From positions 91,746,543 through 91,808,752 of the forward strand of contig JARFYF010000074.1 of NCBI GenBank assembly GCA_030265395.1: a stretch of DNA of 62,210 nt, read 5' to 3'. The notes under the pieces were generated by a model, which made no database searches, was not told the DNA's origin, and was given only the letters and a program-made list of their open reading frames with translations. The position numbers were made by a program, and so were the translations under genes. The stretch comes from Rhina ancylostomus (lineage: Eukaryota). This document shows positions 1 through 62,210 of the stretch, piece by piece (position 1 is the first letter of the stretch; every line of letters starts with the position of its first letter).

Positions 1-24
1 TATGGATAGAATATTAGCTGGTTA

Positions 25-262
25 AGAGGGAATGGTCTTTGGAACTCTCTTGCTTAAAGGTAGTGGAACAGAGTTTGAATATTCTTAAGGCAGATATAAA
101 TAGATATTTGATCAACAAGGTGATGAAAAAGCTACTGCAGGTAGATGGGAATGTAGAGATGAGTTTACAATCAGACCAGCTATGATCTTATTACGTGGCA
201 GACCAGGCTTGAAGGACCAAGTGGCCAACTCTTGCTCTTAATTTGTAGGTTCATACATACAT
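25..262 (+). mobile_element. CR1 LINE 3' end remnant
   Basis: Decayed LWNSL...VE...NILKADINRYLINK C-terminus followed by a CR1-type 3' UTR (cagctatgatcttatt...gaaggaccaagtggccaactcttgctc) and a short repeat tail. Confidence 0.75.
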
Positions 263-539
263 ACATATATTCATAAATCTCTGTTTCTCTTATTTCAAGG
301 AATTCACAACCTTGCTAAAGTACAGATCCAGAGTTGAAGACGCTACTCCAGCTAAGAACTAATCAGTTTGTCATAAAAGTTCAGCATCAGTTTTTGCATT
401 TGTACTCTTCTCCAATTGCTTCCACTCCAGTTATATGGGTTGTCAGTTAACTGATAAAAGTCAATCTGGAATCTGGAGACTCTGCTACAAGTGTAGCAGG
501 ATGTGCTTGACAGGAAAATATCTTCTCAGAGCTAGAGAT

Positions 540-1280
540 GTTCAAGATTCACAATCCTCTTTGGGATGCTCATTCATTTTGTTTGGTCATGTGTCAGAGA
601 GTCTGTGAGAATGTTACACTTTAAAGAGTCTGAGAACCTGCTTGAATAATTTCCTCTGTCCTTCTCATAATCTCTTGCTGTAATAGAGCTCAGACCAGCA
701 TGAGACTGTTTTGTGATTCTGGTATCAAACATCCAAACACTGTGGCTTGGACACTAGAGTCAACCAGGTATAATTAGAGCCTTAATGCTGGGATGTCAGC
801 TTGAAGATAATGCTGATGTTGATTTGCTTATCCTGCCAGTGAATTTGGAGGTGCCTGCTGTAGGTAGTATGTGTCTCTGAAGCATATACGAGGGCAGGGA
901 TCACTGCTGCCATGCAAACCACCAGCATTATACGAGGTTAGAGCTCGATCTCCAAACACTCCTTTCCTCAGATGCCCCAAGGCAATGCTTGCACACTGGA
1001 GGCAATGATTTCCATCAATCTGTGATTGTTGAGTGATGGCTTCCAAGATATAGGAAGTGATCCACATTTTGCAGAGTGTTGTTGTGGACCTATACTATAT
1101 GGGGTGTTGATGTGGAGAGGTGGCCAGATTGTTAGAAGAACTTTGTTTTGCCCCAATAACCATGTTAACAATGACTTAGAGCTCAGCCTCTGAACATGTA
1201 CTGAAACAAGCATAGTCTCGGTTCTGCAGCTCAATGGTTGAAGTTGGAGCGATCTTGTTTTGGAGTGGAGGCAACATAGG
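540..1280 (-). mobile_element. RTE-clade LINE, degenerate RT C-terminal region
   Basis: Minus-strand translation gives ELQNRDYACF..SEAEL (YADD region), IDGNHCLQCASIALGHLRKGVFGDRAL, AVIPALVYASET, LQIHWQDK and SELYYSKRL*EGQRKLFK, collinear with RTE ORF motifs but with frameshifts. Confidence 0.75.
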
Positions 1281-1771
1281 TGAGCAGTTTCCCTTTCATT
1301 CTTCCAGCAAAAGGATTTTTGGATCTAAGGTCACATGTTACAGTGCGAAAGATTAAAAACAAGTTGACAGAGCCTTACCTGAGGGAATAATACATGAGGG
1401 AAAGATGCCATATGTCCTACTGTGCTTGTGCCAAGTCTTTGAAAGAGCAATACAATTAATCACATTTATTTACTTTTTTTTGCATAGTCTTCTAAACTTG
1501 TGTCCCTTTGCATATTTATTCATTTTCCTTCTGAGTTACTTCTAAATTTGCTTCTACTACCTTTCAGGCAATGCTTTCCAGATCATTATAGCTGACTGAA
1601 TAGAAGATTTCCCAATTTCACCTCTGGTTATTTTCTCAATAACCTTAGATGTATGCCCTGTAGGTGCCAACCCATTTCCACTTATCATGAATTTGAACAC
1701 TTCTGACATTTAGAGTTAACCTTTCAAGTCCCTTTTAGGTGGTCCCAAAGTGCCTTACAGCTAATAAAATA

Positions 1772-1844
1772 TTATTATTATTGTCACTTGTACCAAGGTA
1801 CAGTGAAAAACTTGTCTTGCATACTGTTCATTCAGATCAATTCA
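1772..1844 (-). mobile_element. Rex1/Babar-type LINE 3' tail running into an N gap
   Basis: ttattattgtcacttgtaccaaggtacagtgaaaaactt resembles the tail of the longer copy starting at 57617. Confidence 0.6.
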
Positions 1845-2728
1845 NNNNNNNNNNNNNNNNNNNNNNNNNNNNNNNNNNNNNNNNNNNNNNNNNNNNNNNN
1901 NNNNNNNNNNNNNNNNNNNNNNNNNNNNNNNNNNNNNNNNNNNNNNNNNNNNNNNNNNNNNNNNNNNNNNNNNNNNNNNNNNNNNNNNNNNNNNNNNNNN
2001 NTTTTTCTTGGGAGTTGCCACATGGTGAAGATCTTGCTCATTGTACCTCTTGATAGATGGAATCCATACTGCAATTCACAATCTGCTCTTTGACTAAGGG
2101 AAGACATAGCTGGGGAGAGCCCTTGGGATGGCTCCATTACAGTCTGCACAAGGGCTAGTCCACTTTTGTAGCCACCCAGATATACAAGTGAATGAAAAAG
2201 CACAAGCTACATGAAATACAAAAAGCCTTCTGGAGCAGACAGTATTCCAGGTGATGATCTAATACTTTGTGGAAACAAACGTCTTACGCACATTCATAAC
2301 CTCATTTCCCAGAGAGACTCACCAGAGGACCACATAAATGTTATAATTGTGATCATCCTCAAGTGGTGATTGTGGTTACTACAGAGGGATCTTCCTGTGG
2401 TCCATCACAGCAAAGTGGTCAAACATCCACTCTGAAAGTACAGACCAAACTAGAGGTTTCTCCAGAAGGTGGAATAAATATAACTGTGCAATCAATTTCA
2501 AATTTCCACACTATTTGCGTGAAAAATTGCTTCTGGCTTCTCTTCTAAATGGCATAGCTTTAATTTCAGCCTTTTGCCCTAAAGGAAGAAGAATTTCTCT
2601 GCTCTCCTAATGAATGTACTTAAAGATCAAACTCAAACATTTACTCAAGGTGCAACATAGTACACATAATAAATAGTCTTATGTTAAAAATCAGAATATT
2701 AAAATAGAAGTATTTTTAGTTGGAAGTT

Positions 2729-2890
2729 CTTTTTCTCCCATTTTTTTCATCAGGGCAAATACGATGAAGGTCCTCGGCCAGAAACGTCAACTGTTTATTT
2801 CCCTCCAAAGATGCTGACTGACCTGCTGAGTTCCTCCAGCACTTTTTGTGCATTGCTCCAGATTCCAGCATCTGCAGAATTTCTTGTGTC
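2729..2890 (+). mobile_element. Penelope-terminus short insertion with degenerate hammerhead motif
   Basis: cGATGA-aggtcctcggcca-GAAA-CGTC followed by gatgctgactgacctgctgagttcctccagc...gcatctgcag; flanked by ttggaagtt at 2720-2728 and 2891-2899. Confidence 0.75.
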
Positions 2891-4314
2891 TTGGAAGTTA
2901 GGAAATAACCTTTAATATTTTTTCTTAGCTTGGTCTTAAAAATGCATATAATGGTTGCAGAGAAAAATTTACTGGTACCAGGGAAGGCATTATTCAAAAC
3001 CTGCCCCTGTCTCTCTGTGGGAGAGGGGTGGGGGAGGAGGATATTGATTTTCTTTCATTTCCAAATTTTATATCTTTCCTTCCCTTTCAAAGCTGATACC
3101 AACAACTCCTAAGTACTCTGCCAAATCAGAATCCACTTGATTTCACAGCCCTAGCAACACATTGAACATACTGTATCTGGAGCACACAGCAACTGCCATG
3201 GGTGAGCAACTCACACTGAACAGGCAAAGGATTAATTGAGAAATGCAAATGTCAGCAACACTATTCTGATGTGCAAAAAAATGAGAAAGGTCTAAGGATT
3301 CTGCCATGTCAGGAATATCATTAAACTACATTTTTCCTGCCCATTATAATGCAGTTAATTTTAAAGTGACCATATTATCAGTCAGAAGGTTGATGGACCA
3401 AGCTTACTTTCTGTCCAAAAAAAACCAGTTGAAGCTTGAATCATTTTGCAAACAGGCTTCATTTAAATTCCGTCAAGGAACTTCTTAACTGTTTGGAGAA
3501 GCTGGCAGTAGAAAATCTTATAGCAGTGTCACATGGATCACTTGTCCCAGGTGAGAGAAAGTGATTCGACAAGAGGGCTGCTAATTTTTAGGAAGCGGCT
3601 AATTGTACCACTTGTTTCTGGACTGCTCTGGACTGGACTGTTCATTTCAAAATCTCCAAAGTGCCGGTGGCCTGGTTGCCACTGCCATTTTCATTGCAGT
3701 GTGACTCACTGCTTCCCACTAATGAGACAGAGAATAATAATGCACCACTCTTTGCCAAACTTTGCATTGAACTGTTAGCTGTTCTTGGGATTGTTTCAGC
3801 CAATACAAGCTTTTTCTGTGCTGGTAATAAAGAGTAGCACTCCCATCCCAAAGCTAAGTGTTGACCAGCCTAGCTGCCGGTGGAGGTGGGCCCCATAGGT
3901 CAGCTCAAGGTCACTTTTGCTGTTCTCATTAAATTCAATTTTCCAGTCCATGGCAACATTGAGAGTCAGTTCTTTCCAATCCATTCATCTTATATTGAGG
4001 AAAGGGGAAGAAACCTATACATTAATGTTACAAGGGTTACAGACAAAGAATCAACCTAATATACTCCTTGTGATAAAGGCATCATACTACTTCATGTTTA
4101 TCGACCTCTTCCATTATTTATATACTTCAGTTTACACTTTGGGAAATATGCTTATAGAGTCCATAGTTCCCTCTCTCACCATTTATTAGGGATCCAAAAA
4201 GTTCAAGGTCAGAGTTTCTAGCTAAACATAATTTATTGATGACTAACAACACCCAACCCACATAAGTGGGAAAATGCAATGTATCTGAACTCATATTTTT
4301 ACCATATTCCATAT

Positions 4315-4645
4315 GAAGGAGGCATTTCGGCTCATCAGGTCAATGTCAGTTCTTAAGAGTAATCCCATCAAACCTGTTCCCCCACCAATTTCCTTGGAAC
4401 CAATTCTCTCACATATGTCCTGAATCATTTGCCTTGATTCTCTAACCATCTCTCAACCCTAGGGGCAATTCATAGTTGCCTATTAACCTAACAAGTCTTT
4501 GAGATGAGAGAGGAAACCAGAGCTCCAGGGGAAACTCACGCCATCACAGGAAGAACATACACATTCCACACAAACAGCATCCACGATCAGAATCAGACCC
4601 AGGTTGCTGGATAGCTGTGAGATAGCGGTATTGCCACTGTGCCAA
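4315..4645 (-). mobile_element. tRNA-derived V-SINE (HE1-like), old copy with CR1-type tail
   Basis: Reverse-complement V-domain (ggaaaccagagctccaggggaaactcacg), tRNA-like head near 4590-4645 and CR1-like tail near 4320. Confidence 0.7.
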
Positions 4646-6460
4646 CCTTTTAATCACATGGTACACACAGTCCTTAAAAGTACAACACACAATGCATCTA
4701 CAGTGCTGACAAGCATTTCTTGATGTGGCTTATTGAGAGGAGAAAATTCTCATTTGGGAAGGGGAGACCAAAATTATCCCAATGGGTACAGAATGTGAAT
4801 GATACCCACGGCTCTTTGGGGTCTGATTCCTTCCAGTCCTGAGGTAGCCTACTGCAAATACTGCAGGTATCATAAAACTGTATGTTAGTCTTGATAATTT
4901 CTTCAAGAGCTGACATTCATTTGTACAGTAGGACCCTGCTGGCTCTATGTGACTGCCCTTGCTACCTGCTTGGGAAAACATGTTAAAATTTGTAGACATC
5001 AGTATCTTGGTAGTTCCAGGTTAGAAAAGTAACCTGGAGTATTTTACATACATCTGGTTTATACTGGTGGGTTCGCTTCATATTCCATCATCCCCCTCCT
5101 CCGGGCTTTTCTCTCATTTTATAACTCAACGCCATACCACAGCTAATACAATGCTCAAGTTGTGATTCTTTGGGGGCTGTAATCAACATATGTTATCCTA
5201 CCAGACTGATGTGAAACAGATGTAGAGTTTAACAGTACATTCCAATATAATGACAATAAGCTCAGATTACACACCATCGGAAACAGACACGTTCCTAACT
5301 CTTCACAAGACAAACATTTTAACGTTGAGTAAAAAGTGTGCTCAGTAGACAGAATGTCTGTGAGAAGGCTTGTGACGTGTACATGAGAATTTAAACTGCA
5401 AACTTAAAAACAGTGATTATCCTAGGAGTGTGCACATCTGCAGCACACAACAAGAAACTATAATAATGACATCATTTATATGAAGCAGCAGATTACTTGG
5501 ATCAACTTTCAACTTCAACCACTCCCCACAGCTGCTGTCACCTCATTGTGAATCTCATAAACAAGACTATCTATTAAAACCACTGTGTCTGGATTTGTCA
5601 ATAATTATTTGCAGGTTAAAGCCTTTTCCTGACTTTTCCTGCAGGTCTATCACAGAGTGTCAAAGCCTTTTTGTTCCCACTTTTCATTACTTCTTTCCAC
5701 CTCACTTGTTTTCTCCTGAAGGCAGTAACTTATACCATAATATGGTTCCATATTTGCCTTTAAGTAGCTCTTAATGCACAAACCTTGATGGTTTTGGAAA
5801 CTACTGGACTGAGGCTTAACACAGCCAATCCCAATATGGACTTACATGAGGGGATATGGTGTAACCTCTACCATCAGGATAACCGAGTAGCCCACTGCCA
5901 ACCTAACAAAAATCAGTGCATAAATTTGATACTTTGCGGATCCTTGTGGACAAGTACTAAAACTAATGCTGCATTTATCCAAAATTCGACTGAATGTCTG
6001 TGTGCTTCATTCTTGAGGGGTAGTTTTAACCAACTGCACTCCTGATTCAATTGAGAGTAAAGGCAGATTCACCATGATTTTCCATCCATTGTCCATATCA
6101 CTACATAAAATTGCAATTAAGCATTTCAACCAAGGTTGATCTGCGTATTTGAAAGGTAATTGGCAATTCAATCTCAAAAAGCAAGGCATACATGAAGAAG
6201 TTCAGAGGAACTCTTTCCAGATAATGGAGTTAAATTCTGACATTGTTCTGCATTCTAGGATCTTGATTAGTACTTTTGGATCACATTCTCCAATTTATTT
6301 GTTCATTGAGAACAATGAAATCCAATGGCTGAATGTTTATTTGAATGCCTACCATCCCCTTTTGGAAACGATGTTATCACATGCCACCATTCACATGGAG
6401 GATTACTCTCAGTATTCTATCAGTGGGGGTTAGTCTTAGTGGATTCATTCACTACCCAGT

Positions 6461-6579
6461 CCTGATGCAGGGTCCCAGCCTGAAATGTCGATTATCCCTC
6501 CACAGATGCTGATCAACCTGCTGAGTCCCTTGAGCAGTTTGTTTATTGTTCCAGATTCCAGCATCTGCAGTCTCTCGTC
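6461..6579 (+). mobile_element. Penelope-terminus short insertion with hammerhead-like motif and 17-bp flanking direct repeat
   Basis: CTGATGC-AGG gtcccag CCT-GAAA-TGTC; exact ttcattcactacccagt at 6444-6460 and 6580-6596. Confidence 0.85.
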
Positions 6580-7139
6580 TTCATTCACTACCCAGTTGCT
6601 TGCTGTTCCTCTTTGCTTCTGACAAGAAGCATTCACTTTGCCTTATGTGTGAGAAAGCACAGGAAAGGTTTCAGCTCCTCTCCCTTGAATATCATTCAGA
6701 GTGACTTGTGGGTGTGATTTGATGACGGCAGTAACTGTGAGGACAGTGCACAGTGACGTTTGCCTTAAGGCTTTGTCAGGTAAACACACCAGTCACTCAT
6801 ATCATGATGGATTAATTGTAACTGTCTGTATTACAGTTCTTGCAAAGTGCTGGTTGGATACCATGGAGCTGAGGAAGGCAGTAACACCATGAGAATTTCA
6901 GCACTGAGTTTCAATGTTCCTTGCCCTGTGGGAACAAGATGGATGAGCAACAAATTTCCATTGCAGATTTATCAATGTCCAGTCTATTTAACTTATACTG
7001 AACTTCTGAGGAGATGATTTAGCCTCCTGACCAAAGTCAGCAGCTACCTTATTTAAGTATGCAGCTTTGGGTCTTATAACATCATCAAGCCTCGGTCACA
7101 ACTTTAATCCTGGTCTGACCAAGCAGGTTGCTAAGGAAA

Positions 7140-7880
7140 GTATAACAATATTTATATTGTGCTTCTGACATACTGAAATAACTCAAGGCTCTTCACAGAA
7201 GTGCAAGCAGATGAAATTGAACACAGAATTAAAATCACTGAAAATGCACTACCTGATAAGACAATCGAGAGTCAACTAGCTTTCCAAAAGGAATAGTATC
7301 AGTATTTGTAAGAATGAAAATTGCAAGGCTAGGGAAAGGGGCAGGAAATGGGACTAACTGCATTGCTCTTGCAGACACCTTGAATGAAGATGGCCAGAAA
7401 TCTTCCTCTTTACGTTCTTACCAAACAATGCAGTTTTTTTTTTAATATATAAAAGAGAGAGGTGGTGGAGAAACTGATGCCTAAAATGTCATTTCAAGTC
7501 AGTAGCTCTAAATATTCTATCTAGTGGCATTGGTGCAATGTACTCTGCTGAAAGTTCCCAAGCAATAGGCAACATACAGATGCCATTTTGTAACTCATTA
7601 TGTGCTATAGACTGACCAAGAATTACTAGGCATGAGAGGCTTAGGAGCAGAGTTACAGAACTAAGGACCTAAAATACAGATGGTATGGCCATCATTCATG
7701 TGGGTGAAGGACATTAGAAATGCACAAGAGGCCAGGATTGGAGAAGTGCCGAACAGTCAAAGGGTCATTAGACCAGAGGGTAGAAAAAGGGAGGTGTGTG
7801 ATCAAAAAAGGATATGAACTAAGGGAATAGGAATTTTAAATTTGAGGCAATGGTGAATAGAGAGCCATTGCTCTGCATTG
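7140..7880 (-). mobile_element. Fragmented L2-type LINE 3' region
   Basis: Similar in reverse to the copy at 11525 and directly to the copy at 55445 (gcacaagaggccaggattggag, gaattttaaatttgaggc); interrupted by other fragments. Confidence 0.5.
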
Positions 7881-10800
7881 GCAAGGTTTCTTGATGGACT
7901 TCCTCCTCTTTCTTGGCCAAATCCACGCCAAGTTAATCATGAAACATGGTGCTCCAGACATATTTAACTTTTCTTCACTGGTCTTGTTCTTGGTCATATT
8001 TCTCAGCTAGGGCAAATGCCAGGAGAGCCCTAAAATCAACATCCATTTGGATAACCTTTGTTAGCAGATAAAATTGTTCATGGGTGGTGTGGTTTCTCAT
8101 ATTCCGGAATTCCAAAGAGAAATGCTCCAATTGTGATGCTCAATTTTACGTGATGCTTAAGAGTGCATGGTATTTTGCCAATGAAAGAGAAGTTTTGCTT
8201 AATGGAGCAATTATACCTATAACTTCCACAATGAATCTTTTCTCTAACAACAGTGACTGCATGTCAAAAATTACCTTACTGGCTTTGTAAATGGCTTTGG
8301 GTGGTCCAATAAATCTAGGCTTTAAGTGAAGCCAGAGTTGGTATTCTCCTCATTACTGTACACACTTGCACTGCCATTGTTTACCAGAAAACTAATCATT
8401 ATTACCAAAGTTTAATTCTAGGCTAATTTTTAAACAAGATCATTAGAATTTTTCTTTAATGAAAATCAGTTGGAGCAGAACTTTTAACACAAACACATCT
8501 GTGAAGGAAATGTGGCAGAGGATGTAACCATTTTGGAGAGGGGCTAGAATTGCTGCAGAACTGCAATTAGCAAGCAAAATATCTGCTTGTATTTATGTGT
8601 TACAGTAATTTTGCCAAATGCCATCAAGTTACTTCAGTCACATTAAAAATGTATGTTCTGTTTATAATCAGCCAAGGACTATCATCTGTTATTCTGACTT
8701 CTTGAATACGAGCTAAATGAGGTGCCAAGATGTAGAAAGGTGGATGTTTACTTTCATGCTGATGTCTGTGGTATATTAATTACTTCACTGGATTAAGCTG
8801 GGGTCCTATATTGTGGGAATCCAAATGTATATGGTCTGAAAATAAAAATAAACCACTGTGTTCGGAAATCAAAAGATGAGGTTTGTTCCTTGATGCAAAA
8901 GGTTTCTGATGAAACAAGTTCACTTCAAATGCAACGTTCCCACCCATTTGACCTTATGCCTTTCTTACCAGCTGTGCATGGCAGAACACTGACTCACTCA
9001 CAACGAGGATATTTCACGGCTTGAAAAAACAGAAATTGAATGATGTGAGTAAACATTTTGCTTTTATGTGCTTAAAATGTAGGAAATATACCTAAATCTG
9101 CCAGGCCTGGACAACTTGTAATGTCTCCTGTATTGCTACCCCTACAAAACAATTCACTGGCAGTACCAATGTAGAATTACATCAGCTTGGTCCTTCAACA
9201 ATCAAAGGCTTTTCCATCCTCAGAGGACAATTCCTAATAACAAAGAGCTTTAAGTCATTTGAGTACTTCTTTGTAATGTCAAAACCCCAATTATTATTAG
9301 TGACTTTTAGAAGATGTCATTTATTCATTTCCTATAAATGCACTAGGATATTCAGATCTAAAAATTAATCAGAGATCGTTAGATCTGCAAATGTATGAAA
9401 AGGATCATTTCTGAAAAAAAACTTTCATTCCCCAGCGCAGGTAATGCACCCTTCACAAGCAATTCTATCATTTAGTATAAATATAAACTAAGACTCCTAA
9501 TGTGCAGCTGCGTGGTAAAGTAAGCACAGTGGGGGAGAAGTTAAATTGTTGTAAATGATTATGTACTTCAAACCTCATGGTAAGGCTTTAGATCAATTTA
9601 TGCCTGTCTATTCAATGACTAATGTCACTGAACAGCAAAACAAAAAGTGAAGGACGTTTGCACAAAGAGACAGGATTTATTTGTAATTCAGTTCAAAGTA
9701 CTCTCCACAACTTCAAGCATCTGGCTGCCAGTCCCACTGAGTAACAAGTATCACAGACTTTCCTAAAGAGGAAACCCTAAATAGAACAAAGCATTCACAA
9801 AACCTTCAACAAATCATACAGCTAATCTGAAATATATATATGAGAATGTTAGGTGGCTGGTAGTTGGGGAAAAAAGTGGGGCATTGAGCATACAACTTAA
9901 AATGATGGCTAATAGTTTAATCATAGGCAATGGATTTACACCCCTTTCCACTCAGATAAGGTAACTTCAGATGCAAAGACCCAGCACCTTTGTGCATTCA
10001 CACTAGTGGTTATTTAGTTTCTTCTTCACTAATAGAGCACTTGGTTCCTGTCCCATTCACACAGTACAGATTCAGTTCCATCTCTGACTGCACAGTACAT
10101 GCATGGGAAAAGTCATTTGTTCCATGCTAAATCATCCCACTCAGAACAACAAACACTATCCCAGTCGAATTATTTATTTGCTTCAGTTTTAGGAGTTCTA
10201 ATTCCCACTACTCTCCATGCTGGCCCAAATTCAGTCACTCAACAGAAAGAATTTCTGGACAGTGGGTCTTATTTCATCTTTGAAAAACAATCTTGCTACG
10301 TCTTATATCATGGATTAATTTGCAAGGAACAAAGTTGTTAATTTGCTGTTGGCCATTTATTCTTGGAGGAGTTTTTTTTAAAAACAGCAATTAGAGCAAA
10401 ACTGCAGAAATTGTTGCACATCATCTTCACATCACTATTTAATCCTCATTATATAACTGACAGTGCCCCTACCTAGTTTATCACAAATATGCAGTTGAAA
10501 AGATCCCTCCTTTTTTGAAGTCATCAACAAAATGGAATGCACAAGGACCAAGAAGTAATTGGTTTTCAGAAGCTTCTGCTCAATTCATAAGGAGTCTTAG
10601 AGATGATAAATAAGTTGTAGTTTGTAGAAATTCATACAAGATGGGAAAATTACAAGTTAGCATGTTGCCCCTTTAAGTGAAACAATTTGGTCCTTTCCTG
10701 CAAGAACGCATAGCTAAGCAGGACTGTCTAGACAACGAACATTTCCCCAAGGCTGTGAAACAGCACAGGAAGCATTCCCAGTTGCCTTGCTGTAACACAA

Positions 10801-11524
10801 ATAAGAGATGCATTTCTTTCTGCCAATTCTTTAAAAATCTGGGAACAGGCCAATTCAATTATATTGATCTTGGCTCATTTGCTCATAGTGTACATACGAC
10901 ACTAAAGTGTTCAGAATTCACCAGTGCTTGGGATTGTGGAAAATATTGCAGCTCCTCTTTAACTTAAAAACTCCACCCTGCTTCTTTATTCAACATGCAC
11001 CTTCATTTTAGAGTGCCTGAAAATTCTGCATTCCAACAGTGTTGCAATTTAGAACTAGAATGTTTTGTGACAAGTACTACATTCAATGCCTGATCTATTC
11101 TCATGTAACTGATATCAAGTTGGCTGATGCCAGGTTGGGGTACCACAGCTGGTCTCAGCACCCATGGCCAAGTGAAGAACTGAATCTGCTACTCACTTAT
11201 CCAATGAACACTGTAGCAAAGTGCACAAATGATCTTGATTGTGGACCTTATCCTTAACTGTAATGCTCCATTAGTCAATCAGCATGATAATGTCAACTGG
11301 TTGGTTTCAGGTAATGGATGGTTACATGGGCAACAGACTGAAGAACAGCTGCTGCCCATAGAGCTTTTCCATGGGTCATCAATTTCCAGAAGATGGCAAA
11401 CTGTTGGTAGATATTAAAATCTATATAGTCTGAGGGAGAAACAAAGACCCCTCTCATGATGTTATACCTAAAAGCCAACTATCCGTTAATTAGAAATGCC
11501 TTATCCATGTGTTGTAGAAACAAT

Positions 11525-11875
11525 TCTGTTAAGCAATTCCTCAATTTTAAAACGTTCATCTTTGTTTCAAAATCTCTTTGTGGTCTTATCCCTCCCCATC
11601 TCTTCAATCTTCTATAGCCCTGAGATTTATGCACTTCTTCCATATTGCCCACTTGAAATTCAACTGATTTAACCACTGGTAGCTGTACCTTCAGCTACTA
11701 AAGCCACAAGATCTGGAATTCCCTCCTCAATCCTCTGTACCTCTCTAGCTCTCTTACCTCCTATAAGATGCTGCCACTGTTTTGAACAAGCATTTGGTCA
11801 TCTGCCCTCAAACTTCGTGATGTGGTACAGTACTGTGTTAAAAGGTGCTACACAAAAAGCATCTTTGGTGTTGGA
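11525..11875 (+). mobile_element. L2-type LINE 3' end
   Basis: LNFKTFIFVSKSLCGLIPPHLFNLL (the FKIL..FKSLHGLAPPYL motif) and KIWNSL, ending in gttaaaaggtgctacacaaa. Confidence 0.7.
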
Positions 11876-12931
11876 GAAATATTGTGTTCATCACTGTTAA
11901 AACAGATGAAATGTACAAAACTACTAGTTACAGCAACAGCATAGTTTCTTTCTACAATACATTGGAAAATGCCTTAACCTTGCTGTCTTTCCACTTTTAC
12001 AACAATTGTGTTTGGGAAATCCAACTACATTTTTGTTTTATCAATTATTGTCCTATTGCAATAATTTTATGAATGGATCTTATCATGCTTTCAAGCATTC
12101 ACAAATTGCTACTGAATTATTAAAATATAGTTACAAAATCCTGTACTTAGTACAACTTCAACTCTTCTTAACTAATGATGATTTACAACTAAATTCCATT
12201 CTTATTCCTGATGTAATTTTGTTTTAAATGACTGTTTCAAACTTTTGCAAACAAGTCATTTCAGTTCAACTTCATAGAAGTACTTGCAAATATACATTTC
12301 ATTTGCTCCTTCATTTCTTCTAAACTTTTTTATATTTAAAATTATTGGATAATTAATTTTCCCAAATATCTCTAAATTTACCAAAGTAGTTTTACAACTG
12401 TTACATTTGCCACATTCTAAATTATATGCTTAAGAGATCAGGAATGTATGTGAGAATGGGCTTTTTGATATTCAGTGTAAAATCTACAACCACTTTTACG
12501 AATTTATCTGTAACTTCAAGCACTTTCAAATAGCTGGATTCCAATGTGGTTTTGAAGTAAATGACCATGCTGGCATTGGAATAGCATAACCAAGCTCGAA
12601 CGCAAACCATCCATGAGTGAGCCTATGACAATGTCCAATGCAGTGGCTGCACAATAATGAGCAGTCCAACTTGTGAACACTGAGATGTGACCAATTTGAG
12701 AAAAGCTCTATTGAGCTAAAAGCTTTATTGGTGCAGTGCGATACAGCACCCAAGGATGAAAGGCAAGTCAGGGACTTCTCTCACAGGGGGGCTGATTCAA
12801 CATCCCATTACTAAGTGTGGCTGTACCAGGAATGGTTATCAGTACTTTTTTCCCCCAGAACCACTTAGTACAAGTCTCCCCACGATGTTCCAAATCAAAC
12901 ACTGCTCTGGAACCAACATCATCTCATGCAT

Positions 12932-13165
12932 GGGCAGCACCAGTGGCGTAGCGGTTAGCGTTATGCTATCACAGCGCCAGTGATCGGGGTTCAACTCCCG
13001 CCGCTGTGTAAGGAGTTTGTACGTTCTCTCCGTGGATTTCCTCCAGGTGCTCCAGTTTCCTCCCACATTCCAAAGATGTATGGGTTAGTAGGTTAACATG
13101 GGTGTAATTGGGCGGTGCAGGTTCATTGGGCCAAAGGGACTGTTACCGTGCTGCATAAATAAGGT
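12932..13165 (+). mobile_element. tRNA-derived V-SINE with CR1-type tail
   Basis: A box tggcgtagcgg, B box ggttcaactcc, V-domain tttcctccaggtgctccagtttcctcccacattccaaag, tail gggccaaagggactgttaccgtgctg. Confidence 0.9.
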
Positions 13166-13878
13166 TTTAAAGTTTTATGACTGCAGGGATGATTCATTCC
13201 ACAACATGCCCAATCAAATTTCTGGAGTGATGTAAAATGAGCCAGGAATACTCATTATTTAATTGTATGCAGAGAGGAAGGAGTGTCTTTAAGGAAATTG
13301 CTTCTTGATTGCATTAAAGTGAAAAAAGTTCATGCGATTGAACTTCTAGATCCAAGTACCTTGTTTGTGGATGCAAAGGATTTAATGCCTGACTCAGGTA
13401 TGTGCAAAGAATGCCTCTTATTTGCTTTTGTCCAATGTGACTGTCCACTTCTTGCTGGATTTGTGTGCACAGTTCTTTACTGATGAATTGGGAACTTTGG
13501 AATTGTAAAGACAGCTACAGACCAGTCTCTAGGCCATTCAGGTATTACAAGTTCTTGGTGGTGCAGATTAAAAAGGATAAAATTAAGCACGGTTTTAACA
13601 ACAAAAATGCAATATTCAAGTCTCTAACATGTATTTAGACATCACCAAAAATATTTTAGTTCCAAAACAGCATTGAAATGTGCATACATCTGGTGTGATT
13701 CATGCCGTATGCCACATTAGAGAGGACACTGGAGCATGTGTGACATTAACTAGATTTTGGCAAATCTTAACGCCTAGTGGTGCTAGTTTAGAGCTGAGTA
13801 TTTCAGTTAACACTCTCTCTTAATTATACATAGGTGAGCACATGTTCATTAACTGACGGCGGGTTAATTCTGGTTGAT

Positions 13879-14075
13879 GGGGCGGCACGGTAGCGTAGCG
13901 GTTAGCACAACGCTATTACAGCGCTAGCGATTGGGGTTCGATTCCCGTCGCTGTCTGTAAGGAGTTTGTGCGTTCTCCCGTGTCTGTGTGGGTTTCCTCC
14001 TGGTGCTCCAGTTTCCNNNNNNNNNNTGCAGACTCATTGGGCCAGAAGGGCCTGTTACCACGCTGTAAAAAAAAA
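13879..14075 (+). mobile_element. tRNA-derived V-SINE with CR1-type tail (young, gapped)
   Basis: ggggcggcacggtagcgtagcgg A box, ggttcgattcc B box, V-domain, tail gggccagaagggcctgttaccacgctgt followed by an A run. Confidence 0.9.
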
Positions 14076-14454
14076 CAAATCTTTGCCTCTTCTTACTCCA
14101 ATTCTACAAGTGTACCACTTTCTCTAAAGCTCTTTAAGGTGTCTAAAGTTTACATGAAGAATTATGTCAGTGCTGAAGTACTTTACTCAGATTTTGTGGC
14201 CTCTTCTAGACATGGAATTCCTTTAAAATACCGAATGGGAGAATGAACAGAATCAACACCACAGTACCGCCTGATAAAAGAGGGAAGCAGACAGGGCAAG
14301 GAGCACTCTGCAAGAGGCTGTTTCTGTTCAGGGAGTAATTGTCCAATCAGAACTTCATTAAAGAACAAGACGTCAGCACTTCAGTACAAATGTTCTCACT
14401 GAAATCTGCTACCTTAATGCAATCATGAAGTAGGTCCAATTTAAGAGATGCGGG

Positions 14455-16175
14455 ATGAACATAAGAAAAAGTACAGGAATAGGCCACATGGTCCCTCAAG
14501 CTTCTCTGCAATTTGGTAAGATCATGGCTGATCATATCCTTGCCATAAGCAAATCTTCCTGTCTGTTTAGCACTCCCCTTGAATCCCCTACATTGCAAAT
14601 TTCTATCTTAANNNNNNNNNNNNNNNNNNNNNNNNNNNNNNNNNNNNNNNNNNNNNNNNNNNNNNNNNNNNNNNNNNNNNNNNNNNNNNNNNNNNNNNNN
14701 NNNNNNNNNNNTCTATCTTAACCCTGAACATATTCAATAACTCAGCCTCCACAATTCCAAAAATTCATGGCCCTCAAAGAAGAAATTCCCCCTTGTCTCC
14801 ACATTAAATGGGCAATCTGCCATTCTGAATCTATGCTCCTAAATGCTGGATTCTCCAATGAGGGAGAACATCCTCCCAGCGTACAACTTGTCAAGCCTCC
14901 TCAGTTATGTTTTAAGACCATATTCTCTTATTCTTCAGAACTGCAATGAAATTGGGTCTGAGCCACTCAGCCGTTTCTCATTAAAAAACCTTCATCCCAA
15001 AAATCAGGCTGGTGAACCTTCTCTGAACTGGCTTCCATTCAAGTCCACATTCCTCTACATAAGGAGGCCAAACTTGTATGCAGAGCTCCAGGCACCTCTT
15101 CAACAAATGCCTATATTCCATTTGTCTTCCTAAATACCTGGTACACCTGCATGCTAACATTATACTTCATGTGTAAGGACACCAGATTCATCTATGTGCA
15201 ATGTTCTGTAACTACTCTCCATTTAAACAATATTCTGATTTTTTTTTTATTCATCATAACTTCACATAATGCCTTATTTGCCAAACACTTGCTCAACTCA
15301 CTTGACTTATCTGCATCTGGGCTCTTAGAACTTGCTGTCCCACTTGTCTTTGTATCATTATCAAATTTGTCTTTAATGCAGTCCCTTCATCTAAGCTATT
15401 AATGTGCATCATAAATCACTGAGGTCCCAAAACTAATCTCTGTGGCACTCCGTTAGTTATCGCAATGTCAACTTCAAATGATCTATTTATCCCAAATCTC
15501 TCTTTGCTGTTGGGAATTTATGTTAATATATTACTCCAAATGCCAAGAACTCTTTATGCAGTAACCATTCACATGGCACCTTACCAGTTTATTAAATGCT
15601 CCTTTGGAAATCTAAGTGTATTATGTCTACTAGTTCCACTGCATACACCCAGCTCACGACATCCTCAAAGAACTCTAAAAATGTGCCAAACAGGATTTCT
15701 CTTTTGTAAAACTATGTTGACTCTGCTTAATTGTGTTGTGATTTTATACATATCCCACAACAATTTCCTTATTAATCAATTCCAGTACTTTTCCCCAGTG
15801 ATAGATGTCAGGCTAAATGGTCTATAGTTTCCTGCCTTCTAACTCCCTCCTTTTTTGGAACAGGGATGTTACATTATATAGTTTTCAAATTCTCTGGGGA
15901 ACCCTTTGCAGAATATATGGTATTCAGGAAGATCACAAATAATGCATACAGGTACTGGATATGTGCATAATTCCTGTCATTCTTTGGTCCTATTGATTTG
16001 CCTGATACTTGACCCTCTAGTGATAAGATTTAAGATCTTGATCCAGATTTAAGCTCTTTACTCCCTTTTGTTCTCTAATTTTCTACTATTATTGACAAGT
16101 TTTTCTGCATTTTTCCATGAAGACTGAACAAAGATTTCGTATCCAATTATCTGCCACTTTCTATTTCCTATTAAA
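14455..16175 (-). mobile_element. CR1 LINE, degenerate ORF2 RT to 3' end
   Basis: Reverse CR1 tail (aacataaga...ggaataggccac...gatcatggctgatc) and reverse RT motifs (atggcaccttacca...aatgctcctttggaaatcta; gatgtcaggctaaatggtctatagtt = NYRPFSLTS). Confidence 0.8.
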
Positions 16176-16895
16176 AAAAATTCTGGAAATAATCATCAGG
16201 TCACATAGCAATTAACGATGAGAAAACTGTTCCGCTCTACATTCTTACTACCTGAGATGCTAAGTTTTGCCGACACTGAACTGAATTTATACTGTGCAAG
16301 CATGTTAAGCAGTACCAACCAGAACTGAAATGGATGATAGATACCTTTACCTAGAGATGTGAATCTGTGACCCAAATTTAAACTGCAGAGTTTAAACAGG
16401 AAATTAAGTACAAATTGTAGAAGGTGTATAAGACCAAGTTAATGTTCTGCCAACTGCTGTTGTTCAAATAATTTAAAAAAAGAGACCAAATTCCAAATTC
16501 TGGAGGTAATTGTATCTACTGAATGTTTTTTAAAAGCTCTTTGTTTGTAGGTATGAAAGACAATTTTGATTATAATTAAATAATGTAGCTTATGTTCTAT
16601 ATTTTTTAAAAACTTAATTAAGCTGAAATACAAGCAATGTACAGAGAAGCAGGAATATGAAAAAACACACCCTTTAATGTTGAAACTCACTGAGCCATCT
16701 TACCTATGTTTTATTGACAAAGAAAGCTAACCTAGTGACATAAGATAGAGATTCTAATATTTAGGTGCTTCTCATAGAAATGCTTTCTATATTTCACATT
16801 ACCTTCCCAACTAAACAAGTAACTGAATTGTGAAGCCAAGTAATTCTGCCCAGCTGTGTTTCATTAACAGACAGTTAATGCTAATCACTTACACC

Positions 16896-16978
16896 TGGGA
16901 GACAAATGATGTCCTGGAGGAGAGAAGTTGTTGGGAGACAAATGGTGTTCTGGAGGAGAGAAGTTGTTGGGAGACAAA
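16896..16978. repeat. 36-bp tandem repeat, about 2.3 copies
   Basis: tgggagacaaatg(a/g)tgt(c/t)ctggaggagagaagttgt at 16896 and 16932, partial third copy at 16968. Confidence 0.95.
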
Positions 16979-17571
16979 CAACTATGGTAAGAAAGGGATA
17001 AATTGTTAAATGTGAGCAAAGTGACAACAAAAGGGGGAGGATTTAGGAGTTATGATAGTAATAAAGAAATTCTGGGAAGATGGGTGTCTGTCTTTTTCTA
17101 AAAGAGGGTTAAAGGTAGACAAACCAAACAAAATAAAGACAGTTAAGTTAGTAACTACATTCTCTGACTATTTGAAATATGGAAAATTGACTGGCTTAAT
17201 GTAAAGTAGTGGATGGAATTTGCTACTCTCTCATTAAATAATCTTCATTATTATTTTATGACTGCACAACAAAATGTGAAATTTAAGAAATACCATGAGT
17301 CTATATTTAGCTTGAGTCTAATCTACCTTCAATTTAATTATGCAATGTTCTGGTGCATTGTACTTACTGTACATCTTCCCCCAGAACTAGTTTATTCAAG
17401 GTGGTTGTAATTCAAGTCTTGTTTAATCTTAACCTTTTTAGTATTGAGGCCCTTCTTCAGAAGTGGAATTTTTTATTGTTCTTGATGTAAAATGATGGCT
17501 GGTAGTCAATTGAGAGGTTATTTTACGCTGCAACCTGCTTTCCTTCCCACTGTTTTAATAAAGCTATAAGC

Positions 17572-18035
17572 TGTTTATTTATTAGTCACACATACATTGA
17601 AACAAACAGTGAAATGAGTCTTTTTGCTTTACTAAGAATGTGTTGGGGGCAGCTCGCAAGTGTCACCACTCTTCCGGCACCTACATAGCATACCCACAGC
17701 TCCTAACCTGTATGACTTTGGAAGGTGGGAGGACACCAGAGCACCAAGAGGAAACCCATGCAGACACAGGGAGAACATACAAACTCCTTGCAGACAGCGA
17801 TGGGAANNNNNNNNNNNNNNNNNNNNNNNNNNNNNNNNNNNNNNNNNNNNNNNNNNNNNNNNNNNNNNNNNNNNNNNNNNNNNNNNNNNNNNNNNNNNNN
17901 NNNNNNGAATGTGGGAGGAAACCAGAGCACCCAGAGGAAACCCATGCAGACACAGGGAGAACATACAAACTCCTTGCAGACAGCGTTGGGAATTGAACCC
18001 AGGTTGCTGGTGCTGTAATAACGTTACACTAACCA
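17572..18035 (-). mobile_element. V-SINE with Rex/Babar-like tail; overlapping duplicate around a 100-N gap
   Basis: Reverse head (gggaattgaacccagg...acgttacactaacc), V-domain present on both sides of the gap, tail tttattagtcacacatacattgaaac. Confidence 0.85.
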
Positions 18036-18589
18036 AAGAATATCTGGGATCCCAAAAAATCATCCTGTTTTGTACATCTGGCATTGACCAAGTTCACTCC
18101 TTTTATTTCTTGTTAGCTTTGATGCATGTCTGCTGAAATGAATGAAAGCAAAATGAATTTCTTTACACAGAAAATCAAAGCATACTTGAATATATTTCAA
18201 GATCTGATCTGTGATGCTGAGATGAACTTCCCAAAGTCTACACTTAAATACCTCTTAATTACCAGAAATAACTAGTTCACAGGATGTGGAATTCAGTCTG
18301 TGGATTAGTCATCCTACTCTTGCCAAGCACACTGCAGGTATTTTAGGCACTGACAAAAATACCTAATTCCCTGGGAAATAACAATGAAAGCAGCAGTGTC
18401 ATGTTAAAAGAGTGGATTCTTTAAAATTTGTAACTAGGCAATTAACTGGGTGATGACATGATAGGACAACTCTTTGGAGATCTGGCATGTACCATTTTGA
18501 ACCTTGCCTAATAACTTTTGTTAATTCTGTTATTAAATAACATTGTAATTATATTTGCATCTTGTGAGTAAGTAAATATTGTGTTGTAC

Positions 18590-20258
18590 AAATATTACAA
18601 CAGTGTACAAGAGGGATGGGTTGGACCTTTATTGGAGGGGGCAACCAATATTCTGGTGGGTATATTTACTAATGTTACTCAGGGTTCAAACTAGTCTGGC
18701 AGGCACCAAAGCAGTAGTGTAGCAGATGAGGAAGTTGAGGCAAATATACAAGTTAAAGTGAACATGCTCAGTAGGCAGGACAGGAAGCAAGTAAGATCTG
18801 ATAGGATAAAATGCATTTATTTTAATACAAGAAGCCAGATGGATATGGCAGATGAACTTGGGGTGATGGATAGATACAGTACATGGGACTGGGCTAATAC
18901 AGAAATATGGTTGAGGGAATGAGCAGGACTGGCAACTCACTGTTTGGAGGTACAGATGCCACAGGTGTGATAGAGATGGAGGTAAGATGGGGGTGGGAAG
19001 AGAGTTGTGTTTCTGATTAGGGAGAATATCACAGCAGTGCATAAAGATATTTCTGGTCGAGTGTCAGATGAGGTGCGAGGCTGTATAGATGAAATTCAGA
19101 AATAAGGAGCTGNNNNNNNNNNNNNNNNNNNNCAGCACCTCACCCCCCCCCCCCAACAGTCAATTGGAAATGGGGGAGCAAATATAGTGAGATTGCAGAA
19201 TCCTAAGAATAGGGTTGTAATAGTTGGCAATTTTGACTTGGACTTCAGTAAGGCCTTTGACAAGTTCCCACATGGTAGGCTGGTCCAGGAGGTTAGATCA
19301 CATGAGATTCAGGGTGAGCTAGCCAACTGGATACAAAATTTGGCTTGGTTGTCAGAAGCAGAGGATGGGAATGGAGAGTTGTTTTTCAGACTGGAGGCCT
19401 GTTACCAGCAGGGATTAGTACTGGGTCCACTGTCGTTCGTCATTTATATTAATGATTTGGATAAGGATGTAGTTGACACGATTCATATGTCTGCGGATGA
19501 CACCAAAATTTGTGGTATAGCAGTTACAATGAAGAAGTTACAATGGGATCTAGAACAACTGGGAAGTGCTGCATTTTGGGAAATTAAACCAGGGCAGGGC
19601 TTTGGAGAGTGCTGCAGAACTGAGGCCTAAGTATAGAAGTGCTTAGATTCCTGGGAGTCTCAACACAAGTAGACGTGGTGCAGAAGGCGGCATTTGGGAT
19701 GCTTGCCTTCAGTCGAGGTGCTGAGTGCAAGAGTTAGGTCATTATGTTACAACTGTATAAGACGTTGGTGAGACTTCAATTGGAGTATTGTGCGCAGCTC
19801 TGGTTGCTGAGCTATAGGAAGGAAGTCAATAAGTTGGAAAAGGTGTAGAATAAATTCATAAGGATGTTACTGGGACTGAAAGGCTTGAGTTATAAGAGAC
19901 TGGATAGGCTAGGGTTTTCTTCCCAGAAGCATAGGAGGTTGAGGAGTAACCTTTATGGAGGTAAAATGATCAGGGACAGAGATAGGGTGAATGGTCAGTC
20001 TTTTTCCCCGGGTAGGGAAGTCTTAAAACTACAGATTTGAGAGGGGAAAATTTTTAAGGGGACATAAGGGACAACTATTTCACTGGTAGAGATGGGTACA
20101 ATTACAATGTTTAAAAAGCATGTAGACAGGTACATAGATTGGAAAGGTTTAGATGAATAAAGGCCAAATGCAGGCAAGTGAGTTTAGCTCAGGTAGGCAA
20201 CTTTGTTGATGCGGACTAGTTGGGCCAAAGGGCCTGTTTTCATGCTGTATAACTGTAC
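18590..20258 (+). mobile_element. CR1 LINE with large internal deletion (APE remnant fused to RT, then 3' end)
   Basis: ORF 19187-19630: NRVVIVGNF joined to LDFSKAFDKFPHGRL..QGLVLGPLSFVIYINDLD..ADDTK; tail gggccaaagggcctgtttt. Confidence 0.9.
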
Positions 20259-20429
20259 GTAGAATATAGATCAGTACAGCACAGGACCAGGCCCTTTGGC
20301 TCACAATATTTGTGCTGACCATCATGCTAATCCAAATTAATCCCATCTGCCTTCACGTGTTCTATATCCGGCCTTTCCCTGCCTGTTCATGTGCCTGTTT
20401 AAATGCTTCTTAAACATTGTTATTGTTTA

Positions 20430-21281
20430 AGGTTATGGGTGGGAAGTTCAGGGGAGATGTCTGGTTTTTTCACCCAGAGTGTGGTTGGTGCATGGAATGC
20501 GCTGCCTGGGGTGGTGGTGGTGGAGGAGGCAGATACGTTGGATAGTGTTACGGACGAGGTTACAATTAGTGAGGTTCCTTTAAGATTGTGAGTGTGTGTG
20601 GGGCATGCTTACATCAACAGAAGATAAAGAACGTCATGACATTGTTGTTGAAACAACCAGTCGGAGTCAGTCTGAAGGGGAGAGAGAGAGAGAGAGACAG
20701 AAGAACAAGAGAGAGGAAGACACGAGGCTGCTTGTTTTCTCTATTGATGGATGAGAAACACTAACTGTGGCTGTCACTGCAATCCACATATGGATTGTTG
20801 AGAGTAATCCGGTGGAGTTCACTTTGTCTGTAACCTGTGGAGGAAAANNNNNNNNNNNNNNNNNNNNNNNNNNNNNNNNNNNNNNNNNNNNNNNNNNNNN
20901 NNNNNNNNNNNNNNNNNNNNNNNNNNNNNNNNNNNNNNNNNNNNNNNAGTTTGGGAATTTGCCACACACACACACGACAAGTTTAGTTAGTTTTTGGGGT
21001 TAATGTTCGGGGTTTAACATTTTTTTACTTCTAACATTTTTACTGTTATTTTACTTATTATCATAAGTAGTTATTAATAAAGTAGTTTTTAAACACATAC
21101 AGGTCTCAGTGTGTTTCTGTTGTTGCTGGTACGTAACACAGGTTCAAGAGATCGTTGAATGGGCATATGGAGGAAAGTGGGATAGAGGGATATATGGGAG
21201 GAAAGGGTTAGATAGTGTGAGGTGTGGTTTGATGGACGGCACAACATGGTGGGCTGTAGGGCCTGTATTGTTCTATGGTTC
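20430..21281 (+). mobile_element. 5'-truncated CR1 3' end, split by a solo LTR
   Basis: FFTQSVVGAWNALPGVVVVEEADT before the LTR; ttcaagaga...gggctgtagggcctgtattgttctatggttct after it. Confidence 0.8.
20546..21138 (+). mobile_element. Solo LTR-like element (probably Gypsy-type)
   Basis: Begins TGTTACG and ends CGTAACA (TG..CA inverted termini); AATAAA near 21076; internal GA run; cleanly interrupts a CR1 tail. No clear TSD, and it contains a 100-N gap. Confidence 0.7.
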
Positions 21282-22289
21282 TATATCTGCTTCCACCTCT
21301 TCCCCTGGCAGTATCTACCTCTATGTACAATAAAACCTTGCCTCATAAATCTTAAATATTTAATCTTTCCCTCTCTCAACTTAAAGGCATGACCTCTAGT
21401 AGTTAGTCTATTAGACCTTGAGACATTTCCACCTTGGGAAAAGACTCTGACTATCTACCCTATGACTCTCATCATTTTACATACTTCTATCAGGTTGCTC
21501 ATCAGCCTCTGGCACTCCAGGGAAAATAAGTTTGTCCAACATCTCCTTTATAGTTAATACTCTCTAATCCCAACAACATTCTGGTGAACCCCTTCTGCAC
21601 TTTCTCTAGAGCCTTCACATCCTTCCTGTAATGCAGCCACCAGAACTGCATGCAATGCTCCAAATGTGACCTAACCAAAGTTTTATACAGCTGCAACATG
21701 ACCTCCTGATATTTTTTAATATCTACATTCATTATAAACAAACACACACAATAGCCTGACTGATGAAGGCAAGTATACTGTACAACTTCTTTACCACCCT
21801 ATCTACTTGTGTTGCCACTTCCAAAGAGCTATGGACTTGCATCCCAAGATCCCTCTGTACATCAATGCTCCTAAGGTTCCTGCCAATTATTGCATACTTT
21901 CCTCTTGTATTTGACCTCCCAAAATGCAACATCTCTCTTTGTCTGGTGTAACCTCAACCTGCCATTTCTCTGCCCACATCTGACTGGTCTATATCCTGCT
22001 GAATCCTTTGACAACTTTCCTCACTATCCAAAACTCTGCCAGTCTTTGTGCCATCTGCAAACTTAATAATCCACCCACCTACATTTTTTGTCCAAATCAC
22101 TTATACATTACAAATATCACAGAGGTCCCNNNNNNNNNNNNNNNNNNNNNNNNNNNNNNNNNNNNNNNNNNNNNNNNNNNNNNNNNNNNNNNNNNNNNNN
22201 NNNNNNNNNNNNNNNNNNNNNNNNNNNNNTGTTGGCATATTGTGGGCCGAAGGGCCTGTTCTGTGCTGTACTGTCCTGTGTTCTATAAT

Positions 22290-23280
22290 TAACACCCTGA
22301 CTGATGAAGGCAAGTATACTGTATGCCGCCTTTACCGCCCTATCTATTTGTGTTGCCACTTTCAGAGAGATATGAACTTGCACCCCAAGATCCCTCTGTA
22401 CATCAACACTACAGCCATTTTCTGTGTACTTTCCCCTTACATTTGACTTCTGAAAATGTAATATCTCATATTTGTCCAGATTAAATGCCATCTGCCATTT
22501 CTCTGCCCATATCTGTATCCTGCTGTATCCTTTGACGACCTTCCTCATTGTCCACAACTCCACCAATTTTTGTGTCGGCAAACTTCCTAATTAGCCTACC
22601 CACATTTTCATTCAAATCATTTGTATAATTCAGAAACAGACATCCCAGCACTGATCACTGCAAAACACCACAGGTCACAGACCTCTGGTCACGATAACTT
22701 CCCTCCACCACTACCCTCTGTCTTCTATGACCAAGCTAATTTTGAATCCAATCTACCAAGTCTCTGGATTCCATGCGGCTTAATTTCCTGGGTCGGCCTA
22801 TGCATGAGGGATCTTGTTGAACGCTTTACTGAAGTCTATGTATACAAACAACCACTGCCCTACCCCCATCAATCATCTTTGTCATCTCCTCAAAAAACTC
22901 AATCAAGTTGGTAAGATGTGACCTCCCCCACATAAAGCCATGCTGACTATCCCTAATAAGTCAATGCTTTTCCAGATGCTAGTAGATCCCATCCTTGAGA
23001 ATGTTCTCTAGTAATTTTCATAACACTGATGTAAAGTCCACCAGCCTATAATTTCCTAGTTGATCTCTCTTGCCCTTCTTAAACAGAGGGAAAACATTGG
23101 CTATTTTCCAGTCCTCAGGGACCTTGCCTGTGGCTGAAGAGGATATAAAGATCTGTGTCAGGGCCCCAACAATCTCTCTCTTGCTTCTCTCAATAACCTG
23201 GGATATCTCCCATCAGGCCCTGGGGACTTCAAGAACCCCAACACCACCACCTCACATTGCCCTAGAATATTAGCACATCC
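22290..23280 (-). mobile_element. CR1 LINE RT region
   Basis: ORF 22117-22581 (WAEKWQMAFNLDKYEILHF..QRDLGVQVHISL); reverse motifs for QHGF, DFSKAF and NYRLV. Confidence 0.85.
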
Positions 23281-24149
23281 CTTCCTGATTTCCTTTAGTC
23301 CTTGACTAAACTGGTTTTAAAGGGAAGTAAACTGGAAATGTTGCCTGCCAATTGAAAGGATTTTAAACTTTAAAATGGAAGAAATATTGTGAAAGAAATC
23401 AACTTCAAGAAATTCATTATCCTAGTATAAACTTCAAATGTAATATTTCAAATGTGCTAGTTGTTGTCCCCTTTTATTGACAATGGTAGCTAGCCATCAG
23501 GAGAATGGCTCACTTTTCACTAATCACATATTACTAATTTTATTTAAAAGCTGAAGACAGTTGTGAAATTCAATTAGACAGTATGGCCTTGTCAAAAATA
23601 ACACTTGCTATACAGCAAAACAAACATTGTATGATAAAAGCAAATGGATCAGAGCTTTGGTCTATTTGAACCTTTAAATTTCAAATACTTTTTGGTGGCT
23701 AAGAACAAAGTGTCAGCAGTCCCTCAGTTTTATCATGTCAATAAGAGAACACTTGCAGTATAGGGTAGATTCTCCACTTTGCACTGTACCCTACTTTCTA
23801 CAATTATCTGGAGCTATTTACATGTTTTAGAGATTTAGCAAATGTGTAGGTTTTAGGCAGCTGGAACACCAAACTATAAACACTGTTATATTTAAACCAT
23901 TCTTTCTGTCATCACCTTCAACCTTCTCCTTGGTAGTGAGAATTAAGTAATATTTTTCCAGTAACAGCATGTCTGAAGGGTACAGAGGCATCATGTTAAT
24001 TACACACTAATCCAGCAACTTGTTCAACCAACAAATTTGCCTGTGAATGCACTTTTTAAATCCTTTCTCATGTCACAAAAAATTAAGCAATTACTAGTGG
24101 CATATCACGTCTCTTCCTACAGTGACAATGCTTTTTTTAAAAAAAAGCT

Positions 24150-24242
24150 AATGAAAGCAGAGAATACTGAAAACACTCAGCATTTCAGGTGGCACATGGC
24201 ACAATGTTAAAGTTTCAGGCCAATGACCCCCTCATGAGAAAA
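24150..24242 (-). mobile_element. Old Penelope-terminus copy with degenerate hammerhead motif
   Basis: Minus strand reads ctcatga-ggggg tcattgg cct-gaaa-c and is followed by the gctgagtgttttcagtattc family body. Confidence 0.5.
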
Positions 24243-25269
24243 ACTAGAAACCAGATACGTTGCAGAGAAGTCTGATGGGGTGGAGATCAGGAGAAACAGA
24301 ATGACACAAGTGGAGGGGCTGCTGGTTGCAAGAGGGTGGTAGAGGTTTGGTTATTGCAGATGATCAATCTGAAGACTGTACATAGGAGGAAACAGAATTA
24401 AAACAGGAGAAGGGAGAGGGAAAAAGAAGCAAAAACCACTGCTGGAATGGAGATGCATATTGAAAAACCAATACCCAACCCCAATTTAACATAACCCCAA
24501 ATATTAAAAATGGTGTCTGCCAGATATGATCCATTACATCTACATGATGCTGTAATACACCACTTTCATCTAAGATCCTTACAGCAGTATGCATGTTTTG
24601 TATCAGTCCTTCACAATGCAGTTTTTTTTTCAAGCTTTCATACTGCCATCCAAGCTACTGATAACAGCTGAAGTAGAATCAAGATCCTTAAAATGATCTC
24701 TGCAGAAATCAGTCTATAATTGTTCCTCAAGGAGAACCAATTCAATTTCCTTCCATCTATTTCAATGCAGCCCAAAATAATCTTATTTAGTGAGTTGCAT
24801 CAAATTCAGTATACATGATGCAACCAAACAACAATTTACGGACCAGTAATGTTCTCCAAATTGAAGCAGGTGAATAAGAAACCAAATTGAGCTTGGAATT
24901 TTTGTCCATTTGGCTTATTAATTTGAATCTGCAACCACTCAATGTTCAGGAAATGCATTCTAGATGATGATCATCATTATATTTAAAACATTTATCCTCC
25001 ACAATCCCTCCCAATCTTTTGGCAATCACTTTAAATCTATTAAAAGGAGTGTGGGAAACTGAATGCCAGTGAAGTTTTTAAAAAAAAGTATAGTAAAGAA
25101 TCCCAATGGGTGAAAAGAGCATGTGAAACAAAAGAGTTTGAATAATCATTTGGTTTAAACAAAGATGAAGGGAATTGAAATTGTTCCTTCACATTTAAAA
25201 AAAAGTAATCTAATGGATATAGTATTATATGCATATTTTCTATTAGCTGAATTAATCTAATAAATAGAT

Positions 25270-28200
25270 ACGTGGTACCACACATCAGATTCCTGGAATG
25301 CATCTCCTCCTCCATGTGGGAAGTCCAGGGAATTTCCTGTATTCTGGAGAACCACATTGTAGGAAGTATTATCATCTGGAGTTTGAGCAACAGCTGACGG
25401 CACTGCAGTCCACCAGTATTCTCATGGAGAGCATGTTTCAGGAAGTGGTCAAGCTACAGCTTAAGAATGTTGGCAACAAGGAACTGGTTGATTTCAGACA
25501 AAAAAGATAAGACAGTAATTCAAGAAACCCCTGAGAGTACCTTCATTCTCCAACCAGCATTTCAGTTCTGAGTGATGATGGGGGAGAGGTTTCCTCTCTC
25601 GAATCAACCAAAGCCAGGACCACAGTGCCATGGGAGTTGAATTATATGCAGAGAGTGGAAAATGGTCAAAACAGTAAAAATAATAGGCAAGTCAGAGATT
25701 TCTGTTGTTGCAATAGTGATTCCAGGATGGTATACTGCCTCCCTTTATGGTTAAGAATGCCACTGGATTGTTGCAATGAATTCTAGTATGGCAGGATGAA
25801 CAGCCGGAGGCCATGATCCATATTCATTACTAATAACCTAGGAATAAGACATTTTTTACAGAGTTAGGAAACAGATTAAGAAACAGAAGCTGCAAGAGTA
25901 GTTTCCTGTCCCACGTATCAGTGCATATATAAATAGGATGGCAGCCCAGATAAGTATGTGGCTAGAGGTACAGGAGGGTAAACTCTAGGTTCCTGGGGCA
26001 TTGAGACCAGATCTGTGGGAAGGTGGGATCTGCACCGCCCAGATTGATTGCACTTCAAAGGAGCTGGGAAGATTTGTTATTGTTGTGTGTGGGGGTGGTA
26101 AACTAAGTTGGCAGGAAATTGGCACAGGAAGGCAAGATTGAGCAGAAGAAAGGAAATGCAAACAGAAATGGGAGTGATAAATAGCACCAGAATGAGAGAG
26201 AAAGTTTTTAAGACAGGACCACCGTAATAGTGTACAAGGATGTCCAGGATAGATTTACATAAGTGCATGCACTCTAAACCTAAGAAGCATGTTAAACAAG
26301 GTTGGTAAAATACAGGTGCAATTAGCCATGTTGGATTATGATGATGTGCCAATAACACTGACCTGACTTAAAAACAGTAGGAATAGGTTTTAACTATTCC
26401 TGGATATGAGGTTCTAGGACTCAAGCCATGGACTGTAGCAAGAATATTAATGAGGAGGGGTATATCTAGGAAACAGCAATTACAATATAAAGTTTAGAAG
26501 GATGAAAAATGTAAATCACTCTAAGGTGAAAATATTCAATTAAAGAAAGGCCATTTTCAATAGGATAAGAACAGCTGTCTGAGTAAACTGGAATCAATGC
26601 TTGGCAGGCAAAACTGTAATTGAGCAATGGGAGGCCTTTAACGTGGAAAAGTTTCTGCTACAGTCTAGGTGCTTTTCCATGCAGAAGGGAGGGAAACTTA
26701 AAGCCAGAGCCTGAACAGTTGGAGTAAAATGGAGAAAGATAAAAGGATTCCACTTTGATATCACAAGTGTGACAACATAAAAGTTCAGTGTGGAAATGAA
26801 AGAAGGGGAAATAAGAGTGGCAAATGAAGGGATTAAGCAAAGACACACAAGGGGATCCAAAAATATTATGTAAACATGTGAATAGGAAGAGAGTTTTGAG
26901 AGAAAATGGATCAATAAGACAAAAAGGAAATTTAAGAAAGCTGCAATGTTAATACTTTACACTGGTTTTCATGAAGAAAGAAGATGCTGCTGGACACTTA
27001 GAAGATGTAATTAAGATTCTGCTTGGGATAAAGATTAATAAAGAGAAGGTGCCAGAAAATTTGATCACATTTAGTGGGAAAGTCAAGGTGGGATGGATCC
27101 TGTTGCTGAAAGGGAGGAAATTGCAGAAACTCTGGCCATAATCTTTGAAACCTTTGCACGTTCAGGGGTGGTGCATGGTGACTGGAAGATTGCAGATATT
27201 ATATGACACCTTTGTTCAAAAAAAGGGCACAGGGATAAACCTAGTAATGGAAACTTCAATGGTGGGGAAAGATCTAGAAATATTAGAGAAACAAAGGACT
27301 GCAGGTGCCAGAAATAATAAGGGATAAAATTAGGAGTTACTTGGAGAAGTGTGGATTACTTAGAAAAAGCCAGCATGAATTGTTAAAGGCAATTTTTGTC
27401 TAGCTAGATTGCTAAGTTTTTGATGCAGAAATAAAGAAGATTAATGCAGGAAATGTGGTTGACTTGTATATATGGACTTGCAAAAAGCATTTGATAAGAT
27501 ACCACATTAAAAACTTGTCAGCAAGATTGAAGGCCATGGAAGAAATGAGGCTGTAGCAGCATGGCTCGAAAATTGGCTGAGTAACAGGATCAGAGAAGAC
27601 TAGTGAAAGGCTGTTTGCTCAGATGGGAGGAACCGCACAGTGGACTTCACTGGGTGTTGGAACTCTGGCTACCACTTTCTTATTATATACGTTAATGAGT
27701 TAGACTGGGCTGTGTATGACACAATTTCCAAGTTTGCAGATGACAAAACCTGGAGGCTAGTGACCCATAAGAAGCACAGAATTTGACTTCAAGGAGATAC
27801 AGACAGGTGAATGGAATAGGCAGATGGGTGGCAGCTAAAATTTAATGCTGAGAAATACAGAGTGTTATATTTTGATAGGAATAATAAGAAGCTATATAAA
27901 ATAAAGGGCACAGTTCTAAAAGGGGTACATGAACGGAGAGATTTGGAGGTGTATGTGCATAGCTCATTAAAAAGAGTAGATTCAGAAAATGGATAAAGTA
28001 GTACATATTTTATAAGAAAAGGGCAAGGAACTCATGATGAACTTTTAAATAGACCTTGGAATGACCATGGTATTGTGCTCCAGAGCAACATGAAGGCTTT
28101 GGAGAGGGTAAAAATAGAATGATGAGCAACTTCTATTATGTGAATAAATTGGGATACACTGGGTTGCCTGGAAATGAGAGATTCAAAATTATGAAGGGTA

Positions 28201-28515
28201 TAGACAAAGCAGATAGAGAAAAGGGGTCAAGAACTGGGAAATGTAGAGTGAGAGTGATTAGCAAATGAATCAAAGGTGACAGAACCTTTTTTTACACAGC
28301 AATTAGTTAAGGTGTAGAGTGCACTACCAGGAGTAATAGTTGAGGCAGACTTAACTGTAGCATTCAAAAGGGAGGTGAATAATGCCTGAAAGAAAAGAAT
28401 CTGCAAGACTCTGGGGAAGAGGGTGAGGGAGCGGCTGTGGTTAGATTGCTCTTACATAGAGCAAGTAGGGACTCCCACATGCTGAAGGGCTTCCTTCCAT
28501 GCTGTAACCATTCTG
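25270..28515 (+). mobile_element. Near full-length, heavily decayed CR1 LINE (ORF1 with zinc-finger and SGNH-esterase remnants, ORF2, 3' UTR)
   Basis: HCRKY..LEFEQQLTAL; RMVYCLP and EQPEAMIHIHTNNLG (esterase-like); YMDLQKAFDKIPH, KFADD, ERRDLEVYVHSSL; tail gctgaagggcttccttccatgctgtaaccattctgtg. Confidence 0.8.
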
Positions 28516-29869
28516 TGGTTGTATGTCTTCTGATTCTTCTGCCCTCTGTAAATAGAGGTTAGCTTCTTTGTCTACCCAATCTAAACCATCCATCAAATCA
28601 TCTCAACTTTTTGTTCCAAGGAGAACAGCCACAGATTCTTTTGTCTATACCTGTTACTGAAATCCCTCCACTAGTAGGATTACTAGTTTCTCTAAGATTC
28701 CCATCTATGACGACGTGGTTGTACAGGGTGAATCTAATGACTTTTCCACCATGCTGCTGAGATTTAATTAATATGCTTGTAAATTCTCAGTTATGACTCG
28801 TCCTTTTAAATATTGGTATCTAGCCTAAGGGAGTGACTGCAGGCTTCACAGAGTGGCCACAATTACATCAAACGACATGAGGAAGTCAACAATTAGCTAT
28901 TGTTTTGAAATATCAAGGCAATGCCCATATTCATGTAGATAATTTCAAATTTAGCAATGTATCAGCCTAGTTTGTGGTGAAGATAAACATAAAGTAGTGA
29001 CTTAAAAAAATCTGTTTCACCAACAACAGAATCTATCCATAATGATCCCAGAAATAACATTAGCTAAAATGGGTCTTGTAACTCTAATCTTTTTGAAATA
29101 GTTTCCGTCAATCTTCATAACACTGAAGATGGTATTCCATTGTTCTACTTGCTCTCCAAATCTGTCTGACGTTGTCTATACTGGAACTTGTCATGGCATT
29201 AATTATGTTACATTGTGAGAATAACAATCTGGCATTTACCAGATATGCATCGATTTAATGCATGCATACAAGGTGCAGCTGCAAAATAAGTGTAATCCAG
29301 AGAATGTGCCAATATGGTATCACAGATATAAAGTAAAATGAAGGAAATAATTACATTTCTGTATTTATTCCAAAATTGCTGTTTGTTTCAAATGGTACAC
29401 GATCTGCAGATATTGAAGGAAATGTAAAAATTATGGGGGGAGGGGCAACATTTCAGGCCACATCTCCCTGCCTCAGACAAAAGCAGTAGGTTCATATTCT
29501 ACTTAGATTTCATTTCCACTTATTTTTAAAAAGGAATATGAATTCTCTGGTAGTTGATTCTTTGTTTTTGACAAATGAGCCACTTCATTTCAAAAGTTTC
29601 AGTCTGGTGCCTGAAATATGTGCAAACTGATTATTATTGTATATGGAAAGTTGATTCAGGTTTGAATCCAGCAGAGTCTAGACGTGAGGTCATTTTTATT
29701 GTGTGAATCAGGGAAGAAGGTGGTTTTCTAACATAACTTGATAGCCAAATGCAAGTTTTTGACCAAAAATTCAAATTGCAAATCCAGCCAATACACCAGT
29801 TATTAATGATTATACATTATGTAACTGTAATTGAATCTGACTGGGTTAATTAGAAAACCCATAAATCAG

Positions 29870-31150
29870 AAAGCAAGCATCAAATTGGACAAGGAATAAG
29901 GCATTCAGTCTCTCAAGTGTGTCCTGCCACTTTATTTAGGGCATAGCTGCTCAGTATCTCCTCCATTTGCCTTTGTTCCAGATCACCTGATTGTTATAAC
30001 TAACAACAATCCAACATTGTGTTGGAAATGTCAAAAGACCTGGCATCCACAAACTGTTGAAAGAATGAATTCCAGATTTCCACTCTCTGTTCTCAATAAC
30101 AGCTTCCTTATTTCATTTAGTTTTTTTTTACTAATTCATGGGATCTGGATGTTCATTGGGTATTCCCAATTTACCCTAACTAAGTCAACAGACAAAGTCA
30201 GTAGATGAGTTCAGCAAGTTTCTTTCCCTAGATGATGCAAATTAACAATTCAGTGGTTGCATGATTTTAATTCTAGAGTATTTTCTCCATCAGCCTTAGT
30301 GGGATTTGAACTCCAGTCTCTGGATCAATGGCCCAAGCTGCTGGATGCTTGTCCATAACCTACATACCACTTGTTGTACTTCCAGTCCAAAATTTTGTAA
30401 CCTTTTTTCTTTGTATTTGCCCTATTGAAATATATTATCATTATAAACACCTCAATAAGATCAACTCTCAAACATTTAAACAGAAAGTAATACACCCAAG
30501 CCTTCGAAAACTGTTCTCATAATTTTTTTTAAATCCGGTGAATCACTGCTGAGTCTTCCTCAAAGACTAACACATACTGTATATGCCAAAATGTGGTGTG
30601 TGAAGCTGAAGATGGAGTCTGATCAACATTCTTTTCCAGTTAAAGATCACTTTCTCACTTCTGTACTCCAGCTCCTGTAATATTACTCCTTTGGTATTAG
30701 GAAGATATTGTGACATACCTTGCTCTAATCCGCCGCTTCCCACTTCTTGCCATAGTTTACCCGCTCAAACCGATAGGGTTAGAAATTCATCCCCGGCTAC
30801 CCGTGCATAATTTGCAATATACCAGTGGTACTACATTTCTAAAATTCAGTTCTACTGATTTCAAGCAGAAAGCAATGTTCACCTTCTATATTGTATGGTT
30901 TGCATGTGGCCATGGATGAATTTTTATCCAGAATCTTTCAATATCCCTTTCACGATAACTCATTATCATCCACAATCCTTTCAACATCGTGTCATCTGCA
31001 AACACTGACATAGAACTCTCTGAACCTCCATCCCAGTCAAAATAATGAAATTAAGGCCACAGTACAGACTGCTGGAAAGCACCAAATATCATATCCCACT
31101 ATCTGGGGATAAACCCTTTCAACTTGATCTTTGCTTCCCCTCTCCCATTC
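29870..31150 (-). mobile_element. Decayed CR1 fragments interrupted by an old SINE-like insert (about 30110-30375)
   Basis: Reverse CR1 tail and RT motifs (gtgtcatctgcaaaca = FADDT); the insert carries a reverse tRNA-like head gtgggatttgaactccagtctctgga. Confidence 0.55.
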
Positions 31151-32401
31151 TATTAATCACATCATAAAGTTCTATTACATACAATGAATTTGAAAGACTA
31201 AACAAATGTTAATAGGGGTTATATATTAATAATTCAATTGTATTCAACTGACATGGGAATTTTTAATCTGACACTGGCACTTTCAATCAACAGAAACTAT
31301 TTTATGAAACTAGAGTAAAATCAGTACGCTACTGGAAATGATAAGATTTTGCACTTGGATTATTTGGGTTAATCATCAATTCTTTTTGATGTTAAATGTT
31401 CTCAAAATGAAAGGCTGGTGTATCATTATTGTTTTAACTTCTGGTAATAATCGTGCACTGCAACCCATTTTATAGACCAGTTGGTGAACTCTTGTTGGAA
31501 AGCTTAATCTTATGGATTTAAATAACAAACTTTGGACAGTGGTGAGCACTGGAAATGCTTTTCATGGGTAAAACTGAAATGTGAGCAATCCTTTTGATAC
31601 AGTATGCACAAGTGAAGTCTCACGCCAATGAAAATTGGAAATAAATGAAACCATAAGACAATCTGAGGGGACGTTGTGTAGTGGNNNNNNNNNNNNNNNN
31701 NNNNNNNNNNNNNNNNNNNNNNNNNNNNNNNNNNNNNNNNNNNNNNNNNNNNNNNNNNNNNNNNNNNNNNNNNNNNNNNNNNNNTGTAGTGGAATTTTGC
31801 GTCTCAATTGTGCTCTGTTTTCGTTAACTGGGTGGGGGAGGTTCGCACTAGCACGAGAACTTCATCCCTCATCAGACTGAGATGTGAGATTTCATTCTTT
31901 CGTTCCTATTTTTAAGAGGCTGTAGAGATATATTTGGAAGTTTCCAGTAAATCGTGTGTATGCTCCCTAAATTTCCAGTGGCCGCGCATGCAGCAAATTT
32001 CCCCCTTTATTGTCGGCATATTCTCGCAGCCAGCCCCAAGCTACTCACCAGCTTTCGGCTCCTTCCTGATTTTTTCCAAAAATATTAACTCATCATAAAA
32101 CAAAACCTTCTTCCAACGTGCCTTGGTGACCTTGCTCAAGATGCAGTTCAAACAGATCATCAACAAGCAACGCAAATTATACCCTCCCCATCCACAAAGA
32201 GCATTAATGATCCAACTACTTGCTGCCACATTTAAAGCACGAACAAATTATTTACAACTGTCTACAAAGTCCCGCAAGACGTACAGGTTCAGGATCGGTT
32301 TACCACGACAAAGCCCAAGCCCGATGACGCCCAAAACTTGCAAACGCAACATCGTTCCCCTTTCAGCCAAAGGCAGGGATTGAGTGAAAGGGAGGGTGGG
32401 C

Positions 32402-32425
32402 GAGAGAGAGAGAGAGAGAGAGAGA
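32402..32425. repeat. (GA)n microsatellite
   Basis: About 12 GA units, just inside the candidate intron 2. Confidence 0.95.
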
Positions 32426-32435
32426 TCAAACTTAC

Positions 32436-32492
32436 TTCAGCATTTATCAAGACGACGGCCAGAAGGACAAAAAACGGAATACTTTTGAATAC
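32436..32492 (-). CDS. Candidate 57-nt exon 2, VFKSIPFFVLLAVVLINAE (signal-peptide-like); could instead be 5' UTR ending in ATGCTGAA
   Basis: Acceptor tgttttgttttaaacag, donor GAA|gtaagt, 94-nt upstream intron, phase 0-0, hydrophobic core. Confidence 0.5.
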
Positions 32493-32586
32493 CTGTTTAA
32501 AACAAAACATACACTGTAAATGCGATCGCGGGGTGAGGGAGCAGCAGATGGAAGTCAGATCAAAGGCAGCCAAACCTGGTTCTTAC

Positions 32587-32589
32587 CAT
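32587..32589 (-). CDS. Candidate start codon at the end of exon 1 of an unidentified gene
   Basis: ccttccgaaATG|gtaaga donor; purine at -3 and G at +4 after splicing; upstream CT-rich 5' UTR-like sequence inside the CpG island. Confidence 0.45.
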
Positions 32590-34229
32590 TTCGGAAGGAT
32601 CGCAGCCGGAGCAGCAGAGAGAGAGGAATGCAACCGACCCGAGCCGGAGAGGGGGATTTGGAGGAAATATGATCAGCACTTCGAGATTTAAAGAAGGACC
32701 GCACCCCTCCTCCGCGGCTCGGAACAAACACCGAAACAGCCGACCTGCGAGAGCTTTATCAAACTGTGGCGGAGCGCCGGCGGAGCGGAGGGCGCGCCCT
32801 TCACAAGGTGCAACGTCTCCGGCGAGGATGTGGCGAATTTCGGCAAATCTTTGCCTTTCTTGGGTCACACGGGTCGGGGGTAAGTAACATTGAAGGAACA
32901 GCTGCAGGAATTTGCAGTTGTTATTGGAGGAACCCAGGTCACATGATCGCTTGAAGATGCGAACATTGGCAAGAGGAAACATTATTCTACATGTCACAAA
33001 TCACTGCGGACGGTTAGATAGCGGAAACCGGAGAAAGTTTGCAGGACCGTGGAGCGTTACCTCGGAGTACTTTCTCATCATGTGCGATAAATGCTGCCCG
33101 GCAGATGTTTTTTCTTTAATAATTTCGCGTATCCATGTATAACTTCACGTACCCTGAACATCTGGATCTGAGGCGTTTCATGGCTCCGGAAAGCGAGAAC
33201 AGATCTACCATTTACTTCTGTCTCTGCATTATTTCCGATTTTGAAGTTAGATTCCTCATATGACAGGAGATTTGATGTAATTTAATGCATCATTTTAGAA
33301 TTGAAAAGAATGACGTTTCATTATTCGTCCTATTTTCATTTAGGATTCTTTGGTAATAATTTGGACAAAATCAGGAGAGGCTAATATTTGTCATTAAATA
33401 ATGTTGCTGAAAGGATGTTGTCCGTGAAACTGGGCTGTGAAGCACCAGCTTTTTCGGTGCTACTGGTACTGTTTTACTTCCAATTTCATTCACAAATTGT
33501 GAATGCACATATTTAGCAAGATTCTCAATCCTTGGCTAGTTGGATAGTGTGGAAGTGCATAGAAAGTATATAGAGTGGAAAGCTGGTGACACTGGTTCTT
33601 GTCCAATGTTACTTGATGCCAGCTCTGCAACATTGGGCCATGGCATTCTAGTTAACCTCACATCTTAACGGGAAACCCTGTTTACCTGTGCTAATTTAAA
33701 GAGAACTTCAATAACTCATGGGTTCGTTGAAGATTGAATTGAAGCTCTGGTTGTTCGGGAGAACTGAAGTTACGTATAAGTAAAGTGATAATGTTCCAAT
33801 ACCTTCAAAGAATGCTGCAGCTATAGTTGATTCTGGAATTTAATTAGTAATATGTGTTTACCATGAGAAAAGACTGTTTCTCTAACCCTCCAATAGGAGG
33901 TGAAGAAGCCTGCAGAATTCCTAACTTCTCAGAAAAGGCAGGAAGAGGAGGAGGTGGAAGAGAAGAAGGACTCTGAACAGGAGGACAAATCCAGCAAGAG
34001 TGTTCCAAAAACATATATGCCATGTGTGGACGTGACTAAGAAGCAAGTGTCTTTGAAGACTCCACTCTTCCAAAATGTATGTGATGGAGATTTGTCATAA
34101 ACTCAGCTATCAACAGAAGAATCTGTGGATCTTCCTGGCAGCATGCCTAATTACATTGTCAGCTCCCAAGTGCAGTAGCAGACAACAAGAGAGATGAATT
34201 CATTTCCTCCTTGGGCAGAGAGCAGAGAT

Positions 34230-34530
34230 GATGTGCATGTTGGGTTTGTCCTATTTTCAGGCTTTCTGGTGCTGGGGTGGGGGAGCAGCATCTGCATCGC
34301 CCTGATGGCCCAAAGAACATGAAACTATACCAGATGTCACTGGACGTTACACTTCCCGTATGTTCAGGTAGTCTGTGACCACACCCAGAAAACTGGTCAA
34401 TGTCAAGAACCTGTAGATATCCACATACCTTCATCATCTTAGGCCAATTAGCTGTGTCCACTATCAGCTATATTGCCAAATCAATAGGTGACTGCTTGTG
34501 GTCAAAGCTTGTTCCTGTATACCTGGACCC
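34230..34530 (+). mobile_element. Harbinger/PIF transposase N-terminal relic
   Basis: WVCPIFR, KLYQMSLD, QVVCDHTQKTGQCQEPVD and GQLAVSTISYIAKSIGDCLWSKLVPVYL follow the order of Harbinger transposase N-terminal/HTH motifs, with frameshifts. Confidence 0.55.
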
Positions 34531-34599
34531 AGACTCCAGTGAATCTGACCTGAACAGTGCATCTGACCTGAATATTAGGACAAAATGCAGTCTCCTGGA

Positions 34600-36355
34600 A
34601 TTTCATGGAACACAAGATTCATGTTTCACAACTCTTTTAGAGTTCTTTGAAGAAGTAACCAAAAGGATAGATGAGGGTAGGGCAGTGGACGTCCATTTAG
34701 ACTTTAGTAAGGCCTTCAACGTGGNNNNNNNNNNNNNNNNNNNNNNNNNNNNNNNNNNNNNNNNNNNNNNNNNNNNNNNNNNNNNNNNNNNNNNNNNNNN
34801 NNNNNNNNNNNNNNNNNNNNNNNNTGAGGGTAGGGCAGTGGACGTCCATTTAGACTTTAGTAAGGCCTTCAACGTGGTCCCACATGGCAGACTAGTCTGG
34901 AAGATTAGGTCCCATGGAATCCAGGGAGAGCTAGTTAGGTGGATTCAAAATTACCTCAAAGGTAGGAGGCAGAAGGTGGTGGTTAAAGGTTGTTTCCTGG
35001 AATAGAGACCAGTGATTAGTGATGTGCTACAGGGGTTGGTTTGGGACCTGTGTTATTCGTTATTTGTATAAATGATTTGGATGCAAATGCATAAAGCTTG
35101 TTCAGCAAGTTTGCAGATGATGCAAAGTTAGGAGGTGTTGTTGATAGTGAAGAAGGTTATCATAGATTACAGGGGAGTCTTGAGCAGTTGGGGAAGTGGG
35201 CTGAGGACTGGCAAGTGGATTGCAATACAGATAAGCGTGAGGTGATGCATTTGGAAAGTCAAACCAGAGTAGGGCTTATACCATGAATGGCAGGGCATTA
35301 GGGAGCATAAGGGAACTGAGGGACCTAGGAGTACAAATGCATAGTTCATTTAAAGAGGCATCACAGGTAGGCAGGGTGGTAAAAAAGGCATTTAGCATGT
35401 TGGCCTTCAGTCAGGGCACTGAGTATAGGAGTTGGAACATTATGTTGCAGTGTATAACTCATTGGTGAGGCTGCACTTGGAGTACTGTGTACAGTTTTGG
35501 TCACCCTATTATAGAAAAGGGTTAAACTGGAAAGAATGCATAGTAGATTTATGAGTGTGTTACCAGGACTAGAGGGCCTGAGTTCTAGGCAGAGGTTGTT
35601 CAGGCTAGGTCTTTATTCCTTGGAATGTAGGAGAATGAGGGACGACCTTAGAAATGTTTAAAATTATGAGAGGCATAGATAAGGTGGATGGTAACAGTCT
35701 TCCCCCGGTTAGGGGAGTCCAAAACTAGGGGGCATAGATTTAGGGTGAGAGCTATCTTCATATAATATAGATCCCTTTTCAATAACCTTTGAACTTAGAG
35801 GAGCGGAGTTGACAACATAATAATGCTTTTTGTTCATCGAGAAATATCAGTCCAGTTTGTTTTGATTTTTTTGATTTGGGTTTTTTTATTATAGAATAAA
35901 TCTTTTTCTTTCTATTTTTGATTTTTTTTCTGTATTATATTCACTTATTAAGAGACTGTGGGGTCTAGAATATTTTTTATTCTTTGATTATATATATCAT
36001 GATTGTCCTCCCAATCTCTTTGTATCACGTGTATAATCATTGTTATTTGTATTAATCTGTATTAATTTGAAAATTAATAAAAAGATTGAAAGGGGAGAGA
36101 TTTAAAAGGGGACCTGAGGGGCAACTTTTTAATGCAGGGTGTGGGGAGTATGGAATAAGCTGCCAGAGGAAGTGGTTGAGGCAGGAACAATAGTATTAGT
36201 TAAGCAGCACTTGGATGGGTACATGGAGGGGTGGGGTTTAGAGGGATATGGGCCAAATGCAAGAAATTGGGACAAGCTGGGTGAGCACCATGGTTGGTGT
36301 GGACTGGTTGGGCTGAAGGGCCTGTATCCATGCTGTATTGCTCTATGACTGTATG
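34600..36355 (+). mobile_element. CR1 LINE RT to 3' end (relatively young), interrupted at 35752-36091
   Basis: TLLEFFEEVTKRIDEGRAVDVHLDFSKAFNVVPHGRL, SKFADDAKLGGVVDSEEG, VWNKLPEEVVEAG; tail gggctgaagggcctgtatccatgctgtattgctctatgact. Confidence 0.95.
35752..36091 (+). mobile_element. Probable L1/Tx1-type 3' UTR insertion inside CR1
   Basis: T-rich 340-bp block ending in aataaaaagattgaaa; the CR1 text gggtgagag|ggggagagattt resumes exactly across it (compare the uninterrupted copy at about 44560). Confidence 0.55.
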
Positions 36356-39300
36356 ACATCATCATAACAATGAGCCGACAAGTCTACTGCCAGAATTGCT
36401 TCAAAGGTGCATGCAGTGCGCTCTAAAATGAATGTCCTGATATGTATATCATGCTATATTTTGTACACTGTTCATTTACACTGTCCTTTGTTGTACTTGT
36501 GCAGCAACAGGAAGAAGAAGGCAGCTGGTTTGGATAAGAGGCCTATTCTCACCGAATCAATGGGGTAGAAAACTTGACGATAGTCTTGGTTCCCAGAAAA
36601 TGTTACAGTTCACCCTCAAACTTAGTTTAAAAAAATAGTAGAATACATCCAAATAACAGCTCAGAATTGTCCTTTTAGTTTTTGAACTGAGCCAATACTT
36701 TAATTTAGTGAGTGTTTATAGGTTGGGAGCGGTGAAAATTGCCCATCATAAGCCCCATTTGAAGGGAGAGAGATTTCAGGAGCCTTTCAACCACTGGCCC
36801 AGTGACTGTTGTCTTTCCCTTAGGTCACTGGAATCAGCAGTAAAAGATGGGGAATAGGGTGGCTTGCTGGGTCGTGCTTTCTGCTTCCAACAGCAGTAGG
36901 AGAAAGGGTAGCTAGTAGCCTCACTAGCTGATAGTTGGAACATAATATCCTTGTTGGCTAATTTACTGATGGCAGAATAAATGCAAGTTGATGCAATGTT
37001 GAAAAACAATTTTTGTCTTTGCACTACAATGACATTGCAAACACATTAATTAACCTTTTCATTGTATTACTAATGTGTAATTTAGCATATGCAAACTTAA
37101 AAGACTCAATACACAGGAATTACAATCATCATTTATTTACCAAGTGATCCATTGAAAGTCTGTGAGATAATAAACTATCTTTTCTGACTTGGTTTGTATC
37201 TGTATTTCCATATTTCCTTATGACAGGGATCATTTCATCCCCTCGAATCTGTGCCAGCTCATGGAGCAATCCTATTTTCCCATTTTCCCTGTAATCTATT
37301 ATTTAAACTTACATCACAAGTTTGTTATTAAAAATGATAATGGTTGTGATCTGAACCATATTGGAATGTTCTTCTCTGGTACAAGCACTATTTAAATACA
37401 ATTTATGTTGTGTTTTGTCAGTTTATATATTTTTGATGCCATGCTACCCTCAGATACATTTGGTACATAATTTCCTATTTTTCCATTATATTTGAAGACT
37501 TTTTCCCATCCCATTTTCTTTGTGTATTACCAAGTTTGCATCAGAGATTGCACGGAAAGTCATCATATTTCTGAGAAGTTGTAGTCAACCCCAAAGTAAA
37601 TAACCATTTTGGCTTGGAATTGATTTCATATCCAAGCAGAGTCATAGAAATAATTCTTCCAAAAGCTACCTCACATTGTTTATAACAGCTATTGACTTGT
37701 CCAATTCCCTTGTCAATACAAACTTAATACAATATTATTTCCAGGGGCAAATCCATTATTATTTGCCAAGATTCCTCTCGGCTCTCTCATTTGATAGGGG
37801 TGCCTACTCCTTGCCTGGCTCCCTTTTGATTTTATTCAATTGCTTTAGCAGTGTAGTAAATAGAATCAAAGGGTTAATATTCAGGCTGCAGGTTATATGC
37901 ACCAGAGTCAGTGATCTCAACTTCATCAATGGATTCTCTCTTTATCCCACTTCCCTGTAGCACATTTCAGCTTTCTCAGTTGCATGTGTTGTTTTGTCAC
38001 AATATTCATGGAAGCATTGTGGGACTTCCTAGACTGGTAAGGACTCAATGGGCTGAGTGACCTCCCTATGTATTGTAACCATTTTGAGATTCTGTGAACA
38101 GAGTATTGCATGAGGATGTCATCCCATCTCCCCCTAACTAGTTCCTTCAGGGATGCAAAGGTGACTCCTGCCAGATAATGCTAAATGACCAGGATTTCAC
38201 AGGCCTGCTTAGCTCAAAAGACATCAAAATCCTCCAGCAGCCTGCCATCAGTTGGCATTGGCTCTTTTGCTCTCCAGAGTTTGAATGGGAAAATCCTAGA
38301 ATCTACAATATTTATCCTGTAGCCATATTCTGTCATTTCAGTGCCTTCAGTAGCACTGAGCAAAGCACTTTATTTCACCTAGCATTAGTTTCAACATTCC
38401 CTTTCTGAATTGGGCGAGAAACCTTCACCACTGAGGAGTTTTGTGACTCAAAATCTCTTCCCTTGTGCTGTGTGAAATGACTGCTGGGGCTTTAATTTCT
38501 GTCAGATGTGAGCACTGAGAATTTCCCTGAGGATAGGAACTTTCACAGGGTAAATAATAATTCCCACATTCCTGGGGTCAGGAGAGGCAAAATCACTACC
38601 CAAGGGGGAATTTGGGACAGGACACGTGATCAAGGGAAGATGTGGTTATGTGTATCTCCCATTAACTTTTCCATTTAAAATTCTAAATAAATGTTGGAGA
38701 CACAAGATTGATGATTATTTTCATTATTGCAGATAATAACTCAAAGTAAAACAATATTTTCAAAAAATGATTTAAACCACTTATTAAGGATCTACCAGGT
38801 TAAAAATAATGCAAATATAAAAGAGAAATATAAAAAGAATCTCCGAAAGCATAATTCTGAACAGGAAGCAATATGGGCCACAAGGGGCTCTTATGGAGTC
38901 TTTTTCAAACACCATCAGTTACCAAATGCTTGAAAGTGGGATCTGACATTCTTGTGTGCTCTACTGATGGGACGTGTGCAAGATGTTATCTTGGCAAAGG
39001 TGTTAAAGTGTACAGACATAGCCATCACCAGCAGTGTATGGAGCGTATAGACAGATCACAATATTAATCAGTGTGTAATGCTGATGCCAGTGCTGCCATT
39101 TTCAAGCTGTATATTCCAGCCTACACTCTTTCATTCCTTTGCAGAGCTGAAAATTATGCTGCATGGATTGAAGGATCCTTCCCCACTCCTACTCTCCCAT
39201 CCCCAACCCTAGCTCCTTAATAGTGCTATTTTAAAGGGATCATGAAATATTTGCAGTTTAATTGCTGGATTATTTCTTTTGACTGTTGGTGCATTGTACA

Positions 39301-39469
39301 TATCTTAGGAGGTTTCTTGTACTTGGCTATGGTTTGAATAATCTACAGGGAGTTATCTGGCTGCCGTTAAGTACTTTTCTGTTTGTCTAACAGCTTGAAT
39401 AGCAGTTTGCTTCCAGATCTAAGTGGCCTGGTGAGCCTACCTCTGGCAATTGAGTGTGATTATGAAAAG

Positions 39470-40340
39470 AGGGGAAGCCACAGGGAACAGGAGAAGGAGG
39501 GGACCAAATCCTCAGGTTTTCTCTTGGGCTAATTCTATTTGCTCGATTTCATTGCAGACCTTGCTTCATGAAAATGTTTGTGACTGAAACCTCCCAGCTA
39601 CTGTAACTTCATTGTAGAGCACAGTTGGCTTTACCTGTGGCTATGTAGCCATTCGAGGCCATTAATTTTTATGCATCTTGATTTTTCAAGGTTGTTGGTG
39701 GTATGGAAAAAAAACACACTCCTTGCTTTTTGCTGGTCACTGAAGTTCTCTATGCACAGAGGCAACTTTTATTTTGCTTTGCTGGAGACAAGCATTGTGC
39801 AGCTATCCAATTATGCAGGGCGTCTTTGACTGCAGCAGATTGGTTGTCATGCTCTGCATGTGAACCTGATTGTTTTTTGTGAACCAAAAATGTGCAGCTG
39901 TTGAGCAGCCACAGGCAGTGAACATGCCATGCAGATGAATGCCCTTAAGCTTGTCAACACTCACAACTCTTTCATTCTTTGTCAGTCCCTTTGTCCCATG
40001 TGTATTGGACTCACCATGCCAAGTTTAAAGCTGGCTACTGGCTGGTGATGATTATCCACTCTTTATGTAGCTCACAACCCAAGACCAGCACCCATATGCA
40101 TGTGCCCAGCAGAAGAGCAATGAAAACAATTCAGCCATAGGGAACTTTATGTAGAACACCTTTGGCATTTTCAAGTAGCAATTTTACTGCCTGAATTAAA
40201 TTAGCAGAACTCCTGTGCTCAGCTTCAGGCATTCAAGGCTTGTAATAGATTTCTACTAGTTGCAGAGACTGGCTGTTAAAGGAACAGCCCTGATCATCAT
40301 GTGAATAACCAAAGAGCAGGAGTATGAGCAACTGGAGGGA
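39470..40340 (+). mobile_element. Harbinger (HARBI1-like) DDE transposase relic
   Basis: Collinear decayed motifs LALPVAM*PFEAINFYAS*FF, VTEVLYAQR, QGVFDCSRL (GAIDCTH), SWLLAGDDYPLFM*LTT (WLLGDKGYPL..WLMTP) and NTFGIFK*QFYCLN (E.TIG.LK.RFRCL). Confidence 0.75.
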
Positions 40341-40589
40341 NNNNNNNNNNNNNNNNNNNNNNNNNNNNNNNNNNNNNNNNNNNNNNNNNNNNNNNNNNNN
40401 NNNNNNNNNNNNNNNNNNNNNNNNNNNNNNNNNNNNNNNNNNNNNNNNNNNNNNNNNNNNNNNNNNNNNNNNNNNNNNNNNNNNNNNNNNNNNNNNNNNN
40501 NNNNNNNNNNNNNNNNNNNNNNNNNNNNNNNNNNNNNNNNNNNNNNNNNNNNNNNNNNNNNNNNNNNNNNNNNNNTTTAATAAAATCAA

Positions 40590-41400
40590 ACTAATCACTC
40601 TTCTGTATTAGTCCCAATCCTCCAGTGCTTTTCCCTGTCCTATTACTCCAACAAGGTGTTTCCTGCAGGCTGGTGGAAATCTGCTGACCTCCAATTGTGA
40701 ATGGTGTAGTTGACATCTGAAGGTGACCTAAAGCATCTCGGGGCTTAGAAGGTGTAATGTCTGACTGCAATCCGCTGACAGTTTGACAAGGAAACACTGA
40801 GGGCTCTGCCAGAGTGTCATTGGCAGTACAAATGCTGTCATTCATGGAGCCATGGTTACCTGAAGGACGATTCAAACCTGTGAAACCCAGGAAGCCTCCT
40901 TAACCAACAGTATCCAGCACCACAATGGTAGATATCATAGTGTGCAAGGTAGCAACATGATTTTCAACAAGAGCACTTGAAAGCTGCTGGTGCTGTATTG
41001 AAAAAGGTAGTACCAGTCCAACGTGGCATCATGGTCAGGCTTCCAGTGTGCTGATGGGAGGTGTTGACCTGCTCCATGTTGGATAGAATGAGTTCCAAGT
41101 CGTTAAAGGCCTATGCCAATATCAAGATTCCTCTATGCTCCTTGACATAGAGCTTTGGGATTCAGCAGACATTTACCATGCACCAAGTATTTGGTTATGT
41201 ACCTTCTGTCGCTTCCCCCATCAGAGTCCTCATCTGTCTCCTCTGCAGTAGAATCAGTGTAGGTTTCGAGTTCATTTTCTGCAAATTGGCATTGTGCTAT
41301 CCATTGCCTTCCCTCCTCTCCCCACCACTGCCCTGACTCCTGTGCCCTGATTGAAGTTTAACCACTTCAGCCTCTGAAATCTATGCAACTTTAGTCTGCA
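40590..41400 (-). mobile_element. Possible convergent Harbinger second gene (Myb/SANT partner) relic
   Basis: Coding-like low-complexity remnants (ORF 40591-40875, an acidic patch near 41220-41260) facing the transposase; no SANT motif actually seen. Confidence 0.3.
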
Positions 41401-43544
41401 ACCTTCTGACTTTTGAACATCAGATCATGCAATAGTATCTATCCATCTTCAGTGCATTTTTCCTCTTCACACCCCGCACCCCCCACTGGCGCTGAACCCT
41501 CCCCTCATAATTACCGGGAAGGTTCCAGATCACATTGCTGAAACTTGTTGGTGTGCTTGTCCTCCTCCCTTTCTTTACCTGGTACACTTTTGCAAGATGA
41601 ATAAAAAGAATGTGTAAGTATCCAACAGAATAAATTTTCAGTATCTTCTATGGTCAGCCATTTCTCAGTGCCTTGATTAATTTTTCAGGAAACTCTCATC
41701 ACTTCTTACACCGACCAGTGCACTTCCACTTTAGGTGCAGTTAGTTATTCTTGACATCAGTCTCTATGTTGATCCATGTATTCAAGGAACAGCACTGGCA
41801 TGTAGTTGATGGGCTGAATGATCTCTAAGCAACATGAAGTAATTATTTAACACTGCAAAGAGCACAGATTTGTTTTGTCGGCTGGCATGTGCACAGGTTA
41901 ATGACAGAATGTGACCTGTTTTGGGGACTAAGCTAATTCAAACCCTCATCTTTTATCATTAAGACTTGTAATGTGGAAATTATGCATGGAATGCAAATTG
42001 GGACAAGTGTTCTTCTGCAGGATGAGCTGTGAAGAGCTTTCGTGAATAGATTTGAGTTAAGGCAAAACTTCCCAGAAAGCTGTGAATTTGCAGATTTTAA
42101 ACTGCTCCTGACAATTGAGCACTTGGCTGTTTGGAATTTATAAATATTAATCTGCTGCATACTTATACATTTTAATTTGTTGCATCCTAGTGGTGATTTT
42201 AACATTTTAATGAAAATGATGTTATTTTATCAAATGTTTTGGAAGTCTGTAGAAGGGTTTACGTTTGGTCTTGCCAAAAGACCTGACCTTTTAAATATTG
42301 TTTTTCGCTCAGGAGGCACAAGACCGTAACTTGCTGATGATCATTTTCCAGCAACCAGTGCTTCAGAAACTACCCATCTAATTACCATGGTGACCTAGTC
42401 TTTGAGGAGATCCTTTATGCATCATTTAGGATCATGCCTCTTGCATTGGTAGGCTGGGAGGTAATTGTCTTGGCCATCTGGATATTTACTTACAAAAGAC
42501 ATGTCAAAGATGTTACAGCTGTTGCCTGATGATCTGCTGGTTGTTTCATGTTCTGAAAAGGGTGCTTTTTAAATTTGCAAACAAAGACTTGATGATAGAA
42601 ATCTCACTGAAATGTATCATTATGAAACTTTATTTTCCCTCAGTATCTATGAGAACAAGCTGATCTTTTATTATTGTGGGATATGGTGGATATTAAGAGG
42701 GACCAATTAACTTTTGGGTGAAAATATTTTGCCAAAACAGAGGTGCTGAGGGAAGAACTGCAGTTATGCGGCTGGCATTTGCTTTACAATCATCTTTAAT
42801 TTTACTTTTTTAATTAGTAACCACTACATACGGGCCCACTCTTTCTCTTTTCTCCTTGCATTCTCAGCATCCAAATGGATTCAAATGCTGGGAGACAGAT
42901 GAGATGAAATCTCCTTCAAGATGAGACCTTTAGGAAATTGGCTCCCAACAGATATAGTGAAAGAGCCTTTAATTCATAACAATTCAGCAGTTTCAGTCAT
43001 CATTCCCGTGGCTTCTTTGTATGAAGAACTGGAAGATATCACAGTGGCATGTATTCAGCACTTGATCATCAGAAGAGAGAATGCCATTGGTGGGCACATC
43101 ACCCATTTGTACACCAAACATTGTGGCAAACACCTTCATTTCTGATACACACATGCAGCAGATAGCTCAAACTTCTTGGTGGGAGCATGATTTTATGAGA
43201 TTTCTCCTTAGATCTCTATCTCAGGATTACCCCAATTCTAATTGGACTAATAAATCTCTGGGGGGATTAACAATGACATTGTGTGGCTTTTATTAACATC
43301 ACAAATATCCAGCAGTATGGAAAATTCAAAGCTAACAAAGAAAAATTAAATAAAAGCAACGATTAAGCTTAGGGGAATAAAAAGTTGAAACTTTAACAAA
43401 TTATCCCAATTAATTTGGATTTGTACCTCCCATTGACCTTCATTGATCTATTGGCAATGGCATTGAAATATAATCAAATCACGTAATTATTATTTTTATA
43501 TAATCACATCTGTGATGTTAACTTCACCGACAAAGTCAACAATT

Positions 43545-44990
43545 ACTGTCCCTCCTGAGCTGCCCTTGAGAAAGTGATGATAAACCACTTTTTCTTGAAC
43601 TGAATCCTCGTACCAAAGTCCTTTGACAGTACTTTCAGATAGACGATACCAGAATTCAGACCCAGGAATGACAAAAGAATGGTGATATATTTTAAAGTTC
43701 GATGGCAGGCTGGTCTGGAAGGTTAGGTCCCATGGAATCCAGGGATTGCTAGTTAAGTGGATTTAAAATTAGCTCGGAGGGTGGTGGTTGAAGGTTGTTT
43801 CTCGGAATGGAGGCTGGTCACTAGTGGTGTGCCACAGGAGTCGTTGTTGGGAACCTTGTTATTCATTATTTATATAAATGATTTGGATGCGAATGCACAA
43901 GGCTTAATCAATATGTTTGCGAATGAAACAAAATTAGCAGGTGTTGTTGATAGTGAAGAGGGTTATCGTAGATCACAGGAATTGTAATCAGTTAGGGAAG
44001 TGGGCCGAGGAGTGGCAAATGGATTTCAATACAGATAAGTGTGAGATGATGCATTTTGGAAAGTCAAACCAGCATAGGATTTATACTATGAATGGTAGGA
44101 CATGAGGCAGTGCAATGAAACAGAGGGACCTAGGAGTACAAGTGCATAGTTCATTGAAAGTGGCATCACAGGTAGGCAGGGTGGTGAAAAAAGCATTACC
44201 ACGTTGGCCTTCATCAGTCGGGACATTGAATATAGTAGTTGGGACATTGTGTTGCAGTTGTATAAGTCATTGGTGAGGCTGTACTTGGAGTGCTGTGTAC
44301 AATTTTGGTCAACCTATTATAGAAAAGATGTGGTTAAACTGGAACAAGCGCATAAAAGATTTACGAGGATGTTGCCAGGACTGGAGGGCCTGAGTTCGAG
44401 GGAGAGACTGGCCTGGCTAGGTCTTTATTCCTCAGAACGTAGGAGAATGAGGGGCGACCTTATAGAAATGTTTAAAATTATGAGAGGCATAAATGAGGTG
44501 GATGGTAACAGTCTTTTCCCCAGGTTAGGGGAGTCCAAAACTAAGGGGCATAGGTTTAGGGTGAGAGGGGAAAGATTTAAAAGGGACTTGAGGGGCAAAT
44601 TTTTCAGCAGAGGGTGGTGAGTATACAGAATGAGCTGCCAGAGGAAGTGGTTGAGGCAGGTACAATAGTATCATTTAAGAATCACTTGGACAGGTACATA
44701 GAGGGGTGGGGCTAGGAGGGACATGGTGGAACACAGGAAATTGGGACTAGCTGGGTGGGCGCTGTGGTCAGCATTGACTCATTGGGCTGAAGGGCCTGTA
44801 TCCCTGCTGTATTGCTCTATGACTCAGATAATGTGCGACTTGAAGAGCAACTACAGGTGCTGTTCCCAAGTGCCATTTCCTTGTCCTCTTTGGTGGTAAA
44901 GGTCACAGGTTTGGGAGGTGCTGTTGGAGTAGTCTTGGTGACTAACTTCAATGTATTTTGTGGAAGGTACACATTACAGCTAATGTGCAT
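43545..44990 (-). mobile_element. Old CR1/L2-group LINE 3' end, split by a young CR1
   Basis: tgcccttgagaaagtgatg...ggtgatatattttaaagt (43545-43700) continues as agataatgtgcgacttgaagagcaact...ggtttgggaggtgctgt (44827-44990). Confidence 0.55.
43702..44825 (+). mobile_element. CR1 LINE RT to 3' end, same subfamily as 34600-36355
   Basis: ORFs 43757-43987 (VTSGVPQESLLGTLLFIIYINDLD) and 44204-44620 (LYKSLVRLYLECCVQFW..RRMRGDLIEMFKIMRG); matching tail. Confidence 0.95.
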
Positions 44991-45194
44991 CCTATAGGAT
45001 TGCTGTCTGATTCTCCTTGCTTGGAAAAGACTTTTTCACTCAAAAATTCAACAGCAAATACAAAAGGTATATTTTTAATGTTATTTGTTCTTATAGTAAA
45101 TTGAAATGTACAATATTAATCACAGACCTGTAAGGGATTTGCAGAACAAATTGAAATTCAGCTGCTGCTTATTCTTTATCAGTCATGTAAAACT

Positions 45195-45445
45195 TCACAT
45201 TACCACCATCGGGGAGGAGGTACAGGAGCCTGAAGAGCCACACTCAATTTTTCAGGAACAGCACCTTCCCCTCCATCAGATTTCTGAATGGTCCATGAAC
45301 CCATGAACTCTACCTTGTTATTCCTCTTTTGCACTTCTTTTTTAATTTTTGTAACTTATGGTAATTTTTTATGTCTTGCACAGTACTGCTGCCACAAAAC
45401 AGCAAATTTCATGACATATGTCAGTGATATTAAACCTGATTCTGA
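45195..45445 (+). mobile_element. Rex1/Babar LINE 3' end
   Basis: LPPSGRRYRSLKSHTQFFRNSTFP..IRFLNG, followed by a 3' UTR ending taaacctgattctga. Confidence 0.85.
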
Positions 45446-46120
45446 AAACGTTGTAGGGATTAAGTCATCTGAAAGGAAAAAAACAGAAACTTTCATTAAA
45501 TCAAGAATAAATTCTCCATCTTCATGAGGGAAATTAGAGAGGGGTAATAAATGCCAGCCTTTCCAATAATGCCCACATCATGTAAAATTAAAATGAACTT
45601 CACATGACTATTATAGGGTTCCTCTGAAAATTCCATTGCACGTGGCAGATGTTTAAAATTACTACCTTGTATTAGTCTCTGCCACAGAATATGGTGCTAA
45701 GTTATTGGTGGTACATTGGAGGGTAGGTGCTAATGCTTAAATTGTTAAAATAACTGATAATCTCTACAGTTTCAGTTACTACGATAAACTTTGAGCTTGT
45801 TTCACTTGGAGTAGATTTGACAGACAAGTTTAGTTTTGGTCAATTGAAACTATTCCCAATTGCAGAGTTGCCAAATAACAGAAGATACAGATTTAAAATG
45901 AGTGTCAAAAGATTCAGGGATGATGTGAGGAAAAGCCTATTTTATTGCAGGGAGTATTATTATCTGGCATAGACTACCGGAGAGTGAGGTGGATTCAGTT
46001 TCAATTATGTCTTTCAAAAATGAATTGGATAAATGGGTAAAATAAATCGTAGCACTTTGAGGGAAATGGTGCGGGCGGTGCTGAAGAATGTGTTTTACTG
46101 GATTAGTCTGTGAAGATCTA

Positions 46121-46415
46121 GATATAGATAGATATTTATTAGTCACGTGTACATCAAAACAGATGGTGAAATGCATCTTTTTACATTGCTGAGAATGTGT
46201 TGGGGGCAGCCCGCAAGTGTCACCACTCTTCCGGCATTGATGTAGCTTGTCCATAGCTCCTAACCCGTACGTCTTTGGAATGTGGAGGGAAACTGGAGCA
46301 CCCGGAGGAAACCCACGCAGCTACGGGGAGAATGTACAAACTCCTTTCAGACAGTGGTGGAATTAAACCTGGTGCTGTAATAGCATTATACTAACCGCTA
46401 CACTACCGTGCTGCC
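46121..46415 (-). mobile_element. Full-length V-SINE with Rex/Babar-like tail, inserted in an old CR1 3' end (45880-46445)
   Basis: Head ggcagcacggtagtgtagcggttag (reverse), V-domain, gccggaagagtggtgacacttgcgggctgccccc, tail gatgtacacgtgactaataaatatctatct. Confidence 0.9.
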
Positions 46416-46892
46416 AAACTCATTGAGCTGAATGGCATTTCTGTGTTTGGAAAGTACTGGGTGGGGGAGGAGGAACCACGTCAAATCAGTTGTTTTATCA
46501 CAAGAACAGGTCAACACGTCAGAACCAAAATGTCCCCCTCCATCAGTGAGCAAGGGACATGTTCCTGTTAATGCTGGGCAATGGCATAATAATGCATTGA
46601 TTCCAGACAAACACATTCAAATTCCAGTAAACATCTTCCAGAAAGGTGGGATAATTTTATCATGGTGATTTTGTGACTAAATAATTGTTTGCAAGTACTG
46701 TCCATTTTCCAATGTTGCAAAGCAAGAGAAAGCATATTATCAGCTTCTTGTTAACAATTTAAAAAAAAGGCAACAATTTTATTCAGAGCTTTTCTTATTC
46801 TCTGGACTGAGCTTCTACTTTTCATGTTCATACACTTGCTTTGCTACCACTGGTTGTGGTATCATACTAAAACTCTGTTTTGCACAAACAGC

Positions 46893-47020
46893 AAAACCTG
46901 CAGATTCTGGAAATCTGAAATAAAAACAAAATGCTGGAATTTCTCAACAGGTCTGGCAGTATCTATGGAGAGAGAAACTGAGTTAATGTCTCAGGTCAAT
47001 GACCTTTAATCAGAACTGGA
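46893..47020 (-). mobile_element. Penelope pseudo-LTR copy with degenerate hammerhead motif
   Basis: Minus strand reads ttCTGATTA-aaggtca tt gacct-GAGA-catt, then the family body ending ccagaatctgcagg. Confidence 0.7.
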
Positions 47021-47189
47021 AAAGTGAGAAAACAAGTGTGTCTTTTTGAAATGTAGGAAGAGTGATGAGTGGAGAGAGCAAGGGAACCGAAGTGACACAA
47101 ATACTTTTGGTGTTTTCTTAAAGAGGAAGTGAAAGTTTACTAATCCAAGCTGATTTTTCTGGAAGGGTGTAAACGCTGAGATGGTGAGA

Positions 47190-47975
47190 TGCAGAAAGCT
47201 GCTGCTGTTGGAAATCTGAAATAAAAGCGAATGCTGGAAATACTTAGGAAATCAGGGAACGTGTAGAGAGAGAAAATGGTGTAGGTTAATGCCCTTGTAC
47301 CTGAACTGGTCAGTTCAATATCGATCCCAAGGACTGCAACCTGATGAGGTGGAAAATGAAATGGAAAATTCCTCAAGTATACACTGGACTTTGTTAGAAC
47401 AGTGTGAGAGGCCAAGGCAGAAAGATCAGGGTGGGAGTTAGATGGAAAATTAAAATGACAACGGGGATCGCCTGAATGGAAGTGTTCTGCAAAGCAGTCA
47501 CCTAATTTGCACATATTTCATCACAAGTAGAGGAACACAAATCTTGAGCACTGCACTGAACTTGTTCCAGGTTACGACAGGGTTCTATTCCTGAGACCTG
47601 TTCGTAACCTGAACGGTTTGTAGGTTGGAAATGTGGCTGCCTCACAATATATTTAAATGAAACATAGGCCAACCAAGGGCAGCATGTAGGGGTATTTAAC
47701 TCAACTGTTCAATTTTCTCTGCAAGATGCAATGATATTGCCGTGAACTGAGTTATTACATAGCAGGAGGTACCTGCAGCAACTGGAAAATCTAACCCACC
47801 AGTTTCCCAGATGCTCATTTGTATGTCTGAACTGTACATAAGTCAAGTGTTGAGAACCCAGGGAGGATCTGTACATTCAGTTGAAAGAAGTGTGAGTGAA
47901 TAGCTGTTTCACCTGGAAAGACTATTTGGGTCCATGGATATTGGGAAAGGAAAAGGCAAAAGGACAGATGTAGAT
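47190..47975 (-). mobile_element. Penelope-like element, GIY-YIG endonuclease relic plus terminal repeat
   Basis: CKLGDCFAEHFHS..CHFNFPSNSHPDLSAL..FHF..VLGIDIEL resembles the Penelope GETKRRLGDRFAEH..HFNS..GLNIEF region; upstream QCSRFVFLYL and a GPKQSFQVK-like segment at about 47900; second terminal repeat at 47190-47290. Confidence 0.75.
47565..47873. mobile_element. Tigger/pogo-like MITE inserted in the Penelope relic
   Basis: caggttacgacagggttctattcc..ttcgtaacctgaac at the left and gtacataagtcaagtgttgagaacccagggaggatctgta at the right; it splits the GIY-YIG reading. Confidence 0.55.
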
Positions 47976-49720
47976 TGACTGTTGTGGTCAGAACTTTGAG
48001 TTAATTTACTTCATTTGAAATTAAAAACATTTAATTATTTGCCAGTAATTTTAAAGTTTTAATAAAGTGCTTTTAAAGTCTTTTAAATATTTTTATTGTT
48101 TTTTTAATTTTATCTATTTGCATAGTTTTTAATGTCTCTCTCAGAGACACTATAAAACAGTTAAAAAGTCTGTGGCACCATCTGGAAATATTAAGTCTGA
48201 GTAGGTGACTCCTTGGTCGGTGGACTTGGGTATTGGACCAGGTCCAGCGTGATCAAACCAATGGAACAGCATTGGTGGACACATAGCAAACAATGGGAAG
48301 TTCATTAGTAAATGGCACTCTGCGTTTGAACAACACTGTGTCGGCAGATTTCAATTTACTTAATCCTGAACTTATTTTAAGGCTTGTAGTTTGTATATAA
48401 TTTGGAACACACATAATTGAAGCAAATGCCTGTTATGACAGAGCAAATTCTATTCCTGGATACAAAAGACTACACTCTTTAATTCCCAAAGGAGTAACTA
48501 CATTCCATAAAATAGATAAAACTATAATTAGATCACCAGCATTTTTGACTCATTGAAGACAATTCAATCAACAAAAATATTACATATAACAAAGGAATTA
48601 TTGAAAAACAGGATCATGGAAGCTGCATCACAGAATGGTGACTTGACCTGATGTTTCTTTGGTAGCTGGAGGAATCTTAAATCAAACTTATTGATATGCT
48701 CTCTCTGCACAGCCTTGATTTTTACTTTGCCTCAAATATGTTTCATTATCCACACACAGACACACAATCTCTACTTAATCATTAATTCATCTTTGGGCAG
48801 CTGAAATTTATATTTCTGTTGTACTTTGTACATATGGAAAAAATCCCCATGAGGTAACAGTCACAAGGGAAAACAGGCGCTGAGCTAGACATTAGGAGAT
48901 GCATCCAAAACAAAAGGGTTGAAGAAAAAGTATTAAAAGAAGCAAGGGAGGATAGTGAAGTGGGTAAATGGGTGAGGAGTTGGGCCCTGAATCATTGAAG
49001 ACCCTGCAGCCAATGGTGATGCAAATGGGGAGAAGATTTGCAAGAAGCTGAAATTAAATTAACGGTGATCTGCGGAAGGGTTGTGGAACTGGAGGAAAAT
49101 AATGAAATAGGGTGGTGCAAAGCTACAAAAGAATACTCAGCCAAGATCCTCAGCTGGCCAGTGTTTTCCAAATGACATTTGATCATTTTGATTTTTCACC
49201 CAAAATAAAGTGATTTGGTCCATAGGCCAAAGAGTTTTAGTGATTTATTTTCCCTCTGTTCCAGTTTCAGCAATGAGTGACTGAGTTTCCTGGGCCTAAA
49301 TGGGCCTAAAAAAAGGAACTAAAAGGAGAGGAAGCCTGCTACTTGGAATGGTGAGTGCTTTTCCAGCTCTGCTTGTAAACTACCAACAGGTATAGAAGTA
49401 CCTGTGAAGTTAACCTCATCAATGATCAGAACTCCACCCAACTATCCAGTGTGCTCCTGATCCCTTTCATTGACCTCTATCAGAACTCCCACAATCCTCT
49501 TCTGCAATTCTCCAGCCCTTTATTAGAGATTCCTCCTCCTTTGATCCTTCCTGGCNNNNNNNNNNNNNNNNNNNNNNNNNNNNNNNNNNNNNNNNNNNNN
49601 NNNNNNNNNNNNNNNNNNNNNNNNNNNNNNNNNNNNNNNNNNNNNNNNNNNNNNNNNNNNNNNNNNNNNNNNNNNNNNNNNNNNNNNNNNNNNNNNNNNN
49701 NNNNNNNNNNNNNNNNNNNN

Positions 49721-50000
49721 GTAGCAGTTAGTGTAATGCGCTACAGCGCCAGTGACCCAGGTTGAAGTCTGGCCACTGTCTGTAAGGAGTCTGTATGTTC
49801 TCCCTGTGTCTGCGTGGGTTTCCTCCGGGTGCTCTGGTTTCCTCCCACATTCCAAAGGAGTACAGGTTAGGAAGTTTTGGGCATGCTATGTTGGCGCCGG
49901 AAGTGTGGTGACACTTGCGGGCTGCCCCCAGAACACTAAGCAAAAGGATGTATTTCACTATGTTTCAATGTACATGTGACCAATAAAGATATCTTACCTA
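49721..50000 (+). mobile_element. V-SINE with Rex/Babar-like tail
   Basis: Head after the gap, V-domain gtgggtttcctccgggtgctctggtttcctcccacattccaaag, tail tttcactatgtttcaatgtacatgtgaccaataaagat. Confidence 0.9.
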
Positions 50001-50934
50001 TGATCAAGAAATAAAATAAAACCAATAGATAATGCTGACTGGGCGAATAGAACATCAATTCTAGTTGCAGCCTGTACCAGAGTAATTTCATGTGTTATTG
50101 GCTGCTGGTGATCACCTATTTGTTACTTATTGTATTGTAATATTAACTAATGTGATGATAACTGGAAAGAGAAGATATTGTTTGGTGCGACAGAAGGTTG
50201 GTACTGCCCCCTGAATGAAGTGAATGGATGTAGAAATGGTATTCATTTAAAAAGAACACTGATAACCTGATGGTTTGGTATCTGGCTCACTGGGACCCCT
50301 GTCCCACACTGGGCTCTGGTTCCTGTGCTTCCTTCCCATTCATGGGGCCCCAGTTTCCATGCTGCCTTTTACTTCCTGGGTTCACTGGAAAGCTTATTAT
50401 TCTATTCTGTAACATCTGTTTTTTAAAAAGGTGAATTAAAAGTGTATTGGAGTAGTTATATAATAACATAAGGTAGTCTAGAAAATTCGCTAATCTGGCA
50501 CCAATAAAGTCCTGGGCACACTATATTAACAGTTCTGTGTTTGTGTAGTTAGCATTAGTATTCTCTTAGGGATGTCCAAAGAATTCATTGCTGATTGGGA
50601 TTTGAGGAAGAGATGTTGTCAGTCTTACATCAAGTTACTTCAGAAACTAAGCACTGTAGAAATACAGTGAATCATGAGCTCATTTCAACAGGTTTGGACT
50701 GTTCCAATTTAATGGATCACCCATTTAATTCCCCTCTATGTAGGTTTACAATGATTAAAAGGCATGTATAAATAAATTGAGTTGCTTTATAACTTAGTTT
50801 TCTCACAATATAATTAGATTCTTTTTTTTAACTTGTAGAAGATGGGCAATGGAAAACTTTTTTCAGTTCTTTGGGTGCTGTTTCATTTCACGAATTTGGA
50901 AGCAATATTTTATTTCGAAACCTTTGTTCCAATG

Positions 50935-51072
50935 ACATTGACTTGCCAGTGACCTGGGTTCAATTCTGGCCACTATCTGGAAGGAGTTTGTACATTCTCC
51001 CCATGAATGCAAAAGATGCATTTCACTTTGTGTTTCAATGTGCATGTGACTAATAAAGATATCTTATCTTGT
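50935..51072 (+). mobile_element. Internally deleted SINE (head joined directly to tail)
   Basis: gccagtgacctgggttcaattctggcc...cattctccccatg runs straight into aatgcaaaagatgcatttcac...gtgactaataaagatatcttatctt; the V-domain is missing. Confidence 0.8.
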
Positions 51073-52359
51073 CGTACAAATCACTGCAATGAATTTACTT
51101 GAAATTTATCCGTAGCAATTCTTCAACTTTCATCCTTAAAGATTTGAAAAAGGAAAATAAAACATTAATGCATCTAAATCATGAGCAGATTTCTACTGGG
51201 AAGTTGGAGGCTATTTGCTTGTCAGAATTGTCTGGTTTTTGAGTGCAGGAGGTTGCTAGCTTCCACACTGTTTTGTGAACTTTCCTCAGATGTATGCTTG
51301 GAAAATAAATTATTTGTGCAGTCCTTGTTTATTTGCTGTAGAAAGATAAATACACCTATTGCCTACATATAGGGGAATGTCAGCCAAATGTAAACATAAA
51401 GATTAAACTTTAAATTTTCAATGCAACAGTATTTATAAATTATAATCACTTGAAGTAAAATCTTTTTTTATCTGAAACTACCTCTAAGCTTGGTGATCAT
51501 ACAGTGTCTTTAATTCTGACCCAATGTCTCTTAAAGCTGATGGTGATGAGAGTGAACAGTGAAGATCAGTCATCAATACTTGGTATGGCATGAGTGACCT
51601 GCACATCTTTGTAATCTGGTGCTCGGACAATGGCAGATACCAGTGTTTGCCATTGCATCTTGTATTCTTCTCTGATGAAACTAGGTGTTTGTAACAAAAC
51701 TGCGATCTAAGCATTTTCCAGAAGACCCCTCTTGTCTTCTGTACTCTTTCCTTGCCGATCATACCTTGCCAGAGGGTTACATCTCATCTCATTCTGGTAT
51801 GGAAGTCATCTGTGAGGATTCCTTTGTGGTGATTATCTTCATTATAAAATTGTTATNNNNNNNNNNAGCGCCACCTCCTGGCATTTTTAGGAATAGCTGT
51901 CATTTTAGTTTCTCGTTCACTGCTCTTGGCAGGAAAACTTCAGTTGAAGGGTACGCGAGTCAAAGGTAGTGCTCCAATTCTGTGCTATTCCTTGTTAGAA
52001 GGATGAGAATGTGCAATAAGTTCTTTTTTGAATAAAAAAAGTGGAATCCAATGATGGGGACTAACATCAGTAATACTACAGTTTCCAAATATAGAAACAC
52101 CTTATTTGATTGCAATTTTAAACTGACGACACAATCAGATTAGTTGAAATAAAAATAACGCTTTTTGAAATTGCTGGGATTTGATTAAAAAATACAGTTT
52201 GTATCCCAGAAGTGAGCTGTCTGAATGAAAGTTGGAAGCTAAAAAAGCATTTAAAAAATAAAAGACTTCTAAAGGTTAAAGAGAGGTGGAAAGTACATAT
52301 GCCTTATTACCATTATGATCAGGTAATGAGAAGCTATCAACAGGAAAAAAGGAAATATA

Positions 52360-52452
52360 AATAGAAAATGGTAGAAATACTCAGCAGGTCAGGTATGATC
52401 TGTGGAGAGAGAATTAGATAACATTTTTGGGTCAATGATCTTTCATTAGCCT
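52360..52452 (-). mobile_element. Old Penelope-terminus copy
   Basis: aatactcagcaggtcagg..atctgtggagagaga..gggtcaatgatctttcattag, matching the copy at 46893. Confidence 0.6.
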
Positions 52453-53254
52453 GAGCTATATTCCTGAAAGGCCTCTTAGACCTGCGGGGCTAGGATGTTG
52501 GAGTGGACATGTGGTCAAAGGTGAACATTTAAGCATGTTTCTATTGGGGAAAATAATGGAGTTTCACTGCAGTGCAGAGGAAGCCTTGCCATTTTTGTTA
52601 CCTTACTGCTGTGAGCACCTGCTGCTTGAATTCGTCCATGCAAAACCGAGTGGCCAGAGTGGGACCTTTCAATTACAAGGCTGGGTAAAGGAATGGTGTT
52701 TGGGTTTTCTTTTGTATGTCTTTTTTTTGGAGGGGGGGAAGGAAAAGTTTTGTTTTTGCCTTTTCTTGACTAAAAAAGATTTTAGTACAGATATTGCTCC
52801 ATCCAATGTTTTCCACTATTACAAAGGACATTTGTGAGTTTGTTTCACTTTGAACCATGCTAGCACTCTACACTGTACTTCTGCATTTATCGTTCCTTCC
52901 TCTAATGCCTGACTTTTTTAACTTCAGACCACGAATGAAGTACTTTTTTAGAAACAGTTTTATTTGTTGCAAAAAATGATTTTTACTATCAGCATATTAT
53001 TAAAAATAATTTCCCCAAAGGTATGGATATTGAAAATCCTTTATTATAGTTCCTTCTCTACTTTCTACCTGTTCAGATCTGCAGCTGTGATGACCTGGGC
53101 ACACAAAATACAGAACACTATATATTTCACATAAAGAGGGATTAATGGGGTGTTAACTATTATTCTCCTTGAAGCAGATTATTCTACTAGGTATAATCTT
53201 TATTCTGAAAAGAATCCTTCTCTGTCAAACAGGACACTGAAAAAGGGAACTAGT

Positions 53255-53365
53255 AATAGCTGGAGATCTGTAGCAAAAACACAAAATGCATATTAGGCAA
53301 GCCAACAGCAGAGGAAAACAGCCTGTCAGATTTCAGTTGCATCTACTTCATCAGATACTGATGAA
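53255..53365 (-). mobile_element. Old Penelope-terminus copy with intact hammerhead core boxes
   Basis: Minus strand 53354-53331 reads CTGATGA-agt agatgca act-GAAA; inverted ttcatcag-ata-ctgatgaa at 53347-53365. Confidence 0.55.
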
Positions 53366-53397
53366 AAATATCCATTGAATCTACATTTTTCCTTCAT

Positions 53398-53550
53398 GGC
53401 AAGAAACAATCTGCTGGATGATCCTGATGCAGGTTTTCGACCTGAAACATCAACATTTCCTTTCCTCCCACAGATACCACTCGACTCATTGAGTTCCTCC
53501 AGCAGATTTTGCTGCTCCAGATTTCAGCATCTGCAGTCTCTTGTGTCATC
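53398..53550 (+). mobile_element. Penelope-terminus short insertion with inverted 5' piece and 12-bp flanking direct repeat
   Basis: CTGATGC-aggt tttcg acct-GAAA-CATC; tttttccttcat at 53386-53397 and 53551-53562; leading gcaagaaacaatctgctgga is an imperfect reverse complement of the body. Confidence 0.85.
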
Positions 53551-55444
53551 TTTTTCCTTCATAAGTCTGACTATCCTGTCTGACTATCTCAAGCTTTTTT
53601 TCTGACCAATGTATTAATGATTTTTCCATCTCCAAGTGACCTGTGGCTGTTTTCCCTTTGCCTTTATCCTTTCTTCAGCCATCTGTCTAACCTGTTTTTA
53701 GAATGTGATGGTCTCTGATTCAGTCAGTAATCTGGTGGTGCATTCAACTGCCTCTCAAAGTTTTAAAAACAAAACCTTCTCCTGCTCTGTTTTAAATTGC
53801 TTGCATTTAATCTTTTATTGATGTTCTCCCTGCTAGCCTTTTCAGCCAATGAAAACTGTTATTGCTATTGATGCAGCCCCATTCCATTCTAATGTTAACC
53901 TCACTTTCAGATCAACTAGATAGCTCCTCAACCAAAACCAGCCCCAGTTTTTCAAATGCTTGCTATCTTTATTTCCAGATCTAAATCTCATCTGCATTGG
54001 TGAAGGGGGAGTGAGATTGGGTTCAGGAAGTTGTTACACAAAATCTGTTCCCCTAGCCCCTATATTTCATCACAAAAAAGCACGAGTGAAGAAAACAACA
54101 TTTTGATTTTCCATTCTGCCCAATTGCTTTCTAGTCTCTGGATGCCCTCTGACTGAAGGCAGGAAATCTGAAATTTTTAAAAAATTAACTTGTAACACCA
54201 GAATGTCCTTTCCCTGCAAAATCTTAAAAGTGATGCAATTGCCTTTTTCATCTAGAGTTAATGTGTGCAAACAAATTCAGAAATGCAGATGAAAACAGAT
54301 GGCAAAAAGTTGAAGGTTAGAACATAACAAATAAAGTAAGGGTAAAGCATGGTACCTGAGCCTGATTCACCAATCTGTGAGATAGTGGCTGACCAAACTA
54401 CCTACAGTCACACTTCCTGTTCAATCCAAAGTGAGTTTGTTCCTTGTAAATAAATTGCTTGTTAATTTTGGTTGATCTTTATATTTAAGATTTATCTAAA
54501 AAGATGAACTCTGCCATTTTTTATTCAAGAGTGGCAAGATTTTGTAAAAATATGTCCAGTTTGTAATTTTCAAATGATTGTTAACAAATCCCTCCATGGA
54601 TGGGTGGGGTTATTTAAGAAAATATAAATAAAATTAAATAGTAAATTTAAATGAAGCTTAATGATAATTCACACAAGTTTTAATTTNNNNNNNNNNAGCC
54701 ACAATACAACTCTATACATGTTTGTTTTGTTGTTATCCATTCTAATTGTACACCCATTACATGATTAAATCTGCTGCAGATGCATTCTTGGTTTATATTT
54801 ATGTATACTACGTATTAACCAATCATAACAAACTTTCACATGCAATACAACTAACCAAGTTCAGAATATTTCTTCTTCTTAACATATAAAATAAATTTCT
54901 ACAGTAAGGCACGTTACGTTTCATTTTATGGTTCCCTAGGAAAGAACAATTGAAGTCTTCCTGATTTGTTAATGAGAGGATTGTCTGGCAGTTTTGTTCT
55001 TGAAGCAATAGACATTGAGATATTTTGCTCAACAGTTATCAAATTGTTCAAATAAGACTTTATCTATCACCATGTTGTAAATGCAGCGAGATTGTCTCTC
55101 TCTTTCAAAAAAAAGAAAATTAGAGTTAGATTGAGTAACAACTTGGATAACATTATATGCTAGAAATATTTATGGACTTGCAGATTAAACCACAAAATAG
55201 CACACTAATTCTAAAATACATAGTCTAGTGATTTCTTAAATGCTCATTATGTTTTTTTTCCAGCTTGCCATCTGCTTTGTCATTTAACCCCAAAGTGATG
55301 TGACTCACCAACTTCCCTGACTGGAAATTATTTACTTATGTATAAACATGTAGTTCCCCACACCTATAATATGTAGAATTGGTCCATTTATGATACTTTT
55401 TCTTGCTGCTATTACTGATTATCTAATCAGAATGCTTCTGCCAG

Positions 55445-55990
55445 TAACATCATCTTGCAATTGTACTTTTAGTTTCAAGAGGTGTGATCAAACAATATTT
55501 GACAAAGAGCCACCTAAGACATTAGAGCCAAAGAACAAAGACTTAGTGAAAGAGATGGGTTTAAAGGACCATGTTAAAGGTGAAGGGGTATAGAGGTTTA
55601 GAATGGGAAATCCCAAGATTGCAGCAGAGGAGGCTGAAGGCATGCCCACAGATGACGGAGTGATTAAAACTGGAATGTACAAGAGGCTGGAATTGGAAGA
55701 GTGCTGATATTCTGGAATTTCTAGGGACTGGGAAGCAAGAGATTATGTAGAGTCATTGTGGACAGGAAGCCAGTGTAGGTTATCAAGCACGGGGTCAGGG
55801 TGTGAATACAACTCGCTACAAACTAATGTGCAGGCAGGAAGGCTTTGGATGGAGCTAAGTTTATGGAGAGTGAAAGATGGACGCCAGCTTGCAGGCCATT
55901 TGGATAATACGGAAGAGTGCTTTCAAGTGGCAGGTGATCCGAGATAGGGACAGTAAATAGTGGAAATATATGCTTTTGGTAATGAAATGT
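55445..55990 (-). mobile_element. L2-type LINE 3' region
   Basis: Reverse of the family at 11525 (tttgacaaagagccacctaag, ggctgaaggcatg, caagaggctggaattggaagag, agccagtgtaggttatcaagcac). Confidence 0.7.
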
Positions 55991-57360
55991 AGTCAGGAAC
56001 TCATGTTATGGGTTGAAAATGAGTGATTCCATTCACCACCAAATGGGTATTACACAAAGCTAGTTTTTGCACAATTATGGCTTTGCAAGTTGAAATAATC
56101 AGCAATCTCTCAATGCATAGTTCCATAAAATCATCCCTTGGGAACAATTGTGCCAGCCAGAAAGAACAGCATTGGCTTTGTAGGAAATTCACTGTACCAG
56201 AAAGATTAAGTTCTTGATTTGTGCAGATTTTTCTCAATTGGACTGGTGCCCTTGGACGAGGGAGAAGAAAAGTTGACCAAGTTCCCATGACCCCCACCCC
56301 GCAGGGAAAATACATGGATGTAGATGGCAGAGGATTGAACTTTGAAAATGAAATCCACTTTGATCAAAGAGACCACTGATTTTCACATCAGAAGTATGCC
56401 AGTTGGTTGAGAGCTACCAGTACACGTAGAATTGTACTGAGGGATAAATCGACACATTTGGGGGAAATAAAAGAAAACAAGCTTTAGAGAAACAGTGTTT
56501 AATACCTTGAACATGAGAAATTATTTACCTGTCATTCAAAGGAAGCTCTGTAAAGCGCAACTTCTCAATATGAATTGCATGTTTTTTTCTACGCCAGGTA
56601 GACAACAGCTTAATAGTGATAGCTGTCATGTTCCCGAGGCTTGGATCATATGACATCACTTTTTTCATTATTCTTGTATTTGAATGCTTGTTAGGTCTAC
56701 GAGGAAAGAATATATTAAATGATTTAATAACATGCTGAATTGCCTTGAGCGTGCCCCACTCCATCCACGTGATATCTCTGTTGTTGCACTGCCTTTTGCG
56801 GATGAGTGGTTCCCAACAACCCTGGACCTTGCTGCCACGATAATCCCACAAAATGGAGATCTGTCAGTGGCAACTAGACCTCAGGCGGTGGATCCTGAGG
56901 CCCTGGCCCCAGATGACCTGTCAACAAGTTGCACTGTCAAAGGTTTCTTGAGGTCAGATATTATATCTGACTGTAAGAAATCTTTGGGTAAATTGGGAGG
57001 AGGGGGGGTGGGGTGGGGAAGGTGGCTGTTGTGGCCAGATATGGAATATCTGGCCTGTCAGCTCTGGTTGTTCAGAAACCTCTCATGGACTCGGGTGTGT
57101 CAGCATCTGATCTTGAGCACTTCTGTGCAGAATCTATGATGATCAATGAGAAGCATCTTACTGGTGGCTCTCTTCTGAGTCACTGGGAAAAGGTAAGTTC
57201 ATTTTGGGCTAATGTAATGAATTTTTCAACTCTCTTTTTCCAGTCTTCCTTTATGGTTACTCATGTTGGTTATGAGAAGGTAAGAGGAAATGCATAATAT
57301 TTCTTTGGACTTTTTTAATTTGCTTGGCCTTTGTATGTATTGACGGGAAGGGAGCAGTAC

Positions 57361-57610
57361 TATGTTGAATTGGTCCACTTACAATATATTTTCTTGCTGC
57401 TATTACTGATGATCTAATCACCATGCTTCTAGCAGTAACATCATTTTGCATTTGTACTTTTGGTTCCAGGAGGTGTCATCAAACAATATTTGACAATGAG
57501 CCACATAAGATATTAGAGCCAATGAACAAAGACTTGGTTAAAGAGATGGTATTAAAGGACCATGTTAAAGGAGGAGGGTACTGACGTTTAAAATTGGAAT
57601 TCCAGAGATT
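57361..57610 (+). repeat. Diverged direct duplicate of 55371-55620
   Basis: gaattggtcca...ttcttgctgctattactgat.atctaatca..atgcttct..cagtaacatcat...atcaaacaatatttgacaa...taaaggaccatgttaaagg is shared at both sites. Confidence 0.9.
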
Positions 57611-57616
57611 GGTATT

Positions 57617-58040
57617 GGATTATTATTGTCACGTGTAATGAGATACAGTGAAAAGCTTTTGTTTTGCTTGCCATCCAGACAGATCATACCATACATGGTT
57701 ACAGTGAGGTAGTAAGAAAACAAATGCAGAATATAGTGTCGCAGTTACAGATAAAGTGCAGTGCAGGTAGACAAATAAATTGCAAGGGCCATGATGAGGT
57801 AGTAGAGATCTAGAGTTCACCTTTTAGCATATGAGACGTGCATTCAAGACTCTGATAGCAGTGGGATAGAAGTTGTCCTTGAGTCTGGTGGTCTGTGCTC
57901 TCAGGCTTTTGTATCTTCTGCCCAGCGAGGGAGGGGAGAAGAGAGAAATGACAAGGGTGGTAGGGGGTCCTTGATTACGTTAGCTGCTTTACCAAGGCAG
58001 CAGGATGTGCAGATAGGGTCGATGGAGGGGAGGTTGGTTC
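57617..58040 (-). mobile_element. Rex1/Babar LINE 3' end
   Basis: Minus strand gives PSIDPICTSCCLGKAANVIKDP and then an RRYKSLRAQTTRLKDNFYPTAIRVLN-type C-terminus and 3' UTR. Confidence 0.85.
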
Positions 58041-58899
58041 CATACTTGCTCATTCCTTATCATATATTTTGGCCACCGTGTTATGCTTCATTTCCAACTT
58101 GACAACTATAAAAAGACCACAATAACCAGCCCATCATATGAGCTTGCAGTGAATTTAATTAAGTGGTTCATATATTGTTCATACTTTTATCATAAACAGT
58201 CACTCTTGAGTTGATATATTGTGTCAAGTAATTTGAATATCCAATCATCGTATGTGAACATTTCTTTTACAAGCAGGGTTTACAGATAAACCAAGTTTCT
58301 GTCACTTTCCAGCAGCCATGAAAAAAGTTGAATGAATTACTTACATTAATAATTGCAGTTTTGACGTTTGGTTGTAGTTATTACTCAGAAATGTTATTTC
58401 AACATGCTGATTGTGAGTTCCAACCTTTCCCAAATACAGTTCCACTAGAAAATGTTTCACTGGTTGGAGAAAATGCCAGAAAAAATATTTAGGCAAAGAT
58501 GATTTGCATTATTTTTTTGTTTCACTGCCATTTTTGCCCACCTCTTTCGCTTAAGCAGTTCCTCAGAATTGTAGAAGTGCACTAAAAAGCAGCTTTTATT
58601 TTCCACATTTGAATCTTGTTTCTACTTTTTCTTTATATTAATATTAGTGCTCTGATGATTGCCACGGGATCTTTTACTATGTTGTTTCAACCAGTTTTGC
58701 AGGATGTTCACTTTTGCACCATTGTGGATCTCCCCACAGGGACCACACCTTTTTAGGTTATTTAAGTTTGACAGTATGAGGAATCAAGAGGCTGAACTGG
58801 AGGGACTGTAGGTGTGGGGGCATCACAACGGAACTCTCTACTAAACGTGGACATCAACGCGGTTGGGACATAAGAAGATCTTAAATGTCTCTGCTGTAC

Positions 58900-59460
58900 A
58901 ACACAACAAGCACTTGCAAACAGCAGTGTGTAAATGACTAGAAAATCTGGGTTTTTTTTGTGATGTGACTGAAGGATAAATGTTGGCACATTCTGCTGCT
59001 CTTCAAATTTGTGCCATTTGGATCTTTTACGTATAGCTGAGGTGNNNNNNNNNNNNNNNNNNNNNNNNNNNNNNNNNNNNNNNNNNNNNNNNNNNNNNNN
59101 NNNNNNNNNNNNNNNNNNNNNNNNNNNNNNNNNNNNNNNNNNNNACGTCTAGCTGAGGGGGTTGCTGGGCTTTTTTTGTTTTGACTCAGCTGAAAGAAGA
59201 CATCACAGACAATCCTATGCTCTGATATAATTTCATGGATACAGTAAACATAATGAGGACCACACAGAGCCAGAAGTCGGAGTAACTTAAATAGCACAAT
59301 TTTTGGTCAAAATATGCCAAATGGTCTCCTCCTGTGCCATAAATTTCCAGTGCTGTACTGCACTGGAATGTCAACCTAGAGTCTCATGCTTGTCTTTATA
59401 GCTAGATTTGAACCCACGGCCTCTGATACAGAGACAAGAATGATATCAAATGAGCCATAC
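58900..59460 (-). mobile_element. Deu-domain (SacSINE/AmnSINE-like) ancient SINE
   Basis: tactgcactggaatgtcaacctaga, atttgaacccacggcctctga..cagag..aatgagcca (reverse head) and ctgctcttcaaatttgtgccatttggatcttttacgt (Deu-like core). Confidence 0.6.
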
Positions 59461-61339
59461 AACCCTCTACTTTTAACAACTTACAGCATCTTCACATCTA
59501 GCTGTTTTTTCCTGTCAATCCCCTTAAGACTGTTCAAGTTTCACTGTCATCATCCAACTCCCAAAAGCTGCAAACATACACTGAAATTAGTTTGACCACA
59601 GAGTCCCAAATTATGTTTACTCAAAGATGGCAGAAAATCCACTTGTCCTATTATGAATGCTTCTTAATGTTCTTTGTTCAAGCTAGCTATTTTCTCTTGC
59701 TACTGAGACAGATGGGTGGCTAGGAAAATTCCCTGGAGGCTAGATTGGCCAAAGGAACAGCAGCATCTGGAAGGAAGGGATCTGCAGCAGGAATAATACC
59801 CAGATTTCTCAGGCCCCGGTTTGTGTATTTTTATGAATGTTCAGGATTTTGTGAATTTGCATGTGATCTTTACGCAAGGTCCACGTCCACCTTCTCTGCA
59901 TTGTTACGATTTTAGTGTATGTGCAAGCCCCTTTGTCCTACACCACTGATCGTTAAATCATAACAAAAAATGTTCATGGTAATTGTGCAATATGAAAGGA
60001 AGACTCCCAAGGTTTGAGCTTTCCGAAGGTTTCACTTGCTTAGGGATACACAGGATGATTTAATGCGCTTCCCCAGCAATGAATGTTTATAAGATGCTGC
60101 TGGAAAAGGATGAGGATGTATCACCCATCTTTTTGGCTTGGAAGTACAGGTGCTCCCCAGGTTACAAACACTCATCTTTCGTACAGCTCATACATTGGAG
60201 CGATCTTTTGGAACACTTGTGGGATGGATTTGCTAGCTGCTGTAGGGCTGCAGGCATCTTCTGTTGCGTGGGGACTCACTTCACAGTAATATCGTTGCAT
60301 TTTGCAGGGAAACTGAATGGTTGAGTTAAGTGTCCTGGTGTATTTACTTGTTGCCCTTGGTTAGCCCATGTTTTTATTTAAATATATTGCCAAGCTGCTG
60401 CATTTCTGACTTGCAAACTATTCAGGTTCTGAACAGTTCTCAGGAGTGCAACCTTGTNNNNNNNNNNNNNNNNNNNNNNNNNNNNNNNNNNNNNNNNNNN
60501 NNNNNNNNNNNNNNNNNNNNNNNNNNNNNNNNNNNNNNNNNNNNNNNNNNNNNNNNNNNCCAGTAGACACATGTCCTGTGTCTACTGGACATGTCTGAGG
60601 GTTGATAATTCTACAGCAGCCTTGAGAAAATTGACTCCTTGATCCTTTGCTAGTTGGACGGATTCAATGAAGTGACTGCTGGCTCTCAAACACATTAAGC
60701 TGGAAGCACAGTTTTCATCTGCTGGCTTCTAATGGGCTCTTTATCACATTGAAAATAACAGTATTAGTAAGCAGAGAGAATTTACAGAGGATAAGAGAGT
60801 GAAAAGGAGCGACGCCAGAAACTCCCCTGGCTCTTTGTTGGCAGAATTTCACTCCAGTCTTCTGAATCAATTGCTTGAAGGTTTGGATCAGGCCCTGGTT
60901 TGGATTTGTGAGGTAACCTGTTAAAATGATGTTGCCTCTTAACTTTATTTGCATACTCAATTTTGTATGTATTCCGGGGGCCCATTCACCTCTGGTGGGC
61001 ATCTTCACTGGCACCAAATAACTCCATAGTTAAAATGGGGTTAAAACTCCATGGTTAAAATGACAGCTGGTAGGAATGCAATAGAAAGGGAATGTAAAGT
61101 GTGCTGGGCAGTCTTAACTACCCATCTGTCTTGGATCTGTGGTCTCTACAGATAAGTGAAATCAATCAAGTTTATAAATAGAATGCTGAAGGTACAAGTT
61201 ATGTCCTGGCTCAGGAGTAACATTACAGAGGGAAATTAGAACAACGTTGTTCAAGTGGCTCACTAATGCGTCCTCACTGTTTTGTCTTATTATATGGACC
61301 AGTTATTCCAATTGTAAAACTGCAAATGATTACAATCAT

Positions 61340-61384
61340 TTTTGTTGCTGCTGACCTGCTGAGTTCCTCCAGCACTTCTTGTGT
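61340..61384 (+). mobile_element. 45-bp Penelope-terminus fragment with 11-bp flanking direct repeat
   Basis: tgctgctgacctgctgagttcctccagcacttcttgtgt lies between attacaatcat at 61329-61339 and 61385-61395. Confidence 0.8.
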
Positions 61385-61867
61385 ATTACAATCATGACTG
61401 ATGTTTTGTTTGTTCATATGCTGTTAAGCAAAAAAGTTAATTCATTCGTATCTGCTGCTTCTTAACAAGTATTTCTTTCATCCACCTCTAAAACAATGCA
61501 AAATTTCACATTTCCAGATCAAATCTCTAGCACTGTTACATGCCACATTGTGCTGTTGTGCTATTCTACAGTTAGATATTAGGAATTACAAGCACATTTG
61601 TAAATGCAAAAATGTAGAATGAATGAAATGGCAAGGTGTGCTTGTAAAATCCTTTGTAACTTAACTGTTTTAAAAATAAATAGTTTGGCATAATGTCTGT
61701 TATTTATTAAATTGGGAATCATATTAACCTTCAACAAATTCCTGGAGATTTTGATTCCTTAAGTGTCTGAAAACAGTTGGAGATTTTAACCAAGGGTCTA
61801 ATAAGTACAGGACGACTCGCCCATTCTTATGTAGTATGAATCAATGAGTCACTGCAGTCTGAGTTAT

Positions 61868-62210
61868 AAGAATCAGAATCAGATTTATTATCACTGACGT
61901 GTCATGAAATTCATTGTTTTGCGGCAGCAGTACAGTGCAAAACATAAAAATTACTATAAGTTACAGTAATAAATAGTGCAAAAAAGGAATAATGAAGTAG
62001 TGTTCATGGATCATTCAGAAATCTGATTGTGGAGGGGAAGAAGCTGTTCCTAAAACATTGAGTTTGGGTCTTCAGGCTCCTGTACCTCTTCCCCGATGGT
62101 AGTAATGTAAAGAGGGCAAGGAATTTGAAGTTGCCCACCGCTGACCCCTCAATGAGGACTGGTGTGTGTTCTCCCAACTTCCCTTCCTGAAGTCCACAAA
62201 CAATTCCTTG
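61868..62210 (-). mobile_element. Rex1/Babar LINE with internal deletion, running off the window end
   Basis: (gattct)n tail; ALFTLLPSGKRYRSLKTQT; joined at about 62118 to a KELFVDFRKG..FKFL-type RT segment. Confidence 0.85.

What the first reader, a model, noticed from the sequence alone, without database searches (positions are those of the whole stretch)
6444..6596. Tiny hammerhead-bearing Penelope-terminus insertions with their own target-site duplications (retrozyme/SINE-like family)
Seen: four short inserts of one family have exact flanking direct repeats: 2729-2890 (9 bp), 6461-6579 (17 bp), 53398-53550 (12 bp) and 61340-61384 (11 bp). Three carry a CUGAUGN-stem II-GAAA-YRUC motif near their 5' end. 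Known: Penelope-like elements carry minimal type I hammerheads in their pseudo-LTRs, with helix III reduced to a short palindrome such as ACGU that is thought to work as a dimer. Inference: these are independent target-primed insertions, either a non-autonomous ribozyme-bearing retro-RNA mobilised by Penelope RT/GIY-YIG or repeated extreme 5' truncation near the hammerhead. The 6461 copy starts right at stem I. This is the best candidate here for an under-described system, although PLE hammerheads themselves are known.
Basis: partly seen in the sequence, partly recalled or inferred. Interest (0 to 1): 0.7.

Follow-up and report, generated by a model that had tools for sequence, protein, structure and literature searches.

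The report
Penelope end-repeat stubs, run-off copies
These four short inserts are end repeats of a very common Penelope-type jumping gene rather than a separate self-cutting mini-element, and most such stubs stop just in front of the ribozyme motif, likely because copying starts inside the element's RNA and runs off its beginning.

Summary
All four inserts and their exact flanking repeats (9, 17, 12, 11 bp) are real and beyond chance. They are not a retrozyme/SINE family. The ~130-nt unit is the pseudo-LTR of autonomous Penelope-like elements. It follows the GIY-YIG gene in long copies and stands at both ends of one full-length scaffold. About 90 copies/Mb of the two subfamilies occur, with the class's known one-sided tail and head-to-head arms. 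Short and long copies are not separate lineages. None of the three motif-bearing copies keeps a canonical hammerhead core. The 5' ends are not random either: they end at a roughly tenfold higher rate at +10..-7 around the first core base, and show no excess at the cleavage site. Best reading (inferred): reverse transcription starts 95-130 nt inside the RNA's 5' repeat and runs off the transcript start, at an initiator-like YCAGT. The short cDNA is then inserted alone, paired head to head, or jumps to a 3' part of the RNA. No RNA data could be had. The scan saw such stubs, and the stop in front of the ribozyme, in other shark-like genomes. The jump junctions are added here.

The parts
6444..6460 (+). 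left target-site duplication (17 bp); its last 4 bases CAGT double as element positions -5..-2 (microhomology)
6461..6579 (+). solo pLTR stub, subfamily C, element positions about -1..+122 (with tail); position 0 = first core C at 6462
6457..6494 (+). decayed minimal type I hammerhead: helix I 5' strand 6457-6461, CUGAUGC 6462-6468, helix II, GAAA 6482-6485, would-be cleavage after 6489; A9=C, helix III palindrome ACGU changed to AUGU
6580..6596 (+). right target-site duplication (17 bp)
2720..2899 (+). subfamily A stub: 9-bp TSDs 2720-2728 and 2891-2899; 34 extra nt at 2729-2762 (include a 9-nt reverse complement of positions -1..+7); unit +2..+129 at 2763-2890 with tail; core broken
53386..53562 (+). 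subfamily C stub: 12-bp TSDs; 19-nt inverted arm 53400-53418 from the no-tail end; forward unit -2..+125 at 53422-53547 with tail
61329..61395 (+). subfamily A stub: 11-bp TSDs; positions about +49..+93, no hammerhead, ends at the inner (no-tail) 3' end
46878..47972 (-). 5'-truncated, decayed Penelope copy of subfamily E: GIY-YIG remnants (47972-47886, 47556-47416) followed by two units in partial tandem (47309-47206; 47020-46878)
52352..52449 (-). subfamily E stub, positions 0..+98, no tail
24152..24281 (-). old subfamily E fragment with some upstream UTR

Best explanation
The inserts are solo pseudo-LTR stubs of autonomous Penelope-like retrotransposons with a C-terminal GIY-YIG domain, likely made when reverse transcription starts inside the RNA's 5' repeat and runs off the RNA's 5' end just in front of the hammerhead. 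Shown: the unit is the terminal repeat at both ends of the element; 3' ends fall at two sites (~+95, ~+126-130); 5' ends pile up at +10..-7 and not at the cleavage site; short and long copies are not separate lineages. Inferred: the transcript starts at about -4 (initiator-like YCAGT). The element protein nicks AT-rich DNA and primes at one of the two internal sites, on uncleaved RNA, as shown in vitro for the anole element. The 100-135-nt run-off cDNA is then (i) joined alone by microhomology (6461), (ii) joined head to head with a second cDNA primed from the other strand at the other site (53398), or (iii) carried on after a jump to a more 3' part of the RNA, giving partial tandems and full-length copies. 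The genomic stubs are dead; their ribozymes have decayed.
For: Unit lies 500-800 nt behind the GIY-YIG end in 12 of 30 loci picked on that end; most of the rest are cut by N gaps or contig ends. For type C, GIY-YIG, UTR and unit are in line in L206. The RT frame finds 14 proteins at E<=1e-20, three of four scanned carry RVT_1 plus GIY-YIG, and the L164 frame aligns to that GIY-YIG at E 2e-24. L320: 14-bp TSD, inverted unit, unit from +2, body with RT, gap, unit, TSD. Ends per 100 nt at risk, random 1.04 Mb, types A+C: 0.22, 0.32, 0.55, then 3.78 (+10..-7), 2.02, 1.39, 0.45, 0.20; type E and the young set peak in the same bin (3.48, 2.58). In short copies the match to the long-copy letters falls from about 70% at -1..-3 to background by -6/-7 in all three subfamilies. 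83 head-to-head against 4 tail-to-tail pairs, tail on one arm only in 73 of 83. The no-tail arm reaches further 5' in 41 of 65 unequal pairs, which fold-back of one cDNA cannot give. Arm lengths are correlated (6 both beyond -12, 11 one, 67 none; p 0.0006). 8 of 14 loci picked on the body's first 211 nt, plus L272, read unit - 155-730 nt of body - jump - unit. The jump lands at -3..-6 in 5 of these 9, and in L343 both units start at the same base, -31. YCAGT is kept in all three subfamilies although -4/-5 do not pair in helix I of type C and -5 does not in type E. G at -5 in 13 of 24 non-C short copies, 0 of 103 long (possible cap trace, weak). PMC11167929: internal initiation at two sites, both strands extended, hammerhead cleavage not needed.
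Against: No transcript start was observed. The peak is 17 nt wide with a shoulder to -60 (2.0 and 1.4 per 100 nt), and the bins were chosen after seeing the data. Ends come from local alignments next to a low-complexity C/T-rich UTR, and very short pieces are under-detected. The hammerhead region is also a local stability peak (about -6.5 kcal/mol per 40 nt against -0.4 to -4.9 upstream) and holds near-palindromes, so a structure-caused stop is not excluded; windows at +50..+80 are about as stable without a peak of ends. The same-base double start rests on one clear locus (L343) and one low-complexity one (L337); in L334 and L336 the two starts differ by a few bases. The G excess is post hoc (p 0.04 and 0.02) and partly explained by inverted arms. 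In D. virilis the start site lies 46 nt before an intron that ends at helix I (PMC2377424, PMC4209133), i.e. upstream of the hammerhead. Tail and length are not associated (p 0.49). The Inr consensus is recalled.
Confidence: 0.62

Rival explanations
1. Same elements, but the stubs are 5' truncations from the 3' pLTR with a structure-caused hot spot: once RT has copied through the hammerhead, the cDNA folds on itself (helix I/II complements, TCAG..CTGA near-palindrome), leaves the RNA and is joined.
For: Local stability peaks over -20..+40; junctions of inverted arms share letters in 38 of 74 pairs; PMC3846280 (passages) reads junction palindromes as self-priming; long copies are truncated at scattered points as well.
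Against: Ends sit on the far (5') side of the structure, not at its 3' base where RT arrives; only 5 of 74 pairs join through helix I; equally stable windows at +50..+80 give no peak; correlated arm lengths and L343 point to a limit set by the RNA.
Confidence: 0.22
2. A separate non-autonomous hammerhead retro-RNA (retrozyme/SINE) amplified from short master copies by Penelope proteins.
For: Short copies outnumber long ones; a stub with a start site at -4 would carry both initiation sites; in type A four positions (+1, +34, +35, +81) differ between short and long sets at p<0.01; animal retrozymes derive from pLTRs (bioRxiv 10.64898/2026.07.22.740005).
Against: Type C: no column differs (0 of 430 tests, 77 short, 42 long); the nearest neighbour of a short copy is a long one in 46 of 77 (C) and 17 of 31 (A); the type A variant also has long copies (5) and the long set was picked with one seed. 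81 of 83 junctions are distinct; 31 upstream flanks share nothing (one marginal pair); no tandem array in the window; no ends at the cleavage site. Power is limited (about 80 columns at 78-80% identity).
Confidence: 0.07
3. The wall is a 3' splice site (pyrimidine tract + CAG at -5..-3): spliced or back-spliced RNA served as template.
For: The sequence fits an acceptor, and the D. virilis intron ends at helix I (PMC4209133); letters at -3, -4, -5 fall off like an exon end.
Against: No shared first exon upstream; TSDs often abut the unit at -1..-5 with 0-2 extra nt; none of 9 body-to-unit junctions sits before GT on the body side and they land at -3..-137, not all at -2.
Confidence: 0.05
4. An antisense RNA whose 3' end lies near -4 is the template and self-primes (model of PMC3846280).
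For: Explains head-to-head over tail-to-tail (83 vs 4).
Against: In vitro the sense RNA is copied from the two tail sites (PMC11167929); solo stubs and jump junctions are not explained.
Confidence: 0.04

Closest known systems
EN+ Penelope-like elements, likely Neptune clade (PMC8557442, PMC3846280; passages read)
   Same: RT plus C-terminal GIY-YIG with a Cys-rich linker, pLTRs in partial tandem, inverted 5' copy, one-sided 30-40-nt tail, 9-17-bp TSDs, heavy 5' truncation.
   Different: Those passages do not quantify a pile-up of 5' ends at helix I or unit-body-jump-unit copies; clade not tested by a tree.
Minimal hammerheads of metazoan pLTRs (PMC4209133; abstract, results, discussion read)
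   Same: Type A ancestor fits: CUGAUGA, unpaired base before G10.1, ACGU palindrome for helix III, 5-bp helix I; single motifs and opposite-strand pairs across the genome were already put down to truncated elements.
   Different: Type C has C at A9 (57 vs 0 canonical of 114) and a 3-bp helix I; the window copies are decayed.
PAc (Poseidon of Anolis) internal initiation (PMC11167929; main text read)
   Same: Two initiation sites about 100-130 nt behind the hammerhead match the two 3' ends; uncleaved RNA as template; both strands extended; AT-rich targets (TSDs 66% AT vs 59%).
   Different: That paper assumes a multi-copy mRNA and does not discuss run-off at the RNA's 5' end or a jump.
Animal non-LTR retrozymes (PMC7229834 passages; bioRxiv 10.64898/2026.07.22.740005 abstract to discussion)
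   Same: Type I hammerhead, pLTR-related, no protein, large TSDs.
   Different: Retrozymes are tandem repeats processed to circles; these are dispersed monomers or inverted pairs with no boundary at the cleavage site and no lineage of their own.
Minus-strand strong-stop DNA and strand transfer of LTR elements (recalled)
   Same: Works like it in the best reading: priming near the RNA's 5' end, run-off, jump to the 3' part.
   Different: Primed by nicked target DNA, not tRNA; observed jumps are imprecise; not a member.

Membership tests
EN+ Penelope-like element | single ORF with RT and C-terminal GIY-YIG linked to the unit | tested here: met
   (RVT_1 E 6e-5, below cut-off); all copies seen are broken
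EN+ Penelope-like element | pLTR at both ends / partial tandem | tested here: met
   L320, L221, window 46878-47309
EN+ Penelope-like element | inverted 5' copy and one-sided 30-40-nt tail | tested here: met
   83 head-to-head pairs, 73 with the tail on one arm
EN+ Penelope-like element | target-site duplication | tested here: met
   4 of 4 in the window; exact >=9 bp in 9 of 57 random, 9 of 34 young, 3 of 18 further copies; null 0.4%
Neptune clade | Zn-finger-like motif between RT and EN; placement in an RT tree | tested here: inconclusive
   Cys-x4-Cys-x2-Cys before GIY-YIG in L164 and L179; no reference Neptune sequence held, no tree
minimal type I hammerhead | core CUGANGA/GAAA/UH, helices I and II, palindromic helix III | tested here: inconclusive
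   met by the majority letters of type A (12 of 99 pieces keep both core halves); not met by type C (0 of 114) nor by any window copy; one compensatory change between subfamilies (-1:+28 C-G to U-A in E); variation within subfamilies is mostly CpG decay
minimal type I hammerhead | self-cleavage as a dimer | not testable with these tools
   bench assay needed
non-LTR retrozyme | head-to-tail tandem repeats each with a hammerhead | tested here: not met
   window copies dispersed, no such array; jump copies hold two units around unequal body pieces
non-LTR retrozyme | unit-length linear and circular RNA | not testable with these tools
   needs RNA data
non-autonomous SINE-like family | own lineage with shared ends and diagnostic changes | tested here: not met

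The most novel reading that the evidence does not exclude
Penelope-like elements replicate by a strong-stop and strand-transfer cycle. RT starts inside the 5' repeat, runs off the capped start at the hammerhead, and jumps to the RNA's 3' end. Ribozyme cleavage in the downstream repeat would leave a ~31-nt terminal redundancy (-4..+27) that makes the jump seamless. The 10^5 stubs, the inverted arms and the partial tandems are all failed or imprecise transfers. This would give the hammerhead a function and explain pLTR formation.
Probability: 0.25. Interest if true: 0.75.

Novelty: new member of a known kind. Interest (0 to 1): 0.36.

Why it matters
The inserts themselves are ordinary dead Penelope stubs, among the commonest repeats of this genome. 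The value lies in the fossil record: where the stubs stop and how they jump bears on an open question, how Penelope elements copy a whole RNA when reverse transcription starts near its 5' end, how pseudo-LTRs and inverted arms arise, and what the hammerhead is for. The run-off reading makes sharp predictions that the existing anole in vitro system and a 5'-end map can test.

Tried and rejected
Rfam scan of the window: no hammerhead family at E<=5; a motif without helix III may simply not fit those models. PDB sequence search with the RT frame: 0 hits. Pfam on the GIY-YIG frames of L164, L179 and the window: no GIY-YIG hit; window frame against P0003: none; identity rests. No RNA holder listed. 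Empty-site test: the one relative found (X2, a few percent diverged) has contigs running from flank into all four inserts, so no empty allele was seen. Shared first exon upstream of short copies: none. Shared sequence behind the tail among 167 copies: only overlaps and one inverted pair; the body was found by walking. Tail versus length: no link. Folding: no held copy has the whole canonical motif; monomer and dimer minimum-energy folds of the three window copies are not hammerheads. No tree was built; column tests and nearest neighbours were used. The Luense 2016 paper on dimer-cleaving variants was seen only as cited in PMC6765202, so whether A9=C variants cleave is open. Paper search returned shark ecology. 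Searches listed no paper on run-off or strand transfer in Penelope elements; subscription journals, Repbase and Dfam are outside the tools, and no supplements were opened (those of PMC4209133 and the bioRxiv preprint may list cartilaginous-fish motifs).

Full report
Positions below are counted from the first C of the hammerhead core CUGAUG (= 0); the would-be cleavage site is after +27.

1. Observation. Swapped flanks give 9 bp in 0.42% of 3362 pairs and 10 bp in none. They are homologous, but profile models split them into type A (2729, 61340) and type C (6461, 53398). A third type, E, has further copies in the window, one of them behind GIY-YIG remnants at 47972-47416 on the minus strand. 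No window copy keeps a canonical core: 2729 lacks the first CU, 6461 and 53398 have C at A9 and a broken ACGU palindrome, and 61340 has no hammerhead. Contigs of a relative a few percent diverged run from the flanks into all four inserts, so they are old.

2. What the unit is. In 1,043,408 non-N bases of stretches chosen by round coordinates (the window left out) I count 50 type A, 42 type C and 106 type E insertions; scaled up, of the order of 10^5 each (inference). In 12 of 30 loci picked on a GIY-YIG end the type A unit follows 500-800 nt later; most others are cut by gaps or contig ends. The type C unit follows its own UTR in 19 of 20 loci picked on that UTR, and GIY-YIG in L206. Upstream lie thumb and RT frames. 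The RT frame finds 14 proteins at E<=1e-20, the best from cartilaginous fish. Three of the four scanned carry RVT_1 and GIY-YIG, and the L164 frame aligns to that domain. Walking 5' gave L320: 14-bp TSD, inverted unit (+96 to 0), unit from +2 to +130, body into RT, an assembly gap, unit, TSD. The unit is therefore a pseudo-LTR. A Cys-rich linker suggests the Neptune clade (PMC8557442, passages); no tree was made.

3. Known Penelope signatures. 3' ends are bimodal, near +95 and +126-130, the 30-40-nt tail. Among all loci held at that point there are 83 head-to-head and 4 tail-to-tail pairs. The tail is on one arm only in 73 of 83, both arms are of one subfamily in 82 of 83, and 81 junctions are distinct (a few loci overlap). 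Window copy 53398 is such a pair in miniature and 61340 is a no-tail piece. These layouts are described in PMC8557442 and PMC3846280 (passages). PMC4209133 (abstract, results, discussion) already reports single and opposite-strand minimal hammerheads as probable remains of truncated elements.

4. Not a separate family. Type C: none of 430 column tests differs between 77 short and 42 long copies. Type A: four positions differ, but the variant has long copies too and the long set came from one seed. Short copies most often have a long nearest neighbour (46 of 77; 17 of 31). 31 upstream flanks share nothing beyond one marginal pair. The window holds no tandem array of the unit, unlike retrozymes (PMC7229834, passages; bioRxiv 10.64898/2026.07.22.740005, abstract to discussion). 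Power is modest at about 80 columns.

5. The 5' ends are not random. For 115 type A+C pieces of the random sample (19 censored at gaps, model ends or continuing C/T-rich UTR), ends per 100 nt at risk are 0.22 (+60..41), 0.32 (+40..26, holding the cleavage site), 0.55, 3.78 (+10..-7), 2.02, 1.39, 0.45 and 0.20 (-151..-500). Type E (120 pieces) peaks at 3.48 and 57 copies picked only on their last 65 nt at 2.58 in the same bin; type E has a second rise at -61..-150 near its model's limit. In short copies agreement with long-copy letters drops from about 70% at -1..-3 to background by -6/-7, while long copies stay near 70-95%. So templates were not ribozyme-cleaved, in line with PMC11167929 (main text), where cleavage is not needed and RT starts at two internal sites that match the tail. 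Caveats: bins chosen after the fact, local-alignment ends, a low-complexity UTR, and loss of very short pieces.

6. Why there? Four lines favour the end of the RNA over a stall. (a) Of 14 loci picked on the first 211 nt of the body, 8 (plus L272) read unit, 155-730 nt of body, jump, unit. The jump lands at -3..-6 in 5 of 9, otherwise at -31, -96, -119 and -137, and never before a GT donor. In L343 both units begin at the same base, -31, so the downstream unit is a copy of the upstream repeat. The other six loci are the query itself, two long bodies and three unclear ones. (b) When one arm of an inverted pair passes -12 the other does so far more often (6 both, 11 one, 67 neither; p 0.0006; includes loci picked on UTR). 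(c) The no-tail arm reaches further in 41 of 65 unequal pairs, which needs two cDNAs. (d) YCAGT at -6..-2 fits the recalled initiator YYANWYY with A at -4 and is kept in all three subfamilies, even where it no longer pairs in helix I. G stands at -5 in 13 of 24 non-C short copies and 0 of 103 long ones, a weak hint of a copied cap. Against: no start site was observed, the region is structured, and in D. virilis the start lies upstream of an intron that ends at helix I (PMC2377424, passages; PMC4209133).

7. Ribozyme. Majority letters of type A form a textbook minimal hammerhead with 5-bp helix I, 4-bp helix II and ACGU. Type E carries one compensatory change at the closing pair of helix I. Type C has C at A9 (57 to 0 of 114) and 3 bp of helix I. 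Only 12 of 99 type A pieces keep both core halves, with CpG decay the main loss. Activity is untested.

8. Verdict. An ordinary member of a known class; the retrozyme/SINE reading fails. The under-described part is the wall of 5' ends and the jump junctions, best read as run-off and transfer of an internally started cDNA (0.62). Searches listed no paper that states this, within a library that lacks subscription journals. The scan's notes from other shark-like genomes (read after this reading was formed) reach the same class and flag the same stop as a puzzle; they are not independent support.

Noticed in passing
window 59833-59943 (-): U6 snRNA-like copy, 43.6 bits, E 1.2e-7, just under the Rfam cut-off; probably a pseudogene.
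   Followed up: no
window 61869-61900; L341: Many contigs of both runs join the unit's 3' end to the short-repeat tail of another repeat found here, and the TSD of L341 is the neighbouring sequence: possibly a preferred target.
   Followed up: partly
window 34379-36350 and 43700-44824; 19106-20260; 22100-22900: Decayed LINE copies with RT frames; CR1/HER1-like label is recalled.
   Followed up: no
window 12970-14070, 17576-18017, 46133-46363, 49742-49935, 50939-51060: Several copies of one short interspersed repeat in both orientations; SINE label is recalled.
   Followed up: no
window 55367-55587 and 57358-57578: 221-nt direct repeat, 87% identical, 1991 nt apart.
   Followed up: no
L221 (G000:C84:99296001-99306000, minus): Partial tandem of two RT-GIY-YIG bodies with an inverted UTR piece between them.
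   Followed up: partly
L254, L054 384, L041 3751 and others: A sub-lineage with A at +1 (CAGAUGA, a core position) in 14 type A and 11 type C-assigned pieces, long and short: a further non-canonical hammerhead variant.
   Followed up: partly
G000:C63:80029000-80033000: Cluster of six type A pieces within 4 kb, some with body start joined to UTR.
   Followed up: partly
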